Position numbers and translations under genes: made by a program. Under the pieces are notes generated by a model. That model had not been told where the DNA came from. It worked only from the letters and a program-made list of their open reading frames with translations, and searched no databases. A stretch of DNA of 63,087 nucleotides, the filler included, from Sarea resinae (lineage: Eukaryota): the NCBI GenBank assembly GCA_026026165.1. It is 3 parts of 3 records of this genome, joined end to end, with 100 filler letters (N's around TTAATTAATTAA, not from the genome) between each part and the next. Parts side by side here need not be neighbours in the genome. Positions count along the whole stretch, not along the records: positions 22,435 to 43,720 come from JAPEUD010000132.1; 2 more parts are not named here. The stretch is one strand, 5' to 3'. This document shows positions 1 through 63,087 of this stretch, in pieces (the first letter of the stretch is position 1; every line of letters starts with the position of its first letter).

Positions 1-72
<72 letters not shown>
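1..72. repeat. (GA)n microsatellite
   Basis: Perfect GA dinucleotide run at the window start. Confidence 0.98.
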
Positions 73-75
<3 letters not shown>

Positions 76-792
76 AACCGAAAGAAAAAAAAAGGCAGGT
101 TGCGTATCCAATCCCGTTTTGCTTTTGCGTCTCGATTATGATTTTTGCTCTTGTCTTTGAGCAATGAGAAAGGTTTGCTGCTGATGTGTATATTTGTGTT
201 TCTGCCTCCTCTACAGACAATGGCAACTAAAAGAGGCTTGCGGCGTGTTTGAGATGTGGTATAGAAGCTGCTGGCGGCTGTAGCAGAGTAAAGGAGGACG
301 AGGGGCCGGTTGCAGCAGCAGAAGCAGGACCAGGAACTGGACCAGGAGCTAGAAATGGAGGTCGTGTCTAAAGGAATGAAAGGAAACCGAAAAAGGCATG
401 GCGAGGAAGCGCTGGGCTGATGGTGCGTATGCGTGTGCGTGTGCGTGTACGTGTACTGGCGGTTGAGCTGTGTATGTGGGAAGGCGGAATTGGACAAGAG
501 ATGATGGAGCGAAAAGCTTGGAGGTAGGTATGTAGAAGGTGGTCGTACAGAGGCGAAGTAGTGCGGTAGAAATAGGACAAGGAAAAGCAGTCCCGGGATG
601 GGATGGCATAGGATGGAAACATGAACAGGGAAATCGGAAAGACGTCGTGATTGATGGCATGGATGCAAAAGATAAACCCTCCCGCCGCGAATATCGACAC
701 AAAAAGCCAAAAAAGAACCGAGACGAGGACGAGGACCAACGGGGCTGTAGGCAGGAAAGACGAAAGCCGGATGACTCAAGGCCACGCTCAAA

Positions 793-1665
793 CTAGACGA
801 GCCCGTCATACAGCGATAGGGCCGACACAATCGTTTGGTCCTTCTGAGAGCCTTCGCGGAACTCGTCGAGGCTGAGACTGCCGTTCTCGTCTTTGTCCAT
901 CATCGCGAAGATTTTCTGCACGCGCTTCTCGGGCGTGTCTTCGTCTTCGGGAAGCTTGACCATGGAGCCAACCTGAATATAATACTGATAGTAAGTATCG
1001 TGCTTGGCCGAGCGGAGACGGCAAAATCGAAGGGATATAGTACCATCTTGTAGATTGCCTCGACAATTCTCAGCATTTCTTCGTAGCTGATCTGACCATC
1101 GCGATCAATGTCATATAGCTGAAATGCCCACTGCAGCTTCTCGTCCATGGATCCTCTCGACGTGACGGACAGGGCGCAGATGAATTCCCGGAAATCAATC
1201 GTGCCACTGTTATCGGTGTCGAAGACACTGAAGACGTAATCGGCGAACGAGGTGGGGTCGCCAAACGGGAAGAATTGCTTGTAGATCTTTTGGAATTCGG
1301 GCTTTGTCAGATTACCGCTGGGGCAATCTTTGAGGAAACCTAGAGGAAGACGGAGCCCGTCAGTCGTGAGGTTCGAGAGCTGAGAACATGGATGCGATGA
1401 GGGGACGCACCGGTGTACCATTGGTGTAGCTCCTTCTTGTCAAAGTGGGTTGCTTTGAGGAGGTATTCAAGCTCGTTTTGCGGAAGCTTGGATTGGCTAG
1501 TTGAGGCCAAGGAGACGTGTTAGCTATTTGGTCGTGCCGTCGGAGGGGGAGCGCGCTATCGAGGCATTGCCGATTGCCCCTCTTCACCTCCCATGGCACC
1601 ATCGAAGGAGGCTGAATCTGCACAATGCGATGCAGGAGGGCTGATGGTACTTACGACTTTCCCAT
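793..1665 (-). CDS. NCS1: Neuronal calcium sensor / frequenin (NCS-1/Frq1) EF-hand protein, 4 exons
   Basis: Spliced product [41 protein letters not shown]...[13 protein letters not shown]...[12 protein letters not shown]...[13 protein letters not shown]...[11 protein letters not shown]-myristoylation start MGKS; GT-AG introns; ATG at 1665, TAG at 793-795. Confidence 0.95.
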
Positions 1666-3290
1666 CGTGAGGACCGGCACCAACGAATCGAGGACAGGGT
1701 GAGGTAGGATTCGTGTGCGCAGCAGCAGCAGGTGCAGATGCAGGTAGTCACGGAGAACAAACGGCCGAAGTGGGAGAGATGTCTGTCGATAGAGGCCGAT
1801 GAGCCCTGCCCTTTGAATCGGTCGAGTGGCTCTGCAGTGGTCGTCTGTCGTCTGTCGTCTGTCGTCTGTCGTCGTCGAGATCGGGATGCTTTGGATGTCC
1901 AAATGGATCTGGGCCTTTTGTCTGGATGCTTGTTGGTCTGGAGTGTTTCGAGGTTGCAAGTGGGATGTATGTATGTATGTATGGAGTAGCAGTCGAGTGC
2001 AGGCGGGTGGAGCACCGCAGATGCAGTACGGAGTACGCAGATGCAGTACGCAGTAAGTCGACGACATCCAAGGCCCTCCAGGAGCAGAGCAGAGCAGCGT
2101 ACCGTGCAGAGTCGTGCGCAGTAGCAGTGACTTGCACTCAGCAGGCTGCCGCCACAAACGGTCTAGCGCGGGGGTCTCGGGTCGACAAAGTCCCTCTCTA
2201 GACTCATGCAGCGGCTTCCAATGTCAACCGGGCGGGTCGGCACCACGACGAGACATGATCGGCTGGGCTGCTGCACGTAATCCGAGTGGGTCAAGGCGGC
2301 TCTCCAGAGTAGCCGTGAGTAGTGCACGCGCAGGAGTACGATGGAGTACTTGCGACGCGCATCCTCGATACATGAGGTAGGTAAGGTATGGACTTCTAGC
2401 ACGTATCAAGGATATCGACCATGACCAACACGAGGAATGGGATTCGGTCAATTGAGTTGCACTCAAGGGAACCCGAAAGCCCATGGAGCTCCCTGCCGTC
2501 CCTGCTGAATGGATAGCATCACTTGCAAAAGCCTGTCCTCGCTCTCCTCGCTCTCCTCGTAGATCCAGAGTGCGTCGGAGATCTCTCGCTAAATCGCCGA
2601 CCTTACCTTTGCCTGCCGCACCTTGCGGTAAGCTCCCTACGGTAAGCTGCCTTGGGTAAAGGTCCAGGTAAAGGAGTACGCAGATGCCAAACTCCACAGT
2701 CCAGCCCCGACGTTTCTATTTTGGTGGCACCCTAGAGTAAAGTAGTGTAGTAGTGGGCACGATCCATGGACGGCCGAGGGCCTTCCTCCTCCTCCGGAGT
2801 GCTCCATCTGACAACGCTCGAAGCTAATCCATCCTCCACGTGTGCAACACCTGTTCCCGTAGCTTCCCTCCTCCACCGTCTGAGCACCGACGGCTCCGCG
2901 TGGGTCGATCTCCAAGAGAACCAGACCAAGGAAGAATGCACAGCCTCCGAGGTTGCGTCCTCGCGTTCGAGTTGACGGAGAGAACCCAAGTCGAATGGTC
3001 GTGGACGTTGTTGACACACCGCGACCGAGATGGATGGATTTGTCGATGGTGATTGAATCTACTCCGTAAGCGATCTTGCTTGAGCGTCACGTGCTCGCGC
3101 GATCTACCGCGCTCAAACCGGCCAAACCACGAACTACTCACGACGATGCAGTACATGTCATGCCGATTTGTCTTTCTTCCCCTTCCTCACCAGACGCCAT
3201 CACGAAATACGCCGTACAGCAGTAAAGGATTCCTGGCCATTGGTGGTCGGCCACCTCAACTACATCCAATATAGACAGGTCGTAGACACC

Positions 3291-4334
3291 ATGGACGCCA
3301 TCCTGCAATCGCAATTCCAGCGTGTCGAATCGGCCCTCAACACCCTCGTCGACTCCATAGCCTCCTACAACCCCTCCACCACCGCAGCCCAAGACCTCCT
3401 CAACGCAGACGACGAACTCACCGCCGGCCTCAATCAATGTGCGTACCCATCTTCCCAGCTTGTGCCCTCCTTTTCCCTTTTCCCTATGATAAAAACCTAA
3501 ATGACCGCCCCTCCAGTATCAAAACACCAGGCAAATCACAGACGCATCCTGTCCCTCCGTAGCACCAGCGAAGCCCTAGACGGCGAAATCACATCCACGC
3601 TGCGCCTCCTCGCCACCACGCGCGCCGAACTGCTCGCTCTGCCCGCCGGCCCAGCCCCGGCAGACGACGCCCGCCCCGTGCCCTACGCCGAACTCCTCGC
3701 CTACGCCAAACGTATCAGCAAGTTCTCCGTCCCACCACCAGGCTATGCCGTGCCTCAACTACAACCACAACCACCTGCAGAGGCAGAAGCGCAGGCACAT
3801 GCCCAGCAGACAGGGCAGAAACAAATCGACTCCGCCGGTCCACCGAACTCGAACCCCACGAACGGCACCCCTGCCCCCGCCCCCGCAACAGCCAGCCCCA
3901 ACCCGGGAGGCGACGCGACCCAACACATCGCTACCAGCGCAAACACAGGCATAGCACTGACCTCGCTCGACGCCCCCGAACAAGCCTGGCTGAACCCAAG
4001 CGCACACATCCCCTTTGTGCCCTGGCCGAGCGAAGAAACCATTCGTCGCGGCGCGCTCGCCCACATCCAGACGCTCCTCGAGCAGGGCCAGGATCCGGAT
4101 GCAGTCGCCGCCAGCGTCGAGTCCGCGGCCAGCGGGCCGGAAGGCACTGCTGCTGCTGCTTTGGGGGCGGGAGACGTAAGGATGGGAAATGCGGAGCCGG
4201 AGACGGAGACAGAGACGAAGACGGTCGGGCAGACGCAGCAGTCCCAGCAGCAACAACGTCCGGCGGAGAGGGAGAGGGACGAGAGACCCCAGGTGTTTGC
4301 GGGCTTGGATCTCTATGACCCGGAGGACGAGTGA
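3291..4334 (+). CDS. MED4: Mediator of RNA polymerase II transcription subunit 4 (VDRIP/Med4), 2 exons
   Basis: MDAILQSQFQRVESALNTLVDSIASYNPS...LLNADDEL, intron ~3439-3517, then HQANHRRILSL...VPYAELLAYAKRISKFSVPP...PWPSEETIRRGALA and C-terminal FAGLDLYDPEDE, typical of fungal Med4. Confidence 0.88.
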
Positions 4335-4515
4335 GCGGTTCCGACGCATCGCCGGTCCAATCCATCCATCCATCCCTCTATCCGTAAGCAGCCTAGGAAA
4401 TGAGTATGCAAGAGAGCCAAGCAGGCAAACTCGATGCAAGGTGGTGATGTCGGTAGATGATGAACAGTTACAATATATGATATCCCCATGTATTTCTCTA
4501 TCTATCTACTTCATC

Positions 4516-4560
4516 TACCTACCTACCTCTACCTACCTACCTACCTACCTACCTACCTAC
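4516..4560. repeat. (TACC)n microsatellite
   Basis: Tandem ACCT/TACC units. Confidence 0.9.
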
Positions 4561-4689
4561 AAATCTATCCTATCCATCCCGTCCTTCCATGATTTAATCT
4601 CAGAGTTTGTATATCTGTGATATTCTCCCCCCGGTTCTTTTGAAATCAAAGACCTCGGATGAATTGCCGAGTCATCTTGACACCGCCCT

Positions 4690-4727
<38 letters not shown>

Positions 4728-5676
4728 TCTCTCATACACACACAAAAGCAGCACAAAAAACGCATCCTCGCCCTCTCATGACCAAGGCGGAACAGACAGA
4801 ACCAAGAACCAAGAAGGGCTCGGTGTCCACCTCCCAAGGGCTTCGGCGTCTATCACGGTCGCTTCTGTATGATCCATCTATCTATCGCTCCCTCCCTCCC
4901 CGTGCTTGGCACCTCTATGCTTCATGCTGTGCTTCACGCTGTATTATACTCGAACAAACTCGCCTACAAAGGACGGGAAAATTGGGGGTGGGATTTGTGT
5001 GTACGTCTAATAGAGAGGGAGGGAGGGAGGGAGACGGAGGGGGGGAGAGAAGGCAAGTAGAAGGGCTGGGCTGGGCTGGGGAAGCGAAAGAGAAAGAGAA
5101 AGAGAAAGAGAAAGAGTCTACTCCGAGTACAAGAGATGACAAGAAATTAGAAGAGATTACATTGTAAGCGAAACTAAAGCCATACATCCGTCCGTCCGTT
5201 CATCTGTACGGGACTGAGATGAAACCCAGCGAGATCGACACACATGACAATTACGAATTCATATTTGAAACTCCAAGCATGATAGAATTCAATCTGGTGT
5301 GTATATATGTGTGTGTGTGTGGAGAAAAAAGTACAGAGGAAAACATACGCCGCCGTGACCGCGCCTTCTCTGCATGCATGCATGCATGTTCTGGTGTGTA
5401 TAAGACGCCGTGGAAAAGGAAAGAAAAGAAAAAAAATGGTGAACGAAAGTTATTGTAGATTACAAAAATAGCTAAGTGACAAAGAAAACAAGCCAGCCTT
5501 TTAGAAAAAAGGCACGCGAAGTGAAGGAATGAGCCGTCACGATGGTAGATCGTGACTGCATCGAAACCGAAGATGAAAAACAGACCGAACGAAAGCCAAG
5601 GGAAAGGCCCATCCAGTTCGCCGCCGCCGCCATGCAGAAGCAAGAGAAAAGTACCATCAGCCAGGATCCAACCCAT

Positions 5677-8600
5677 TCACCGCCCCTCGGAAGTAGAGAC
5701 GCTCCTTTTGCCCCAACCAGCCCAGAATCCACCCCCCGAAGATGTCGCGGCGGGCGTTGGCGGCTTCTGTAACCCGGCACTCTTGGGTGCTTGGGAAAAT
5801 AGTGACGAGGCCGAGGAAGTCGACTGCGCCGAATTGCTGCGATCGATGCAAGAGTCGCTAGGACTAGGTCTGTGGCCTCCCGAGCCAGCGGAGGAGTTGG
5901 CAGCAACATTGACCATTCGTCTCAGCGCGTCGAGCTTTCCTTTGACTTCCTCGAGTTCCTGCCTTGCGACGGCTTCGGCTGTTTTGGCGTTGACGAGCTC
6001 GACAAGCAGAGCATCTTCGGGGGCGGGTTGATGGTTTTCGGTCGCGAGGATAGACTGCGTGCTGAGGCTGCTGGTACGCTTAGAGAAGTTCTGGGAGGTG
6101 GGCGAACGCTTGGAGGAATCCGAGCGTCCGAGTTTGAGTTCTCGCAGGCCACCATAGACGGAAGACCGGGCTTCGGCTGCGTCGCTGACGGTGGTGCTTG
6201 TGGGGATATCACGGGAGGAGTCGATGGACGCCAGCGAAGGTTTGCGAGCTTTGAGTTCTTGGATCCCGTGTTGTAGTCTCTGTACCTCTCTGTGGCTTTC
6301 TTTCAGCCTTGAGCGGGCATCCTTGAGCTGGTCCCGGATTTGGTTGGTTTCTTGGTCTTGCTGTTCGATTTGACGGGTCAGCTCTTGAGATCGAGCTGCT
6401 TCCTGCTCCAGTCGTTCCCGAGATCTGGTTAGCTCATCCCGAAGTTGATGTTTCGACTGCATTACGGACGATCTCCGCTGATCTGCTGGCGTGGTAAATC
6501 GCTCTTCCGCGCGGTCAAGCATATCTGAGAATCCTTGGGCATTCTCGTGGCCAGCCACTCCATCGTCTGAATTGGACGTAGGCCGTTGCGACTCGTCCTG
6601 CTCTTCCACTGCTTCCAAAGATGCTGTGTGTCGCAATCGCTCCATTAGAACTCGTGCCAATTTCCGATCTTCTTCTCGTTCCTCGCGTTCCTTCTGCAGC
6701 TCATTTGCCAGATTCGACTGGTCTCTCTGCATCTCGCTCAAAGCCATCAGGAGATCCTCAATCTGGCCATGGAGATCCTTGTCTTTATTTGGCGCTATAT
6801 GGCGGGGAGTGACGGGCGGCATGTCGGATTCGGAATTCGATTTCAACGATGAACAGTCCGCGGAAGACTGCCTTGACATCCCAGTCACATCTGTGGGAAC
6901 AGTACTGCTGCTGGCCTCCGACGCGCCTTCGTATGAATTCAGAGTCGATGCGAGGCTTTGTTTTGATGGTGATCTTCGCAATAAGTAGCTCGAAGGCCTC
7001 GACGGCGCTGTAAGGCCCGGACTGAGAGTCACAGATTTGGTAGATGAATTCGATCCTGCCCAGATGCGACCCAGAAATCTTGAGGCGGCTGCTTGGAGGT
7101 CTGGGAGTGATCCTATCTTCGCACCCGATCCCTCTCTCTGGGCGTCTTTGAAACTCGCCTCAAGCGACTGTAGTCCTTCTCGGCTCACCAAGCCTGTTAG
7201 GCCAACAAAGTCGGTTACGAGATTATCGGGATTGCAGCCATACGTATCCCATAAGCTCCGCGAAAGCAAGAACTGCATGACATCCTCGAATTCCGCGCAT
7301 GCCAGTATCTTTTTCTCGTTCCGCCGCATCAGCGACAAAGCCACCCGCATTATTGTTTCCGAAGCTCCCTCAGCCAGGATGACGTCATATATTCTCAGAA
7401 GCATCGGTAGCGGGCAGGTGACGGCGAAAAATGATAGAAACCATTGCGACACATAAGCCGGTTCGACTTGGTGGTTCTCCAGATGAGCAGAGAGTTTTGG
7501 AAGATGTTGAGCAAGGAGGTGCTGGAATTGATAGATTCGAAGATGGAGGCCGGACAAATCGGGCAAAAAGCACGACCGCAAGTCATAGTGCTCCATCAGC
7601 CTACAAATTGGTCAGTCAGCACGAATGCGATATAATTACGGCGCAACGGGATGGCGGCTAGCGTACCGAACGAGCACGCAAAAAGCTTCTTTGTCGCCCA
7701 TCTGCATGAGAAGGGGCCCGACTAGGAAGCCCAGGCCTTGGCAGTATCCGATTTTATGATCATACAAGCTGAAGCATTTCAGCACTCGACCCAACATCTG
7801 CTGTCCTTCCCCTTCGGGATCGCGGAACATCTCGACTCCAGGAAAACTTCGTCCGATATCTTTGCCGATCATATTCTCGTAAGGGCTCGATTCTCCGAGG
7901 AGTCTGTCGTATTGTTCCTCCAACAGACGGTCTCTCGCACCAGCCAAGCTCATCCATACGACCCCACGTAATGGAGGGGGAATGCCTGCTCTGACTTTGT
8001 TAGAGGTAAGAGTCGGAAGACGTTGTGCAGTCTGGGGGTAGTCCTTGACAAGGGCGGCCCAAAACTCGAGCTCGGTCATTGGAGGGGGGTCTGGGAGAAT
8101 GGAAAACCGTAAAGAAGGAGCGGTCGGCTCTTTAACAAGTCGTTTCAGATGGTGGATTGATGGAGGTCGTGACTCGCTCCTTGAGCGAGTAGCTTTAATG
8201 CCGGACTTCGGGTCCGTTGCTAAAGCATTATTCTCCTGCTCCAACCTCGCGAGAAGGAATGCAGTTGACTAGGGCCGTTAGCAAGGTTTAATGGCAAAAC
8301 AACGAGAGTAAGGACGAACCTCATCGGATCCCGAGTCTCGTGGTGCTTGCTCTTCGCTCTTGTCTAGTTCTTCCCAATCTACCTTTGTGCTACCTTCTGT
8401 GGACTGTGTCGAGGAGCTATCGCTCCTCGAGCGAACATCTCCCGAGTATGATTCCAAGGGTACATCATCCAACGCGATGATCTCCGAGTCATCTTCGTCA
8501 AAAGACGCCTCAGGTGTCCTCGTTTTCGTACCCTTCAGCTCATCGTGCACAACTGCGGGGGTGGTTGTCTCCAAGCTCTGTCTATCCATCTCCCCATCTG

Positions 8601-8820
8601 AGGTTTCCTCGTTCTGTGCTTCGTCTCCAGTCAACGCTGTCGCTGGAGCTGTTTTCTCTGGTGTCTGCACGATCTCTCTCAGAGGGTCAGGATCAGACAG
8701 GCGGACCGTGACTAGAGAGTCTGTTGGCAATGCTGCGCCATCTGTGTGCATTCGAGGCGATCGTGCTTCCTTTCTAATGTCTTCACCCACGGACGGGGTA
8801 GGCGATTCGTGGTCGGCCAT
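5677..8820 (-). CDS. GYP5: TBC-domain Rab GTPase-activating protein (Gyp5/Gyp51-like) with C-terminal coiled coil, 3 exons
   Basis: TBC motifs GIPPPLRGVVW, IGKDIGRSFP (R finger), YCQGLGFLVG (Q finger), EAFCVL, YVSQWFLSFF. ORFs 8278-8880, 7636-8244 and 5677-7596 are joined by introns; likely start MADHESP at 8820. Confidence 0.88.
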
Positions 8821-11052
8821 GCCAGTGATGACAGCGAATGGCCTTGTCTCGCTACGGGAGATCGAGTATCGCCACGGCAAAGGTTGGAATGAGCTATAAG
8901 GAATGCTGGTCGGTCACATGCCCTGGTTTTCCGTATGACTTCTCGGAGATGGTATTTCGTCGTTCAGGTTCCGAAAGAGTGTCGCTCAGTTGAGATTTGG
9001 AATGGCAAAATGCACATTGATAGTGAATGTTCTTCTTCGAATGAGTGTGTTGTAGTCTCCAGGACAAGAAGTCACAATCCAAGACAGCCGAATGAGTGAG
9101 GCTATTCAGATCGTTCAATCTTTTGCCGTGGGAGACCCGGGGAAGGAATGGCAGTGTCGATAGGCCAACAAAGTGTAAAATAGAGAATGAAAGTGAAACG
9201 GCGTGCAGGTGGAGAAGAGAGGAGAGAGGAGAGGGAGCGATCGAGCGCTACTATGTAGGTACTCTCTCTGTATGGCTGGCTCTGTGGCTCCAGGGTCACT
9301 CACCACCTCCGCCTCTACTCCTCGACTTGTGCCCCCTCATGTGTCTGTGTCCCTGATCGTGTCGGCACTAAGGTGTTAGATCAGGGGCAGAACAGGTACT
9401 AGTACTTTGGCGTGGTGCCTCGATTGGCGCAGCGGTGGCCGTACCTTGCAGTACCGAATTGGGTAGCATGCATGGATGCATAGACACCTCCAGGGCTCCT
9501 GCAGCAGAAGGCCGTCAATCATGCATCAAGCTACCGAGTACGCCGTACTCCTACATAGTACATACCTAACATCCACCATCAATACGAGTACGTAGTAGTA
9601 CTCCGGAGTGGCCAAGAGGTCGAGACCAACCCTTGTCTACCTAGGTAGGTAGGTATGTATGGAGTAGTCGACACTAAGTAGTCGAAACTACTCCGAAGTA
9701 GAACCCTCGAACCTCCAACGCCAGCACTTCGTCTACTCATAGTACGGCTTCGACGCAGGGGATTGACGGGCCATGCAACAGTACTTCGAAGTACGGAGTA
9801 CAGACCTTCAGACCCTGAGACTCTCAGACCATCAATTGCATCTGAGCTCTCGGACACTGGTCTCAGGCAGGCTCTTTCGCTACTTCCATTGCTTCATGAT
9901 TCACTGCGTGACGTGGGCGATGGGATACCTACGTACCTAGGTAGGTAGGTGACAGTACTCGCCCGTAGGACGCGTCTCAGAAGTCGACGAGTGATCGGTA
10001 CTGCAAACCGCTACACAGAAGGGCTGATATACGAGTGGCAGGAGGTGGGCGGACGAGGGAGGACGATCTCCCTCGAGTTCCTACTCTGGAGTGCAGATCG
10101 GTTGACTGATTGATGTGATTGATGTGATTGATGTGATTGATCTTGGGGCAATCTAGGTAGGTATCCACAAAGTCGAGTAGGAAGATGGTGGAGATATCGA
10201 GTCTCGCTGTCCGTGCATGATGGCCAATACATACTACGTAGTAGCCATGAACGTTTCGGAGGCAATAATCATAATTCATTGATACCTTCCCCGAGGTGAG
10301 GTACTTTGATTGAAGATGACCATAGATGAATGCCCCTCTCTCATAGAGGTGATGTGTTACCTTGGGTACCTATGTAAGGTGATATAAGGCACAGCTATAG
10401 GGACACTGTTTGCTAGCTCTCACCGCCGAAGGTGAGGTGAAGAGGTGAAGAGGTGAAGAGGTGACGAGATTTAGAGTGTTAGATTCGAAGGCGAATGAGA
10501 TGAGAGGCGTGCCGTCCAGACTCTCAGTTCAAAGTCTCCAGAACCTAAAGTACTCCGGAGTAAATCGACCACTTCGTGAGTACTTCTCTGCCCCAGAGTA
10601 CTGTGACTATACCAGCTGCATAGCGGGGTGCATTGCTCTCGTCAAGTACTGCTCAGGTACTCACCATACCTCACCTACCTACTTACTAGGTGCCTTACTC
10701 TAACATCTGCGAGTAAGACGGCCAGAGCAACCACGCTAAACACTCGCGTATGAGTCGTTGGATTGAAAACAACAACAAACCTTCGAGGCGGATGGTGTTA
10801 AGGTCAACGCTCCTACGAACCGAAGGTCGCTATCTATCGCGCGTCCAGAGCCAACGTCTTTCGCCATTCGCCACGCCTCTTGACGACGACAACGACCTAC
10901 CAAAACCACCCTCAACGCCAGAAGCCAGCGAGTTGTTTCTCTTGCACGACAACTACCACACCACTGATGATCACTACGGATCCACCAGCGTAGAAGCGCA
11001 CATCTGCTCCAGCCTCGGATACTGTTCGAGACGGCATCCCGCATCCCGCATC

Positions 11053-14000
11053 ATGGAGGACTCTTCGATCTTCGATGACTTTGGCGCGAGCTCTGATTTC
11101 GAGCCTGTAGCTGTTTCTGTGAGCAATCTATCCAAACCCTCGCACGTCCACATGAATCGCCTTGGCTTTTTCTCCTGCCTACTATGCTTACGCTTTCATC
11201 AAAGAAACCAAAGGCGAAACCTGCAACAAAGCCTGCTGCCAAAAAGGCTGCCACGACGACCAAGGTTGCGACATCTTCGAAAGCCGCGCCGAAGAAACTG
11301 GCACAGACGACACTCAAAATGAAAGCTCCTGTGGGTAAGAAACGGTCCCAGCCAGACACCGAAGATGAGATTGGAGAGGAAGAGCCTGATTCTGTCAACG
11401 ATGACTCTCTGCTCTCAAACACTCCGCCTAGCGCGAAGAAGCAGAAGAAGGCACCGGCGCCAAAGAAATCTAGCGGCAAGCCTCTCCATGACATCAACAA
11501 CGAGGGTATGGACCTCGACGGACCTAGTGACGCGAAGTCAAAAAAGGCAACCAACTCGTCAAGTCAATATCAGAGAGTATGAAATATGTCTGGCGATTTT
11601 AACTTCTCGATCACTGACGATTTTTTTAGCTCACCCAACTGGAGCATGTTCTGAAGCGCCCTGATACCTACATTGGATCTGTCGAGCGAACCGAGAAGCA
11701 GATGTGGGTCTATAATTCGCAGCAAGAGTGCATGGAGATGAGGGAAGTCAGCTTTGTTCCCGGTCTCTACAAGATATTCGATGAGATCATGGTCAATGCT
11801 GCAGATAACAAGCAAAACGACAAAAACATGGACGCTCTCAAAGTCACCATCAATCGTGAGAAGGGTGAGATCAGTGTCTTCAATAACGGCAGAGGTATTC
11901 CAATTGAAATACACGAAGTACGATACACCCACTCTTTACATGATCTTTTTGCAGGCACTGACAGGGAAAATAGAAAGAGAAAATCTACATTCCAGAATTG
12001 ATTTTCGGCCATCTTCTTACATCCTCAAACTACAATGATGAGCAACACAAAGTCACCGGTGGACGGAATGGTTTCGGCGCAAAGCTTTGCAATATCTTCA
12101 GCGCAGAGTTTACTCTCGAAACAGCCGATTCTCGCTCAGGGAAGAAGTACAAGCAGATTTGGACGAAGAACATGAGCAATATGGGCAAAGCCAAGATCAC
12201 GTCCTGCAAGAGCGATGATTTCACTAAAGTTACCTTCACTCCCGACTTTTCCAAATTTGGGATGGATGGGATAGACGACGATTTCGAGGCTCTCGTAAAG
12301 AGGAGGGTATACGATCTTGCGGGGACAGTTAAAGGAGTCAAAGTCTCCCTCAATGGCGAGAGGATCAAGCTTCGAAATTTCGAACAGTACATGAAGATGT
12401 ACACGAAGGCTATTGTCACGGAAAACGGCGAAGAAGGCTCCAGCGACAACAACAAGATCATCACAGAATCTCCAGACCCTCGGTGGGAGATCGGCTTTGC
12501 CGTTTCCGATGGGTCGTTCCAGCAAGTTTCCTTCGTCAACTCCATCGCAACAACTTCCGGCGGGACACACGTAAACTACATTAGCGACCAGATTGTCAAC
12601 AAACTCATGGACATCATGAAGAAGAAGAACAAGAATGGAGCAGCCTTGAAACCCAATCAGATCCGCAATCATATCTTTCTCTTCGTCAACTGCTTGATTG
12701 TCAATCCGGCTTTCACGGGGCAGACGAAGGAGCAGTTGACTACCAAAGCCAGTCAGTTCGGAAGCAAGTGCACAGTCAGCGACGAATTTCTCAAAAAAGT
12801 TGCGAAGACTGAGGTCGTCAACAACATTCTGCATTTCGCAGAGAAAAAGGCAGACCAGCTATTAAAGAAGAGCGATGGTAGTCGCCGGAGCCGAATGAGT
12901 AACCCGAAATTGATTGACGCGAACAAGGCTGGCACCAGAGAGGGTTACAAATGCACCCTGATCCTAACGGAAGGAGACTCTGCAAAGGGTCTCGCAGTAG
13001 CCGGACGATCAGTCGTTGGCGCCGACGAATTCGGTGTCTTTCCTCTGCGGGGAAAGTTGCTCAACGTTCGTGATGCGTCCATTGATCAGATTTCCAAGAA
13101 TACCGAAATTCAGAACATAAAGACCTTCCTTGGTCTACAGCACAAGAAGGAGTATACGGATGCTAAAAGCCTTCGCTATGGGCACCTCATGATTATGACT
13201 GATCAGGATCATGATGGAAGCCACATCAAAGGGCTACTGATCAACTTCTTGCAGGTCGCTTATCCCAGCCTGCTGCGGATCCCCGGATTTCTCATCGAGT
13301 TTATCACACCCATTGTGAAAGTGTGGAAAGGTGATCCGAAACGGCCGTCGAAATCCAAAACCTTTTTCACGATGCCTGAGTATGAAGTCTGGAAGGAAGA
13401 GCACAAGGGCGAGAACGGTTGGGAGCACAAGTACTACAAGGGTCTGGGAACTAGCACGAACGAGGACGCGCAAATCTACTTCCAAGATCTAGATAGGCAC
13501 TTGAAGCATTTCCATACAATGCAGGACAAAGAAGCAGAACTGATCGACCTTGCATTTTCCAAGAAAAAGGCCGACGAGCGAAAGGAATGGTTGCGCCAAT
13601 TCAAGCCGGGGACGTATCTTGATCACTCGATTGATAAGATCTCGTATACGGACTTCGTCAATAAGGAGTTGATCCTTTTCAGTATGGCCGACAATATGCG
13701 CTCGATTCCGTCCGTCATTGATGGCCTCAAGCCTGGCCAACGCAAAGTACTCTGGTCGTGTTTCAAGCGCAATTTAAAGAAAGATCTGAAGGTCGTGGAG
13801 CTTGCAGGTCTAGTCTCTGGTCTGGCTGCTTACCAACACGGGGAAGCTTCACTTCAACAGACAATCGTGGGTCTCGCCCAAACCTTTGCTGGATCGAACA
13901 ATGTCAATTGTCTTGAACCCAGCGGCAATTTTGGTTCTCGTCTCCAGGGCGGCGGCGATTGTGCAAGTGCTCGTTATATCTACACTCGGCTCTCACCCTT

Positions 14001-16300
14001 TGCTCGGCGAGTCTTTCATCAGCTAGACGACCCTCTTCTTACTTACAATACCGACGACGAAAAGCTTATCGAGCCTCAGATTTACTGCCCGGTGGTGCCG
14101 ATGATCTTGGTCAATGGAGCTGATGGTATCGGTACCGGATGGAGTTCTCAAATTCCGAATTACAACCCGGAGGACATCGTAGAAAATCTGAAGCTAATGA
14201 TGGACGGTCAGCCTCCCAAGACTATGACTCCTTGGTTTCGTGGCTGGACGGGAGAGATTACCGACCTCGGTGCAAATCGTTACAAGTTCAGCGGTGTCAT
14301 CAGACAGACCGGTGACAACGAGGTTGAGATTACCGAGCTCCCCGTCCGTATTTGGACTCAAGACTTCAAGGAGAAACTCGAAGATATCATCAGAGCTGAG
14401 AAAATTCCTTCTTTCATCAAGGATTACACCGACTACAACACGCACTTGAAGGTTCATTTCATTGTGCAGATGGAAGACAAGCACATGAAGATTGCTCTCG
14501 AGGAAGGGCTGGAAGAGAAGTTTAAGCTCTCCAGAACCCTTGCGACTTCCAATCTGGTAGCTTTCGATGCGGAGGGACGGATCACCAAATACGCGACGGT
14601 GGAAGACATCCTCAAAGAGTTTTACTATCATCGTATTAAATTCTATGAGAAGCGAAAGGCACATCAACTTGCAGAGATGCAAAAGCAACTCGACAAATTG
14701 AGTAATCAGGCTAGATTTGTCCAGATGATCATTGATGGAAAGCTGGTCGTATCAAAGAAAAAGAAGAGCGACTTGATTGCCGAATTGAAACAGAAAAACT
14801 TCAAAGGGTTCCCAAAGATCAAAGAAGCACTCAAGGAAGGAGAGCTGGAGCCTATGGCTGATGAAGAGTCTGAGGAGGACGTCGAAGCAGATGCTAACGC
14901 ATATGATTATCTTTTGGGAGTAAGTGTCGCCACAAAACAGTAGCTGCGCCTGACTGACTCGAAAATAGATGGCTATTTGGTCGCTTACCCGAGAACGCGT
15001 GGAGAAACTCTTGAGGCAAATTGGCGATAAGGAGCTTGAGATTGATGAACTCATCAAACTCAGCAAGGAAGACCTCTGGAAGAGAGATCTCGATGAATTC
15101 ATTGCTGAATGGAGATTTCAACTTGAGGATGAAGCTAGTCGCCAAAAGAAGGTTGCGAAGGCAGGTCGACGAGCTTCAACCAAGCTCAAGCTACCAGGCA
15201 AAGGTGCGGGTGCCAGAAAGCGCAAGGCACAAGGCGAGGATAGTGACTCCGACTTTGGCGTTTCAAAGTCACCGAAGGCGAAGAAAACTGCTGCTGCTAG
15301 CCGGGCACAACCTAAGTCAGGAATGCTCAGCTATTTGCAAAAGCCACCGTCTTCACCAAAGCAAGCTAAGAAACCCGCCGCGGCTGCTCTCAAGTCCTCG
15401 GCCAAATCTTCGCCAGATGCCGGTGTGCAGGTAGACGGGACTTCTGATCCGATCACGGAGGAAGATAACAAGGTCCTCCCTGTTCAGAAAAAGGCTTCGA
15501 AGGTTGCTCCGAAGCGGGCCGTGTCAGAGGCGATGAACGAAAATTCCTCGGACACAAAACAATCCAAAACAGCGCCCGCTCGAAAGGCCCGCGCGGCGGC
15601 AAGCAAGCCGGTCAAGTATGGAGGATCAAGCGACTCTGACAGTGATAACGGCGATGATCTGCTCGGGGATGTCAGCAAAATGGTGAAAGGGATAGGCGGC
15701 GCCTCAAATGAGCAGTCGGCTGGTTCACGAAGCCTATTTTCTGCATCGATGTCGCGGCCTGGCAGTAGCGCTGGATTGACGAGAAAAGCCTCACGACCTT
15801 CCGCTAGGCTTATTGCCGACCTCTCAGATGATGAGACTGACTACTCAAAACTCGTTCCCCAGCCATCTCCGCAAAAGCCCGTCACAACAGCTGCGAAAGA
15901 CACCATCCTCTCAGATGATGAAGATGATTCTTTCAATATGCTTCCCACGGCAAAGCCGCTTGCGCAGCCAAAACCTTTGGCGAAACCATCCGCGAAAGCT
16001 GCCAAGCCGGCAGCCGCTCCAAGGGCCCAAAAGGCTGCTCCGAAGAAGGCTGCTTCGAAGCAAAGCAAGCCTGCTAAGAAGAACACTTCAGTCTCCGATG
16101 ACGATGATGTTGACGCCATTGCCAATAACATCTTAGACTCCCCGGACAGAGATACGGCGATGGCAGATTCTTCTCCTCCTCGAGCCGCACGTCCAGCTCG
16201 CCGGGCTGCAGCAGCTCGGAAGCCTGTTGTCTATGCCGTGGATGACGACAGCGAGGAAGAGAGTGAAGCCTTCTCCGAAGCCTTTTCCGACAGCGAATAG
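11053..16300 (+). CDS. TOP2: DNA topoisomerase II, multi-exon
   Basis: LEHVLKRPDTYIGS, GLYKIFDEIMVNAADN, NNGRGIP, TGGRNGFGAKL (GHKL ATPase), TEGDSA, PLRGKLLN, IMTDQDHDGSH (TOPRIM), ASARYIYT (catalytic Tyr), and a Lys/Ser-rich C-terminal tail ending at 16300. Confidence 0.98.
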
Positions 16301-18542
16301 GCCGGCATTCGCCCGTTTTTCTCAAAGAATTTCCAGGCGCGTCCCAAGCGCGTCCCTAGCACAGGAAATGAATCTTTAGTCGTGTCTTAACGTTGTTCTC
16401 TACTCGGTATCAAATCAATTACGAAAAGCTTTTGTGGTGTTGTGTGGTTTCTCAGGTTGGATTATCAGGGGCTGTGTTCGGCGTGTTTAAGGATGGTGGA
16501 TTTCGGAAGGAGCATTGTACTTCATGTTTACTAAAGCATAGATCAATCGATGAAAATACTTTCACTGTCAGGATCAGGTAGGCGCTCCCTGACGTTCGGC
16601 CTTGAGGACAGTAGCTCAACCGAAGCTATGACAAAGTGAGGGACGTTAGTCCCTGGTGGAGAAGGGGGCTGTCAAGATGAGACAGCAGTGTCCGTCACTG
16701 ACATAAGAAGCTGAGGATTTGCATTGATATTGGTGGCCAGGGAGTGAAAAGCGAGCAGACGGGGCAAGGTTAGACACCTGTTACTGGACCAGAACAGTGC
16801 CCGGTGATTCCTATCGCTGAGAACCTTCCTGGCAGATGAAGTCATCGTGACACCGACCCTACCGTGCCTAACAGGTAATGGCTAAATAACGGAAAATACT
16901 ATATGGCGCTTGGACTCACTTGGTATTCGATAAACGATATCTGCATGGAATCCGCAACGGTGGCGTACTGCATACGGTAGGCATTGACTGCCTGGGCCTT
17001 GTGGATGGAGTCAATCCCCCCCCGGCAGATCGAAAACAGCCTCCATCTCATGGCGCGATCAAATAAAGAAACATCAGCCAACGTTTCCGTTCACCTCTCA
17101 AACGTTCCAGGCTTGCAGTCGCTTTCGTGACGCCAAGCCTACGAACCTCTCCCTTCGTCGACGTACGTTGGATCCCTGTGCAGCACCACGGGTAGCAAAG
17201 TCACCGACAGCCTTCTCGAAACACTCTAGAAGGTGCTTTTATCTTCAATAAGGTGAAGAGAATGCAGCCTGGCGGGCAGCTGCATTCGAACCGTCCAGGA
17301 CCAGCATCACCCGCAGCAGCGGTCAAGCCTCTCGAGAGGGTTGGCGGTGACTTCACGCTCAGGTCACACTGTGGTACTGTATGCTGTGATTGAAACCAGT
17401 GGATCGAGTCGCTTCCTGTCTCTCCTGTCCTCTCTATTCAGACCCACAAGCTGGTTCGAAATTCTTTGTTCTCTGAGGCCCGGAAACCACGGCTTAGGTG
17501 CCTTCCCGTGACCTTGCTGCAGCTTCCCGAGCCAAAGCCGTGCCGACCACAGCGACCACAGCGTGTACCTGAAGGAGCAACGAATATGGCGGCAAACTCG
17601 CTGTAAAGCCTGTCATGACGGGATGCTGATTCGCTGTGGCCCGACTGTCAAACTGAGCAGCTTTGCAGATTCGATCCTTGCTGCCTGAATGTTGAGAGAG
17701 AGAGAGAGATGGGCATTCGTCGTTCGGCTTTTGCCTGGCCTTTGCTCATCGTTACCTGGGAACAGGAAACCTGCAGAGCCTGCCTTGATCCTAGGGAACC
17801 CTCTAGCATCGGTCATCTCGCTGGATAAATTGCCTGTCCTGGGTGACGAGCCTGGTCCACCATGTTTCCTGATCTGGATGATGCCACCAGCCTAATGAGA
17901 ACGATGGGGCGGGAATTGCGTGGGCTGACTGCATTTGCCTTGCTCATCTTTTGTCGGTCTGCAATGTTCATCTGTTCCATGCAGATGCTTCTGGACGTCC
18001 CCAAAGCATCAAGCAGGTGCCGGTAACGCAGACGTCCAGTCACTACCATGTCGACATCTGGAAGAAAACGCGGTGCGTAGTCAGGTAAGATCCTCGATGC
18101 CCGGACCCCCGAATGCGAAACGTGAACGGGAGCCCGGGCAAATAGATGCAGATTTCCCCCTGTCCTTCTAAAAACAAAGATCTCAGACGGCTGGGGTGGC
18201 AGCTGCATGGAGCTTGCATTTGCCTGCTTTGGCAAGCTTTGGCGCTCAAAGACTCACACTCGTGGCCCCGCAGGCCTTGCTGCTGCGTAGAGCCAACCCC
18301 TTCGACTCTTTGAGCTGCTCGAGAGACGTAAAAGGCAACCTCGTCTCGTCCCATCCCCGTGCTGTTTGCCAGCACGAGCACTAGACTTCTAACGCTCTGG
18401 GCGAGGCTACTATTAGTAGAGAGGTCTCACGTTACCGCCACTTTGCTCCCGTCGCTTCGTTCGAGTTATCCCAATAGCTTCATCCATCTCAAGTCCGTTT
18501 CAACTATTTCCTCGTGCCGTGGGCTTCACTACTCTCTCAACG

Positions 18543-20123
18543 ATGGTCTCTGTTGCATCCTTATTGAACCCCGTTACAGCGAGCGGCTCCATGCACCGTC
18601 GACCTTCTCATCAACGTCCTTTTGACCAAACATCAGCTCAAATATCGAAGCCACTCTCGACGTCTCCGGCAAAACGACAGAAAATGACCAAGGACTCGGC
18701 GCTGTTCGTCAAGGCCAAGGTCAAGGGAGAGATTCGATTCCCTCCTTTCGAAGAGGTAGATGACAAGCTCGTTATCAAGCTTGAAGAGTTCCAGATCTAC
18801 CCCGTTGGACGAATCGGAGACTATCACAGGCACATTCCTTACAACAGCGAGAAAAAAGGTTACACGGCGAAAACGGGAAGGGAGAGCTTTGAAGGTGAAT
18901 TGAAAGTTACAGAGTGTCAAGACTTTTACTAAATCTTTGCAAAACAGTGTTTCAGTACGTCTTCAAGCTGCCAGGAGACTCTCGAGATTTTGTGGTCATG
19001 TGGGATTACAACATTGGTCTTGTTCGCATCACGCCGTTCTTCAAGTGTTGCAATTATTCGAAGGCATGTTGGCAGTTGGTGTCGTCACAAGTTGCCTACG
19101 GACTTACCCAGCTGATTACACCTCTCGTACAGACAACACCAGCCAAGATGTTGAATCTCAACCCAGGACTCAAGGATATCTGCCACAGTATCACTGGAGG
19201 TGCTCTTGCGGCTCAAGGTATTCACCTTTCCGGATGAACATTGTCTCAAAGATAAACAACTGATGCGAGAAACCAATCAAGGATATTGGATGCCGTATGA
19301 TGCGGCCAAAGCAGTAGCAGCGACCTTTTGCTACAACATCCGTTGGGCTTTAACACCCCTATTCGGTCCTGACTTCCTGAACCTCTGCACAAAGCCTGGA
19401 AGCCCAGAGTACGGTAGGATGATCATTCCGCAAGTCATCGTGCAGCACTGCACCGCGGAAGCCCACCGATTCCGCAGGTTAAATGGCCTTGACGTTGGCA
19501 ACAGCAATTTTGGCTCGGTCTTGCAAACGCCTCTCACAATGGCCACTACACAACCTGCCTTATCTGCTTCCGGCATCCTTCGCGTCCCCAAACACTACTC
19601 CCCGAGGACGTCAAAGCACCTCAGCCGGACACTGTTAGTTGCCTCGGAGGCCGAAAGCGGGTACGGCACCGATACAGACCAGAGCGAGAAATACCAGAGC
19701 TCTCCAGGGACAAAATGGAGGCTCCTTGCCGACCGTTCCTGGTCATATTACTCTCCAGTGCCCCGACTCGAGCGGCGCGCTTCCTCCCCAAACCGACGTC
19801 TCGGACATCGGTTTGATCCCATCAGCCGACTATCGGCGGACTCGAAGTCAATGTCCCGATCGCCTTGCGCATCCGCTGCTGAAAACAACAAGCGGGCCTT
19901 CCTAGAACCAGAGTGCGACACGGATGCCGACGACGAGGGAACCTCCATTTCCCCCTCCTACTCGCCGTCTATATCCTCTGTGGCATCGGTGTCTGGGCCG
20001 CTGTCTTCGGGCGAGAGCCCCGTTTCCGCTGTCGAGGCGCCCAAACCCATCTCGTCGATCACAGCCAACGCCGCGTATGCACTCCTACAGCTCTATAATG
20101 CCGACACGACTACTACGCCGTGA
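18543..20123 (+). CDS. XBP1: APSES/KilA-N domain transcription factor, Xbp1-like, multi-exon
   Basis: [102 protein letters not shown] matches the Xbp1-type KilA-N domain. Confidence 0.9.
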
Positions 20124-20721
20124 GAGGCGAATGGAAGATGAAAGTGTAGGTGATGGCCGTTGTGTCTGGATTCTTCAGAGGGCCGAAGGGTTAGTCTCTG
20201 GTTCTGAGGTGTGTGATCTGTGCTCCTCGATATACGATAGTATTCAAGCGTGTTGGGTCTCATTGGGAGACCCAAATACACATTCTCCCTAAAACAGACA
20301 AAGTCTGATCAGAAAGACATAGAAAGCATGGCCGCTTCATCCTCCCTCTCTACGTTTTCATTTTCTCTTTCCACTCTCTTTTCCAATTTCCATGCCCTGT
20401 TGCATCCAGCCCCACCCCCCTCCGGCCCGTCCCATTCACCCTCGCTGATAACGAACGACACGATACGCCCACATGTCCTGGATGACCCCCCACACTTCTC
20501 CGCATTTATTGCACCTAGGACAGTTATTCCTCCTTTCCTGGTTAGTCAATCAAATCAATCAAATCAATCGATCAATCGTTGAACAGTAATACTTCTTTTC
20601 GTTTCCATTTTATTTTGTTTTCTCCTTTTTCCCTCTTCAGTACCAGAGCAGACGCCATAGATTACATAAATCAAAGGGAATGCGCTTTCCGCTCTTGCTC
20701 TTGCTTTGCTCTGCGTGTGCT

Positions 20722-20800
20722 CTGTGCTCTATGCTCTATGCTCTATGCTCTATGCTCTATGCTCTATGCTCTATGCTCTATGCTCTGTGCTCTGTGCTCT
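20722..20800. repeat. (TGCTCTA)n 7-bp minisatellite
   Basis: About 10 tandem units of CTCTATG/CTCTGTG. Confidence 0.9.
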
Positions 20801-21245
20801 ATACTCTATTCTCTATGCCTTGAAAACCCAGACATCGCTACCTTACTGAGCTACGTTCGTGGGCTCCCTCCGTGAGCCACCTCCTATGGAACTGGCAAAT
20901 TCCATTCTAGCCCCAGCCCCAGCCAAACCATGTACCCGAGTCCGAGCGCGAGCGCGAGCGCGAGCGTGTTTGGATGGGGTAGAGAAGAGGTTTTGACTAA
21001 ATAATTTCCGGAGCGGGGGGGAGGGGTTACGTGTGTACGTGTACGTAGGTACGTGGGTACAGGTACGAAGGTAATGCAACTTAGAACCGGCCCCCCCCCC
21101 CCAACTCCGAGCGAGCGAGCATAGGATGATTGAACTTCAACGATGAATTACTCAACAACGCACCGATAGATTTCCTTCAAATTAAAGATATAGATAGTTA
21201 ACATCATGTAGAAGAGGAATATCAATTTTGTTTAGGAGCGACAGC

Positions 21246-22334
21246 TCAACATTTCGTTGCGTATCTATCTATCTTTAAAACCTCCTCGATCTAAGCAGGC
21301 ATTGAGTCTACCTACTTGTTGAAATTCTGCTTAGCCACTAAACGATCCCACTCTGATTTTGCTGCTTGCTAGAGATCCTCTAGGTTATTGTACACCTTAG
21401 GCTAGTGCTTGATTCTCTGCTTCATAGCCCCCCACATATTTTCATTAGGGTTAAGATCTAGTGAAGAAGGGGGCCAAATTAGACTCCTAAGACCTGCTCC
21501 TTTCCTCTACTTAACAGCCTCCTTTGAGCGATGAATAGGTGCGCTGTCTTCTATAAGTAGTGGATCTATATTTAGAGACTGTAGATGATAAAATGCTGGT
21601 TCGATCTATAGTTCAAGCACTTGTTCTATATAGTCAACAGTGCCTATCCCATTTTTTATCTCTCCTCCACGTCTAATTTTATTTGTAGGCTTAAGCTTCA
21701 CTAGCTCTGTTGCTCTACTGTACTAGATGCCTCTCTAGACTATTACTAAGCCTCTGCCTAAGTGTCAAGTCTTAACAGTGCAGTCAGGGCAGAACCTTTT
21801 AAAGGACCTTCTTATCACCTATTTCTTTCCTTTTATCCCTGTGTTAAAAGAGGATTTATCGGTCTAAATAACGCGTCGCTACTGATCCACAGTCTAGTCC
21901 TTATGCTTCTTCGCAAAATCCAGCCTTTTCTTGCGATTGATTTTGTTAATAAATGGCTTAAAACAGGCTGTGCATTTGTGGAAGCCAATACATGCAAGGG
22001 CATTGCAAATTGTTGTACAACAGGCCTGGATTTCTAGCTCTTTTGCCTAAACTAAATAGGATGCTTGCCTTGCATCTGCTGATTCACATATCCTTCGTGT
22101 AAGTTGTCTGAGCAAACAGTCGCTGATTTTTAGTGGTTAGCCTTTGCGTCCTCCTGGATCGCGTTGCGAAGATTTTTGACCGATGATACGCCTCACAGTG
22201 CTGCGCGGGACCTGGGTAAGCTGGGAAATTCTAGTATAGCCCACGTCGCTCGCCTGATGCAGAGTTCGTATCTGCTTTCGTTTTGTATCGTTCCATTCGC
22301 ATTGTGGCCCAGGGCGTGGCGGCGAAGAATTCAT
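21246..22334 (-). mobile_element. Tc1/mariner DD34E transposase relic, RIP-inactivated; 5' end runs into the gap
   Basis: N-terminal HTH (GYTRISQLTQVPRSTVRRII), FAKKHKD*TVDQ*RRVI*TDKSSF (Trp TGG>TAG three times), EDSAPIH followed by exactly 34 residues then E in WPPSSLDLNPNENMW, and a SMPA*IEEVLK..ATKC* tail. Confidence 0.92.
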
Positions 22335-22434
22335 NNNNNNNNNNNNNNNNNNNNNNNNNNNNNNNNNNNNNNNNNNNNTTAATTAATTAANNNNNNNNNN
22401 NNNNNNNNNNNNNNNNNNNNNNNNNNNNNNNNNN
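22335..22434. other. Assembly gap with artificial TTAATTAATTAA stop-linker
   Basis: N-run interrupted by a palindromic linker with stops in all frames; the same linker occurs in the second gap. Confidence 0.95.
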
Positions 22435-22537
22435 CCCCCCCACCAGACCCCCACAATATCCTAAAAACAAGGAAAATGAAACCCCTAACAATGGCCATCC
22501 CCACTAATGCACTCAATCTCTGCGCCTGAGTAAACAG

Positions 22538-23048
22538 AAAACCCGACCTCACCCAAGCCCTTCAAGACACCCATCTCCAAACCGCCCTAACCCACAGCCC
22601 ACAAACGCGCCACCCATCGCTCTCCTACGCCCACTCCCAAACATCAACACATCTCGCAACGACGATCGCACTCGCGACCGCGCTCGTGCGCCAAGAAGCC
22701 GACCTGCACGCCGCGCGCACGCACACGCAAGCTCGTCTCCTCGCCGCACACGCCCTCGAGCGCCAATGGCGCGCGAAACAGTCGGCCATGGATGAGGCCC
22801 TGGCGCCCTTCGGGCCCAAGGCCCTGTATCAGCGCCTCTGTGCCGCAGTCGCAGAGCAGGAGGCCGTGTGTGCGGCACTGGAGGAGAGCTTCCTCGAGGG
22901 CGGCGGTGGGGCCGGCGAAGAGGGTAGGGGAGGTGAGAGGGAGGTGAATGAATTCGTGAAGAGGTATCGCGAGGCCAGGAAGTTGGCGTATCTGAGGCGC
23001 GAGAGGAAGGAGAGGTGGGATGAGGGTAGGGTGGGAGGGTGGCGGTAA
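22538..23048 (+). CDS. VPS37: ESCRT-I subunit Vps37/Srn2-like (Mod(r) domain), 3' exon only; 5' part lost in gap
   Basis: After the CAG acceptor at 22537: ...HPSLS...LERQWRAKQSAMDEALAPFGPKALYQRL...EQEAVCAALEESFLEG...EVNEFVKRYREARKLAYLRRERKERWDEGRVGGWR*, the characteristic fungal Vps37 C-terminus. Confidence 0.8.
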
Positions 23049-23465
23049 CTTTGGCGGTTGTTACCGTTCGTGTGAGGCTGAGGCTGAGGCTGTGGATGTG
23101 ATGTGGAGGTGGATGTGATGTGGAATGGCATGGCGTAGATCCTGCGCCGTGCGTGGCTGCATTTGGATCAGAGCGTTTTATTTGATAGCAGCATTTAGCG
23201 AGTTCAGCGGCATTTATATCATGAGGAATACATCAATGATTCAGTCGCAAATATAGAGGTAGTGATGAATCATTGCTATCATTCATTGAGGCTATTGATA
23301 TTATAGAATCATCGCTCATGTCTCGTAGCTCATCACGACGTTTACGGCAACACATCAGTTCTGGTCATGAATAACGCGTATAACGATATCTGAATTCGAG
23401 AAAAGTCAGTACATTGACAATCGAAGGAGGCCAGTCAGCACAACGTGTTGTGAAAAGAAAAGGGA

Positions 23466-23547
23466 TCAGTTCTCCAAGGTGAAATTATTGTATCTTCAAA
23501 GACGAATCTCAGGAAGAACACAGCGAATGTTTTGAGCTCATCATCAA
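23466..23547 (-). ncRNA. Box C/D snoRNA, U55-like double guide (LSU rRNA Cm; 5.8S rRNA Am)
   Basis: Box C TGATGA and box D CTGA. D guide TTCACCTTGGAGA is complementary to LSU UCUCCAAGGUGAA. D' guide TTCGCTGTGTTCTTC+CTGA is complementary (one G-U pair) to 5.8S GAAGAACGCAGCGAA. Confidence 0.8.
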
Positions 23548-23763
23548 GAATCTTTCGACAGGAACGGACAGTGCTGCTATGCATGACATAAATAGGAAGA
23601 CCATCATCAACTTACCAAGAAAGCCTTTACGCAAGGCGCGCGGATTACAGGTTCTCGATCTCACCTATAGCACACGCGGAGGAATTGGTCAGCCGCGGAT
23701 CATAACAAAGTATAAGTGATAGTCTTGTGTAATGAGAAGCAACGATGCAAGGACCATCTGCAA

Positions 23764-23934
23764 TCAGGCTTGACGGGCCCACATATTAGCATAAATTCTC
23801 CACCGGAATCATTCGAGGGAAGAGCGGGCGTGACTTACCTCATTAAATCAGAATTTTCAGTGTATGGTACGTTCATCACCGACCACCCTCGTTACAAGGC
23901 AGCCGGTTCAAACAGTGTGAATAGTGATCATCAT
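23764..23934 (-). ncRNA. snR51: Box C/D snoRNA snR51, apparently interrupted by a 70-nt intron (23769-23838)
   Basis: Box C ATGATGA 23934-23928. D' guide TATTCACACTG (LSU CAGUGUGAAUA; yeast Um2729 site). D guide TGATTTAATGAG|C-CTGA (18S GCUCAUUAAAUCA; yeast Am100 site) is complete only after splicing. Confidence 0.85.
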
Positions 23935-24086
23935 ATAAAGAGATGGTGCTGCCGGATTATGTATAGAGGACAAGGCGGAGAAAGCAAATTATTACCTGTC
24001 AAGTCTGGATGACAGTTAGCGTTCGACGTTCTTCTGTGGAATATAACACAGCGCCAGCGAAGCATAATTTCGTGCGTATTGGGTGA

Positions 24087-24209
24087 TCAGCTGACGAATT
24101 CTCAACAAGTATCTCTCCAAGCCCCACCCAACAAAGTTTGTACGCTTTGTTTTTGACGGATGGGGATGGGGAGTACAGTCTGTCCGCCCGTTCGTTCAAA
24201 TTTCCTCAT
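24087..24209 (-). ncRNA. snR70: Box C/D snoRNA snR70-like
   Basis: Box C ATGAGGA; guide ACGGGCGG-A-CAGA(D') complementary to 18S CCGCCCGU, with D'+5 landing on the yeast Cm1639 equivalent; terminal CTGA; positioned between snR41 and snR51 as in the yeast cluster. Confidence 0.75.
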
Positions 24210-24333
24210 GGTGTCGCAGGAGGGAGGCAGGCAGATGAAGAGCATGTGGGTGTGTACCTGTAATTAATTTGAACGTTAGCTGCGGTGTCTCACTTGCCGA
24301 AAGGCGAGGCGTAAGCAGGAGATTGAATTGAAC

Positions 24334-24420
24334 TCAGACAAGGCTGAAACTTAAATAGACAGTATCCACAAAGAATATTCGGAATGAGGAATGCCTTTCC
24401 GTATGTCACTTGATCATCAT
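24334..24420 (-). ncRNA. snR41: Box C/D snoRNA snR41
   Basis: ATGATGA...CTGA. D guide TTTAAGTTTCAGCCTTG is complementary to 18S CAAGGCUGAAACUUAAA (D+5 = yeast Gm1126 site). Second element CTCATTCC is complementary to 18S GGAAUGAG (Am541 region). Confidence 0.88.
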
Positions 24421-24614
24421 AGGAGAAGGTGCAGCGGCAGAAGACGCCGGATCTGTAAGAACATCATGCGTAGATAACACGTACCTTTGTCAATTGAGAT
24501 GTTCGAACGTGGCGCTGCAAGGCTTTAGGTAGGAATGGAAATCTGGAAAGCCGTCATGTCAGTAACACTCGACTTGGTACCCAGCAAGGACGACGGCAGC
24601 AATCGATGATAGGA

Positions 24615-24690
24615 TCAGAGTAAGTAAAAATAATGGGAATCCTGCATGATAGTATAGGATTTGGATTGTTCATGGTATAAAGATCATCAT
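24615..24690 (-). ncRNA. Box C/D snoRNA targeting the LSU rRNA UUGGAUUGUUCA region
   Basis: ATGATGA box C, CTGA box D, and a 12-nt element TGAACAATCCAA complementary to conserved LSU rRNA; lies in the first host intron. Confidence 0.72.
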
Positions 24691-25200
24691 GTCGCACGAC
24701 GGCTAGGTCGTGAATGCCAGAACAACGGAGTGGGAGAAATGACTTACCAGAAGAGAAGAACAATGAAGAGGCGCTCGGAAGACAAGAGCTTGAGGGAATC
24801 AATGAAGAGGATCGAAGAAGAGATCTCACACTGAAATGTTGTCGATTGCAGGTAGAAGTGGGTGAGGAAGGAAAAGAAGATGGGAATTTCTTCGCGAGAA
24901 GTTTTGAGGCGAAGGCCCGGCTAGCTACGGTGCCCGTTGCGGCCTCCGCTGCGCTTCTCGGCCACTGCACTTTAGGTCGGCACGGGTGTCCGTCATTGTT
25001 CACGTTCGTGAGCTTTTATCTGACCTGGAGGATTACTTTCAGGAGACCATGCCATGGACCCGGAGTTTGAATGACTTTGTATTGAATTGCCAGTGCCAGC
25101 GCGTATCGTCTGAAAGTACCCAACGCTCAACTACACTATTTCAATATCTAAAGATATTGCGGCATGGAGAGATATCATAAAGGCCGTGAGAGCTTGGACC

Positions 25201-26385
25201 TTATCTCTCGATGCTGACATCTTTGACGCCATTAAAGTCGTTCAGTCGATGCGCCTTGGCCCACTCTACAATCTTATCCTATTTTCGACACGTATGCGTC
25301 GTACTGCCTGAACTTAGAAAGCGATTGCTCTCTTCGGACCATTGCCAATAGATCGTACTTATATCAGCGTTGCACATCAGGCTTTGCCGGACAGAATCGA
25401 GGCAGTGCTCTAGTTTCGATGGTATGATTGTTAGTATACCCACAGCGTTTGGTTACCATGACAGAGGCACACGAAGTAATGGTGCAGAGGAATGCCAAAT
25501 CAAACGGACGTACCATCGTGTGTCCATCTGTTTTCGGCATCCAATATCTTCTCTGGGTACCTATCAGGATACAGCAGTTTCCTGATCCGGTTCAGGCAGT
25601 GAAGCTGATGAAAAACATCAAGACCGACGACATAATGGCCAGGTTTCTCGGGAATCTCAGCGGTGGCGTTTGGAAGACGCTTGGCATCGGAAGCGGGGAT
25701 CTGGGTGAGGCTGTTATCTGGCACGCAAGGTCAGCAAAAAGTGCCAGAGAACCGTAGCAGGGTTGTCGTCATGAAGCGTATAAGGTGCGATTGTGTTAGT
25801 CCGTGAGGGGTGTATAGGATCAAAAGACAGCTTACGATTGTAGAGAGCCAGCCATGCTGCATCGCCTTCGTCTGACGGTGGACCCAAGTAAGGTGTCTTC
25901 CGAGGGCCATTCCTAGACGAAGGTTATTCAGCTTAGGATGTCGTGTGGTTGGAGGTGAGTTTTGTAAACTCGTCAGACTAACCTTTCTACCCCAAATCCC
26001 GAGTTGAAGACCACCGTCTCGTACTCGATAGCATCTTGAGCAGGAGCTGCCGGTGTGATGTTATAGTCTTGTAACGTTTCGGAATAGATTCAATGACAGA
26101 CTCACAGTACACATCGCTGGGCCACGGTGGGAGCGGAGATGATGGCCGCCGTGCTTTGATGAGCAGAAATGTACATATGCCCAGCAACACACAGTTCAAG
26201 ACGATGGAGAACGAGGAGAGGGTGGCATGCAAGCTTCGTCTCTTGCCCGGTGCAGGGAACGATGATGAGCTTTCTTCCTCTCCAACAACATTGCCATCGT
26301 CTTCGTTCTCAACATCTCTGAGAAGGCCTTCATTCGACAGTCTGGGCTCAACAGCTTCGTACTTTTGCTCTTCGTCAAAGACCAT
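25201..26385 (-). CDS. UstYa-like / DUF3328 oxidase, 5 exons; in-frame TAG at 25279-25281, 25 codons before the terminal TAA
   Basis: N-terminal TM helix (FSIVLNCVLLGICTFLLI), VYSPAQDAIEYETVVF, PYLGPPSDEGDAAWLALY, LDVFHQLHCLNRIRK (HxxHC-1), THDEHCLDSVRQSLMCNAD (HxxHC-2), THTCRK*DKIVEWA. GT-AG introns keep the frame. Confidence 0.9.
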
Positions 26386-27761
26386 GATTGCTAGAGAAAG
26401 CGGCAATTGTCGATGCGAGCAAAGGAGAACTGTGGCCGGCTCAGTGGGAAGGTGGTGAGGAAGAGGAGGAAGACTGAACTGTGCACCATTTTCCCTGATT
26501 ACTTGATATAAGGCAGTCCGGCCTTTGCCCGTGGACACCCTTGATTCCTCTGCAGAGAACGACCCATGGAATGACGCTGCATCACTATTTTGATAGTGAT
26601 GCTGGTGATATCCGTATGCATGTCAGACGGCAAAACAGGCTTCTCACGCATTGTAGACGACGTGCTGATTGACATACATCTTTCGTATATGCGAAGAATT
26701 GAGTGGTAAGAAGCGAGGTCAAGGGCTGGCGGGACGCCTTATCTGTCGATTGATTGGGGAACGTCAATGAACGTCCAGCATGCTGATTTTTGTACGACGA
26801 TACCTGACGTATCAAAGGAGTGTTGATCTCAACGGTCGGTCTGCATCGAGGCCCAAGCTCGACAAATACCCCGCAATGTCAACCACGGATGCAGGGCGGT
26901 CTTAGCAGCTGCACCAGTCACCGAGCCCTGAACGCCTTTCGTATTAGGCCTTCAGCCCGAAACACCTTGCGCATCATGCATACCACCTCATGAATTCGAT
27001 TCGTGCTACACCACACTAGTTCCCGCGGACCCCAAAGCTTGTCTATACGACCCGTCTTTGCGAGCCGAGTCAGATGTCGAAAAGCTTCAATCTACGGCGG
27101 GACACCTGTATGGCTATCTCAATCTATCGAATACAGGGGTCCACCTGCAATTGAAACTGCGATGCAGATTTAGAGGCGTGCTCCTCATAAAAGAATGGAG
27201 CTCGCGAGACACAAGACGGGGACGCCGATAGGCATTTCGGGGGCGCCGATAGGAAGAGGATGTAGAGCGGTCTAGAAGAGGCCGAATGAGGAGACGGCAT
27301 GCTCTCCGCTGCTCCCTTCTCCCGAGGTGAGGTAGAACGATTAAGGCCCGCAGAATCCTGCCTTGTGACCTCGGATTCGACCTCGTCAGGGCCTTTAGAA
27401 TCAATGGCTATGTCAGACTCTGTCACTTGCATCGTGCGGAGATACTAATGGACTGCTGCAGGGAGCATGGTATCTGCAGCGTAGAAACAGGGTTATCTTT
27501 GCAACTACCTTGAACGTAGCTTGCAAATGTTCACCTCATCGGGCATGTAGATCAAACGCTGAAAGCTTGATGGCTCGAGTGACCGACAGAATCATATAAG
27601 AGGATTGGAAACCTCGAAGATAACCCAGGGTCACATTCTAAAACCGAAGCCTGGATACAACTCACTTCCGCGCCTTGATAGAAATTGACAGCTCGCCGTT
27701 GATCCTACCTGGGCTATTTGAATCAGCTCCTTCCAATCTAGCCAGCCTACCAATATCCACA

Positions 27762-28165
27762 ATGCGTCTCTCAATTCTCACTGCGGCCGCTTTCGTGGTC
27801 CCGCTCCTAGCTGCTGCCATTCCTCCAGGTTAGTTTACCCTCGCAACTCCGAATAGACGAGAGAGAAATTTGAGACTCCGCGTTCAGGAGATTCGATGAA
27901 GAGAGAAGTGGGAGAAACCAATGAGTGGTTCGACACCGATAGCTGGGTGAAACCCGAGAAGAGGGGCGTGGAAGAAACCAACGAATGGTTCGACACCGAC
28001 AGCTGGGTCAAGCCCGAGAAGAAGGTCAAGAGAGACGTGGAAGAGACCAACGAGTGGTTCGACACCGACAGCTGGGTCAAGCCCGAGAAGAAGGTTAAGA
28101 GAGACGTGGAAGAGACCAATGAATGGTTTGACACCGACAGCTGGGTCAAGCCGGAGAAGCATTGA
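27762..28165 (+). CDS. Secreted Kex2-processed repeat peptide precursor (putative fungal RiPP precursor), 114 aa, 2 exons
   Basis: Exon 1 (27762-27828) encodes signal peptide MRLSILTAAAFVVPLLAAAIPP. Intron 27829-27887 (GTTAGT...CAG) joins in frame to GDSMKR, then four KR-delimited repeats containing ETNEWFDTDSWVKPEK. Confidence 0.9.
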
Positions 28166-28770
28166 TGACCCCTAATTCCAAGCAATACGGCCGGCCCAAC
28201 AGACTTGACAGATGGGAACACCTGCCGCGCTGGATTGAGAACGGACAGAGGAGCTACAGGAAAGCGAAGGCAAAGAGGGTGGTGGAATGGGTATTTTGAC
28301 GTTAAGCTTGTGCTCGGATTGTTTTCCCGATGAGGCAAACAAACCAATGATGCTACTGTGCTTCCTGCTTTGTCTTTCTTTGAAGCGCATTTACAATACT
28401 CTCATTACTACCGATATCGGGCAGAAGTCACACCCAAATGCCTCGATTTGGAATTTCAGAGGCGAGCTTGTTAGTGAATGTATGCAATCAATCTGATTAT
28501 GAATTGTAGCAGTGATCTATTTACCAGAACCACAGCCACGGATATTCTGAAAAATCCGGCCAAGCAAACGCGCCAGAAAGATACTAACAAGCTGCTGCTG
28601 CTCAGACGATCGAAGGTCGGAGTCATCAAGTTCCCTTCTTCACTTCTGTGATGACTTCGAAGCACATCGGCGGCCTGGGCGCCTGTTAGACCAGGCACAG
28701 GCCTAGCCGTGTCTCCAGATTTTCTACTTTTTTCCCTCCCCGCGCTTGGCCTCTAGGCCGCGTTCGTCTC

Positions 28771-30272
28771 TTAGGCTTCTGCCATCTCACTCCGGAGAGT
28801 AGCCGCTTGCTTTCGAAGCAAGTTGCCGAACTGTCCAAACTTCTGGTCGTCCTCGTCGTTGTCCTCGTGCTCGTACTCGTCCAGTGTGGCACGACCGGAC
28901 GACTTGCGATACAGGGACAACAGTGTAGAAAGATACAGCTCCTTAAGATAGGCGAAGCTGAACCCATCTGTGACAGATGCTACCTGCTCCGGTACGGCTG
29001 CGGAAACATCCACTGAGGGTTTGGGGAGCAGTTTATCACTATAAGACGGTCAATTATCGTCGCGGCCTGGAATCAGAATAGCCAAACTTACTTCCACACT
29101 TGACAATAGCGCTGGCGCTGCTCGAATGCTGGAGTGTTGAAGCGATATTTGCGATCGAATCGACTCGGACGTTTCGAGAGGCCGGGATCAAGCTTGTCTA
29201 AATGGTTGGTGGTCCCTATCACGAGGATCCCATTGTTGTCCTCGAGTCCGTCGAGCTCATTCAGAAAGTCACTGCGGACCTCATCTGAGATGAGGCTATC
29301 GATGTCCTCTAGCAGCAGCATGCATGGGGCCGTCTGCCGCGCCATGCTGAAGATGGCTTCAATCGACATCTGCTCAATACCACTCATCTGTGCCAGGGAC
29401 TTGACAAAGAGAGTGGGGATCGGCTCAGGACGTGCCATGAGCGTCTTCATAAGCACCTTCAAGGTCATCGTTTTACCGTTACCAGGAGTACCGTGGAAGA
29501 TAAGGCCGCGCTGTAGGCCGTCAGTATAGCCAATCACAAAAGTCTAAGAGAAGGAGCAGCTAACCTTCCAGGGCGCACCAAACTCTGCATATTGATCTTT
29601 TGCGTCGAAGAAACCTTCCACATCTCTGGTAATGTCGCTCTTCGTCTTCTCCTCCAAGATGATGTCCTCGTACTTGGAGTCTTCGACGGACCGCCAGAGA
29701 TCCGTGTCCGTATACCAATTACCGTTCTTGAAAACCCAGACCGCTTTATCGCTCTTATTCTCCCACGTGCCTACGGCGAGGACCAGTGCCTCGATTGACT
29801 TGCTTATGGGACCACCTGCCGGCTCGCCCTCTTCTGGCTTGCACAGGACATATGTCTGCTGCATGGGGTTACCGCAATTGTCGACGGAGACGACATAAAC
29901 CTCGAAATGATGACCCTGCCAATCGTAGTCGTACCGACCGAAGATGACATTACCGCGAACCGTGCCGAGAGCATCTTTCCCCAAGACTCGACGGTCTGGA
30001 AGTCGGTATGACCAGGAGTGCAAAATCGGAGAGTCATGGACGAGTTTGGCGGTGGCGTGGCCGGCCTCGGCGTATTTGACGAGATCACTGCTGCATGTCG
30101 TGACGTAGTGGTCGGGATATTTCTCGCGCAGAGCAGTCAAGAAGACAGCGTTGCTTTGGACTAGCTGAGCAGAGGTGTGCTCGCGATACAAGTCGTAGAT
30201 CTGTCTCTGACGGGTGGGTATTGGCTGGGAGCCAACCTCTGTGCCAGCCATGGTGTCTCTGTTCTCGGGCAT
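28771..30272 (-). CDS. Single-module AAA+ ATPase (fungal accessory type), 3 exons
   Basis: Walker A GTPGNGKT, Walker B LLLEDID, sensor GTTNHLDKLDPGLSKRPSRFDRKY, lid TDGFSFAYLKEL. ORFs 29544-30275, 29088-29537 and 28771-29013. Confidence 0.88.
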
Positions 30273-31386
30273 CAAAAGTATTCGAGTGGTGTATAAGGTA
30301 TGTAGCGGTCTCTGGGGAGCGGATCTATCTAGTGGAGGTTCAGGAGCACTTGAGGGGCTCTCTTGCTATCTTTATATCTATCTCTGTAGCGACAGGCAGA
30401 AGCCTTCATGCCAGCTGTGGCCAGCCAGGCATCGCACGACACAGCTCCATCGTCTCATTGCTTCCGGTGGTTGCCTGTCCGTGCCACCGTGGCCACCATG
30501 CCGGCACGAAGATCACGGCTGCTGCCTGACGCCCTTCCTAGCGCCTTTCTGTCAACACCTGGCGATTGGCGATATCATTGAGGGGCGGGCAGATAAACAG
30601 CTAGGCAGCTGCGGTCTGGATCGAATGGAACGTTGTGGCCATTGGCATTGGCTCTCTACTGCGCATAGGTAGGTAGTATGCCTTACTGCGCGTGGTATGG
30701 CCATTGATCGTCCGAAGCGACTCAAGCGAGAGCAAATTTTGGTCACCACGTCCACAACTCTAAGATGCCGGACCTGTCGAACAAAGCGCTTGAATGTTTA
30801 CATACTCTGCCATGGTCGTCACGTTTCGTATCTGGCACCAATGCACGCAGACAGCCTTCTCTCTACTTCAGTATGCGATTGATGTTTCATACCTGGATTG
30901 CAGTATCTCGTGTACAAACACGCCAACATGAGGGACTACTTCAATCATCTCGGTCCACTCTATCAGAGAAGAATTGCTTGTCATGTTTGCCTTCGATTCG
31001 CGGTAGAAGCTGTCTTTCCAGATGATTGAAAGGAACGTCTGATTAGATGCATAAATACCGAGCAGACCACACGGGGCGGTATGGTACTCCATGGTTATCT
31101 CGTGAAGGCCTCAGCCACCGTGCTGTAGTGATTGCGTTCTTGCATCCTCTTGTATTCACACACCAACTCTCAAGCACACCGAACACAAAAGAAGCCCACC
31201 AGAGAGCCTTCTAGCTTCTAGGTATCAACAATGGCTGACCATGCCTCTGTCCATTCACTCTCAGCCCAATCGGCTGGACCTGCACTCATCATTGTCATGT
31301 CTATCCCCTTCTGCCAATTCAGGCTCGGCCTTCCACCTCATCTTCACATATTAGAAGCCACGCCACCATCTCTTCCGTTCAACGAA

Positions 31387-33952
31387 ATGGCGACTGATAT
31401 GAAGCCTTCGATGCAGACATCCAACGAATGTCCTCCACCGCCGGAGACCATGACCAGCAAAGTCGATCCATCTGTTCGCTCGGTCGGCTCGTCTGGCCTT
31501 GCCGACCCGATCTTGCTCGATCGGATCGATCAACTCTTCGCCTGCAACGTGGGCGAGTACATCGATCTCCCTCAGCTAGTCGTCGTTGGAGATCAGTCGA
31601 GTGGTAAGAGCTCAGTCCTGGAGGGGCTTACCAATCTCCCATTCCCACGCGACAGCGGACTCTGCACTAGATTTGCCACCCAGATCACATTCCGTCGCTC
31701 TAGTCAAACACGCATCGCCATGTCCATCATGCCTGCCCGAGGTGCCAGCCAAGAGCACACGGAGAAATTGCAGTCGTGGAAGAAGTCTGACATGCCATCG
31801 CTCGACGCGAGCTCTTCCCTGACTATCATGACTGAAGTAAGCTATTGTGCCGTTTTTCCCTAGTGACGGTGCTGATGCAAGATGCAGGTGCAAAACATCA
31901 TGGGTCTGGCAGATAAAGGCACCACAAGCACTTTCTCTGAAGATGTCCTGCGCCTTGAGATCTGTGGACCCCAGGAAGAACATCTCAGCGTCATCGATGT
32001 ACCGGGAATCTTCAAGAAGACGACTCCTGGTCTTACAACGAAAGCCGACATCGGCTTGGTCCGCAACATGGTTCATACGTACATGAAGAATCCAAGATCA
32101 GTCATGCTCGCTGTTGTGCCAGCCAATGTCGATATAGCTACTCAAGAGATTTTAGACATGGCTGAAGAAGTTGACAAGGAAGGTGTTAGAACGCTAGGGG
32201 TCTTGACGAAACCAGATTTGGTTGACAAAGGGGCAGAAGCAGCTGTGACCGATCTCATTAAAGGCAACAAGCACCAGTTGAGGCTCGGATGGCATCTGGT
32301 TCGAAATCTCGGCCAGCGCCAGCTTTCGGATGCATCTCATGACCGTCTATCTCTTGAGAGGCACTTTTTTGCGTCTCAGAGTCCCTGGAACACATTGGAA
32401 AAGGAGAAGATCGGAGTTCATTCCCTCCGCACCCGATTGCAGGAGATCCTAGCCAACCACATTCGTCGAGAGTTCCCAAAGGCAAAAATAATTCCATCTC
32501 CGTTCCAAATCTGACTCTGATCTTATGACGATAGGTGAAATCCGAAATCAACAAGAAATTGAAAAATAGCCGACAGACTTTGCAGAAGCTTGGGGCGAAA
32601 CGCGAAACACAAGCTCAGCAAACTCAGTACCTACTTCTGATTGCTACAGAATTTCAGCACCTAACTTCGTGCGCTCTCAATGCAAGTTATGGGAGCCACA
32701 CCGTCTTTGATGAGCACCAAGATCTGAAGCTGGCTACAGCTGTGATGAATCGAAATGAGCGACTGTCGAGGGTGATGGAACACAGTGGCCATACTTTCCA
32801 ATCTGGCTCGGGGGGGTTCAACGACGGCAACCCAGTGGCGGTGACCAAATCAAAAGTTCCTCCTGAAGCTGCCTCAGAGGAAGATATGAGCGATGTTTCG
32901 GGCTCTCCCGAACCTATCACCAAGAACGGTACCCACAATGCTCTGAAAGTCGAGGTGCGACTAGTGAATGACCATCGCGATCTGAGAGATATCTTATATC
33001 CCTTTGAGATACTTAGCGGTCCCAGAAACGACAGTATTCTTCTCTTTGGTTCAAATATGTGTACCAGACATCTCGTGGATTTGAACTTGGCACGTTCGAC
33101 TCGAGGCTTCTGGCTATCACAATGAAAAGGCAATCCGCAAACTGGGATGGGATAGCGCTTGGGTATATCAGCGACATCATTGCCATTGTGCACCATTTTA
33201 TCCATCATATGCTTGAGGTCGTTTGCCCAAATGACCGGGTTCGAGCCTCGTTACTGTCGATACTCACCGACAGCCTCATCGAGAAGTATAAGACGGCCCT
33301 CCAGTACGTACATTTTATCTTGAGAGTCGAGAGATACGGAACTCCTGGGACAGTGAATCACTATTTCAAAATATTTAAAATATTACAATTAAACCTTAAA
33401 TAGATAAAAAAAAAGAATTCTCAAATGCAAATGTAATTAATTATAAGCCGAGCAGATCATTTTATTTTATTTTAATTTTTAAATTTTTACGAAAACCTTC
33501 AAAAGTGGTAAGGGCGAGCCTATCTTGGTGCTATCATCATGCTGATAAGTTTCTCTAGCCGTCAGCGACGAATACGTGAGGCCGCAGACTCCTACCGCAA
33601 AACTCGGCCTGGGGCTGTCATCAGTGTCGATGACCTCGCATCGAGTCTTTCATTGAGTCTCTCGATGAGTAATGCTGATCATGTCGTTCACGACATTCAC
33701 GATATCCTTAGAGCGTATTACAGAGTCGCTCGCAAGCGTTTTGTTGATAACGTCTGCATGTATGGAGCAGACTACCATTTAGTAACATGGCCTGACACAC
33801 CACTGAAGTTCTTTTCGTCGGTGTTCATCACCTCAATGACTCAAGCGGAACTCGAAGATGTTGCTGGGGAGGATGCTATGGTGAAGCGTCAACGGGCTGC
33901 TCTTGAGAAGGAGATTCGCGATCTTGAAAACGGTCGGAAGATTCTGATCTAG
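31387..33952 (+). pseudogene. Mx/dynamin-family GTPase with GED, disrupted by a frameshift (~33045) and a 120-bp insertion (33369-33488)
   Basis: LPQLVVVGDQSSGKSSVLE (G1), LCTRF (G2), IDVPG (G3), LTKPD (G4), YQTSRGFELGTF, and GED AYYRVARKRFVDNVC. The frame changes at ~33045 and the NHYFNENLQK motif is split by AT-rich DNA. Confidence 0.82.
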
Positions 33953-34309
33953 CCCGGCCTTCTTCCCATGACTTTGAATTTCTACGTGTAATCTGAATCC
34001 AATGGGTTGCGATCTCATCAATCATTTTTTTTGAACTTTGTCAAAGAGTGATCCGCGTACATGTATGTACCTACTATGTAAGAGGACAATAATTTCGACA
34101 CAAAATGTTGTCATTGCGTGTCGTGGCTAGCCGAGTCAGAGCGAGCCGAGCCGAGATAATGCCATGGGCGCCTAAAGGACCCTGAGACATGGTATCATGA
34201 TATCCATCGGCCAATCTTGTCAACCATCGTAACTACCTCAAAAGATTCCAGACGCCATCTTAGACTTGCGGACGAAAACCTCTTCTTTAAAGATCGCGAT
34301 CGCCGCATC

Positions 34310-35497
34310 ATGGGCATCCTGCCAGCTCTGCTCAAAATCACTTTCTTTGCCGTGGCGATCCCCACGACCATCTACTTTAGTGTCCTCGGGCTGCTGGTCA
34401 CCGTCCCGGCCCTTCAAAACCACGTCTTCTACCTCCACCGCGTCACCCTGACCTGGTTCAGAGATCTCAACGTGCCCGAGAGCTTTGGCTTCCTACCGAA
34501 TCAAGTCACTCCCTTCCCTATCAGGACGGCCGACGGCGAAACCCTGCACGCCTGGCACGTCCTTCCACTCGATCTATATCGCCATCACCAGAGAGAGCTG
34601 CTGGCTCAGCCTTCCGGTTTCGCCCCCGACATCAGCTCTCGCCTCAATTTCCAACTCTTGCGCGATGATCCCGACGCGCGCCTCGTTATATATTTTCATG
34701 GCACAGCGGGCACACTCGGCTCAGGCTGGCGACCTGACAGCTATCGCGCGCTTTACTCCGCCGCACCCGAAAAGATCCACATCCTGACGGCCGACTACCG
34801 GGGCTATGGACGGAGCAGCGGCACACCGTCCGAGGAGGGGCTTTTGCTCGACGCCATCGCCATCACGGAATGGGCTATCAAGGTTGCCGGCATTCCCGCC
34901 TCACGCATCGTCGTCTTCGCCCAATCCCTCGGCACCGCGGTCGCCATCTCCACCGTGCGCCACTTTGCCATACAATCGCCCCCGGTCTCGTTCGCGGGCC
35001 TGGTGCTCGTTGCGTCCTTTCCCGACGTTGCAACACTGCTGGGCACATACCGCGTGGCAGGCGTCATACCCGTGCTATCGCCGCTGAGCCGCCTCCCACG
35101 GTTGCTGGGCTTCTTCACTGGCTTTCTGACCAACACGTGGCGAAGCGACCATCGCATTGCTGAATTCGTGCGGCGCAGCGAAAAATACCACGTCACGTTC
35201 ATTCACGCGGCGGACGATGCCGATATCCCATATATACATACCGAGGACTTATATTGGCATGCTGTCAACGCGACGACTACCACAGGCATGAGCTACGAGG
35301 AGCTAGAGCAGGAGAAGGCCATGAAGAGGACAGACTTGGGCCCTGGTGGGTCCGTCATGGAGTGGCAGACCAGCAAAGGTGTGATTAGAGAGGAGATACC
35401 CAAGTATGGAGTACATGACAGAGTCATGGCATATCCTGTGACCGCGCTGGCCGTGCTACGAGCGTTCCAGGATGCAGATCCAGAGTTTGCCAATTGA
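34310..35497 (+). CDS. Alpha/beta hydrolase, ABHD12/Bem46-like membrane-anchored lipase
   Basis: N-terminal TM helix, IRTADGETLHAWH, YFHGTAG, DYRGYGRSSGTPSEEGLLLDA, nucleophile elbow AQSLGT, IHAADDADIP (Asp), GVHD (His). Intronless. Confidence 0.9.
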   Translation: MGILPALLKITFFAVAIPTTIYFSVLGLLVTVPALQNHVFYLHRVTLTWFRDLNVPESFGFLPNQVTPFPIRTADGETLHAWHVLPLDLYRHHQRELLAQPSGFAPDISSRLNFQLLRDDPDARLVIYFHGTAGTLGSGWRPDSYRALYSAAPEKIHILTADYRGYGRSSGTPSEEGLLLDAIAITEWAIKVAGIPASRIVVFAQSLGTAVAISTVRHFAIQSPPVSFAGLVLVASFPDVATLLGTYRVAGVIPVLSPLSRLPRLLGFFTGFLTNTWRSDHRIAEFVRRSEKYHVTFIHAADDADIPYIHTEDLYWHAVNATTTTGMSYEELEQEKAMKRTDLGPGGSVMEWQTSKGVIREEIPKYGVHDRVMAYPVTALAVLRAFQDADPEFAN

Positions 35498-36760
35498 ATG
35501 TACGTAGGTCTACAACAGTCTACTCCGTACTGCTATCTTTCCCGGGCTAAATGTGTCAGCCTACATTTCGCGATGTTTCAATGATTAACCTTGCGGGCTT
35601 TTCGAAGCAGCTAAGACCCTACTAGTCGGAATCCCTCTTGTTTCAAGGGTTCAGGGCCGCCAGGCGGTCCGGGACATAGACTTTGGGCCGAGCTGTCGGA
35701 CCTAGATGATGACTTTTCCCCGTTGCGGGGAGCTCAGCTGCGGCCGGCTTTCATCTAGCGCTAACTTTGAGTCTGAGAAAGTGGCGCCGGCCGCCAGATG
35801 ATGCTAGCATATATCCGGAGCTGGGTACCTACCTGTCTACAACGGCGGCCGTGTGAACATCAACATCAATGCAAGCCGTGCGCAAGTCATGCAAGCCATT
35901 TATACGCAGCAATCTCAAAGCTAATTCGCTTTCGCACATCCAAGTCCAACAACCCCCATAGCTAACAGTCAACAACGCTGGAGCCGGTGTGCTCGAGTCG
36001 CTTGCTATCAGTATCGCAATCGCAATATGGAACAAACACGCGACCAGGGGCCTGGTGACGGCGGCGGAGGACCGAGGACCGAGGGCGATTCGCAACAGTT
36101 CATACCAGGCCCGCGGCATGTCTTCCCCTGTGCTCTCTGGCTATGCGCTGCCGGTTGACCCCCAGAGCTTGCCGGCCCGCGAGTCCTTCCTGCCAGACGG
36201 CCTTCAGCAAGCTGCCCACCCGCGAGACCGGTGCACCGCCAGTGAGGCACCGGGCGAGATGGCGCAGCCCAAAGGACTCTACGGCTGCCGCGCTCGTCAC
36301 AAACACCAGCATGACATCCCGCCGCGATAGGAGGGCAGCGAGCTCTAGCCATGCCTGCGCGTTGACGGAGAGACCGTCCAACGCTGTTCAGCCGGCCGGA
36401 TCAGCCGGCCGGGCTCTTGGATGGCCTCGCCCAGCGGCACAAACGAGGCCAACTCTCTGTCCGCCGGGAGCGGCATCGGGCCCGCGAAGTCGAAGTTGAA
36501 GCCGGCGGTTGCCGGGGTTCTCCTGATGGCTATGTTCCAGGCCCTGATCCCGCCCGTGTCCGGCTGCCCTCTCGCCGTGAGGTACCTTTCCAGAACCATT
36601 TGGATCTCGGCCCGAACCTGGGATTCGCCTTGGGCGAGGAAGTCCCCTCTGTGACGGTCGATAACGACCCATTGGCGCTGCTTCTGCTGACATTGAAGCC
36701 ATTTGCAGACAAATCGGCCCTGGTCCGGCGACTGGGGTCCGGTACGGGGTGGGATCAGAA

Positions 36761-38247
36761 TCAGCGAGCGATGGGGAAGGTGTCTGGGGAATTTCTTCTC
36801 CCAGGCCGATCTCCATTGATCGGAGTCTTTGCCAGCCGTCTAATGCAGCGCGCCTCCTTGTCATTATCATCGTCATGTTCATCGTTATCATCATTCTTGT
36901 CTTTGTCGTTGAACCGTTCCTCGTCGTCTTCCTCTTCTTCGTCTTCTTTTTCATCGTCGACGTCGTCGTCTTCAGATCTTCTACTAGGGAACATCCTAGA
37001 CTGGAATGCCGCCGCAAGGTCCTCTCCCAGCCTCCCGTTCTCGCTAGAGATGCTCCCTAGACTCATTGGATCGTCCTGTGGTTCCTTAAATGTTGCTCGA
37101 CTATAGAATGCTTCTGGTAATGCATAGTCGGAGATTTTTCTAGCCAACGTTATCAAGGTTGAGCGTCAAAGGTAGGGTCCTGGCGATACCCATATAGGTC
37201 CTTGGTGTTTGAGCTTCTCAGCAGGCCCTCTAGGGTTACAAAGCTTCCAACCCAGGAAAGTAACCACGTATCTAAAATACGGGAAGCGTCGAGCAAGGCG
37301 ATTTGGCGTCAGGAAGTTGAGCTCGTTGCCGTCAAGATCCTAGCTAATTTAGAACGGTCTAGAGACAAAGCCAATACAGAGCTTACCTTTCACACCTTAT
37401 CTCGCATGAACGTTCTATCTAAGATCGTCTCGTCGATAACAATCAGCCTCTATCTCGGCAACTCTCCTTGTGCTGGTAGTAGGACAATCGCTATGCTTCC
37501 CTTGTCCAGTGCTTCTTCAATCGTTACGTAATGTGATAGTCCTATAAGCGTAGCTCTTAGCTCGGCAACAAGAATGGTTTAGGGTCTAAGACATACCGTT
37601 ACAGGGATTAGCCAGCATTGTCTCCTTTTCACCATGCGCAAGGCCCTGAACTGCCACCGCTTTGAGTACTAAATGAGCAGCTTTTACTGTATCTAGATGA
37701 AACCACACAAGGACATGGCAATATACCTCGCTACCATCTGGTCCCACGGCACTATATAAAGACAGGATTTCCTGTTTGAGTCAGGATTAATAGAACCACA
37801 CGCTGCTTTCGTTTGAATCGGGGGTTACCCTCTCTAGTCTTGCGTACGTCGGCGTGACCTCCAGTATACCATGTTCGACAGTCTGGCATTGTCGTTTGAG
37901 CACACGTAATTCCAAATAATGGGGGAGCAAGTGCTTGTCGAGTGTCATCATGACTGATGTATATATATCCTCAGAGCACTTCTGATCCTTGAAGGCTTCT
38001 GGAGTGCTTTTTAGTACTTTTCCGCGTGCTCGCTGTCAGTCTCTATAACCATGATTCTTTTTGCAATGTAGACAGAAGCAAACAAAGTCGTCCTGGCATT
38101 GAGCGCTGCCACTGTTTCCGCTCTTGCGTTAACACTACGCTGTTGGAGTTTATCGAGCTTCTCGCGCCGGTCATTGACTATCACGTTTGTATGCTTATAA
38201 GCAATGATCTGCTCAATAAGCTGAGATGAGTCCTGTCTTGCGCTCAT
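36761..38247 (-). pseudogene. Fungal HNH endonuclease (HNH_2-type) pseudogene, RIP-damaged
   Basis: Manual minus-strand translation: YCHVLVWF..VKAAHLV(L)...LANPCNG|..IEEALDKGSIAIV..DLDGNELNFLTPNR(L)ARRFPYFRY..WVSPGPYL*RSTLITLARKISD. Several TAA/TAG/TGA stops and a frameshift. Confidence 0.68.
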
Positions 38248-38759
38248 TGTTGTAGGTCAAGAGATCAATGACCACTGGGGGAGTTTCGTGTTGTCTTTGA
38301 TACGCGCCGTTGTAGAGAGGGAACAAGGGAAGCGGTCCAATACAGAATCTCAGACGCCAGGATAGGAACGAGAACAACATTTGTGTTTTGTCGTAATCAA
38401 TCTACTTCGCGAGGGAAGACGTAAGTACAAACAGACTGCGATCTATGGATGCGATGATTAATTTTCGGGTTGGCCTTTGGGCCACTAGAACAACAAAAAG
38501 CTACACCAAGTAAGAAAAATTGTACGTGGACCACAGAACTGGTCTGGTCCGACCAACGGACCAAGAACTATCGCGGAAATTTTCAGAATCCTGTCAATGC
38601 AAAGCGACATTAGACGCGCGGGATCCGAGTAGATAGGAGAATCGCAAAAACGTGCTCCCTATCCTCAATGCCAAATTCCCGACGACGTGGACGGGAATTA
38701 GTCGCCCATACAAAAATTAAGCGAATTTCGAACAACAGGGGGTGGACAGGAATTAGGAC

Positions 38760-41700
38760 AGGATTTACCTTAGGGTTACGCATTCTATCAACAATCTAGA
38801 AGAGTAGAGCCTTTGACCTGCTAACAAAAGTTGTAGTATTTAATGCGACAAATTAATAAGTGTTATTAGATTGATAGAATTCGACGAAAAAAGTAGGTTT
38901 GTTAGACCTTTTGCAACCCTAAGTTACTCTAGACCTAAATCTAATACAAAGTAGAAGATTATATATAGTAGTAGGTGGTATAGAACGCGAAGTAGAGAGA
39001 ATAACTATTAACAAGCAATGCAAATCAAAGAACAGTAGTAATAGAGTTATACATTATAGATCTATATTTAACAAGCAGTTTAAATAATAGTAAGAAAGAG
39101 GTTTAAAAGTGCAGTTAAAAATACAGATATTAAGCTGTTTAAAAGGCAGATAGATAAGGTAGTAGGTAGTCTATAGATAGCTTATTAGTTAACCTATAGG
39201 CAGCTTGTTTTAAAGCCTGTTTAAAAGCCTAGTAGTTAAAACCTAGTAAGTAAGCTATTAGAAAAGCTATTAGTTAACTTGTTAATTAGTTAGTTAATTA
39301 AGTATTTAAATTATAAACCTATTAATTAGTTAGTTAGTTAGTTAAGCTATTAACTTACAAAAGCTATAGAGTGCCTGTTTAGCAGCAAAGAGTTTATAGT
39401 AAATCTTATATATTAGACCTATTCTTATTAATAACTAGAGTTAAACTTAAACTCTAAAATTACATACTCTTTTTAACAATTATAATTAGTAAAAATAATT
39501 TAGTAAGAGTAGAACTCTATTAGTAGAACTCTAGTCAGTTAATACTGTTAAAATACTCTCTTTCTTTAAGCGCATTATATCTTCTAATCTTCTCTATTAT
39601 AATTCTATAAAGCATAATTAATTATCTTACATTATAGCTGCAATATTACTAATAGGCTATCTACTTAGGTTTAGGTACCTAGCCTAAATTAAGCTTTAGG
39701 CAGGTTAGCCTGCCTAATTACATAATCAGGTTGGGTTTAGGCAGGCTCAATTCACTGTAGGGCCTACAGCCTACCTATTAGGTTTCAGTGGGTAGATTAG
39801 ATAAGATTATCACTTGATAAGATAAGATAAGTAATTTTCTCGCTAAGCGGTAACACATAGAGGTAACATTTTGTAGGCAATAATGTACTTAGGTACGAGG
39901 TAATAGGTACGTACCTCCACATGACTAGGTACGTACCTAGTCATGTGATTACATAATAGGTACGTACCCTATGAAAAAGTCACATGAAGGTACGTACCTA
40001 GTCACATGACGGGTACCTGAGCCCACCTATCAGGTCCTACCAGTCAGGTACATACTGCTGTAGGTACCTGCTACCCACGAGTAGGCGGGTACGTACCCCC
40101 CTACCCGCCTAGTAGGTACCTAAGTAGACAGCCTAATCACTAAATAAAGTGCTTAGAGTTTATTAGAGTAACTTAGAGCTACTTTAGATAAGTACTAAAG
40201 CTAGGAGTTAGAGGCAGAATAAGTAAGAGTAAAGAGCTGTTTAAAGAGCTAAGGTAGTAAAGACAGCTAAGTAATTAACTATATAATAGATTAATTAATA
40301 CTATAATTAATACAGTAATAAAGTAGTAGAATTACAGATATTATATCTTTATTGCAGTAGAAAGGTATAGTAGAAGTGTAGATAGAAGTGTAAGTGTAAG
40401 TAAAAGTAGAAGGTAGAGCTGCTATAATTAACTAGCTATACTATAAACATAACTTTTAAGTGCTTCTATACAGTTAATATAGATATATAATTAGAGATCT
40501 TAACTAGCATTTAGTATATTATTACACTTTATCTATTAAAAAGCAATAGTAGATTCTAGTGCAGTTTTAAAACTATATCTTAGCTAAACCTATTTGTATT
40601 GCACTTAGTAATCCTACTAGGATTAAAGAGATATACTAGGTATATACTCTAACTACTTTACTACTAATTAGCCTACTTTACTAGTAGAAAGTAGGATTAA
40701 GTATAGTAGGATTAAGTAAGATACTAGCATATTAAAATCGCTTCTAATATTGCTAGCTATATCTCTAACTCTTAAAGAGCTGCCTTTCTATAGCACTTAA
40801 TTAATTATCTCTTACTATTAATACTGTTTAGGCTTGCTTAACTCTCTAGAGTTACTTAATCTTAGTTAGAGCTACTTTCTACTTATACTCTAACTATATT
40901 GCTACTAAGAGCGACTAAGTAAGTAAGTAGGTGTGCTTTAAGTAACCTCTCTCTCTCTAGTAGTATATCCTTAAGTAACTCTTATACTCTAACTATATTG
41001 CTACTAAGTAACTAAATAAGTAAGTAAGCACGCTCTAAGTAACCTCTCTCTCTAGTAGTATATCTCTAGGTAACTCTTAGTAGCTATAGCTACTTTTTTC
41101 TAAAATAGTAACTAATTAACTAACTAACTAGTTAAGCACGCTCTAGGTAACTCTTTATAGCACCTTAAGAGAAGTAAGCCTTAGTAGTATCCTAACTATA
41201 TAGCTAGTTGCTATCCTATCTAATACAGCTGTTTAACAATTAAACTTCTAGATAGTCTAGCAGAAAAACCTCTCTCTAGGCTATAAGCGCTTTACTTACC
41301 TTACTTGCTAGCTATTTAGCTAGCTAGGCTAGTAAAATAATAAATAATCCTAAGCAAGCGTCTAGTGTTTATTTATTAACTACCTAGTGTATACGCGTCG
41401 CTTATTAGCTAGCCTAGCTAGTAAGTAGAAAGTGTAATTAAAGTAGTGTATAGGATTAAGCTAATGCAAAACTAGTAAGACATTGTATCTAACACTGCTA
41501 GCCTAATCTCTAACCTATAGGTAGTAGCCTTTCTATATACAACTAGATTTAATTATCTTCTCTTACTATTAGAGCTGTTCTAGTATACTTAACCTCTTAG
41601 AGTTATAAGGCCTTAGTTAGAGCTACCTTTAACTTATACTTTCTACTAAATCTCTTTAGTTAGTTATAGTAAGTATATACACACGCTCTAACTATCTATT

Positions 41701-43680
41701 ACTATTACTATAGCAGCTGCTACAACTACTACTACTATAACTATTATAGTAAACTAGCTAGTCTATAAACTAGATTATTAGGTGCTACTATACTAGTAAT
41801 ATAGTTATGCAATTAGGAACCTTAACTAGTATCTTAAGTATTATTATAGTATATTAGCAAAGCAGTAGCAGCTAATTATAGCTAGCCTATACAATTATAT
41901 CCTTGCTTAACTATAAGACATCTAATTACTACTAGTTAATAGCTAGTTGTTTCTAGTATTAAAAACGCTACTAGATGCCTTTTAATACAATAATTTTAAC
42001 TAATATTACTATATTAGTGTTAGTTAACTAGTAATACAAAAGTATTATAATAAGCAGCACTACTAGTAGGCTAGCTAGCTGAAAAAAGCAACACATTAGC
42101 ACTTAGTAAGAGTATAGACCTTCTTTAACAACTATAGACTATAGTAATATTTCTCTATACAGCTGCTGCTAGTAGATTAAAGAGAGTATACTTTCTCTTT
42201 CTCTTTCTCTTTCTCTTCTTCTTCTTCTTCTTTTAACTCTAAGCTAGGCTGCTTAACTAGGTTACCTATATAGTTAAGTTATAAAGACACTAATATAGTA
42301 AGCTAGATCTAGTATAAATTTAATGCTTAGCAGGCTATATATAAGTAGAGTTAGGCTCTAATTAAGAGTAAAGTATAGAAGACTAATTAGACTAGCTAGT
42401 TTAGTTGTATAGGCTAGCTAGCCTACCTAGGCTGTTAGAATATAGCGCACCTAACTGTATTGCAGCTGCTAAAGACACTGTCTTCTTATTGATTTTCGCT
42501 AATCTTCGCCTTTTTAAGGCATTAAACTAAGCCCTAAGTAAGAATTAACAGTGTTTTCTTAACAGTGTTTTTACACCTGTTAAAAAACACTCTCTACCTA
42601 CTAACCTAACTACCTTAATAGCTGCCTTAATCCTTACCTACGCGCCTACTCTCTATTTGTTTAATTGCTAGCCTACTAGCGTTAATTTCCTACCCTTAGA
42701 GTTACCTTATCCTTTAGAGTTATTTAGAGTTAGAGGTATATTAAGAGGTGATTACAGCTAGCTAAGGTAGACTAACAGCGCACTTTGCCTCTAGCACTTG
42801 TGTAGCGCTCTAAGGAAAGAAGAAGGCTTGCTTATATCTAATCTACTAGCTGCTGTTTAAAGATTAAAAAACTTCTAGACAGTCTAGAAGAAAAAGCTCT
42901 CTATATATATATACACTGTGCCTGCCTAGCCTGCTAGCTATTTAGCTAGCCTAGCTAGCAAAATCTACTAGGAGAGTTTAAGCGTCACTTAGAGTTAAAA
43001 GAGGATTAAGAGGTTATTATAATAAGCTAAGGTATGCTAACTACACACTTTGCCTACAGCAGCGCTGCTGCTGCCCTTAATAACTAGCAGCAGCAGCTGC
43101 AGCAGGCAGTGTAAGAATAAGAGCAATAAGAGCAGTAAGAGAAGTAAAAGGAGTAAGAGAAGCAGTAAGAGAGATTAGAATTAAGATTAAGATTAGGATT
43201 GCAATTGTTATTATTCTACTATAAGCTAAACTATTAGGTCCTAATCTGCTGTCAACATAGCTACACCCTTTAAAATATAGACTGCTACTTAAAGGACAGT
43301 TATATAATGCTAGCTAAAGAGCGACATCTGCTTAGAGCGTAGTATTAAGGCTGTAGCCTACTTAATCTATATGCTGTGCCTTTGCTACTGCTGAATTACT
43401 CTGCATTTCTCGCTCTAGAGGCACCTACTAACAGCTTTACCTATTAAGACTATAGTTTAGCACAGCGAATCGCTAGATCATGTAGAAGCATAGCAATAAG
43501 CAGCATACCTAGTCTGCTAATTAAGAGGAAGAAGAAGAAGAGGACTTGCTAAATTAGCAGCTAGTTCTAGTGCAGACCTTCTTTACTAGCAGGCTGCAGC
43601 GATATTTTCTAGTGCGGCTAGCAGAAAAGGAGCATGTAGAGAGGAGCTATAATAATGATTAGCTAGGTAAAGCACCCTCA
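38760..43680. mobile_element. AT-rich, RIP-degraded transposon/repeat block (family not identifiable)
   Basis: Abrupt GC drop, very high TpA, depletion of CpA/TpG, TAG/TAA in all frames (no ORF >=60 aa over ~5.5 kb), and internal duplicated segments. Confidence 0.85.
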
Positions 43681-43720
43681 GCCTCAGCCTCAGCCTCAGC
43701 CTCAGCCTCAGCCTCAGCCT
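43677..43720. repeat. (AGCCTC)n hexanucleotide repeat at contig end
   Basis: About 7 tandem CTCAGC units before the gap. Confidence 0.93.
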
Positions 43721-43820
43721 NNNNNNNNNNNNNNNNNNNNNNNNNNNNNNNNNNNNNNNNNNNNTTAATTAATTAANNNNNNNNNNNNNNNNNNNNNNNN
43801 NNNNNNNNNNNNNNNNNNNN
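43721..43820. other. Assembly gap with artificial TTAATTAATTAA linker
   Basis: N-run with the same linker as the first gap. Confidence 0.95.
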
Positions 43821-45560
43821 GCATCGAGATACGCAAAGTCCTGGTCCTTGTATTCACGGAGGATTCCTAGAACCCGGTCGTGAGTCGACTGCTCGTAGAA
43901 AACCCGATTCTGAATGTTTTCTGCAATCTCTTGATCTTCTTCGAGGGGAGAATCCGACATTTCTTGTGTAGTTAGAAGGATCTGAGTGAAGGACCTCATA
44001 CTAGCTTTGAGATCGTGCCAATCCTTCACGTCCCTGGCATTTTCCATGAAGCGATTGAGGAGGACCAGTGTCTCTGGATTGAGCACACTAGCTACTAGTG
44101 AGAATCGATCCATCTCCGAGCCTTGACCACTGACTTCGGCTGGCGAATTCCTTTTGCTGGCTCCATGCCGAGCTCTTTCGGCTTCGAGAAACCAGGATAT
44201 CATGTAAAAGAACTGGCGCTTGTGACTCTCCAGGAGACGCTCTCCTTCACGTTCGATGACTTTGCGTAAGTGGGTAAAGAGCGGGTTGAATCCTGAGTCA
44301 AGGAAGTCTCCAACAAAGGTTCGCAAATGCTGGTTGGCTTCGATTGAAAGGTGTGTTGGCAGATCGAAATCATCGTAAACAGATTCAACCTTCTTAGGTC
44401 GTCTAGCTTTAGGACGATTCCACTTCTTACTTTGGTCCATCATCTCTAAACTTCTCTGACCATCAACCAAGCCTTTCTGACCCGATACCGTGGATACTCG
44501 CTCGTCGTCTCTCTTGACCCAGATCATTGTTCCGAACCGATTATGCCTTGAAGGTGCGTTCCTAGCGTAGCCCCTTAGCATTTTGGCTTCCTTGTCTAGC
44601 ATTTCCCGAAGCTCGTCGTTCTTATTCTTGTGTAATTGAGTGTCTTCCATGAAGAGTTTAGTAACGTCGACACCCTTGAGGAGATGGAATAAAATTTCCA
44701 GGACAATGACGTCTTCCTTGTCAAATTCGTCACCCATGCCTGATGATATGGCGAGAAGAAAATGGAAGATATCCTGTGAATGGAATGCTTCGATAGTCGC
44801 CGAGCGAGAGACCTTATTCTCGTCCCATTCGAGTGGCAGATTATACGGCGGAGCTATCATGGCGACGTTGCGTAGGAAGTAGAGGACTAGATTGGTGATG
44901 CTTTGATCCCGGACACTTCGTTCTCTCAAGGGCTCAGCTATCGATGGGAGGGCAATCCGTACCACCGCCCGCAGAATCTTTGCCGTGTCATGGTGTAGAA
45001 TATCCCGCTTATACGAGACCTGAGCCAGCTGCAAATAAGGTATATGTCGGTGGTGGTTGACCGTCTTGTTCTCCTCCGTCTTGTCCAAGGGCCAAGTCAA
45101 GGGCACGAGAAGTTCCACTGGCTGACTGTCAGCTTGATCGTTGTCTACGGTGCTTGTGACGCACGGCAAGACAATGCCAGCCTTGAACTCAGCTTGCTTT
45201 GCTGCGCTTCCTCTGGCCAGGCAGCTAATATCTCTAAGAGGTCGCCACTAACAACATTTGCCTCTGCTAGGCAGCGCGCCACATCCAAGCGGTCCAACTT
45301 TTGATCGTAGAGGCTTAACCACCTCCTCAGGTCCTTCAAACAAGCCAAAGCGTCATCTCCGAGGACATAGCGGCCATCATTGCCTCCGCCAGCACCCCCT
45401 AACTGTTCTTCATGTCAGTCACAGCTTGAAAAGAGCGGGATCTTGGAGCACTTACAGCAGAGACGAGACTATAGACGTACGCTCGGATTTCGGCGTCGAC
45501 CACATCCTGGGCTGATGTTTTGGAGGGTTGGAGGGCTTTCGGGGCATCGGGTGGAGACAT
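43821..45560 (-). CDS. TOF1: Topoisomerase 1-associated factor 1 (Tof1/Swi1/Timeless), 3' part truncated by gap
   Basis: DVVDAEIRAYVYSLVSA|LGG...YVLGDDALACLKDLRRWL..DVARCLAEANVV..VELLVPLTWP..LYFLRNV..SRHNRFGTMIWV..FLDSGFNPLF..QEIAENIQNRVFYE (Timeless N-terminal domain). Confidence 0.93.
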
Positions 45561-45714
45561 AGTAGAAGACACAAACTGGTGAGGCTTCCCCAGATGCTCG
45601 TCACTCTCACCAGAGGATGCAGAAAGGGAGTGAGGACCGTAACAATGCTCGACGTTGCGTCTTGATTGATGTTGTGAGAACAGCCATGCGAGTACGAGTA
45701 CACGGCAGTATCAT

Positions 45715-45757
45715 GGCGCGAGAGGAGAACGCGTTTCGCGTCATGCTCTTCACGCGC
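45715..45757. promoter_or_regulatory. Cluster of MCB-like (ACGCGT/CGCG) elements upstream of TOF1
   Basis: GGCGCGA, ACGCGT (45729-45734), TCGCGT and ACGCGC within ~45 bp, ~170 bp upstream of the TOF1 ATG; consistent with G1/S (MBF-type) regulation. Confidence 0.55.
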
Positions 45758-46356
45758 AGGTTGGTAGGTACGAGATAGGTACGTAGCGGGACATGCCGAT
45801 TGATCGGATTATCTCGAGATTATCTCGAGATTATCGCTTGATAAGATCGTCTGGCAGCTCGGAGACGACTCGCGGCTATCCACGGACCACGCATCGAATT
45901 CGATGACGATCTCCGTTGAGAGCAAGAGAGACAATGCTGTACCCATGATAATTGTTGCTGGAGAGATTCCGACATTATGCCTCCTTAATTGTCGTCACTC
46001 CATCATTATCATCGTCGTCTTCAACTCCTTATGAACCGGCAGATCGAGTTAGCGGACGTAGTTCGGGGATAGCTTGGCTGCTCAGCGTACTGGACTGATC
46101 TACCGGCATTTGGCACATGCCTCGGTCCGAACCCCAGGAAGTCGAAAGTACCGCCTGAACAATCCCATGTCCCAGGGTCAGGGCCAGCACTGAACCAATA
46201 CCGGCCCCGCATCAAGCTACTACTGCAGTACGTAGTAGCTGCTACTCGGACACTTCGAAGCTGGATCCCAGATTTATATAGAAGCACCCCTCCAACAGTG
46301 AGAGCAGCTTGACTGCAACTTTCATTCTTTATCAGAATCGCCCAATTCATTAGGTC

Positions 46357-47495
46357 ATGATGTTTGCAACTACAGCTCCCAAGCAACTGCTACGGCAGGC
46401 CACTCTCCTGCACGCCAGGAGATTAAGCACCTCCGCACCAGCTGTGACGGATGTAAGGAGGCTCGGAGTCATTGGAGCAGGCCAGATGGTGCGAGGCAAA
46501 ATCTTCCTTCTCCGTCAAGCAGAGAAAGGATGTAGCTGAACAGAAGTCTTCTCGCAGGGTCTGGGCATAGCATTGGTAGCCGCCCAAAGAGCACAGGTGC
46601 CCGTCATGCTCGTGGATAGCTCTCAAGCGTCGATAGACAAGGGACTGAAGTTCGCAGGTAGAACTAGAATCCGAAGAGCTGCGCGTGGTCTCTGCTGACT
46701 GCCATACAGACAAGTTACTCGAGAAAGACGTTTCTAAGCAACGAGTATCCAAAGACGACGCGGTAGCAGCGAGAGAGCGCCTCCAACCCTCCACAAAATT
46801 AGACGACCTATCAAGTGTTGATTTCGTCATCGAGGCTGTCCCAGTATGCTTTCTATCGAGTCCTGCTAGACAGCGTCAGATGCTAAATTTCGCAGGAAAT
46901 CCCGGACCTCAAAACCTCACTCTTCGCCCAAATCGCACGCATCTGCCAATCGCACGCAATCCTGGCAACGAACACCTCCTCAATCAGCATCACCAAAATC
47001 GCTGCCGCCACTACCAACAATAATCCCAACGACCTATCCGCCGCGTCGAGAGTCGTAAGCACTCATTTCATGAATCCGGTCCCTGTGCAAAAGGGCGTCG
47101 AAATCATCACCGGCCTCCAAACATCTCAAGCTACCGTCGACACCGCCATTGCATTCGTCAAGAAGATGGGAAAGATACCATCAGTTAGCGCCGATTCCCC
47201 AGGATTCTTGGCCAATCGGATTCTGATGCCGTATATCAACGAGGCCATCATCTGCTTGGAAACGGGCGTAGGACAGAAGGAGGATATTGATAGTATCATG
47301 AAGAACGGGACTAATGTACCCATGGGCCCTCTGCAACTAGCAGACTTTATCGGAATCGATACCTGTCTGGCGATCATGAACGTCTTGTACGCTGATACTG
47401 GAGATAGCAAGTACAGACCAGCAGTGCTCCTAAGAAAGATGGTGGATGCCGGCTGGCTGGGGAAGAAGAGCGGCAAGGGATTCTACGACTATTGA
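46357..47495 (+). CDS. Mitochondrial 3-hydroxybutyryl-CoA / 3-hydroxyacyl-CoA dehydrogenase, multi-exon
   Basis: Transit-like N-terminus, VIGAGQM|GLGIA (Rossmann), [65 protein letters not shown]. Confidence 0.93.
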
Positions 47496-47653
47496 GATAT
47501 TGGAACTCGAAATCACATCGGCGCCGTCCCCTAGTCTTGGATCATTCTGGCTCCGCATATTGATTCTATAGTTGGGGTATTATGCGCCGTAGATTGGGGT
47601 CGTATTTGTAAAATAGAGACTATCATACACCTACTCTAAAAGCAATTTGCGCC

Positions 47654-48656
47654 TCAAAATCCCTTTGTCTCTTTAAATGGGTATCGAACGTCGTCATCCT
47701 TGCGCAGGTAGATCTTCTTTCGCTTTTTAGTCCCGACATGTTCGACGAACACCTCTTTTGCGTGCGCCTTCATAAACTTTCGAATATATCGAGGATCCCA
47801 GAGTTCGCTAGCGACGCCCAGGTCCTTGCAACATCGCATGAGCGCATTCGACTTGCAGCCTTCCGTGGCAGTTGGGATTCCGTCGGGAGAGAAGTAGTCT
47901 TGCTCGCCACGAGCAATTGACACAAGCCTAGCATTCCGATATCAGTCCTCTGTTTGCGATGCACGAAGATTGATTCAACAGAGCGTACCTTCCGTGAGCT
48001 AGTAGTGCATATTCTCTCGTGACAGACTTCTGCGTGACTATCGTCTCCCCTCTAGGCGCCAAGCCCCAACCGCCCGGGCCAAAGGCTCTGTTCAATATAC
48101 GCCTGTACTTGATCTCTGGCAGGTACAGGATGCCATCGGGCTTGACTTCGATGTCGTCGAAAGGAATGGGTTGTAAGAGGGCGTCTGCGGCCTCTTTTGG
48201 GAAGGGCGCGGTGGAGAGGCCATGGAATGAGCGAGTCCAGTCGACCTGACGGCTGCCTTCGTCGAGGATGAGAGGCTCATCTGCTAAGCCCTTGGAGAGG
48301 TCTGGTAGGGGGGCAGCGTCGTCTTTCTTAGGGGCCGGCGCTTTGGAAATGCCGTTGCTGCGAGTCGCAGAATTGGCTGAGGGAGTGACGGATGGTCTTG
48401 CCGCTGCTCCGTTGGTGCGGGCTTCGGCCCTCAGATGACGAGTAGACGTGAAGATTGAGCGAGCGTGCGATGGGAATGAAGACTGAACCTGTCTAAAGCC
48501 GCGAGGGTGGAAGGGGTGTAGAGAATGGCGGAGAGGTAGAGACTGCACAGCTAGGAAAAAAGCATGACTTGAAGACGATGATGTGGACAACGAAAACGAG
48601 ACTTGGCGGCGGAGAGGATAGCCCGTGACTGCTCTCCCTACTGTCTGTGACGCCAT
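47654..48656 (-). CDS. MGM101: Mitochondrial genome maintenance protein Mgm101
   Basis: [52 protein letters not shown]..|[34 protein letters not shown]. Confidence 0.95.
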
Positions 48657-48914
48657 TTCTAGAGTGTCGTATGGTTGGAGGGTTTTGCGATGTGAGTGAG
48701 GTTGTCGCAAGTCGCAAAACACAACGCGAGTAAATATAACGTCTGCAACCGCTACCGCGCATTCGGTGACGTCGAGGAACACCAATCTGCACGCAAGAAC
48801 TCTAGATGTCATTCAAGTCACAGATATAGACTACGTGTAATTTGAAGAAGGGGAGATATATTTTTGATTGTAATATAAATTATACAAGAGTCGTGATGAA
48901 TACAAATTCAAGAA

Positions 48915-49395
48915 TCAGGCGTCCTTTGACTCCGTTCGGCCCTCATTCCCATGGCGTTTCCAGCATTCTCGAAAAGCCTCGACCTTGAGATTCAAGTCCC
49001 CAGAGTTAGCGTTGGGCGGCCCCGGAACGGCGAGAAATAGAACGTGGTGTACCCCACGGGAATCCCGTTGGCGGGCTCCCTGGGCTTTTCACGGCTTCAC
49101 GACTCAACGACTCACCTCTTTCTTGCACAGCCTCCAATCCTTTCGGTCATAGTAGCAGTCGGTCATCTTCATGTTCTCCGCTGCAAAGAAACAATTCAGC
49201 GCCATTGCCAGTCGTACAATGATATGAGCGAGCTACCTGCACAGCCGGTGCTGAAGATCCTCTTGTCCCTGTACATCTCGCCATCAGCAATTGGATAAAA
49301 CGAACGAAAAGACCTGGACTGTACCAATCATCTGGCTCATCGTCATCGTCATCGAGAGCTTGAGCCTCAGTGCTGTCTTTTGCAGTATTCGACAT
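48915..49395 (-). CDS. COA4: Twin CX9C cytochrome c oxidase assembly factor Coa4-like, multi-exon
   Basis: DDDEPDDW|DKRIFSTGCA|..KMTDCYYDRKDWRLCKKE|VEAFRECWKRHGNEGRTESKDA*. Confidence 0.8.
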
Positions 49396-49514
49396 TTCCG
49401 CCTAGATCAGATTTCTGTCTATTCGAACGTTGCGTGCTCCGTCTCGGTCAACGAGCATAAAGTAGCTCGGTTGTTGGTGGCGACCTCACCAAGGAACCAA
49501 GGGAGAAGGAGAAG

Positions 49515-52194
49515 ATGGCGGGCAAGCGCCTGAACGTCTTAGTCTATTCTGGTGGGTTTGATGCACATGCTATGCTGTTCAGCTGCTTACTGGATTATAG
49601 GCAATGGCAGCACTGTTGAGTCGGTCCGTCATTGTCTCTACACTCTGCGGAGGCTTCTGTCACCAAATTATGCTGTCATACCCGTCAATGGGGAAGTGCT
49701 AATCAAGGAGCCATGGACGGCTTCGTGCGCTCTTCTTGTCTTTCCTGGAGGTGCCGATCTGGCCTACTGCCGAACGCTCAATGGCGAGGGCAATCGACGT
49801 ATCGCGCAATATGTGCGCCGAGGAGGCAATTATCTTGGCTTCTGCGCCGGTGGCTATTACGGTAGCAAAAGGTGCGAGTTCGAAATTGGTGACAAGAAAA
49901 TGGAAGTGGTAGGCAACCGCGAACTTGCCTTTTTCCCAGGAACATGTCGGGGCTGTGCATTCTCTGGGTTTGTGTACCACAGCGAAGAAGGGACCAGAGC
50001 AGCAGAAATGCGAGTGAATAGATTAGCACTGTCTGCTGGGACGGTCCCAGAGATTATTCGGACCTACTACAACGGCGGCGGTGTATTTGTCGACGCCGAG
50101 AGATACAAAGACCAGGGCGTTGAAGTCCTGGCGAGCTTCACGGAGAAGCTGAGTGTGGATGCGGGGCAAGGAGCAGCGGCGGTGGTGTATTGCAAAGTTG
50201 GTGAGGGGGCGGCAGTACTAACGGGCCCCCATCCAGAGTCAGTATTGTTCATGCAGACACAGGGACCGTTACTAACTGCGTGTAGATTTGCGGCGGTCAA
50301 TCTTAACAGAAATGCAGACGGGCCGGACTATCCCAAGCTCGTAGATATGCTGGCAGAGTACGACAAAGCGCGGACCGACTTTCTCAAAGCTTGCTTGACC
50401 AAACTTGGCCTTCTGGTAAATGAAGAGACAAACACAGTGCCTTCCCTCTCCAGTCTCCACCTTTCGTCTGCAGAGCCCTCAGATGTGTCCGAACTGATTA
50501 GCTCTTGGGAGCCTATTATTACGACCGAGAAGGGTGAAAAGTACATTAAAGCGGAAGCCGATACCTTTCACATCGAGGGACTTTCGAAATGGTCCTTGAG
50601 CTCTCTTGCACAGGCTCTTCCAGGCGTCTCGAGTGAGGAAGAGAAAGTCGAGGGCGAGGATCACATAAGTACGACAAACAGCGAGGACAAGATTGTGGAT
50701 TACAGCAAGATCGTCAAAAGGATCCGGTCCCACGAGAAGCAATATCCGGACGCAAAGGAGACTCCCTACTTCAATCATCATGCCTTCTTTACCAACCTTG
50801 AACACTACCAATCGCAGACCAGGGACGCCCGCTCATTCGGCCAATACCTTCTATACGGCGAAGTCCTTACCAGCACCAGCAGTCTTCTCGAGAAGTAAGC
50901 CCCTTTCAATCATCTGATCCTATTCGCACTCCCTCCACCAACCCACGCTGTTATGCCCTTACTGACGGGCTTAGAAACTACACCCTTCTCCCACATCTTC
51001 CAACGGGCTTCACAGCAACAGCAACAGTCCAGGTGGCCGGCCGCGGCCGCGGCTCCAACGTCTGGGTATCGCCCGCCGGCTCGCTCATGTTCTCGACCTG
51101 CATCCGCCACGCCATGTCGGCGACCCAGGCACCGGTAGTGTTGGTACAGTACATCGCAGCCATTGCCATCGTCGAGGCGATAAAGTCGTACGATAAGGGG
51201 TACGAGGAGATGCCCGTGAGACTAAAGTGGCCGAACGACGTTTGTATGTTTCCCAATTAAAGTGAGTGCGTGGATCAAAGAGACTGTACTGATAAATATG
51301 GGACGGAACAGACGCTAGAGACCCAAGTAAGCCGCCGCACGAGAAAGAAAGCTATGTCAAGATTGGCGGGATCTTGGTCAATTCCAGCTACGTGAACGAT
51401 GAATATCTCCTCGTCGTCGGTATGTCATTTCCTCCCTCCTTAACTTCATCATTCTCGCCCTCTATCTCCCTTCCCATCTCATACCCGCCTACTTCCCTCC
51501 CACAACCATATAGACATCGTCCCCATAAGCGATCCCATCCCCATCCCCCCCTAGCTCCACCAACCCGCACCCCGCAACGCGCAGCCAACACGCCCGACTA
51601 ACAAGCACACCGCAACCCCAGGAATCGGGCTCAACACGACCAACGCATCGCCGACGACATCACTGAACGCACTGCTGGCGCTCCTGCCGGAGACGCGCCA
51701 CACGCCGTCCCTGCGGCCGTTTACGACGGAGAAACTGCTCGCGCGGATCCTGACCACGTTCGAGAGCCTGTACACGCGCTTCGTGCGCACGGGCTTCGAT
51801 GCCGTGTTCCAGGACATGTATTATCGGTATTGGTTACATGGGTATGTTTTTTGTCTCTCCCTCCCTTCTCTCTCCCTCTCCCTTCTCCCTGTCTTACCCC
51901 TCCGCCTCCCCCTCCCTCCCTAAAAAAGAAAAAGAAAAAGAAAAAAAAAAGAAAACAGAACCCCAGCTAACACTTGCCTCCTCCCGCGGCGCCAAAAACC
52001 ACAGCGACCAAATCATCACGCTCGAGAGCGAGAACGGCGCCCGGTGCCGGATCAAGGGCATCACGGCCGACCACGGGCTGCTGGCCGTCGAGGAGCTGGG
52101 CTGGGCCGACGCGCCCACGGGCCGCACCTGGCAGGTCCAGAGCGACTGCAACAGTTTTGATTTCCTGAGGGGCTTGGTGAGGCGGAAGGTGTGA
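49515..52194 (+). CDS. BPL1: Biotin--protein ligase (holocarboxylase synthetase) with BPL_N domain, multi-exon
   Basis: MAGKRLNVLVYSG|..VFPGGADL..YLGFCAGGYY..LTGPHPE; catalytic QVAGRGRGSNVWVSPAG, LKWPND, KIGGILVN, GIGLN; end QSDCNSFDFLRGLVRRKV*. Confidence 0.95.
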
Positions 52195-52510
52195 TTTGGT
52201 GGGATGGGATGGGATGGTGATGGGGTGGGGTCGGTTTTCGATTGAGTTTGGCATAGGATAGGACACGTGGGGGAGAGGGGCGGGAGGGTTAGGGGGAGGC
52301 GATAAAAGAGCATGGCTGAAAAGAGAGAAGAGGGACAGAAGAAAAGTCGGACCGCGCTTTTCTACTACTCGTACGACCGCACCGGGGATTTTTCCAATAT
52401 GGAAAAAAACAAAAAAAACAACCAACAACCAACAACCAACAACAAGAATAAAAACAATGAGAAAAAGGCCCAGGTGAAGGAAGGAAGTAAATACCTGACC
52501 TTGATTGATT

Positions 52511-52555
52511 GAGTGAGTGAGTGAGTGAGTGAGTGAGTGAGTGAATGAATGAATG
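52511..52555. repeat. (GAGT)n/(GAAT)n microsatellite
   Basis: Tandem tetranucleotide units. Confidence 0.9.
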
Positions 52556-53219
52556 GACCGACGAACCGAAGAGACAAATTCTCTCTTCGGCATTGCTTCT
52601 TTCTGGGGTCTGCGTTTTCGTGTTCTATATCCATTACCCATATCCATACCACTCTCATAAGCACAAGCACAAACACATCATCACGACCGAGCCGAGCGCA
52701 TATCCAGACAGCAATATCAATATCAGTATCAGTATCAATAAGCCCCGCCGACACCGACACCGACACCGACACCGGCATTTCTATTCAATCGATAGTGTAT
52801 ACAATGACCGCCTGCCCCCGCTCCCGCCCCCGCCCCCTCCCGGATTTCTGGTTTGTGCGACAGACCCCGTACCCCGTACCCCTTTACCCCTTTACCCTGT
52901 AGATTCCCTAACCCGGTAGAACCCACCCCGAAAACTGACGGGAAGAAAGAGAGAAAGAAAGGCTCGGTCGTGATTCATCCGACCCGATCCGACCGAAAGA
53001 AATCAAAGTACAGTAAAGTCAAGTCAAGTCAAGTGAAACCGTGAAACCGTGAAAACACCCCAGTCACAGCACCAGAATCAGAATCAAGCAGCCGGTGGAA
53101 ATCGATAGTCTTTGAAGAAAGAAAGGATAGAGAGTGTGTGTGAAAAAAAAGGGAAGATAATAGCAGCAGAAAAGAAAACGCCTCGGTGGGGCGAGCAGCG
53201 GGTCGAGAGAGCCCGTCGA

Positions 53220-54548
53220 TCATTCCTCGTCGACGGCGCTCGAGAAAGCAGTAGACTTCTCATCCTGGACCTGTTCCGCGGCGGTGGCGGCTCCGGCTCC
53301 GCTGGGCTCGGTGGCGCTGGTGGGCGTGACTTCTCCGTCTCCTTTTGTCTTAGCATCTGGGGAAGCAGCAGAGGCAGAGCCCCAGTTCCAAGGCATCCAG
53401 CCGCCTTTCGCAGGCGCGGCGGCGGGCGTCGGCGGCGCGTCGGCGTGCGAGATGCGCTCGAATTCCAATTCCGACCTCGTCTTGCGCAGCGCGTCTCCGT
53501 CGTACTCGGCTCCGTCATGCGATGCTGCGGACGCCGGGGTCAGAGACCTCGGAGCCGTCGCGGATGCAGAGGTGGCAGGGCGAGAAGTCGATGCCGACGA
53601 GGGCGACGAGTCGAGATTGCGGGCCTCATTGTCGAGCGCGGTCAGCAGGACGCGCAGGCGTTCGCGCTGCGTCGAGATGAAGCTCATGCGCTCCTCGGCC
53701 GTGTCGAGCCCCGCGGGGATCAGGGTCCCGCTCGCGGACATCTCGTCGGCTTGGGCTTGCGCCGTGCTCTGCGGATCGGCGCCCGTGCGCGACATGGCTC
53801 CCACGACGGCGGAGCTGAGTAAGCCGTAGAAGTCGCCGGCCGGCGCCGCGAATCCCTCCCGGGCACGCGGCAGGTTGAAGCGCGCGAAGAGGCTCTGCGC
53901 GTACGATTGGGAGGATGCCGAGGCCGGGCGGGTGGTGGCGGCTTTGGATGGGGTGATTCCCAGGAGGTGTTCCTTGAGGAAGTCGATGGCTTGTTTGAGA
54001 TACTGCACACCAGCTGCCTTGGCACGGTCATGGGCGTTGGTGATGAAATTGTCAATCTCGGATTCGTGCTGCGAGAGGAAGGGGTGCACGTGGGTGGTGT
54101 AGAGGTAGTGTGCGCCCTGGGTTTGAGGGAGCATGAGGTAAGTGTGCAGGAAGAGGCGTATCCAGGGGTAGAACGGGAGCCTTGGTGGGGGAGCGCGTCT
54201 GTCAGTATAGATCACCAACAGCTGATGCAGGAGACGGAAGCTCACCAGACGAGGATCCATTCGGTCCAGGATTCGACGAGGAGTGCGCACGAGAGCACCA
54301 CCCAGTACATGAGCCATGGGGTCAGTTGGGCGGGATCGGACGTGCGGAGAGCTTTGTAGGAGGCGAAGATGGGGAAAAGGATGGTCAGGATGGAGCTGGA
54401 GAAGAGGTTAGCTGCGACGTCGATAGAGGTGTGAATGTCGGGTGCGAGGCTTCTCCTTTTGATGGAAGATGTATATGATGTGGGAGCAGCTCAGGGTCGC
54501 TCGAGGAGGGCCTACTCACGAGAGCAATTGGGCGAAGAGGTCAAACAT
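53220..54548 (-). CDS. TB2/DP1/HVA22 (REEP/Yop1 family) ER membrane protein, multi-exon
   Basis: MFDLFAQLL|SILTILFPIFASYKALRTSDPAQLTPWLMYWVVL..|LPFYPWIRLFLHTYLMLPQTQGAHYLYTTHVHPFLSQHESEID. Confidence 0.88.
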
Positions 54549-54752
54549 GGTGCCGATGCGGGCGACTTGGACGTCGCAGCAGTGATTCGTGTATCTTTCG
54601 AGCTCTCAAAGGATGGAGAGGCGACGCAGCAAAGAATCCGGGGACTGATATGATGATATGAGGGCGGATTGACGGGATGTACAGTACGAGTACGAGTACG
54701 TGTGTGATGGGATATGAGCCTTGAAGCCAGGCAGAAGTCAGAAGGCAGAAGG

Positions 54753-54753
<1 letters not shown>

Positions 54754-54794
<41 letters not shown>
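54754..54794. repeat. (GAT)n microsatellite
   Basis: About 13 tandem GAT units. Confidence 0.93.
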
Positions 54795-54796
<2 letters not shown>

Positions 54797-55097
54797 CGAA
54801 GGTGACGGATCTAGGCGGGCAGGTGACGGCGATGATTGATTGGCGATAAGACAAAGTGTAGTGTCGATCAACGGATATGAGATGGAGCGGGGGAGGGGGC
54901 TAGGAGGTACAAGCCTTTCCTACGTTATCTGGCCGACGATGTCGGTACCGTGCCGACTACGACATGACTTACTCACAGTGGGTTGCTCCTTATTCTCCTC
55001 GTTGCGTCGTTGCAGCTAGAGTATGTCTAGGGAGTAGGACTAGCTACGACCTGACTCGACGGTCCTATTCTGCCGTTCACGTGGGAGCCGTCACGGG

Positions 55098-55160
55098 TGG
55101 GAGGAGAATGGGAGGAGAATGGGAGGAGAATGGGAGGAGAATGGGAGGAGAATGGAGGAG
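55098..55160. repeat. 11-bp minisatellite (GGGAGGAGAAT)n
   Basis: About 5.5 tandem copies. Confidence 0.9.
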
Positions 55161-55833
55161 AACGAGTCAAGAAGATGACGGCTTATCGACGCTGATCGAC
55201 GCTTATCGATAGAGCTCGGGCTGCCATGATGCAGCTGGAATGGGCTTACCGCAGTAGGGATATGGATCCATGGATGGATACATACTCCGGAGGAGTACTT
55301 CCATCACTTGGTACGTGTGCAGCAGCCTGAGGTACTCATAGTACTCATGGTACTACATAGTATGCACTCGTAGTTCCCCAACGAGAGAGGTTCCCCGGTA
55401 CTTCCGTACTCTGGGAGTACGCCGTACCCAAGGTACTCTTGCAGTACTATGATCCCTCGTACCGACTGCGTACTCCATACTTCAGGAGACCGTAAGGTAG
55501 CCCACGTTGACACCGACACGTTGAGACCGGTCATTGAAGGCACGCATCGTGCTCCATCCACCGACAGAGAGGGCAACTGGCACCATGGCTGCTCACCCGA
55601 AGCCCATGATACCAATCCTCGACGTCCTTTGCTTCCATTCCGAGACTGACCGCTTCTTCTTCGCCGCGGCCATCATCGGATGGTCAGAAGGGAGCGACTT
55701 TAGCTTCACGGTCGAGGCACCAGTAGAAGGTATATAAGACGCCGAAGCTATCCTGCCTGCGTGGCATCACCCTCCTCATCATCATCATCTCGAGTGTCCT
55801 CCATCGTCGCCCCATGGCATCCCGTCCGCCATC

Positions 55834-56811
55834 ATGTGCATCGTCCTCATCTCCACCGCCCACCCCTGCTACCCGCTCATCCTGATCGACAACCGCGATG
55901 AGTACCTGACCCGTCCCACCGCCCCGGCAGCCTTCTGGCCGCATCCCAACGCCCACGTGCTCGGCGGCCGCGACCTCCTGCGCCCCATCCAAGGCACGTG
56001 GCTGGGCATCACGAACCAAGGCCGCATCGCCGTCCTGACCAATTTTCGCGAGGAGGGTGTGGCACCAGAAGGGGTCCGGAGTCGAGGCGCCATGGTCAAC
56101 GCCTTTCTCACCGTGCCGCCCGAGTCCGACGAGACCACCGACACCTTCGTGAGGAATCTGCTCGAGGGCGAAGATGTCTCTGCCGTCGGCGGGTTCTCGC
56201 TTGTGTGTGGGCGAGTGAGGAGGAATCGAGAGGGTTTGGTGGTCGTGAGCAATCGGACGCCCAAGGCCGAGGATGTCACCAGGATTGCGCACGAACAAGA
56301 CAAGATATACGGGCTCAGCAATGCGGCTTACGGGGATAAGACGTGGCCGAAAGTGGTCAAAGGGGAAGAGCTGATGCGTCAAGCAATCAGGGAGAGCGTC
56401 GAGTGTGGTGAGGGCAAGCACGATTTCATACAGAGGATGATGCGCCTACTCAGCATTGACACTTTGCCGAGGAGACGACAGGGCGAGGATTGGGAGATAT
56501 ATCTGCGGCAGCTGAGGAATAGCGTATTCATACCTGCTATCCAGAGTGAAGGCACAGAGGGAGCCTCCAGTGACCAGGTAGCTGCTGCCAGAGGGCCGGA
56601 GAAGATTCAGCCGGTGTCGACCGTTACTACACCACCCCCTCAAACAAGGAATGTCTATGGTACTCAGAAACAGACCGTTGTTCTAGTCGATTCAGACGGT
56701 CATGTAACCTTCACCGAGCGCACTCTGTTCGATGAAAATGCCCAGCCGATCGCGATTGGAAAAGGTGATCGGACATTCGAATTCACCATTGAGCATTGGG
56801 ACGAATCATAG
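55834..56811 (+). CDS. NRDE / TANGO2 (DUF833) family protein
   Basis: Starts MCI, with NRDEYLTRP, GGRDL, GTWLGIT..GRIAVLTNFRE, SRG, GGFSL, GLSN and YGTQKQTVVLVD. Intronless 325 aa. Confidence 0.93.
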   Translation: MCIVLISTAHPCYPLILIDNRDEYLTRPTAPAAFWPHPNAHVLGGRDLLRPIQGTWLGITNQGRIAVLTNFREEGVAPEGVRSRGAMVNAFLTVPPESDETTDTFVRNLLEGEDVSAVGGFSLVCGRVRRNREGLVVVSNRTPKAEDVTRIAHEQDKIYGLSNAAYGDKTWPKVVKGEELMRQAIRESVECGEGKHDFIQRMMRLLSIDTLPRRRQGEDWEIYLRQLRNSVFIPAIQSEGTEGASSDQVAAARGPEKIQPVSTVTTPPPQTRNVYGTQKQTVVLVDSDGHVTFTERTLFDENAQPIAIGKGDRTFEFTIEHWDES

Positions 56812-57017
56812 GACTGTAAGATATGGGAGCTTCAAGGTCCAAAATTGCATGAAACGGAGTTTTTGAACGGCGGACTATGAGCAACGTCTGCCTGAAAAGT
56901 CGTGAAGTTTGAATAAGCGTTCAGAGGTTGTTCTTCAATATTTTTTGTATTTGCGGGCGTTGTTCGCGTGGCTCTTTTATGGAAACAAAACGCCAGAGAT
57001 ACATGATCATCTATATT

Positions 57018-57951
57018 TTATAGGGCGAGGGTCGACTCCTGTGCTAGGCGGTCGTGTTCGTCGATATCACTATCTATCATCAGCATCTACCTAGAGCGAT
57101 AATGAGCAAGGAGTACTCACGTTGCTTCCCATGGATAACAAATCCACACATCCGGTGTTGTCTGCGCAGCGAGATATCGGTTCTCGTCCAACATGTCCTG
57201 GGGAAGTTGGCCCTTTTTCGTCTTATCTTTGTTCTAGGGCAAGTCAGTAACGGGAGACTTCCAAGACGGGCAAAGGTCACTTACTTGCAGTACAAAGACG
57301 AAGAACTTCGTTTGCTCCCCTTCCCGCCCCAAATTCTTTCTCGCGATCTCGACATCCTTTTGGAGTTCCTTCACAGCATACTCTAAAGTCGTCCTTGTGT
57401 CATCCACCTCATCAACAATCAAGATATTTTTTCCAATGAGATTTGCCATTTCCAAACTGCTCAGGTCAAGCCATTGCGTTCGAGTGACCTTTGTACCGGG
57501 CTCCTCAATGGGCCCGGTTCCGAGATTTTCGTATAACGAGAGGCCGATGGCTTGGATAGGAATGTTGGCGCTACCTGGTCGTTTGATAAAGGATCTATAT
57601 ATCGTCAGCGCCTTACTAACCTTCTCAGAATGGGCTATCGGCAAGGCAAGGGATGACGGGCGCCTACCGGAGGATGCGAGCGGGAACGTAACCTCCACCG
57701 CCAATGGCGATTATGAGATTTGGATGGAAGTCATTGAGAATCCGATTCGCTGAGGCCTGGCACAGCTTGTGGATCTAGACGAAGAAGATAGATCAGCCCG
57801 GTGTTGTTTTTGTAAGATTCTCGCCGAGCGTCAGAAGCGTGTGCGCATCATTGAGCCTTGTTGGTGCGAAGAAAGCCCCGCGGATGCGCCCGGAGGGATA
57901 AGGATTCATCCGACGTACCTGGTTGTATGTGAGATAGACCTTCTCGACCAT
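57018..57951 (-). CDS. HPT1: Hypoxanthine-guanine/xanthine phosphoribosyltransferase (Hpt1/Xpt1 type), multi-exon
   Basis: MVEKVYLTYNQ|IHKLC..IIAIGGGGYVPARILR|SF..AIGLSLYE..RTQW..ILIVDEVDDTRTTL (PRPP-binding motif)..WICYPWEA|DIDEHD. Confidence 0.9.
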
Positions 57952-58899
57952 CTTGAATGCTGTGGAATATGGCGATGGGAGAGAGTGAAGGAAAGGCAGG
58001 GAATGGGGAATGCGAAGCCAGAAGGTGAGAGATGTTGGTGGGGCTACAGCGTTCTTCCGTAGGTATCAAACAACTTTGACAAAATATAAATCGACACAAG
58101 GAAGGTCGATGCACGGACCATGTACTTTCATCTTTGGTCACGATTTGCTCTTCCCGCCTCGACCCCACATCCGACGTCCAGCTAGCCAAACTCGAGCTTG
58201 TTGTTTGTCGGTCGATTGATGCTTGCCAACCTTGGAAGTTTCAGGAACCGGATGCTGAATCAAGGCGGCAAAAACCCCACCGTCTAATCTGGTCGCCGGG
58301 CGGGGATGTGTTTATAATGTATATACAACTATTGATACATCATGATATTGGATGGCACAGCAGTGCGCAGTTGGGCTGGTGCCTGCTGAGCGTCTTGGCC
58401 GAACGGTACTAGGTCTTTGATGTCTTTCTGTGGAATGCTGCGTCAACTCTCTTTTGACCCTTCGTTTCCCTCTTTCTTTCCATCCTCTCATTATTACATC
58501 CACCTGCATCAATGATTGCCCGAAAGGCTCGATTATAATAGCATTTTATTTCAGAACATCGTCTTTACAGTGTGGACCTATAAAGTCGTCAAGATAGGTA
58601 TCTGACCCAACCAAAGAGTCTCATGTCTCGGTTTAGGATATAAGCAGCAATCACTGAGCCCGTGCCCCGAACTGACATCCTTGGCGAATCAATGCAGAAA
58701 GACCATGTTTAACCCACTCGCCTGCGTCGTTCAGTCACGGTAAACGGAGAAGATTGAGAACCCGTCATCCATGGGAGCTTCGAAACATGGTACTTCGGCT
58801 TTTCATGGTGCGAGTGGTCAGACCACAGCCGTCCGCAAGGCTGCGTCTGATCGAGGCCTGATGAAGGGAATGAGAATTTCTCGAGATATCTCAACGCCG

Positions 58900-60600
58900 T
58901 TAAGCTTGTTTAGCTAAGCGCTCCTCCAAACGTTTCCGCCGCCTGTCACGATAAGACGAGTCTTCGTCCGGCAAGCGAATATCCTCGTCAAAGCAGAATA
59001 TCTCCGCTCCGCTTTCAGTGAGAAGGACAAGGAACTTATCGTCCCCGCACAGGAAATAGTTCTGTCGTTCAAGCGGGGGCGGGTCTCGTGGCACGATTGA
59101 TGTGCCACAATTGGTTGAAACTTCTGGTTCTACGGGCAGTGTCTGTTCATGTAAGTCTCGGATGACTATCATAGGTTGAAACCCATCTTTGATATAGACC
59201 GTGTAAACCATCTCCTCGAAGCAGAACCCTAAGTTGAGACGATCAGGCCACCTCTCCTCCTGCCACAGTTTCTGACCACCGGCGACTTGCTGCTTCAAGG
59301 GAGAAAACGGATACTCGTGCTTCATAAGCCGGTCATATTTTGGATCGAAAACAAAATGCCCATCTTCCATCGTGAGGTCCGACGAAGACATGCCCATACC
59401 GTAGAATAGAGACATGCGACCAGACCGATCTCTAGGATGGATGTTGAAATATGAACGAGCCATCATAAACGGTCTGTCGATGGTGAAAACCTGTGACCCG
59501 AGCTCCGTGCCATCAAAGGTGTATCTGCTGAAGCGGCAAATCGCCGTTTCATCCCAAGAGATCACAAAGATAGAGTCCTCTTTGGGATGAAGCCCCAAAT
59601 GAATGTCTCTGCCTCTGTGGGAGATCTCGAACGATCGGGACTGCTCAGACTCGAAGTCCCAGATGATGCCTGAGACTTTATCTGTGTTTGCTTCGAATAC
59701 ACAAACGCAGCGCCCATTGGAGGTGATTTCTTTGAAGCTGACGCGCGGTAACCGAAATGAGCGATGAATGTCCTTGATATAATCAGACACGTAGCAGAAG
59801 CTAATTATCCATTCATTAGTGTTTGGTAGTCAATCTTCACGGTCAACGTGCACGCATACCCAAGAGCTGAGATTCCACAAATGAGAGATTTTGACACTGC
59901 CAGATTCAGCAAAGAGTCTCGATTATTATCAGGACCTATTAGTCTGTAGAGAGACCCATCATCCAGAGATGTCACTATCCCAGTGCCGGACTCGTTGATG
60001 AAAGCCAAGTTCCCGTCGTGGTATGCAAACGCGGTACGCTCCAATTGCTCTCGTTCGAAGTCGATGACAAGCGTTGTCTTACTGTATGGTCGGCCATACT
60101 GGAAGGCGTGCCATCGCTTCGACCTGCGGAGAAGAAGGTCGCCCACATTTGACGGCTGACAAGTAAGAGATGCCGCTTCGTCGGGAAAACGCAGCAGCAG
60201 CAACCGTCGGCATATCTCCTCTGAGCTAAGGATCCGCTTCCAATCCTTACTGACCTGAAGCAAAGGGCCCGTGTTAAGCATGTTCGAAAACAATACTGCA
60301 AAATAGTAACGAAGGAACGTACTCTTCTCGAACGAAACAGATCGGCAGGATCTAGGTACTGTAGAATGAGAATTGCGAGCTCGATTGGGAGCCGCACGAT
60401 CAAGTCGCAGTGGAACGCCTTTGTGGCCAAGGTTCGCTGCAGGTCCCGCCATTCGTAGGGTGAAAGTTCAGGAACGAGCTCTTCTAGGCTAGTACGCTCC
60501 GTTAATCGTATATCGGGATTGGAAGGGTCGGAGCTTCTCTGTACACTTTACGCCTTGTTGCATTGTCCGGGAGAGCCTTGAATCTCCCCACGACATCCAT
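58900..60600 (-). CDS. F-box domain protein, multi-exon
   Basis: MDVVGRFKALPD..RK|VLEELVPELSPYEWR..FHCDLIVRLPIELAILILQYLDPADLFRSRR|VSKDWKRIL (F-box), followed by beta-rich exons to the stop at 58900. First exon inferred. Confidence 0.78.
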
Positions 60601-63054
60601 CCTTGGGAATGGCCTCAGGAACGTTTACTACGGGGGCCCTGGGCTGGAACGGTAAAAACTTTAGTCACCATTCAGAACCTCCAGATGGGACGGAAGAGCA
60701 ATGTGTCATAATCAACCAGATCTCCAGCAGAGAGTTGCGCGAGCAACGAAATATTCGGCCGTCGTTAGCTCAGGGATGCCCACCATCAACAGATAAACAG
60801 GTACTATGATACCTATAGCCTGATAAAGTGAAAGGATATCGCTATGATTTGGTTGCTCCAAGGTACGGGTACGAAGTTACAGGGAGAACCTACCCCTACA
60901 AACATCTATCCATGGATGTCATCTTTCAAAATCTTGGGCGCTTCGACATCGGATCTGGCCATCTGCTAGGTTGAATTGTGAAGAGCTAAGGGAGGAGAGC
61001 TCACAACGACTGCCACTGCCTACCTGACACATCACATACGGAAAGCACTCATCTTCCTCAGATATAGTTGTCACAAGCTCTTCTTCAAGTGATAGTAGAA
61101 TATAATCATAAAGATTTATAGATTGGGCTCTACGAATACACGGTCTTCGAAATACATGGTTCGTACGTGGATGCTTTTATACTACCAGGTCAGCAGCTCT
61201 ATTGGCTTGCCTCATTCGTGTAAGAATCATCCCGGATACCAACCAAACGTTAGACTCTCTCGATGACAGGATCTAAAACATCTCCCTGATATCCACGATA
61301 GCGCGAGTCAGATTCGCCAGGTATAGCGAAGGCTGTTCCAGCTCGGAATTGTAGCACCCTGCCCCAACAATGCCCCCTGATCTGGGATCATGACGTGGAT
61401 AGCCGTAAGTACGGTATCCATGGATGCCTCCACTGAATATGACGAGAAATATCAGAGACTCGCTGCTTAGAGGACCATCTAGTGTTCTGCGATGGCTGAT
61501 TATGACTCCTGACATTAGACTCGTAGGGTTCAGCTTCTACCGATGACCGAGTCCTCGACTCTGAGTATTCTGACTCTTTACTTCAGTATGTGCACAAAAT
61601 CTACGAATTACTCGTATCTTGTTCCTTCCGATAGCAAGCGCTCATATGAGATGCCTGTCTCCTTACTAAGATACCTACGAGAGCAACCTCTAAGGCAAGT
61701 AAGCCATCATGGATGGGTCCAGATTCAGTGCATGTGCAACGATACACACATTATTCATTCGGTCTTCGGTCCAAACCTCTGTGAGTAGAGTGAGGCGTCC
61801 GGTGTCCGGCGTCCACAGCAAGCATTCTCAGCATCAGTCTCAGCACTCAAGGCTCACATCACAGCCCTGGAGGTTCACAACAACCAGCGGCATCCAGAAT
61901 GTTTCTACTAGTACGGTATAGACCCGGCGGGCCGATGCCTGTGGCGGATAGGCTCTGGCAGGACTTCGATTCGATCCGAACGACCGACGGGGCGGTTTGC
62001 CTAGGGCGGTCCTGAAGTATCTGTACTTCCTTCTCACTTTGCAATACATCCATGGACACGCCGTAACTGTTTTCATACCAAGGAGAGACGATCCCGTTCC
62101 AGGGATCCTGGCCGTCGTCGCGAAAACGCCCGTAGGCAGCTACTGCGCAGTACTCTAGCCCGCACCATGCCACTGCAAGGCACAGCCTAAGAGGATTGGT
62201 TCACGAATGGCAATGGAATCACCGGGGAAAGACCAAATCGCGGAGAATATTGAAGGCTGGGATGGAACGAGCAATATTATCCGCAAGGCCATGTTGATTC
62301 TCAGGGCTATCAGCACGTCGTTGCGGGCCCTGGAGCTTTTCCCTTGTCGGCCCAACCGCCCTTCAGCCTTCAGCCTTCCCCCCTCTCGTCGGCCAGCTCC
62401 GAGTCCAGACAAGAAGAGAAAAGGACAGCCATCACCAATCAGAACCGATAGCATCGCTGTAAAGGATCGTAGGAACTCGACAGAGCTCTCATTTCAGCTA
62501 GGATGATTTCCCATTGCGCGTGAGAGATGGAACACCCCCAATGGCAGGCCGATGGACTCTCTCCAAGGTTTTCCCGAGGGCCAGTTCCGACTGAGATCGA
62601 TCATGGATTGGGATTGATGCAAGGTCGGAGCCTCCAATGTCGGTCAGGTCGGTCCGTACTCAGTCCGAAGGACCCGTACCTGGTACTTACTCCAAGTCGA
62701 AGTACTCAGTATTCTCATCGTCATTATGTCCTAGCAGCTAGCACCGGCTTACATTATTTGATATCCATGGATATCTCACGCGCGCATGCATCTATCATGT
62801 CATGGACGGCATCGCGTACGGATACTCTGATACCCTAGAGGACAACAAATGTCAAGGCAAAAAAGTAAGACAGGGACAACCTGGAAGGCTCTTTCTAGAG
62901 CCTGTACGAGGTACCCTATGCCTGCAGGTCACTCTCAGACCAACAACACTCTCAGACGCACCATCTTACAACCAATAATGCGCCTACGCCGGAGTACTTC
63001 CGGAATCTTTATGCTACCAGGCTTAGACGGTCAATCTTCTTCTCGAATGCCACT

Positions 63055-63083
63055 CCCCCCCCCCCCCCCCCCCCCCCCCCCCC
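63055..63083. repeat. Poly-C homopolymer
   Basis: Run of ~28 C at the window end. Confidence 0.9.
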
Positions 63084-63087
63084 ACCC

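Follow-up and report, generated by a model that had tools for sequence, protein, structure and literature searches.

The window analysed here, a 63,087-nucleotide stretch of Sarea resinae DNA taken at its full length, carries on its minus strand what is probably the orthologue of yeast snR51 (Afu-277 in Aspergillus fumigatus, CD6 in N. crassa). In this reading, the snoRNA is split by a 70-nt spliceosomal intron and lies within a 331-nt host intron, and its RNA is spliced and then trimmed to guide the snR51 sites. The preliminary description of this DNA had proposed such an intron within a snoRNA within an intron. The proposal is now supported by four lines of evidence: the intron is present in 75 of the 76 listed relatives of the intron-bearing type, the exact junction is found in intronless relatives, the stem at the distal box D shows covariation, and one RNA contig, weak when taken alone, joins the two halves.

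A snR51 homologue is present on the minus strand of the window, and every element that had been named beforehand, namely the guide, GTAAGT, GCTAAT, AAG and C-CTGA, was found on that strand in the place it had been given. The elements discussed below are as follows, in the direction of the RNA.

23995-23665, minus strand: outer host intron, 331 nt, GTAATA ... GGCTGACC ... TAG, delimited by splice signals
23947-23941, minus strand: 5' strand of the terminal stem, ACCATCT, a perfect 7-bp complement of 23759-23753
23934-23928, minus strand: box C, ATGATGA, aligning to box C of Rfam snR51
23923-23912, minus strand: D' guide TATTCACACTGT of snR51 (25S type), with no difference from the Rfam family consensus across UAUUCACACUGU
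23911-23908, minus strand: degenerate box D', TTGA, its position deduced by the fifth-nucleotide rule
23879-23873, minus strand: box C', GTGATGA, with ATGA/TGATGA-like sequences at the same place in relatives among the matches listed
23863-23852, minus strand: invariant element ACACTGAAAATT, equal to the D guide of snR67, to which the Rfam snR67 model aligns with high posterior
23851-23839, minus strand: exon-1 part of the 18S guide, CTGATTTAATGAG, identical at 12 of 12 positions to the Rfam snR51 consensus CUGAUUUAAUGA
23838-23769, minus strand: inner spliceosomal intron ("intron B"), 70 nt, with donor, branch site and acceptor, at the same site in relatives
23838-23833, minus strand: inner donor, GTAAGT
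23790-23785, minus strand: inner branch site, GCTAAT
23771-23769, minus strand: inner acceptor, AAG
23768-23764, minus strand: last guide nucleotide C (23768) and box D, CTGA (23767-23764), directly 3' of the acceptor AAG
23759-23753, minus strand: 3' strand of the terminal stem, AGATGGT, just past the distal CTGA and containing the CAG discussed below

The box order and both guides are those of yeast snR51 (RF01214), and so is the register of the D guide once the intron is removed. Yeast snR51 and the other intronless forms are continuous, whereas the form in the window is interrupted by 70 nt. Removal of 23838-23769 brings the spacing between AATGA and CTGA to 2 nt, as in the Rfam snR51 consensus, so that counting five nucleotides back from box D arrives at the same position of the guide that it does in yeast snR51. 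The box D spacing of snR51 is found only after this removal and fails on the unspliced sequence. The proposed restoration of the snR51 D+5 register by splicing is thus borne out, and the computed lengths, 70 nt for the intron and 101 nt from the start of box C to the end of box D after its removal, agree with those given in the preliminary description. The predicted 18S and 25S targets are taken from identity to the Rfam consensus, published tables and general knowledge. The D' box of snR51 is divergent (van Nues 2011); TTGA or GTGA is kept at the box D' position in relatives among the matches listed. Between box D' and box C', a stem is topped by the loop TTGTAACGA (23897-23889, minus strand), for which GTAACGA or GTAAACGA stands in many of the relatives among the matches listed, although these diverge elsewhere.

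The displacement of box D is also visible in the family model. In a permissive Rfam scan of the genomic sequence, snR51 (RF01214) aligns to 23938-23836 with 31.2 bits, and the gathering score of 44 is not reached. The alignment contains UGAUGA, UAUUCACACUGU and CUGAUUUAAUGA with high posterior, and the deleted consensus positions are the 2-nt spacer and box D only. The shortfall is explained by the box D lying 70 nt away in the genomic sequence. A composite pattern (the guide, GTRNGT, CTRAY and AG-N-CTGA) has a single match in the 63-kb window and no match in 100 dinucleotide-preserving shuffles.

The inner intron has the features of a U2-type intron: a GT donor, a CTRAY branch site, an acceptor of the YAG/AAG type, and fungal spacing and length. 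Its insertion point leaves a single nucleotide ahead of box D, and its distances to the outer donor and the outer branch site are 157 nt and 75 nt, respectively. Nested introns of the stwintron type, whose inner intron splits one of the splice signals of the outer, are known in filamentous fungi. The arrangement in the window resembles these and other nested introns of Pezizomycotina, in that one intron encloses another and it is important which of them is spliced first. It is not a stwintron, because the inner intron breaks the snoRNA cargo and leaves the outer splice signals intact. Spliceosomal introns are also found in other small-RNA genes, such as those of the fungal U3 snoRNA and the fission yeast U6 snRNA. 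The likeness is that an mRNA-type intron stands in a stable non-coding RNA and is spliced out before the RNA works. The U3 and U6 genes are independent transcription units, whereas the snoRNA of the window is itself intron-encoded, which gives two nested splicing events.

Relatives were collected from metagenome contigs with a pattern that fixed only the two guide cores and left the intron and box D free. The guide sequence was set by the search, and for this reason its conservation is no evidence in itself. At least 116 loci matched; 95 unique loci are among the matches listed, or 96 with the window. These 95 comprise one chance match without box C (L017), four loci that end 16–40 nt past the guide and are too short to classify (L011, L048, L064 and L112), 14 intronless loci and 76 loci of the intron type, defined by a G and a donor-like hexamer after the guide with at least 120 nt of downstream sequence.

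The intron was expected in relatives if the split reading held, and it was found there: 75 of the 76 intron-type relatives listed carry an intron of 46–68 nt, with a donor of the GTNNGT type, at the identical position, followed by N and CTGA. Counted with the window, all 76 classified intron loci among the matches listed run directly from the acceptor into box D as AG-N-CTGA, where N is C in 58, G in 12, A in 5 and T in 1. In the same set, with the window included, the donors are GTATGT (33), GTACGT (10), GTAAGT (9) and rarer variants with one GC donor among them, the acceptors are CAG (35), AAG (23) and TAG (18), and a CTRAY branch site is present in 75 of the 76 loci. Mean identity between loci is 0.56 in the intron interior, about that of unrelated sequence aligned in the same way, and 0.65 in the snoRNA interior outside the search pattern. 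The sole intron-bearing relative listed without AG-N-CTGA, L108, has the acceptor TAG followed by CCCGA, a T to C change in box D; this could reflect decay of the copy or a variant that is tolerated.

The intronless relatives provide the complementary picture. All 14 among the matches listed read AATGA, two nucleotides and CTGA, the two nucleotides being GC in nine, CT in about four to five (rows of the form AATGAC|TCTGA) and GA in one. The nine read AATGAGCCTGA, which is the exact junction predicted for the window, and the presence or absence of the inner intron is thus precise among the homologues listed. The metagenome collection may include transcript assemblies, where genomic intron loss and spliced RNA look alike. 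The Rfam gathering score for snR51 is passed by all eight intronless relatives scanned (46.3–93.2 bits), while none of the four intron-bearing relatives scanned gives a snR51 match at E ≤ 0.01. Two intronless loci, L088 and L061, have nearest listed relatives that are all intron-bearing, at identities of 0.88 and 0.84, respectively. They look like cases of precise intron loss, or they are transcript-derived contigs. L088 has Afu_294 just downstream, and L061 keeps ACACTGAAAATT.

In box C/D snoRNAs, the sequences flanking box C and box D usually pair in a short closing stem. In the window, such a stem is formed with the distal box D: the duplex of its own flanks has an energy of −13.5 kcal/mol, and the stem is present in the minimum free energy fold of the spliced RNA. 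The same holds across relatives. In 65 flank-unique intron loci among the matches listed, pairing of the 5' flank with the locus's own distal 3' flank has a mean energy of −9.17 kcal/mol, compared with −5.05 kcal/mol in 4150 mismatched pairs (Mann–Whitney p 8e-9, a generous value, as are all p-values for the stem, since related loci are not independent). An energy of −8 kcal/mol is reached by 57% of own pairs and 17% of mismatched pairs in these 65 listed loci. Helices of 6 bp or more occur in 54 of 90 loci among the matches listed, against 26.8% of controls, and come in 40 distinct sequences, which indicates that pairing has been kept through compensatory change. The 18S guide CTGATTTAATGAG itself opens with a CTGA, the upstream CTGA. 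Pairing of the 5' flank with what follows this motif did not differ from mismatched pairs in the 65 listed intron loci (−7.30 vs −7.24 kcal/mol, p 0.59). These comparisons point in a clear direction, that is, to the distal box D as part of the snoRNA.

The stem also bears on a switch suggested in the preliminary description, in which a competing CAG acceptor (23758) would delete box D and turn the snoRNA on or off. The CAG exists at 23760-23758, but it lies within the 3' strand of the conserved terminal stem (23759-23753). An AG within 15 nt past box D is found in 46 of 72 loci among the matches listed, as expected from a stem strand of the AGATG type. The single junction seen in RNA uses AAG, and run X1 contains no RNA evidence of use of the CAG. 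A regulated alternative acceptor at this site is therefore not supported and was set aside.

RNA was taken from one wood-decay metatranscriptome run (X1), which holds 0.07 of the sampled words; its contigs were aligned at 80% likeness, and stretches that they leave uncovered (e.g., 23894-24163) are uninformative. One contig, with a depth of 5.69, joins 23839 to 23768. It skips exactly 70 nt with GT..AG ends on the minus strand, and its shorter side is 21 nt. The contig diverges from the window after 23748 and may derive from a related or intronless organism; it is counted as a weak hint. The host gene is better covered. A contig of spliced host RNA, 358 nt long, consists of 24861-24748, 24542-24485, 60 unplaced letters and 23390-23300, with no differences from the window in the first two pieces and six in the last. 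It confirms the intron 24747-24543 and the removal of the whole region from snR41 to Afu_294 (24484-23391) from the mature host RNA. The 60 unplaced letters stand where a predicted exon of 49 nt (23664-23616) is expected. Either this exon has diverged in the sampled organism or the exon structure differs.

The nesting of the snoRNA in the host intron 23995-23665 is likewise upheld. The outer donor GT is at 23995, the branch site GGCTGACC at 23694-23687 and the acceptor AG at 23666-23665, these boundaries being read from the sequence and not from RNA, and the whole region is gone from the host contig. The last exon of that contig starts at 23390 and adjoins the intron 23615-23391, which contains the next snoRNA. 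The neighbours in the same non-coding host gene are as follows.

24424-24332, minus strand: Afu_455 (snR41 type), upstream neighbour, with an Rfam score of 68 bits (gathering score 48)
about 24209-24087, minus strand: snR70-like box C/D unit, comprising ATGAGGA (C-like, 24209-24203), AACGGGCGGACAGACTG, and TTGTTGAGAATTCGTCAG with CTGA (24090-24087) after it
23548-23463, minus strand: Afu_294, downstream neighbour, located in the following host intron (23615-23391), with an Rfam score of 72.8 bits (gathering score 43)

The snR51 of the window is the last member of a snR41-snR70-snR51 cluster, and the same Rfam order is found in L027 and L053. The snR70-like unit at 24209-24087 gives no Rfam snR70 match even at E ≤ 10; its blocks are nearly invariant in 10 relatives among the matches listed. 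Four short RNA contigs of run X1 sit on 24175-24212. A further candidate box C/D unit lies at 24694-24612 (minus strand) inside the first host intron (24747-24543), with ATGATGA at 24690-24684 and CTGA at 24618-24615, and no Rfam family matches it at E ≤ 10 on the minus strand. By its position, this unit would be the U45-type snoRNA that Luo et al. 2013 and Liu et al. 2009, as far as their descriptions of the cluster were consulted, put at its head. Apart from the gene, two runs of N at about 22327-22436 flank TTAATTAATTAA. With stops in all frames, this string resembles a synthetic scaffold linker and is attributed to the assembly rather than to biology.

The snoRNA introns of the window appear to be juxtaposed without exons. 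On splice signals only, an AG is followed at once by a GT at 24260/24259 and at 23996/23995 (minus strand), and the AG|GT before the snR51 intron is kept in the aligned relatives among the matches listed. Use of another AG, nine bases further upstream (24007-24006), would give a micro-exon of 9 nt. The juxtaposition agrees with the "intron-intron-intron" structure reported by Luo et al. 2013 (PMC3596301), in which introns I–III adjoin without exons and two extra snoRNA introns stand in the cluster, one before snR41 and one after snR51.

The split arrangement of snR51 was described in that same work, so that "unusual" is a fair word for it and "new" is not. Luo et al. 2013 (PMC3596301) reported an "intron B" between the antisense element and box D of the Euascomycete snR51 and dated it to the Euascomycete ancestor. 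It concerns the same gene and the same position, nested in the host intron III that carries snR51, and the window holds the orthologue of another species. In the sections of Luo et al. consulted, the 42 ESTs concern the outer introns I–III and not the removal of intron B, and the covariation of the terminal stem and the snR67-like element, which are treated here, are not discussed. Besides this paper and those of Joechl et al. 2008, Liu et al. 2009 and Canzler et al. 2018, a literature search found no other report on the point, and a search for RiboMeth-seq in filamentous ascomycetes found none.

While the anatomy, conservation and covariation of the split snoRNA are established here, we infer the order of events, the trimming and the methylation. 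The inner intron would be spliced from the primary transcript first, as in the one junction contig, so that ...AATGAG is joined to CCTGA and the 18S guide stands directly on box D in the yeast register. The outer intron would be removed next; of this stage, the RNA shows only the complete removal of the region. The debranched intron would then be trimmed by exonucleases, as is general in snoRNA biology, to the snoRNP set by the C/D kink-turn and the 7-bp stem 23947-23941/23759-23753. The product, about 101 nt from box to box, would guide the 25S site via box D' and the equivalent of 18S A100 via box D.

The main challenge to this pathway comes from the element ACACTGAAAATT and the upstream CTGA that follows it. 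In the snR67 alignment, the D guide and box D of the model fall on ACACTGAAAATT and CTGA 23851-23848, and, judged by sequence, the two could guide a site of the 25S-2724 type. Among the matches listed, 31 of 65 intron loci, which otherwise vary freely, share the 12-mer without change, as does one of 14 intronless loci, and this invariance asks for a function. A role in extra base-pairing, as van Nues 2011 uses the term, was considered for it. Its 25S target presumably overlaps that of the D' guide, on the rRNA sequence as we take it to be, so that ACACTGAAAATT and the D' guide cannot both bind one rRNA at once. It is possible, although on balance doubtful, that splicing picks the guide: the spliced RNA would use the distal box D for the 18S site, and the RNA with a retained intron would be trimmed to a snoRNP formed on box C and the upstream CTGA, giving an RNA of about 95–100 nt with ACACTGAAAATT as its D guide for the 25S-2724-type site, which in yeasts is served by snR67.

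Published cloning and target predictions lend this idea some of its weight. Canzler et al. 2018 (PMC5824354) predicted the 25S-2724 site, which is the snR67 site, as a D-box target of the snR51 family in Onygenales and part of Dothideomycetes, and reported that snR67 itself lost that target outside Saccharomycotina. Two cDNAs of different size are also on record. In A. fumigatus, Afu-277, the middle member of the cluster Afu-455/Afu-277/Afu-294, was cloned four times as a 100-nt cDNA with predicted targets at 26S Um2706, 18S Am97 and a 5.8S site (Joechl et al. 2008, PMC2377427). A box immediately 3' of the guide is required for the 18S prediction, a hint that the cDNA was spliced. Afu-277 is listed there as intergenic, and splicing is neither stated nor mentioned in the parts of the paper drawn on, whereas the RNA of the window is nested in an intron with Afu_455 and Afu_294 on either side; Rfam has no family for Afu-277. 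In N. crassa, CD6, the snR51 homologue of cluster III, is a 76-nt, "exon-encoded" cDNA, with 26S-Um2687 (D') as the sole target listed (Liu et al. 2009, PMC2780460). Its D' target is of the same class as that of the window, and its reported size, without an 18S target, fits an RNA that ends before the intron.

A further point in favour of two forms is that weak AAG acceptors are enriched where the 12-mer is present (18 of 35 loci, against 3 of 37 without it; Fisher p 6e-5, among the matches listed). If both forms exist, this excess would be a tuning of the ratio between them; it may equally be a clade effect. The short form also lacks the terminal-stem signal described above, the intronless L061 has the 12-mer as well, which makes the element independent of the intron, and no read of a short-form RNA was seen in run X1. 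Finally, A. fumigatus has a separate snoRNA, Afu-380, predicted for the neighbouring 26S Um2701 (PMC2377427, in the parts consulted).

It is less probable still, and in our view unlikely, that the short form is the only product. The mature snoRNA would then end at the upstream CTGA, the tail taken for an 18S guide would be a relic that now forms the end of the exon and the surroundings of the donor, and the 70 nt would be an ordinary host intron. The 76-nt CD6 cDNA, with its D' target alone, fits such an ending and counts against the split reading, as does the family annotation of Canzler et al. 2018 (PMC5824354), whose D target uses the upstream CTGA. In the window, the tail TTTAATGAG pairs with the 5' flank CTCTTTATA at 7 of 9 positions. 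This pairing was rejected as a conserved short-form stem because, across loci, there is no signal above mismatched controls: the flanks vary while the tail is fixed. The short form alone leaves unexplained why N and CTGA stand right after the acceptor in 75 of the 76 listed relatives with the exact 2-nt register, and why the 5' flank covaries with sequence past the distal CTGA. A decaying or silent copy, with an intact snR51 elsewhere in the genome doing the work, would accord with the sub-threshold Rfam score, and the search for a second match to the guide pattern, which found none, was confined to the 63-kb window, but this is very improbable, as the boxes, both guides, the splice signals and the terminal stem are all intact, the architecture is the same in 75 divergent relatives among the matches listed, and the host gene is expressed and spliced in run X1.

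The split-snoRNA reading, as the preferred one, has consequences for annotation. With box D displaced by an intron, covariance-model annotation misses or truncates snR51 in filamentous ascomycetes, as the 31.2 bits of the window against the threshold of 44 illustrate, and the published family annotation closes snR51 at the upstream CTGA (Canzler et al. 2018, PMC5824354, as far as consulted). To the earlier description of intron B, the present analysis adds a broad metagenomic confirmation, the covarying terminal stem, which links the distal box D with the snoRNA, and the short alternative form as a question. Across filamentous ascomycetes the arrangement is conserved widely, and the inner intron cleanly marks a single gain of ancient date in this group. 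An intron between a methylation guide and its box D makes the function of the snoRNA dependent on splicing within an intron, and this is a rare dependency.

Follow-up and report, generated by a model that had tools for sequence, protein, structure and literature searches.

Does a single UstYa/DUF3328 oxidase gene, lying next to a putatively secreted repeat precursor devoid of Tyr, form a RiPP pathway in Sarea resinae, and which product would such a pair make? Both genes lie in a stretch of 63,087 nucleotides, filler included, which was analyzed as a whole and is hereafter called the window. We read the pair as a compact two-gene dikaritin-type RiPP module, with a Trp-anchored modified product as the most likely outcome, and we give this reading, which we infer beyond gene structure, expression and pairing, a probability of about 0.6.

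Structure and transcription of the gene pair

The features of both genes are presented in Table 1. The spliced precursor comprises 114 aa, with one GT..AG intron and four KR-delimited units, as found by translation of 27762-28165. Its N-terminus is hydrophobic (mean Kyte-Doolittle value of 2.39 for residues 3-20), and it has four near-identical units with four KR sites, where the Kex2-processed repeat proteins (KEP) are defined by at least three such units. Tandem Repeats Finder reported a period of 69, 3.9 copies and a score of 333, and this was the only protein-type repeat of the window. The unit motif is E-W-F-D-T-D-S-W, and Tyr is absent from the entire 114-aa precursor. The 16 residues of ETNEWFDTDSWVKPEK are the same in 4/4 units, and the 48-nt block encoding them has 8 variable sites among the four copies, all 8 at third-codon positions and synonymous. 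Since synonymous sites make up just 7.3 of the 48, the precursor repeat exceeds what chance would give, and the comparison of the copies indicates that the ETNEWFDTDSWVKPEK peptide is under selection.

The oxidase gene comprises 277 codons when its in-frame TAG is read through and 251 ahead of the TAG. Pfam PF11807 (UstYa) matched exon 4 with 54.3 bits (profile positions 98-150 of 220) and exon 5 with 41.7 bits (positions 168-209 of 220), both above the cut-off of 25, and the match ends at position 209 because of the TAG. A HQLHC motif is located in exon 4 and a HDEHC motif spans the exon 4/5 junction, which was confirmed by RNA, and the single hydrophobic stretch, L52-I76, corresponds to one putative TM helix. 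Exon 1 was identical to residues 1-93 of P0001, and a homologue HMM scan of the whole window gave matches confined to the oxidase exons. When the oxidase alignment was used for a profile search, none of the matches listed (120 of 168 UstYa proteins) had an experimentally derived name.

The two genes are adjacent and head-to-head, with 1,376 bp from ATG to ATG. We analyzed their transcripts in X2, an RNA run from the wood-decay metatranscriptome of an independent study. A 909-nt contig joins 25409/25514, 25717/25836, 25911-12/25982-83 and 26046/26106, i.e. all four oxidase introns as modelled. Two further contigs have loose ends that cross the precursor junction 27828/27888, those at 27829 (behind) and 27885 (before) carrying the other exon. 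The precursor and oxidase transcripts, both spliced, co-occur in one environmental RNA sample, with no contrast sample, and the contig depths (27.8 for the oxidase, 57-408 for the precursor) are no basis for ranking expression. No X2 RNA cover was seen over positions 26392-27495 of the intergenic region. The precursor and the oxidase, which diverge from a 1.4-kb spacer, may be co-regulated.

A single UstYa gene and a single coding repeat stand among the housekeeping genes of the 63 kb window. Tyrosinase, methyltransferase, S41 peptidase and transporter domains were found neither in 36 ORFs of at least 150 aa across the window nor in 91 ORFs of at least 80 aa within about 10 kb of the pair; two more ORFs of the latter size class, each overlapping one of those scanned, lay outside the scan. 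The base composition around the gene pair was unremarkable and no island signature was found. Taken together, these results bear out most of what the first-pass annotation had proposed from the DNA: a precursor with these KR unit boundaries and a spliced intron at 27829-27887, a divergent UstYa/DUF3328 gene about 1.4 kb away with a TM helix, two HxxHC motifs and an in-frame TAG, and possibly a minimal two-gene cluster. That annotation had named a failure to splice the 27829-27887 intron as grounds for dropping its proposal, and on this point the X2 contigs favour the proposal.

Table 1. Features of the precursor and oxidase genes, in positions of the window.
Feature	Position	Strand	Evidence
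UstYa/DUF3328 oxidase gene, coding part, 5 exons	25201..26385	-	Gene model, RNA contig, Pfam, homologue HMM
Oxidase exon 1, coding for the acidic N-terminal tail and the TM helix (L52-I76, 26158-26232)	26106..26385	-	Gene model
Oxidase exon 2	25983..26046	-	Gene model, RNA contig, homologue HMM
Oxidase exon 3	25836..25912	-	Gene model, RNA contig, homologue HMM
Oxidase exon 4: HQLHC (25596-25610) and start of second HxxHC (25514-25520)	25514..25717	-	Pfam
Oxidase exon 5: remainder of second HxxHC (25402-25409), conserved Cys, TAG, TAA (25203-25201)	25201..25409	-	Pfam, alignment
In-frame TAG in the oxidase	25279..25281	-	Gene model, alignment, X2 RNA contig
Spliced oxidase RNA contig, 909 nt	25061..26320	-	X2
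Divergent intergenic region common to both genes, 1,376 bp	26386..27761	.	Gene models
RNA contigs covering the precursor from its 5' leader into the 3' UTR	27648..28385	+	X2
Precursor exon 1: predicted signal peptide (MRLSILTAAAFVVPLLAAA...), ATG at 27762	27762..27828	+	Gene model
Precursor intron, GTTAGT...CAG, spliced out in RNA	27829..27887	+	X2 contig ends
Precursor exon 2: KR-ended pro-region, four units, TGA stop	27888..28165	+	Gene model
16-aa block, copy 1, ETNEWFDTDSWVKPEK	27914..27961	+	Unit comparison
16-aa block, copy 2	27974..28021	+	Unit comparison
16-aa block, copy 3	28043..28090	+	Unit comparison
16-aa block, copy 4	28112..28159	+	Unit comparison

The pairing recurs among relatives of the oxidase

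The precursor had no homologue among 235 candidates and none confirmed in metagenome contigs. A search of 1.84 billion representatives gave 11 weak matches; the five that were inspected are unrelated repeat proteins, matching through periodic E/W/F. Relatives of the oxidase were found at 80 metagenome loci, which reduce to 52 distinct groups. In a tree that left out 19 of 81 composite sequences for low coverage, two di-His loci among them, the window oxidase sits in a 13-tip clade of moderate support (0.74; 0.83 for the sister group). All five groups of this clade with at least 2.2 kb upstream (L003, L004, L010, L012 and L025) carry a Trp-containing KR-repeat precursor on the opposite strand, with its own putative signal peptide, 0.9-1.3 kb from the match equivalent to exon 4. 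Outside the clade, such a precursor was detected in 3/26 groups (Fisher p = 3.3e-4, a value that ignores relatedness and comes from a crude precursor detector and from clade bounds drawn after the precursor types were known). As judged from these loci, the head-to-head pairing of the oxidase with a Trp precursor recurs across the clade, at 5/5 loci with context. The first-pass annotation had made the claim depend on the linkage of homologous precursors to DUF3328 genes; since the sequence searches gave no homologue of the precursor, this check favours the pairing through remote analogues only, the clade loci.

These five modules resemble the window in their oxidase clade, their head-to-head two-gene layout and their Trp repeat, but their oxidases are only about 40-50% identical to that of the window and their catalytic domain has no intron, unlike the window oxidase. 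Tyr-free precursors were observed at three of them (L004, L012 and L025), and the L004 units, E-S-F-D-N-P-A-W, have E-x-F-D-[NT]-x-x-W in common with the window motif. Trp is the only constant aromatic residue of the relatives' precursors, with a second aromatic, which can be Tyr, Phe or Trp, 5-9 residues upstream. In the relatives the dibasic site follows 1-2 residues after the Trp; in the window the two are at least 5 residues apart. Tyrosinase, methyltransferase, S41 and MFS domains were found in none of 111 ORFs of at least 100 aa at the five loci, and the neighbour genes are unrelated from one locus to another.

Comparison with described systems

The original five-gene definition of the dikaritins (ust-RiPS), since relaxed, includes a tyrosinase, a methyltransferase and a peptidase or transporter (PMC12048977); these are missing around the window pair in the 36 and 91 ORFs scanned. 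Like the dikaritins, the pair joins a repeat precursor to a nearby DUF3328 gene, at 1,376 bp; unlike them, it offers no core Tyr for an aryl-ether macrocycle, the precursor being Tyr-free. In the literature examined, dikaritin rings are all Tyr aryl ethers. Asperigimycins reportedly contain a Tyr-Trp benzofuranoindoline, which bears on the novelty of a DUF3328 action on Trp.

The first-pass annotation had presented the Tyr-free core as unusual, which was overstated: according to the survey of PMC7329392, 34.4% of the repeats of 1,758 DUF3328-accompanied Kex2-repeat precursors have no Tyr and 20.5% contain Trp. Tyr-free and Trp-containing precursors linked to DUF3328 are thus already known from genome surveys, where such pairs are numerous and diverse. 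In the same survey, DUF3328 genes are most frequent at the position adjoining Kex2-repeat precursor genes, and 2,560 of the 7,878 precursors have no homologue (PMC7329392). Its predicted pairs, e.g. type P-3 ("W accompanied by P"), are like that of the window, many of them lineage-specific, about a third Tyr-free and about a fifth with Trp (PMC7329392). The window motif is absent from the text and three supplementary spreadsheets of PMC7329392, a weak null as the spreadsheets may lack sequences; with the same reservation for spreadsheets, neither it nor the motifs of the related loci were found in the literature searched or in the supplements of PMC7329392 and PMC6339444.

No known dikaritin-type system is smaller than that of asperipin-2a of Aspergillus flavus, which like the window combines a Kex2-repeat precursor with a single DUF3328 enzyme, the cyclase named AprY in PMC12435403, and no tyrosinase (PMC7329392). 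It forms rings through Tyr aryl ethers, for which the window units have no Tyr, and similarity between the precursors is undetectable. The ustiloxin (UstA/UstYa/UstYb) and phomopsin (PhomA/PhomYa-e) systems share the KR-delimited cores and the HxxHC oxidases and have a signal peptide, as predicted for the window precursor; in contrast to the window, their clusters contain 2-5 DUF3328 genes, a tyrosinase, a methyltransferase and other tailoring genes, and their cores are Y-x-I-x. On the enzyme side, the window oxidase resembles the cyclochlorotine hydroxylase CctR, which has a TM helix, HxxHC(x)nHxxHC and a Cys after the second motif (PMC12435403). CctR is described as membrane-anchored, homodimeric and O2-dependent, with a lumenal helical domain whose copper site holds two Cu per monomer at HxxHC(x)nHxxHC, and the reactions reported for the family are halogenation, hydroxylation, macrocyclisation and isomerisation (PMC12435403). 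The CctR substrate is a non-ribosomal cyclic peptide and there is no repeat precursor, unlike in the window. Since DUF3328 enzymes also tailor such non-ribosomal peptides, e.g. cyclochlorotine (PMC12435403), adjacency to a precursor is no proof of a RiPP role.

Proposed product and alternative readings

In our reading, the pair belongs to a variant of the dikaritin-like RiPP systems that is of the Trp type, consists of two genes and is still uncharacterised. The precursor would enter the secretory pathway via its signal peptide, and the oxidase would be a single-pass membrane protein whose lumenal domain may form, by analogy with CctR, a binuclear copper site from the two HxxHC motifs. Again by analogy with CctR, the enzyme would use O2 to attack one C-H bond per unit, in all four units. 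Kex2 cleavage after the KR pairs and end-trimming by exopeptidases would then release up to four copies of one product. The units are Tyr-free, and the relatives' precursors have Trp as their only constant aromatic, with a second aromatic 5-9 residues upstream. For these reasons this product would most likely be a macrocycle closed between side chains, with the second Trp of E-W-F-D-T-D-S-W as its anchor, and hydroxylation or desaturation is the fallback.

More tentatively, the pair could represent an undescribed subclass of fungal RiPPs, in which a lone copper UstYa, always head-to-head with its precursor and tyrosinase-free, forges an indole-anchored macrocycle. Natural variation at a single stop codon or, as a bolder idea, restorative RNA editing would turn the pathway on or off. 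The Trp would there bond with a residue that precedes it by 5-9 positions, as F-D-[NT]-x-x-W illustrates, and such a subclass, if true, would give fungi an equivalent of the Trp cross-links of plant BURP cyclases. Some BURP-domain cyclases form Trp-based links. These enzymes, which produce the burpitides, install Cu-dependent side-chain cross-links on ribosomal repeat precursors (PMC12186524), but their unrelated fold and their other kingdom make this an analogy only.

DUF3328 enzymes were only recently shown to be binuclear copper enzymes (PMC12435403), and a two-gene, tyrosinase-free module, with a small precursor and one oxidase, would be a very simple test bed, for which L003, L004, L010, L012 and L025 are natural variants for comparison. 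Since the Trp is conserved while the first aromatic is Tyr, Phe or Trp, the module could reveal further cross-links open to UstYa enzymes.

An oxidase that modifies the precursor by hydroxylation, desaturation or halogenation of a side chain, with no Trp cross-link, would agree with the halogenation and hydroxylation known in the family (PMC12435403) and with the lack of a Tyr for the known aryl-ether ring. We consider it rather unlikely: in asperipin-2a, a ribosomal pathway with a single DUF3328 enzyme, this enzyme is the cyclase (PMC7329392), and in six modules a conserved Trp comes with an aromatic residue upstream, as if two points of the core were under constraint. The precursor may otherwise be an ordinary repeat protein that Kex2 processes into linear, unmodified secreted peptides, with an oxidase that acts on another substrate or is decaying, considering that a DUF3328 neighbour is missing for 78% of the 7,878 Kex2-repeat precursors surveyed (PMC7329392), that non-RiPP substrates exist for DUF3328 enzymes (PMC12435403) and that the oxidase has a premature stop in the assembly. 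However, a chance meeting of one of few UstYa genes with one of few precursors is improbable, and the head-to-head pairing is found in 5/5 clade relatives with context. Moreover, conservation persists in the post-stop tail and transcripts with an open frame occur elsewhere, so a decay of the oxidase would be recent at most. We regard this reading as unlikely.

The premature stop codon of the oxidase

The in-frame TAG costs the oxidase its last 26 codons. It aligns with Phe or Trp in 7/7 homologues, and P0051, a paralogue with the same species label, has a Trp at this position. The tail between the TAG and the TAA is still conserved; the invariant Trp-Ala of the homologues comes after the TAG position and is removed from the window oxidase. 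The X1 DNA contigs have a T at 25280, as in the window, whereas the X2 RNA contig has TGG (Trp) at this codon (25280 T>C on the + strand). A complete frame through the C-terminal Trp-Ala is thus absent from the window and the X1 contigs and present in the X2 contig, which indicates that an intact form of the oxidase exists. The X3 contig listed near the stop codon, from a lichen metagenome, ends at 25282, short of the codon.

The TAG/TGG difference is most likely a strain allele. Because the TAG removes 26 codons including the invariant Trp-Ala, the sequenced strain, as far as its DNA tells, probably makes little or no modified product, and this natural stop/Trp difference offers a ready comparison of a producer with a non-producer. 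[quoted passage not shown] Such mRNA editing, as in the sexual-stage transcripts of Fusarium and Neurospora, would match the difference seen here, where the A of a UAG preceded by U at -1 is G in the mRNA. UAG codons are a frequent target of fungal editing, which repairs premature stops in pseudogene-like genes (PMC11156358, PMC10776026). Nevertheless, we hold editing to be quite improbable here, as the RNA (X2) was not taken from the same samples as the DNA (window, X1). The oxidase RNA contig has a second difference, C-to-U in the mRNA sense (25161), and another X2 contig has a transversion (28762), so the strains of the RNA and the DNA differ anyway. The predicted fold, no better than that of shuffles (z = -0.49), puts the A of the UAG in an unpaired linker and not in a hairpin loop.

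Pezizomycotina pheromones have Cys and Gly-Gln features, which the window units appear to lack. A secreted KR-repeat precursor with Trp-containing units could suggest an alpha-type sex pheromone, which is hardly credible here given the strongly acidic units (pI about 4.2), the MF_alpha and MF_alpha_N profiles unmatched even at E <= 1, and a survey that found no DUF3328 gene beside 98.6% of its 216 putative pheromone precursors (PMC7329392). Among the Pfam results for the precursor, a CGLD27-like match (23.9 bits, cut-off 25) and four weaker ones were attributed to repeat artefacts.

Gene structure and transcription of the precursor-oxidase pair

The spliced precursor comprised 114 residues, with a hydrophobic N-terminus, a short pro-piece with a terminal KR and four units, as presented in the Table. 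Its repeat (period 69, 3.9 copies, score 333 in Tandem Repeats Finder) was the only protein-type repeat of the 63-kb window. In the 48-nt block encoding ETNEWFDTDSWVKPEK, we observed 8 variable positions across the four copies, all 8 of them third-codon and synonymous, with synonymous sites representing just 7.3 of the 48. Amino-acid variation was confined to the basic spacers following the block and the three residues that precede it. Purifying selection acts on the peptide block and, since every difference is synonymous and amino-acid changes lie only outside it, the constraint covers all 16 residues, beyond a short core. Such a constraint agrees with a core accompanied by a recognition sequence.

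The oxidase gene lies head-to-head with the precursor gene, 1,376 bp apart. It encodes a UstYa-family protein (Pfam PF11807, 54.3 bits for exon 4 and 41.7 bits for exon 5, cut-off 25) with both copper-site HxxHC motifs, HQLHC and HDEHC, the latter divided by the last intron. The public record of the identical protein, P0001 (212 aa), to which NCBI gives the label of a metagenome-assembled protein from Sarea resinae (class Sareomycetes, Pezizomycotina), misses this intron (25514-25409) and ends at exon 4 plus read-through of intron 4 (...THDGTSV); therefore, the annotated protein is devoid of the second HxxHC. In a six-frame scan of the window, an HMM from seven homologues matched the oxidase exons alone, so the window contains a single oxidase gene and a single precursor gene.

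Transcripts came from X2, one public RNA run (a wood-decay metatranscriptome from a different study) containing 38% of the region's sampled words. A single 909-nt contig covered the oxidase with four joints, each CT..AC on the plus strand, coinciding exactly with the four introns modelled beforehand. One precursor contig stopping at 27829 ran on into the first bases of exon 2 and another, starting at 27885, was preceded by the final bases of exon 1; because each contig end reads the other exon, the precursor intron is removed in RNA. The hypothesis of a two-gene dikaritin-type RiPP system proposed in the first-pass annotation, which an unspliced intron would have refuted, survives this check. 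The two genes are real, are both transcribed and spliced, and stand head-to-head.

Two side observations concern X2 contigs. One contig joins 24542 to 24748 (minus strand, CT..AC, 205 nt skipped) shortly past the 3' end of the oxidase, in a region (~23.3-25.06 kb) with no convincing ORF or Pfam match, and may represent a spliced non-coding RNA or else a small gene lacking annotation. Another contig bears at 27648 a 27-nt loose end, the reverse complement of the precursor splice junction, most likely a fold-back assembly artefact.

Features of the window and repeat precursors of the metagenome loci (L numbers)
Feature	Position	Strand	Details
Oxidase, five exons	26385-25201	minus	acidic N-terminal tail, hydrophobic helix L52-I76, UstYa domain
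In-frame TAG	25281-25279	minus	oxidase exon 5, 26 codons ahead of natural TAA
Oxidase RNA joint	25409 to 25514	minus	X2 contig
Oxidase RNA joint	25717 to 25836	minus	X2 contig
Oxidase RNA joint	25911/12 to 25982/83	minus	X2 contig
Oxidase RNA joint	26046 to 26106	minus	X2 contig
Precursor start	ATG 27762	plus	window sequence
Precursor exon 1	67 nt from 27762	plus	encodes MRLSILTAAAFVVPLLAAAIPP-
Precursor intron	27829-27887	plus	59 nt, GT..AG
Precursor exon 2	27888 to TGA at 28165	plus	
Precursor unit 1			EVGETNEWFDTDSWVKPEKR
Precursor unit 2			GVEETNEWFDTDSWVKPEKKVKR
Precursor unit 3			DVEETNEWFDTDSWVKPEKKVKR
Precursor unit 4			DVEETNEWFDTDSWVKPEKH
EF-hand protein, Med4, RabGAP			long-ORF scan
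Topoisomerase II	11974-14940		long-ORF scan
Mod(r)/Vps37	22530-23045		long-ORF scan
AAA ATPase	29091-29543		long-ORF scan
Dynamin			long-ORF scan
Alpha/beta hydrolase	34160-35494		long-ORF scan
Timeless, 3-hydroxyacyl-CoA dehydrogenase, Mgm101, biotin-protein ligase, TANGO2			long-ORF scan
Simple repeat (GA)36	1-72		window edge
Simple repeat, 7-mer x14	20718-20818		
Simple repeat, 95-nt unit x2	40882-41079		
Simple repeat, 11-mer x6	55098-55162		
L003 precursor			...PDILYDNAAGWG-KR, four units
L004 precursor			...ESFDNPAWWGK-KR, four units, no Tyr
L010 precursor			...KVYGIVQWH-KR, six or seven units
L012 precursor			...EEFQPQPEIGWG-KR and variants, no Tyr
L025 precursor			...DDSWTPGPRGESWF-KR, three units, no Tyr
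L042 repeat ORF	5715-6314	minus	...AGTYIWKR, beside UstYa gene, outside the window's clade
L059 repeat ORF	2643-2837	plus	...IAEGWKR, beside UstYa gene, outside the window's clade
L034 repeat ORF	1-210	minus	...SVAGWAEGKKR, beside UstYa gene, outside the window's clade

Genomic surroundings

The domain scan assigned the long ORFs of the window to housekeeping proteins, and base composition around the pair was unremarkable. Of the 100 ORFs of at least 80 aa at 16-38.5 kb, 91 entered a second scan; among the remaining nine, seven had been scanned earlier and two share sequence with a scanned ORF. These 91 ORFs yielded no tyrosinase, methyltransferase, S41 peptidase or transporter, in agreement with the minimal two-gene cluster initially suggested. 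The precursor and oxidase genes form a two-gene islet amid core genes. Elsewhere, a low-GC stretch (0.39-0.46) at 21000-22500 may be a decayed transposon; a sub-threshold Sleeping Beauty-type transposase HTH match was observed at 22140-22382 (25.4 bits vs a cut-off of 43).

An in-frame stop codon in the oxidase

When exon 5 was read with X at the TAG and aligned to the seven homologues, X corresponded to Phe in five and Trp in two, and two (Trp-Ala) of the nine invariant columns lay beyond it. The closest relative, P0051, a paralogue that carries the same species label and is 55.7% identical over 287 residues, has 311 aa, an intact C-terminus and Trp at the equivalent position. The stop is recent, because the oxidase tail beyond it remains well conserved. 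Contigs of the DNA run X1, possibly the run from which the assembly was made, also read TAG, and the X2 RNA contig has C at 25280 (plus strand), giving TGG. The TAG is very probably a strain-specific nonsense allele. The X2 oxidase contig differs again at 25161 (C-to-U in mRNA sense) and a neighbouring contig carries a transversion at 28762, so X2 derives from a slightly different strain. Restorative A-to-I editing, which in Fusarium and Neurospora is reported to act on UAG codons of sexual-stage transcripts (PMC11156358, PMC10776026), would give an identical signal. In the predicted local fold, the A lies outside a hairpin loop. The truncated oxidase of the sequenced strain probably does little.

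Oxidase relatives and their paired precursors

No sequence relative of the precursor was detected: of 235 word-sharing candidates, 0 gave a score. Exhaustive HMMER over 1.84 billion representatives returned 11 matches at E <= 1e-3, none of them reaching 1e-10; all five that were examined were unrelated repeat proteins. None of the 54 matches from a pattern scan of metagenome contigs was confirmed. Since small spliced genes often go unannotated, these negative searches are no proof of an isolated gene.

Scanning metagenome contigs with exon 4 recovered 80 loci (52 distinct groups), none an orthologue since the best identity was 66%. We built a tree (FastTree; 174 profile columns, 57 distinct sequences) from per-locus oxidase composites of HMM hits and 12 database proteins, leaving out 19 of 81 composites, each covering <110 columns. 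The window's oxidase paired with P0051 (support 0.99) within a 13-tip clade (0.74; sister group 0.83). In all five clade members with at least 2.2 kb upstream, the opposite strand carried an ORF with Trp-containing KR-delimited repeats and a signal peptide of its own, at a distance of 0.9-1.3 kb from the exon-4-equivalent match. A uniform detector (a repeated 6-mer and at least two dibasic sites) found all five; among groups outside the clade with comparable flank, it found a Trp-type precursor in 3/26 and a di-His type in 2/26, one more di-His locus having a shorter flank. For the Trp type, clade versus outside gave p = 3.3e-4 (Fisher), with kinship ignored and the clade delimited with labels already visible. 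The motif E-x-F-D-[NT]-x-x-W, with identical spacing, is common to L004 and the window, and L003 units read Y-D-N-x-x-x-W. Neighbours of the five loci were mutually unrelated (NACHT_N, HET, UCH/Rav1, histidine phosphatase), with no tyrosinase, methyltransferase, S41 peptidase or MFS transporter among them; the conserved entity is a compact module, not a larger cluster. In L003, the far side of the precursor is occupied by a second UstYa gene (1323-1964, minus), which gives this module two oxidases.

Proposed modification and comparison with known systems

The architecture of the pair is canonical for dikaritin-type systems, asperipin-2a being the closest characterised one. DUF3328 genes are concentrated directly beside Kex2-repeat precursor genes and are required for cyclising the ustiloxin, phomopsin and asperipin-2a cores, a single such enzyme sufficing for asperipin-2a (PMC7329392). 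The cyclochlorotine hydroxylase CctR marks the family as O2-dependent lumenal homodimers anchored in the membrane, each monomer binding two coppers at HxxHC(x)nHxxHC (PMC12435403). We propose, with a probability of about 0.6, that the oxidase modifies the precursor. Of the two forms considered for this modification, an indole-based macrocycle, itself tentative, is somewhat likelier than a non-cross-linking oxidation. The precursor would be modified within the secretory pathway and then cut by Kex2 after KR; further trimming would be required for one product, because the C-terminal spacers of the units differ (R / KVKR / KVKR / H). Since the downstream Trp of the shared pattern is constant while the first aromatic is Tyr, Phe or Trp, we think that Trp, rather than a phenol, would be the anchoring residue.

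Unlike the classical dikaritin definition, which includes an accessory tyrosinase, a methyltransferase and Tyr in the core, the pair has neither enzyme and its units contain no Tyr. Neither departure is unprecedented at the level of the survey figures, since 34.4% of DUF3328-accompanied repeats are without Tyr and 20.5% contain Trp, one listed type being 'W accompanied by P', and 2,560/7,878 precursors are singletons (PMC7329392). In the literature searched, no paper was found that characterises either a module of the Trp type or one of these motifs. An asperigimycin study may already show family chemistry involving Trp. The pair is no categorical surprise and provides a concrete genome-mining lead, an unusually simple module with natural variants.

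Other repeat precursors beside UstYa genes

A different precursor type, with 7-10 units centred on HHKGKRVKNNKR or HHKGKGRKG, was observed beside more distant UstYa genes (L062 1455-2336, L065 1808-2488 (= L068) and L078 3-362) and recalls di-His types of PMC7329392. In L042, L059 and L034, Trp adjoins KR in the repeats; as these loci do not belong to the window's clade, a Trp ahead of the dibasic site may be a pattern that extends past one clade.
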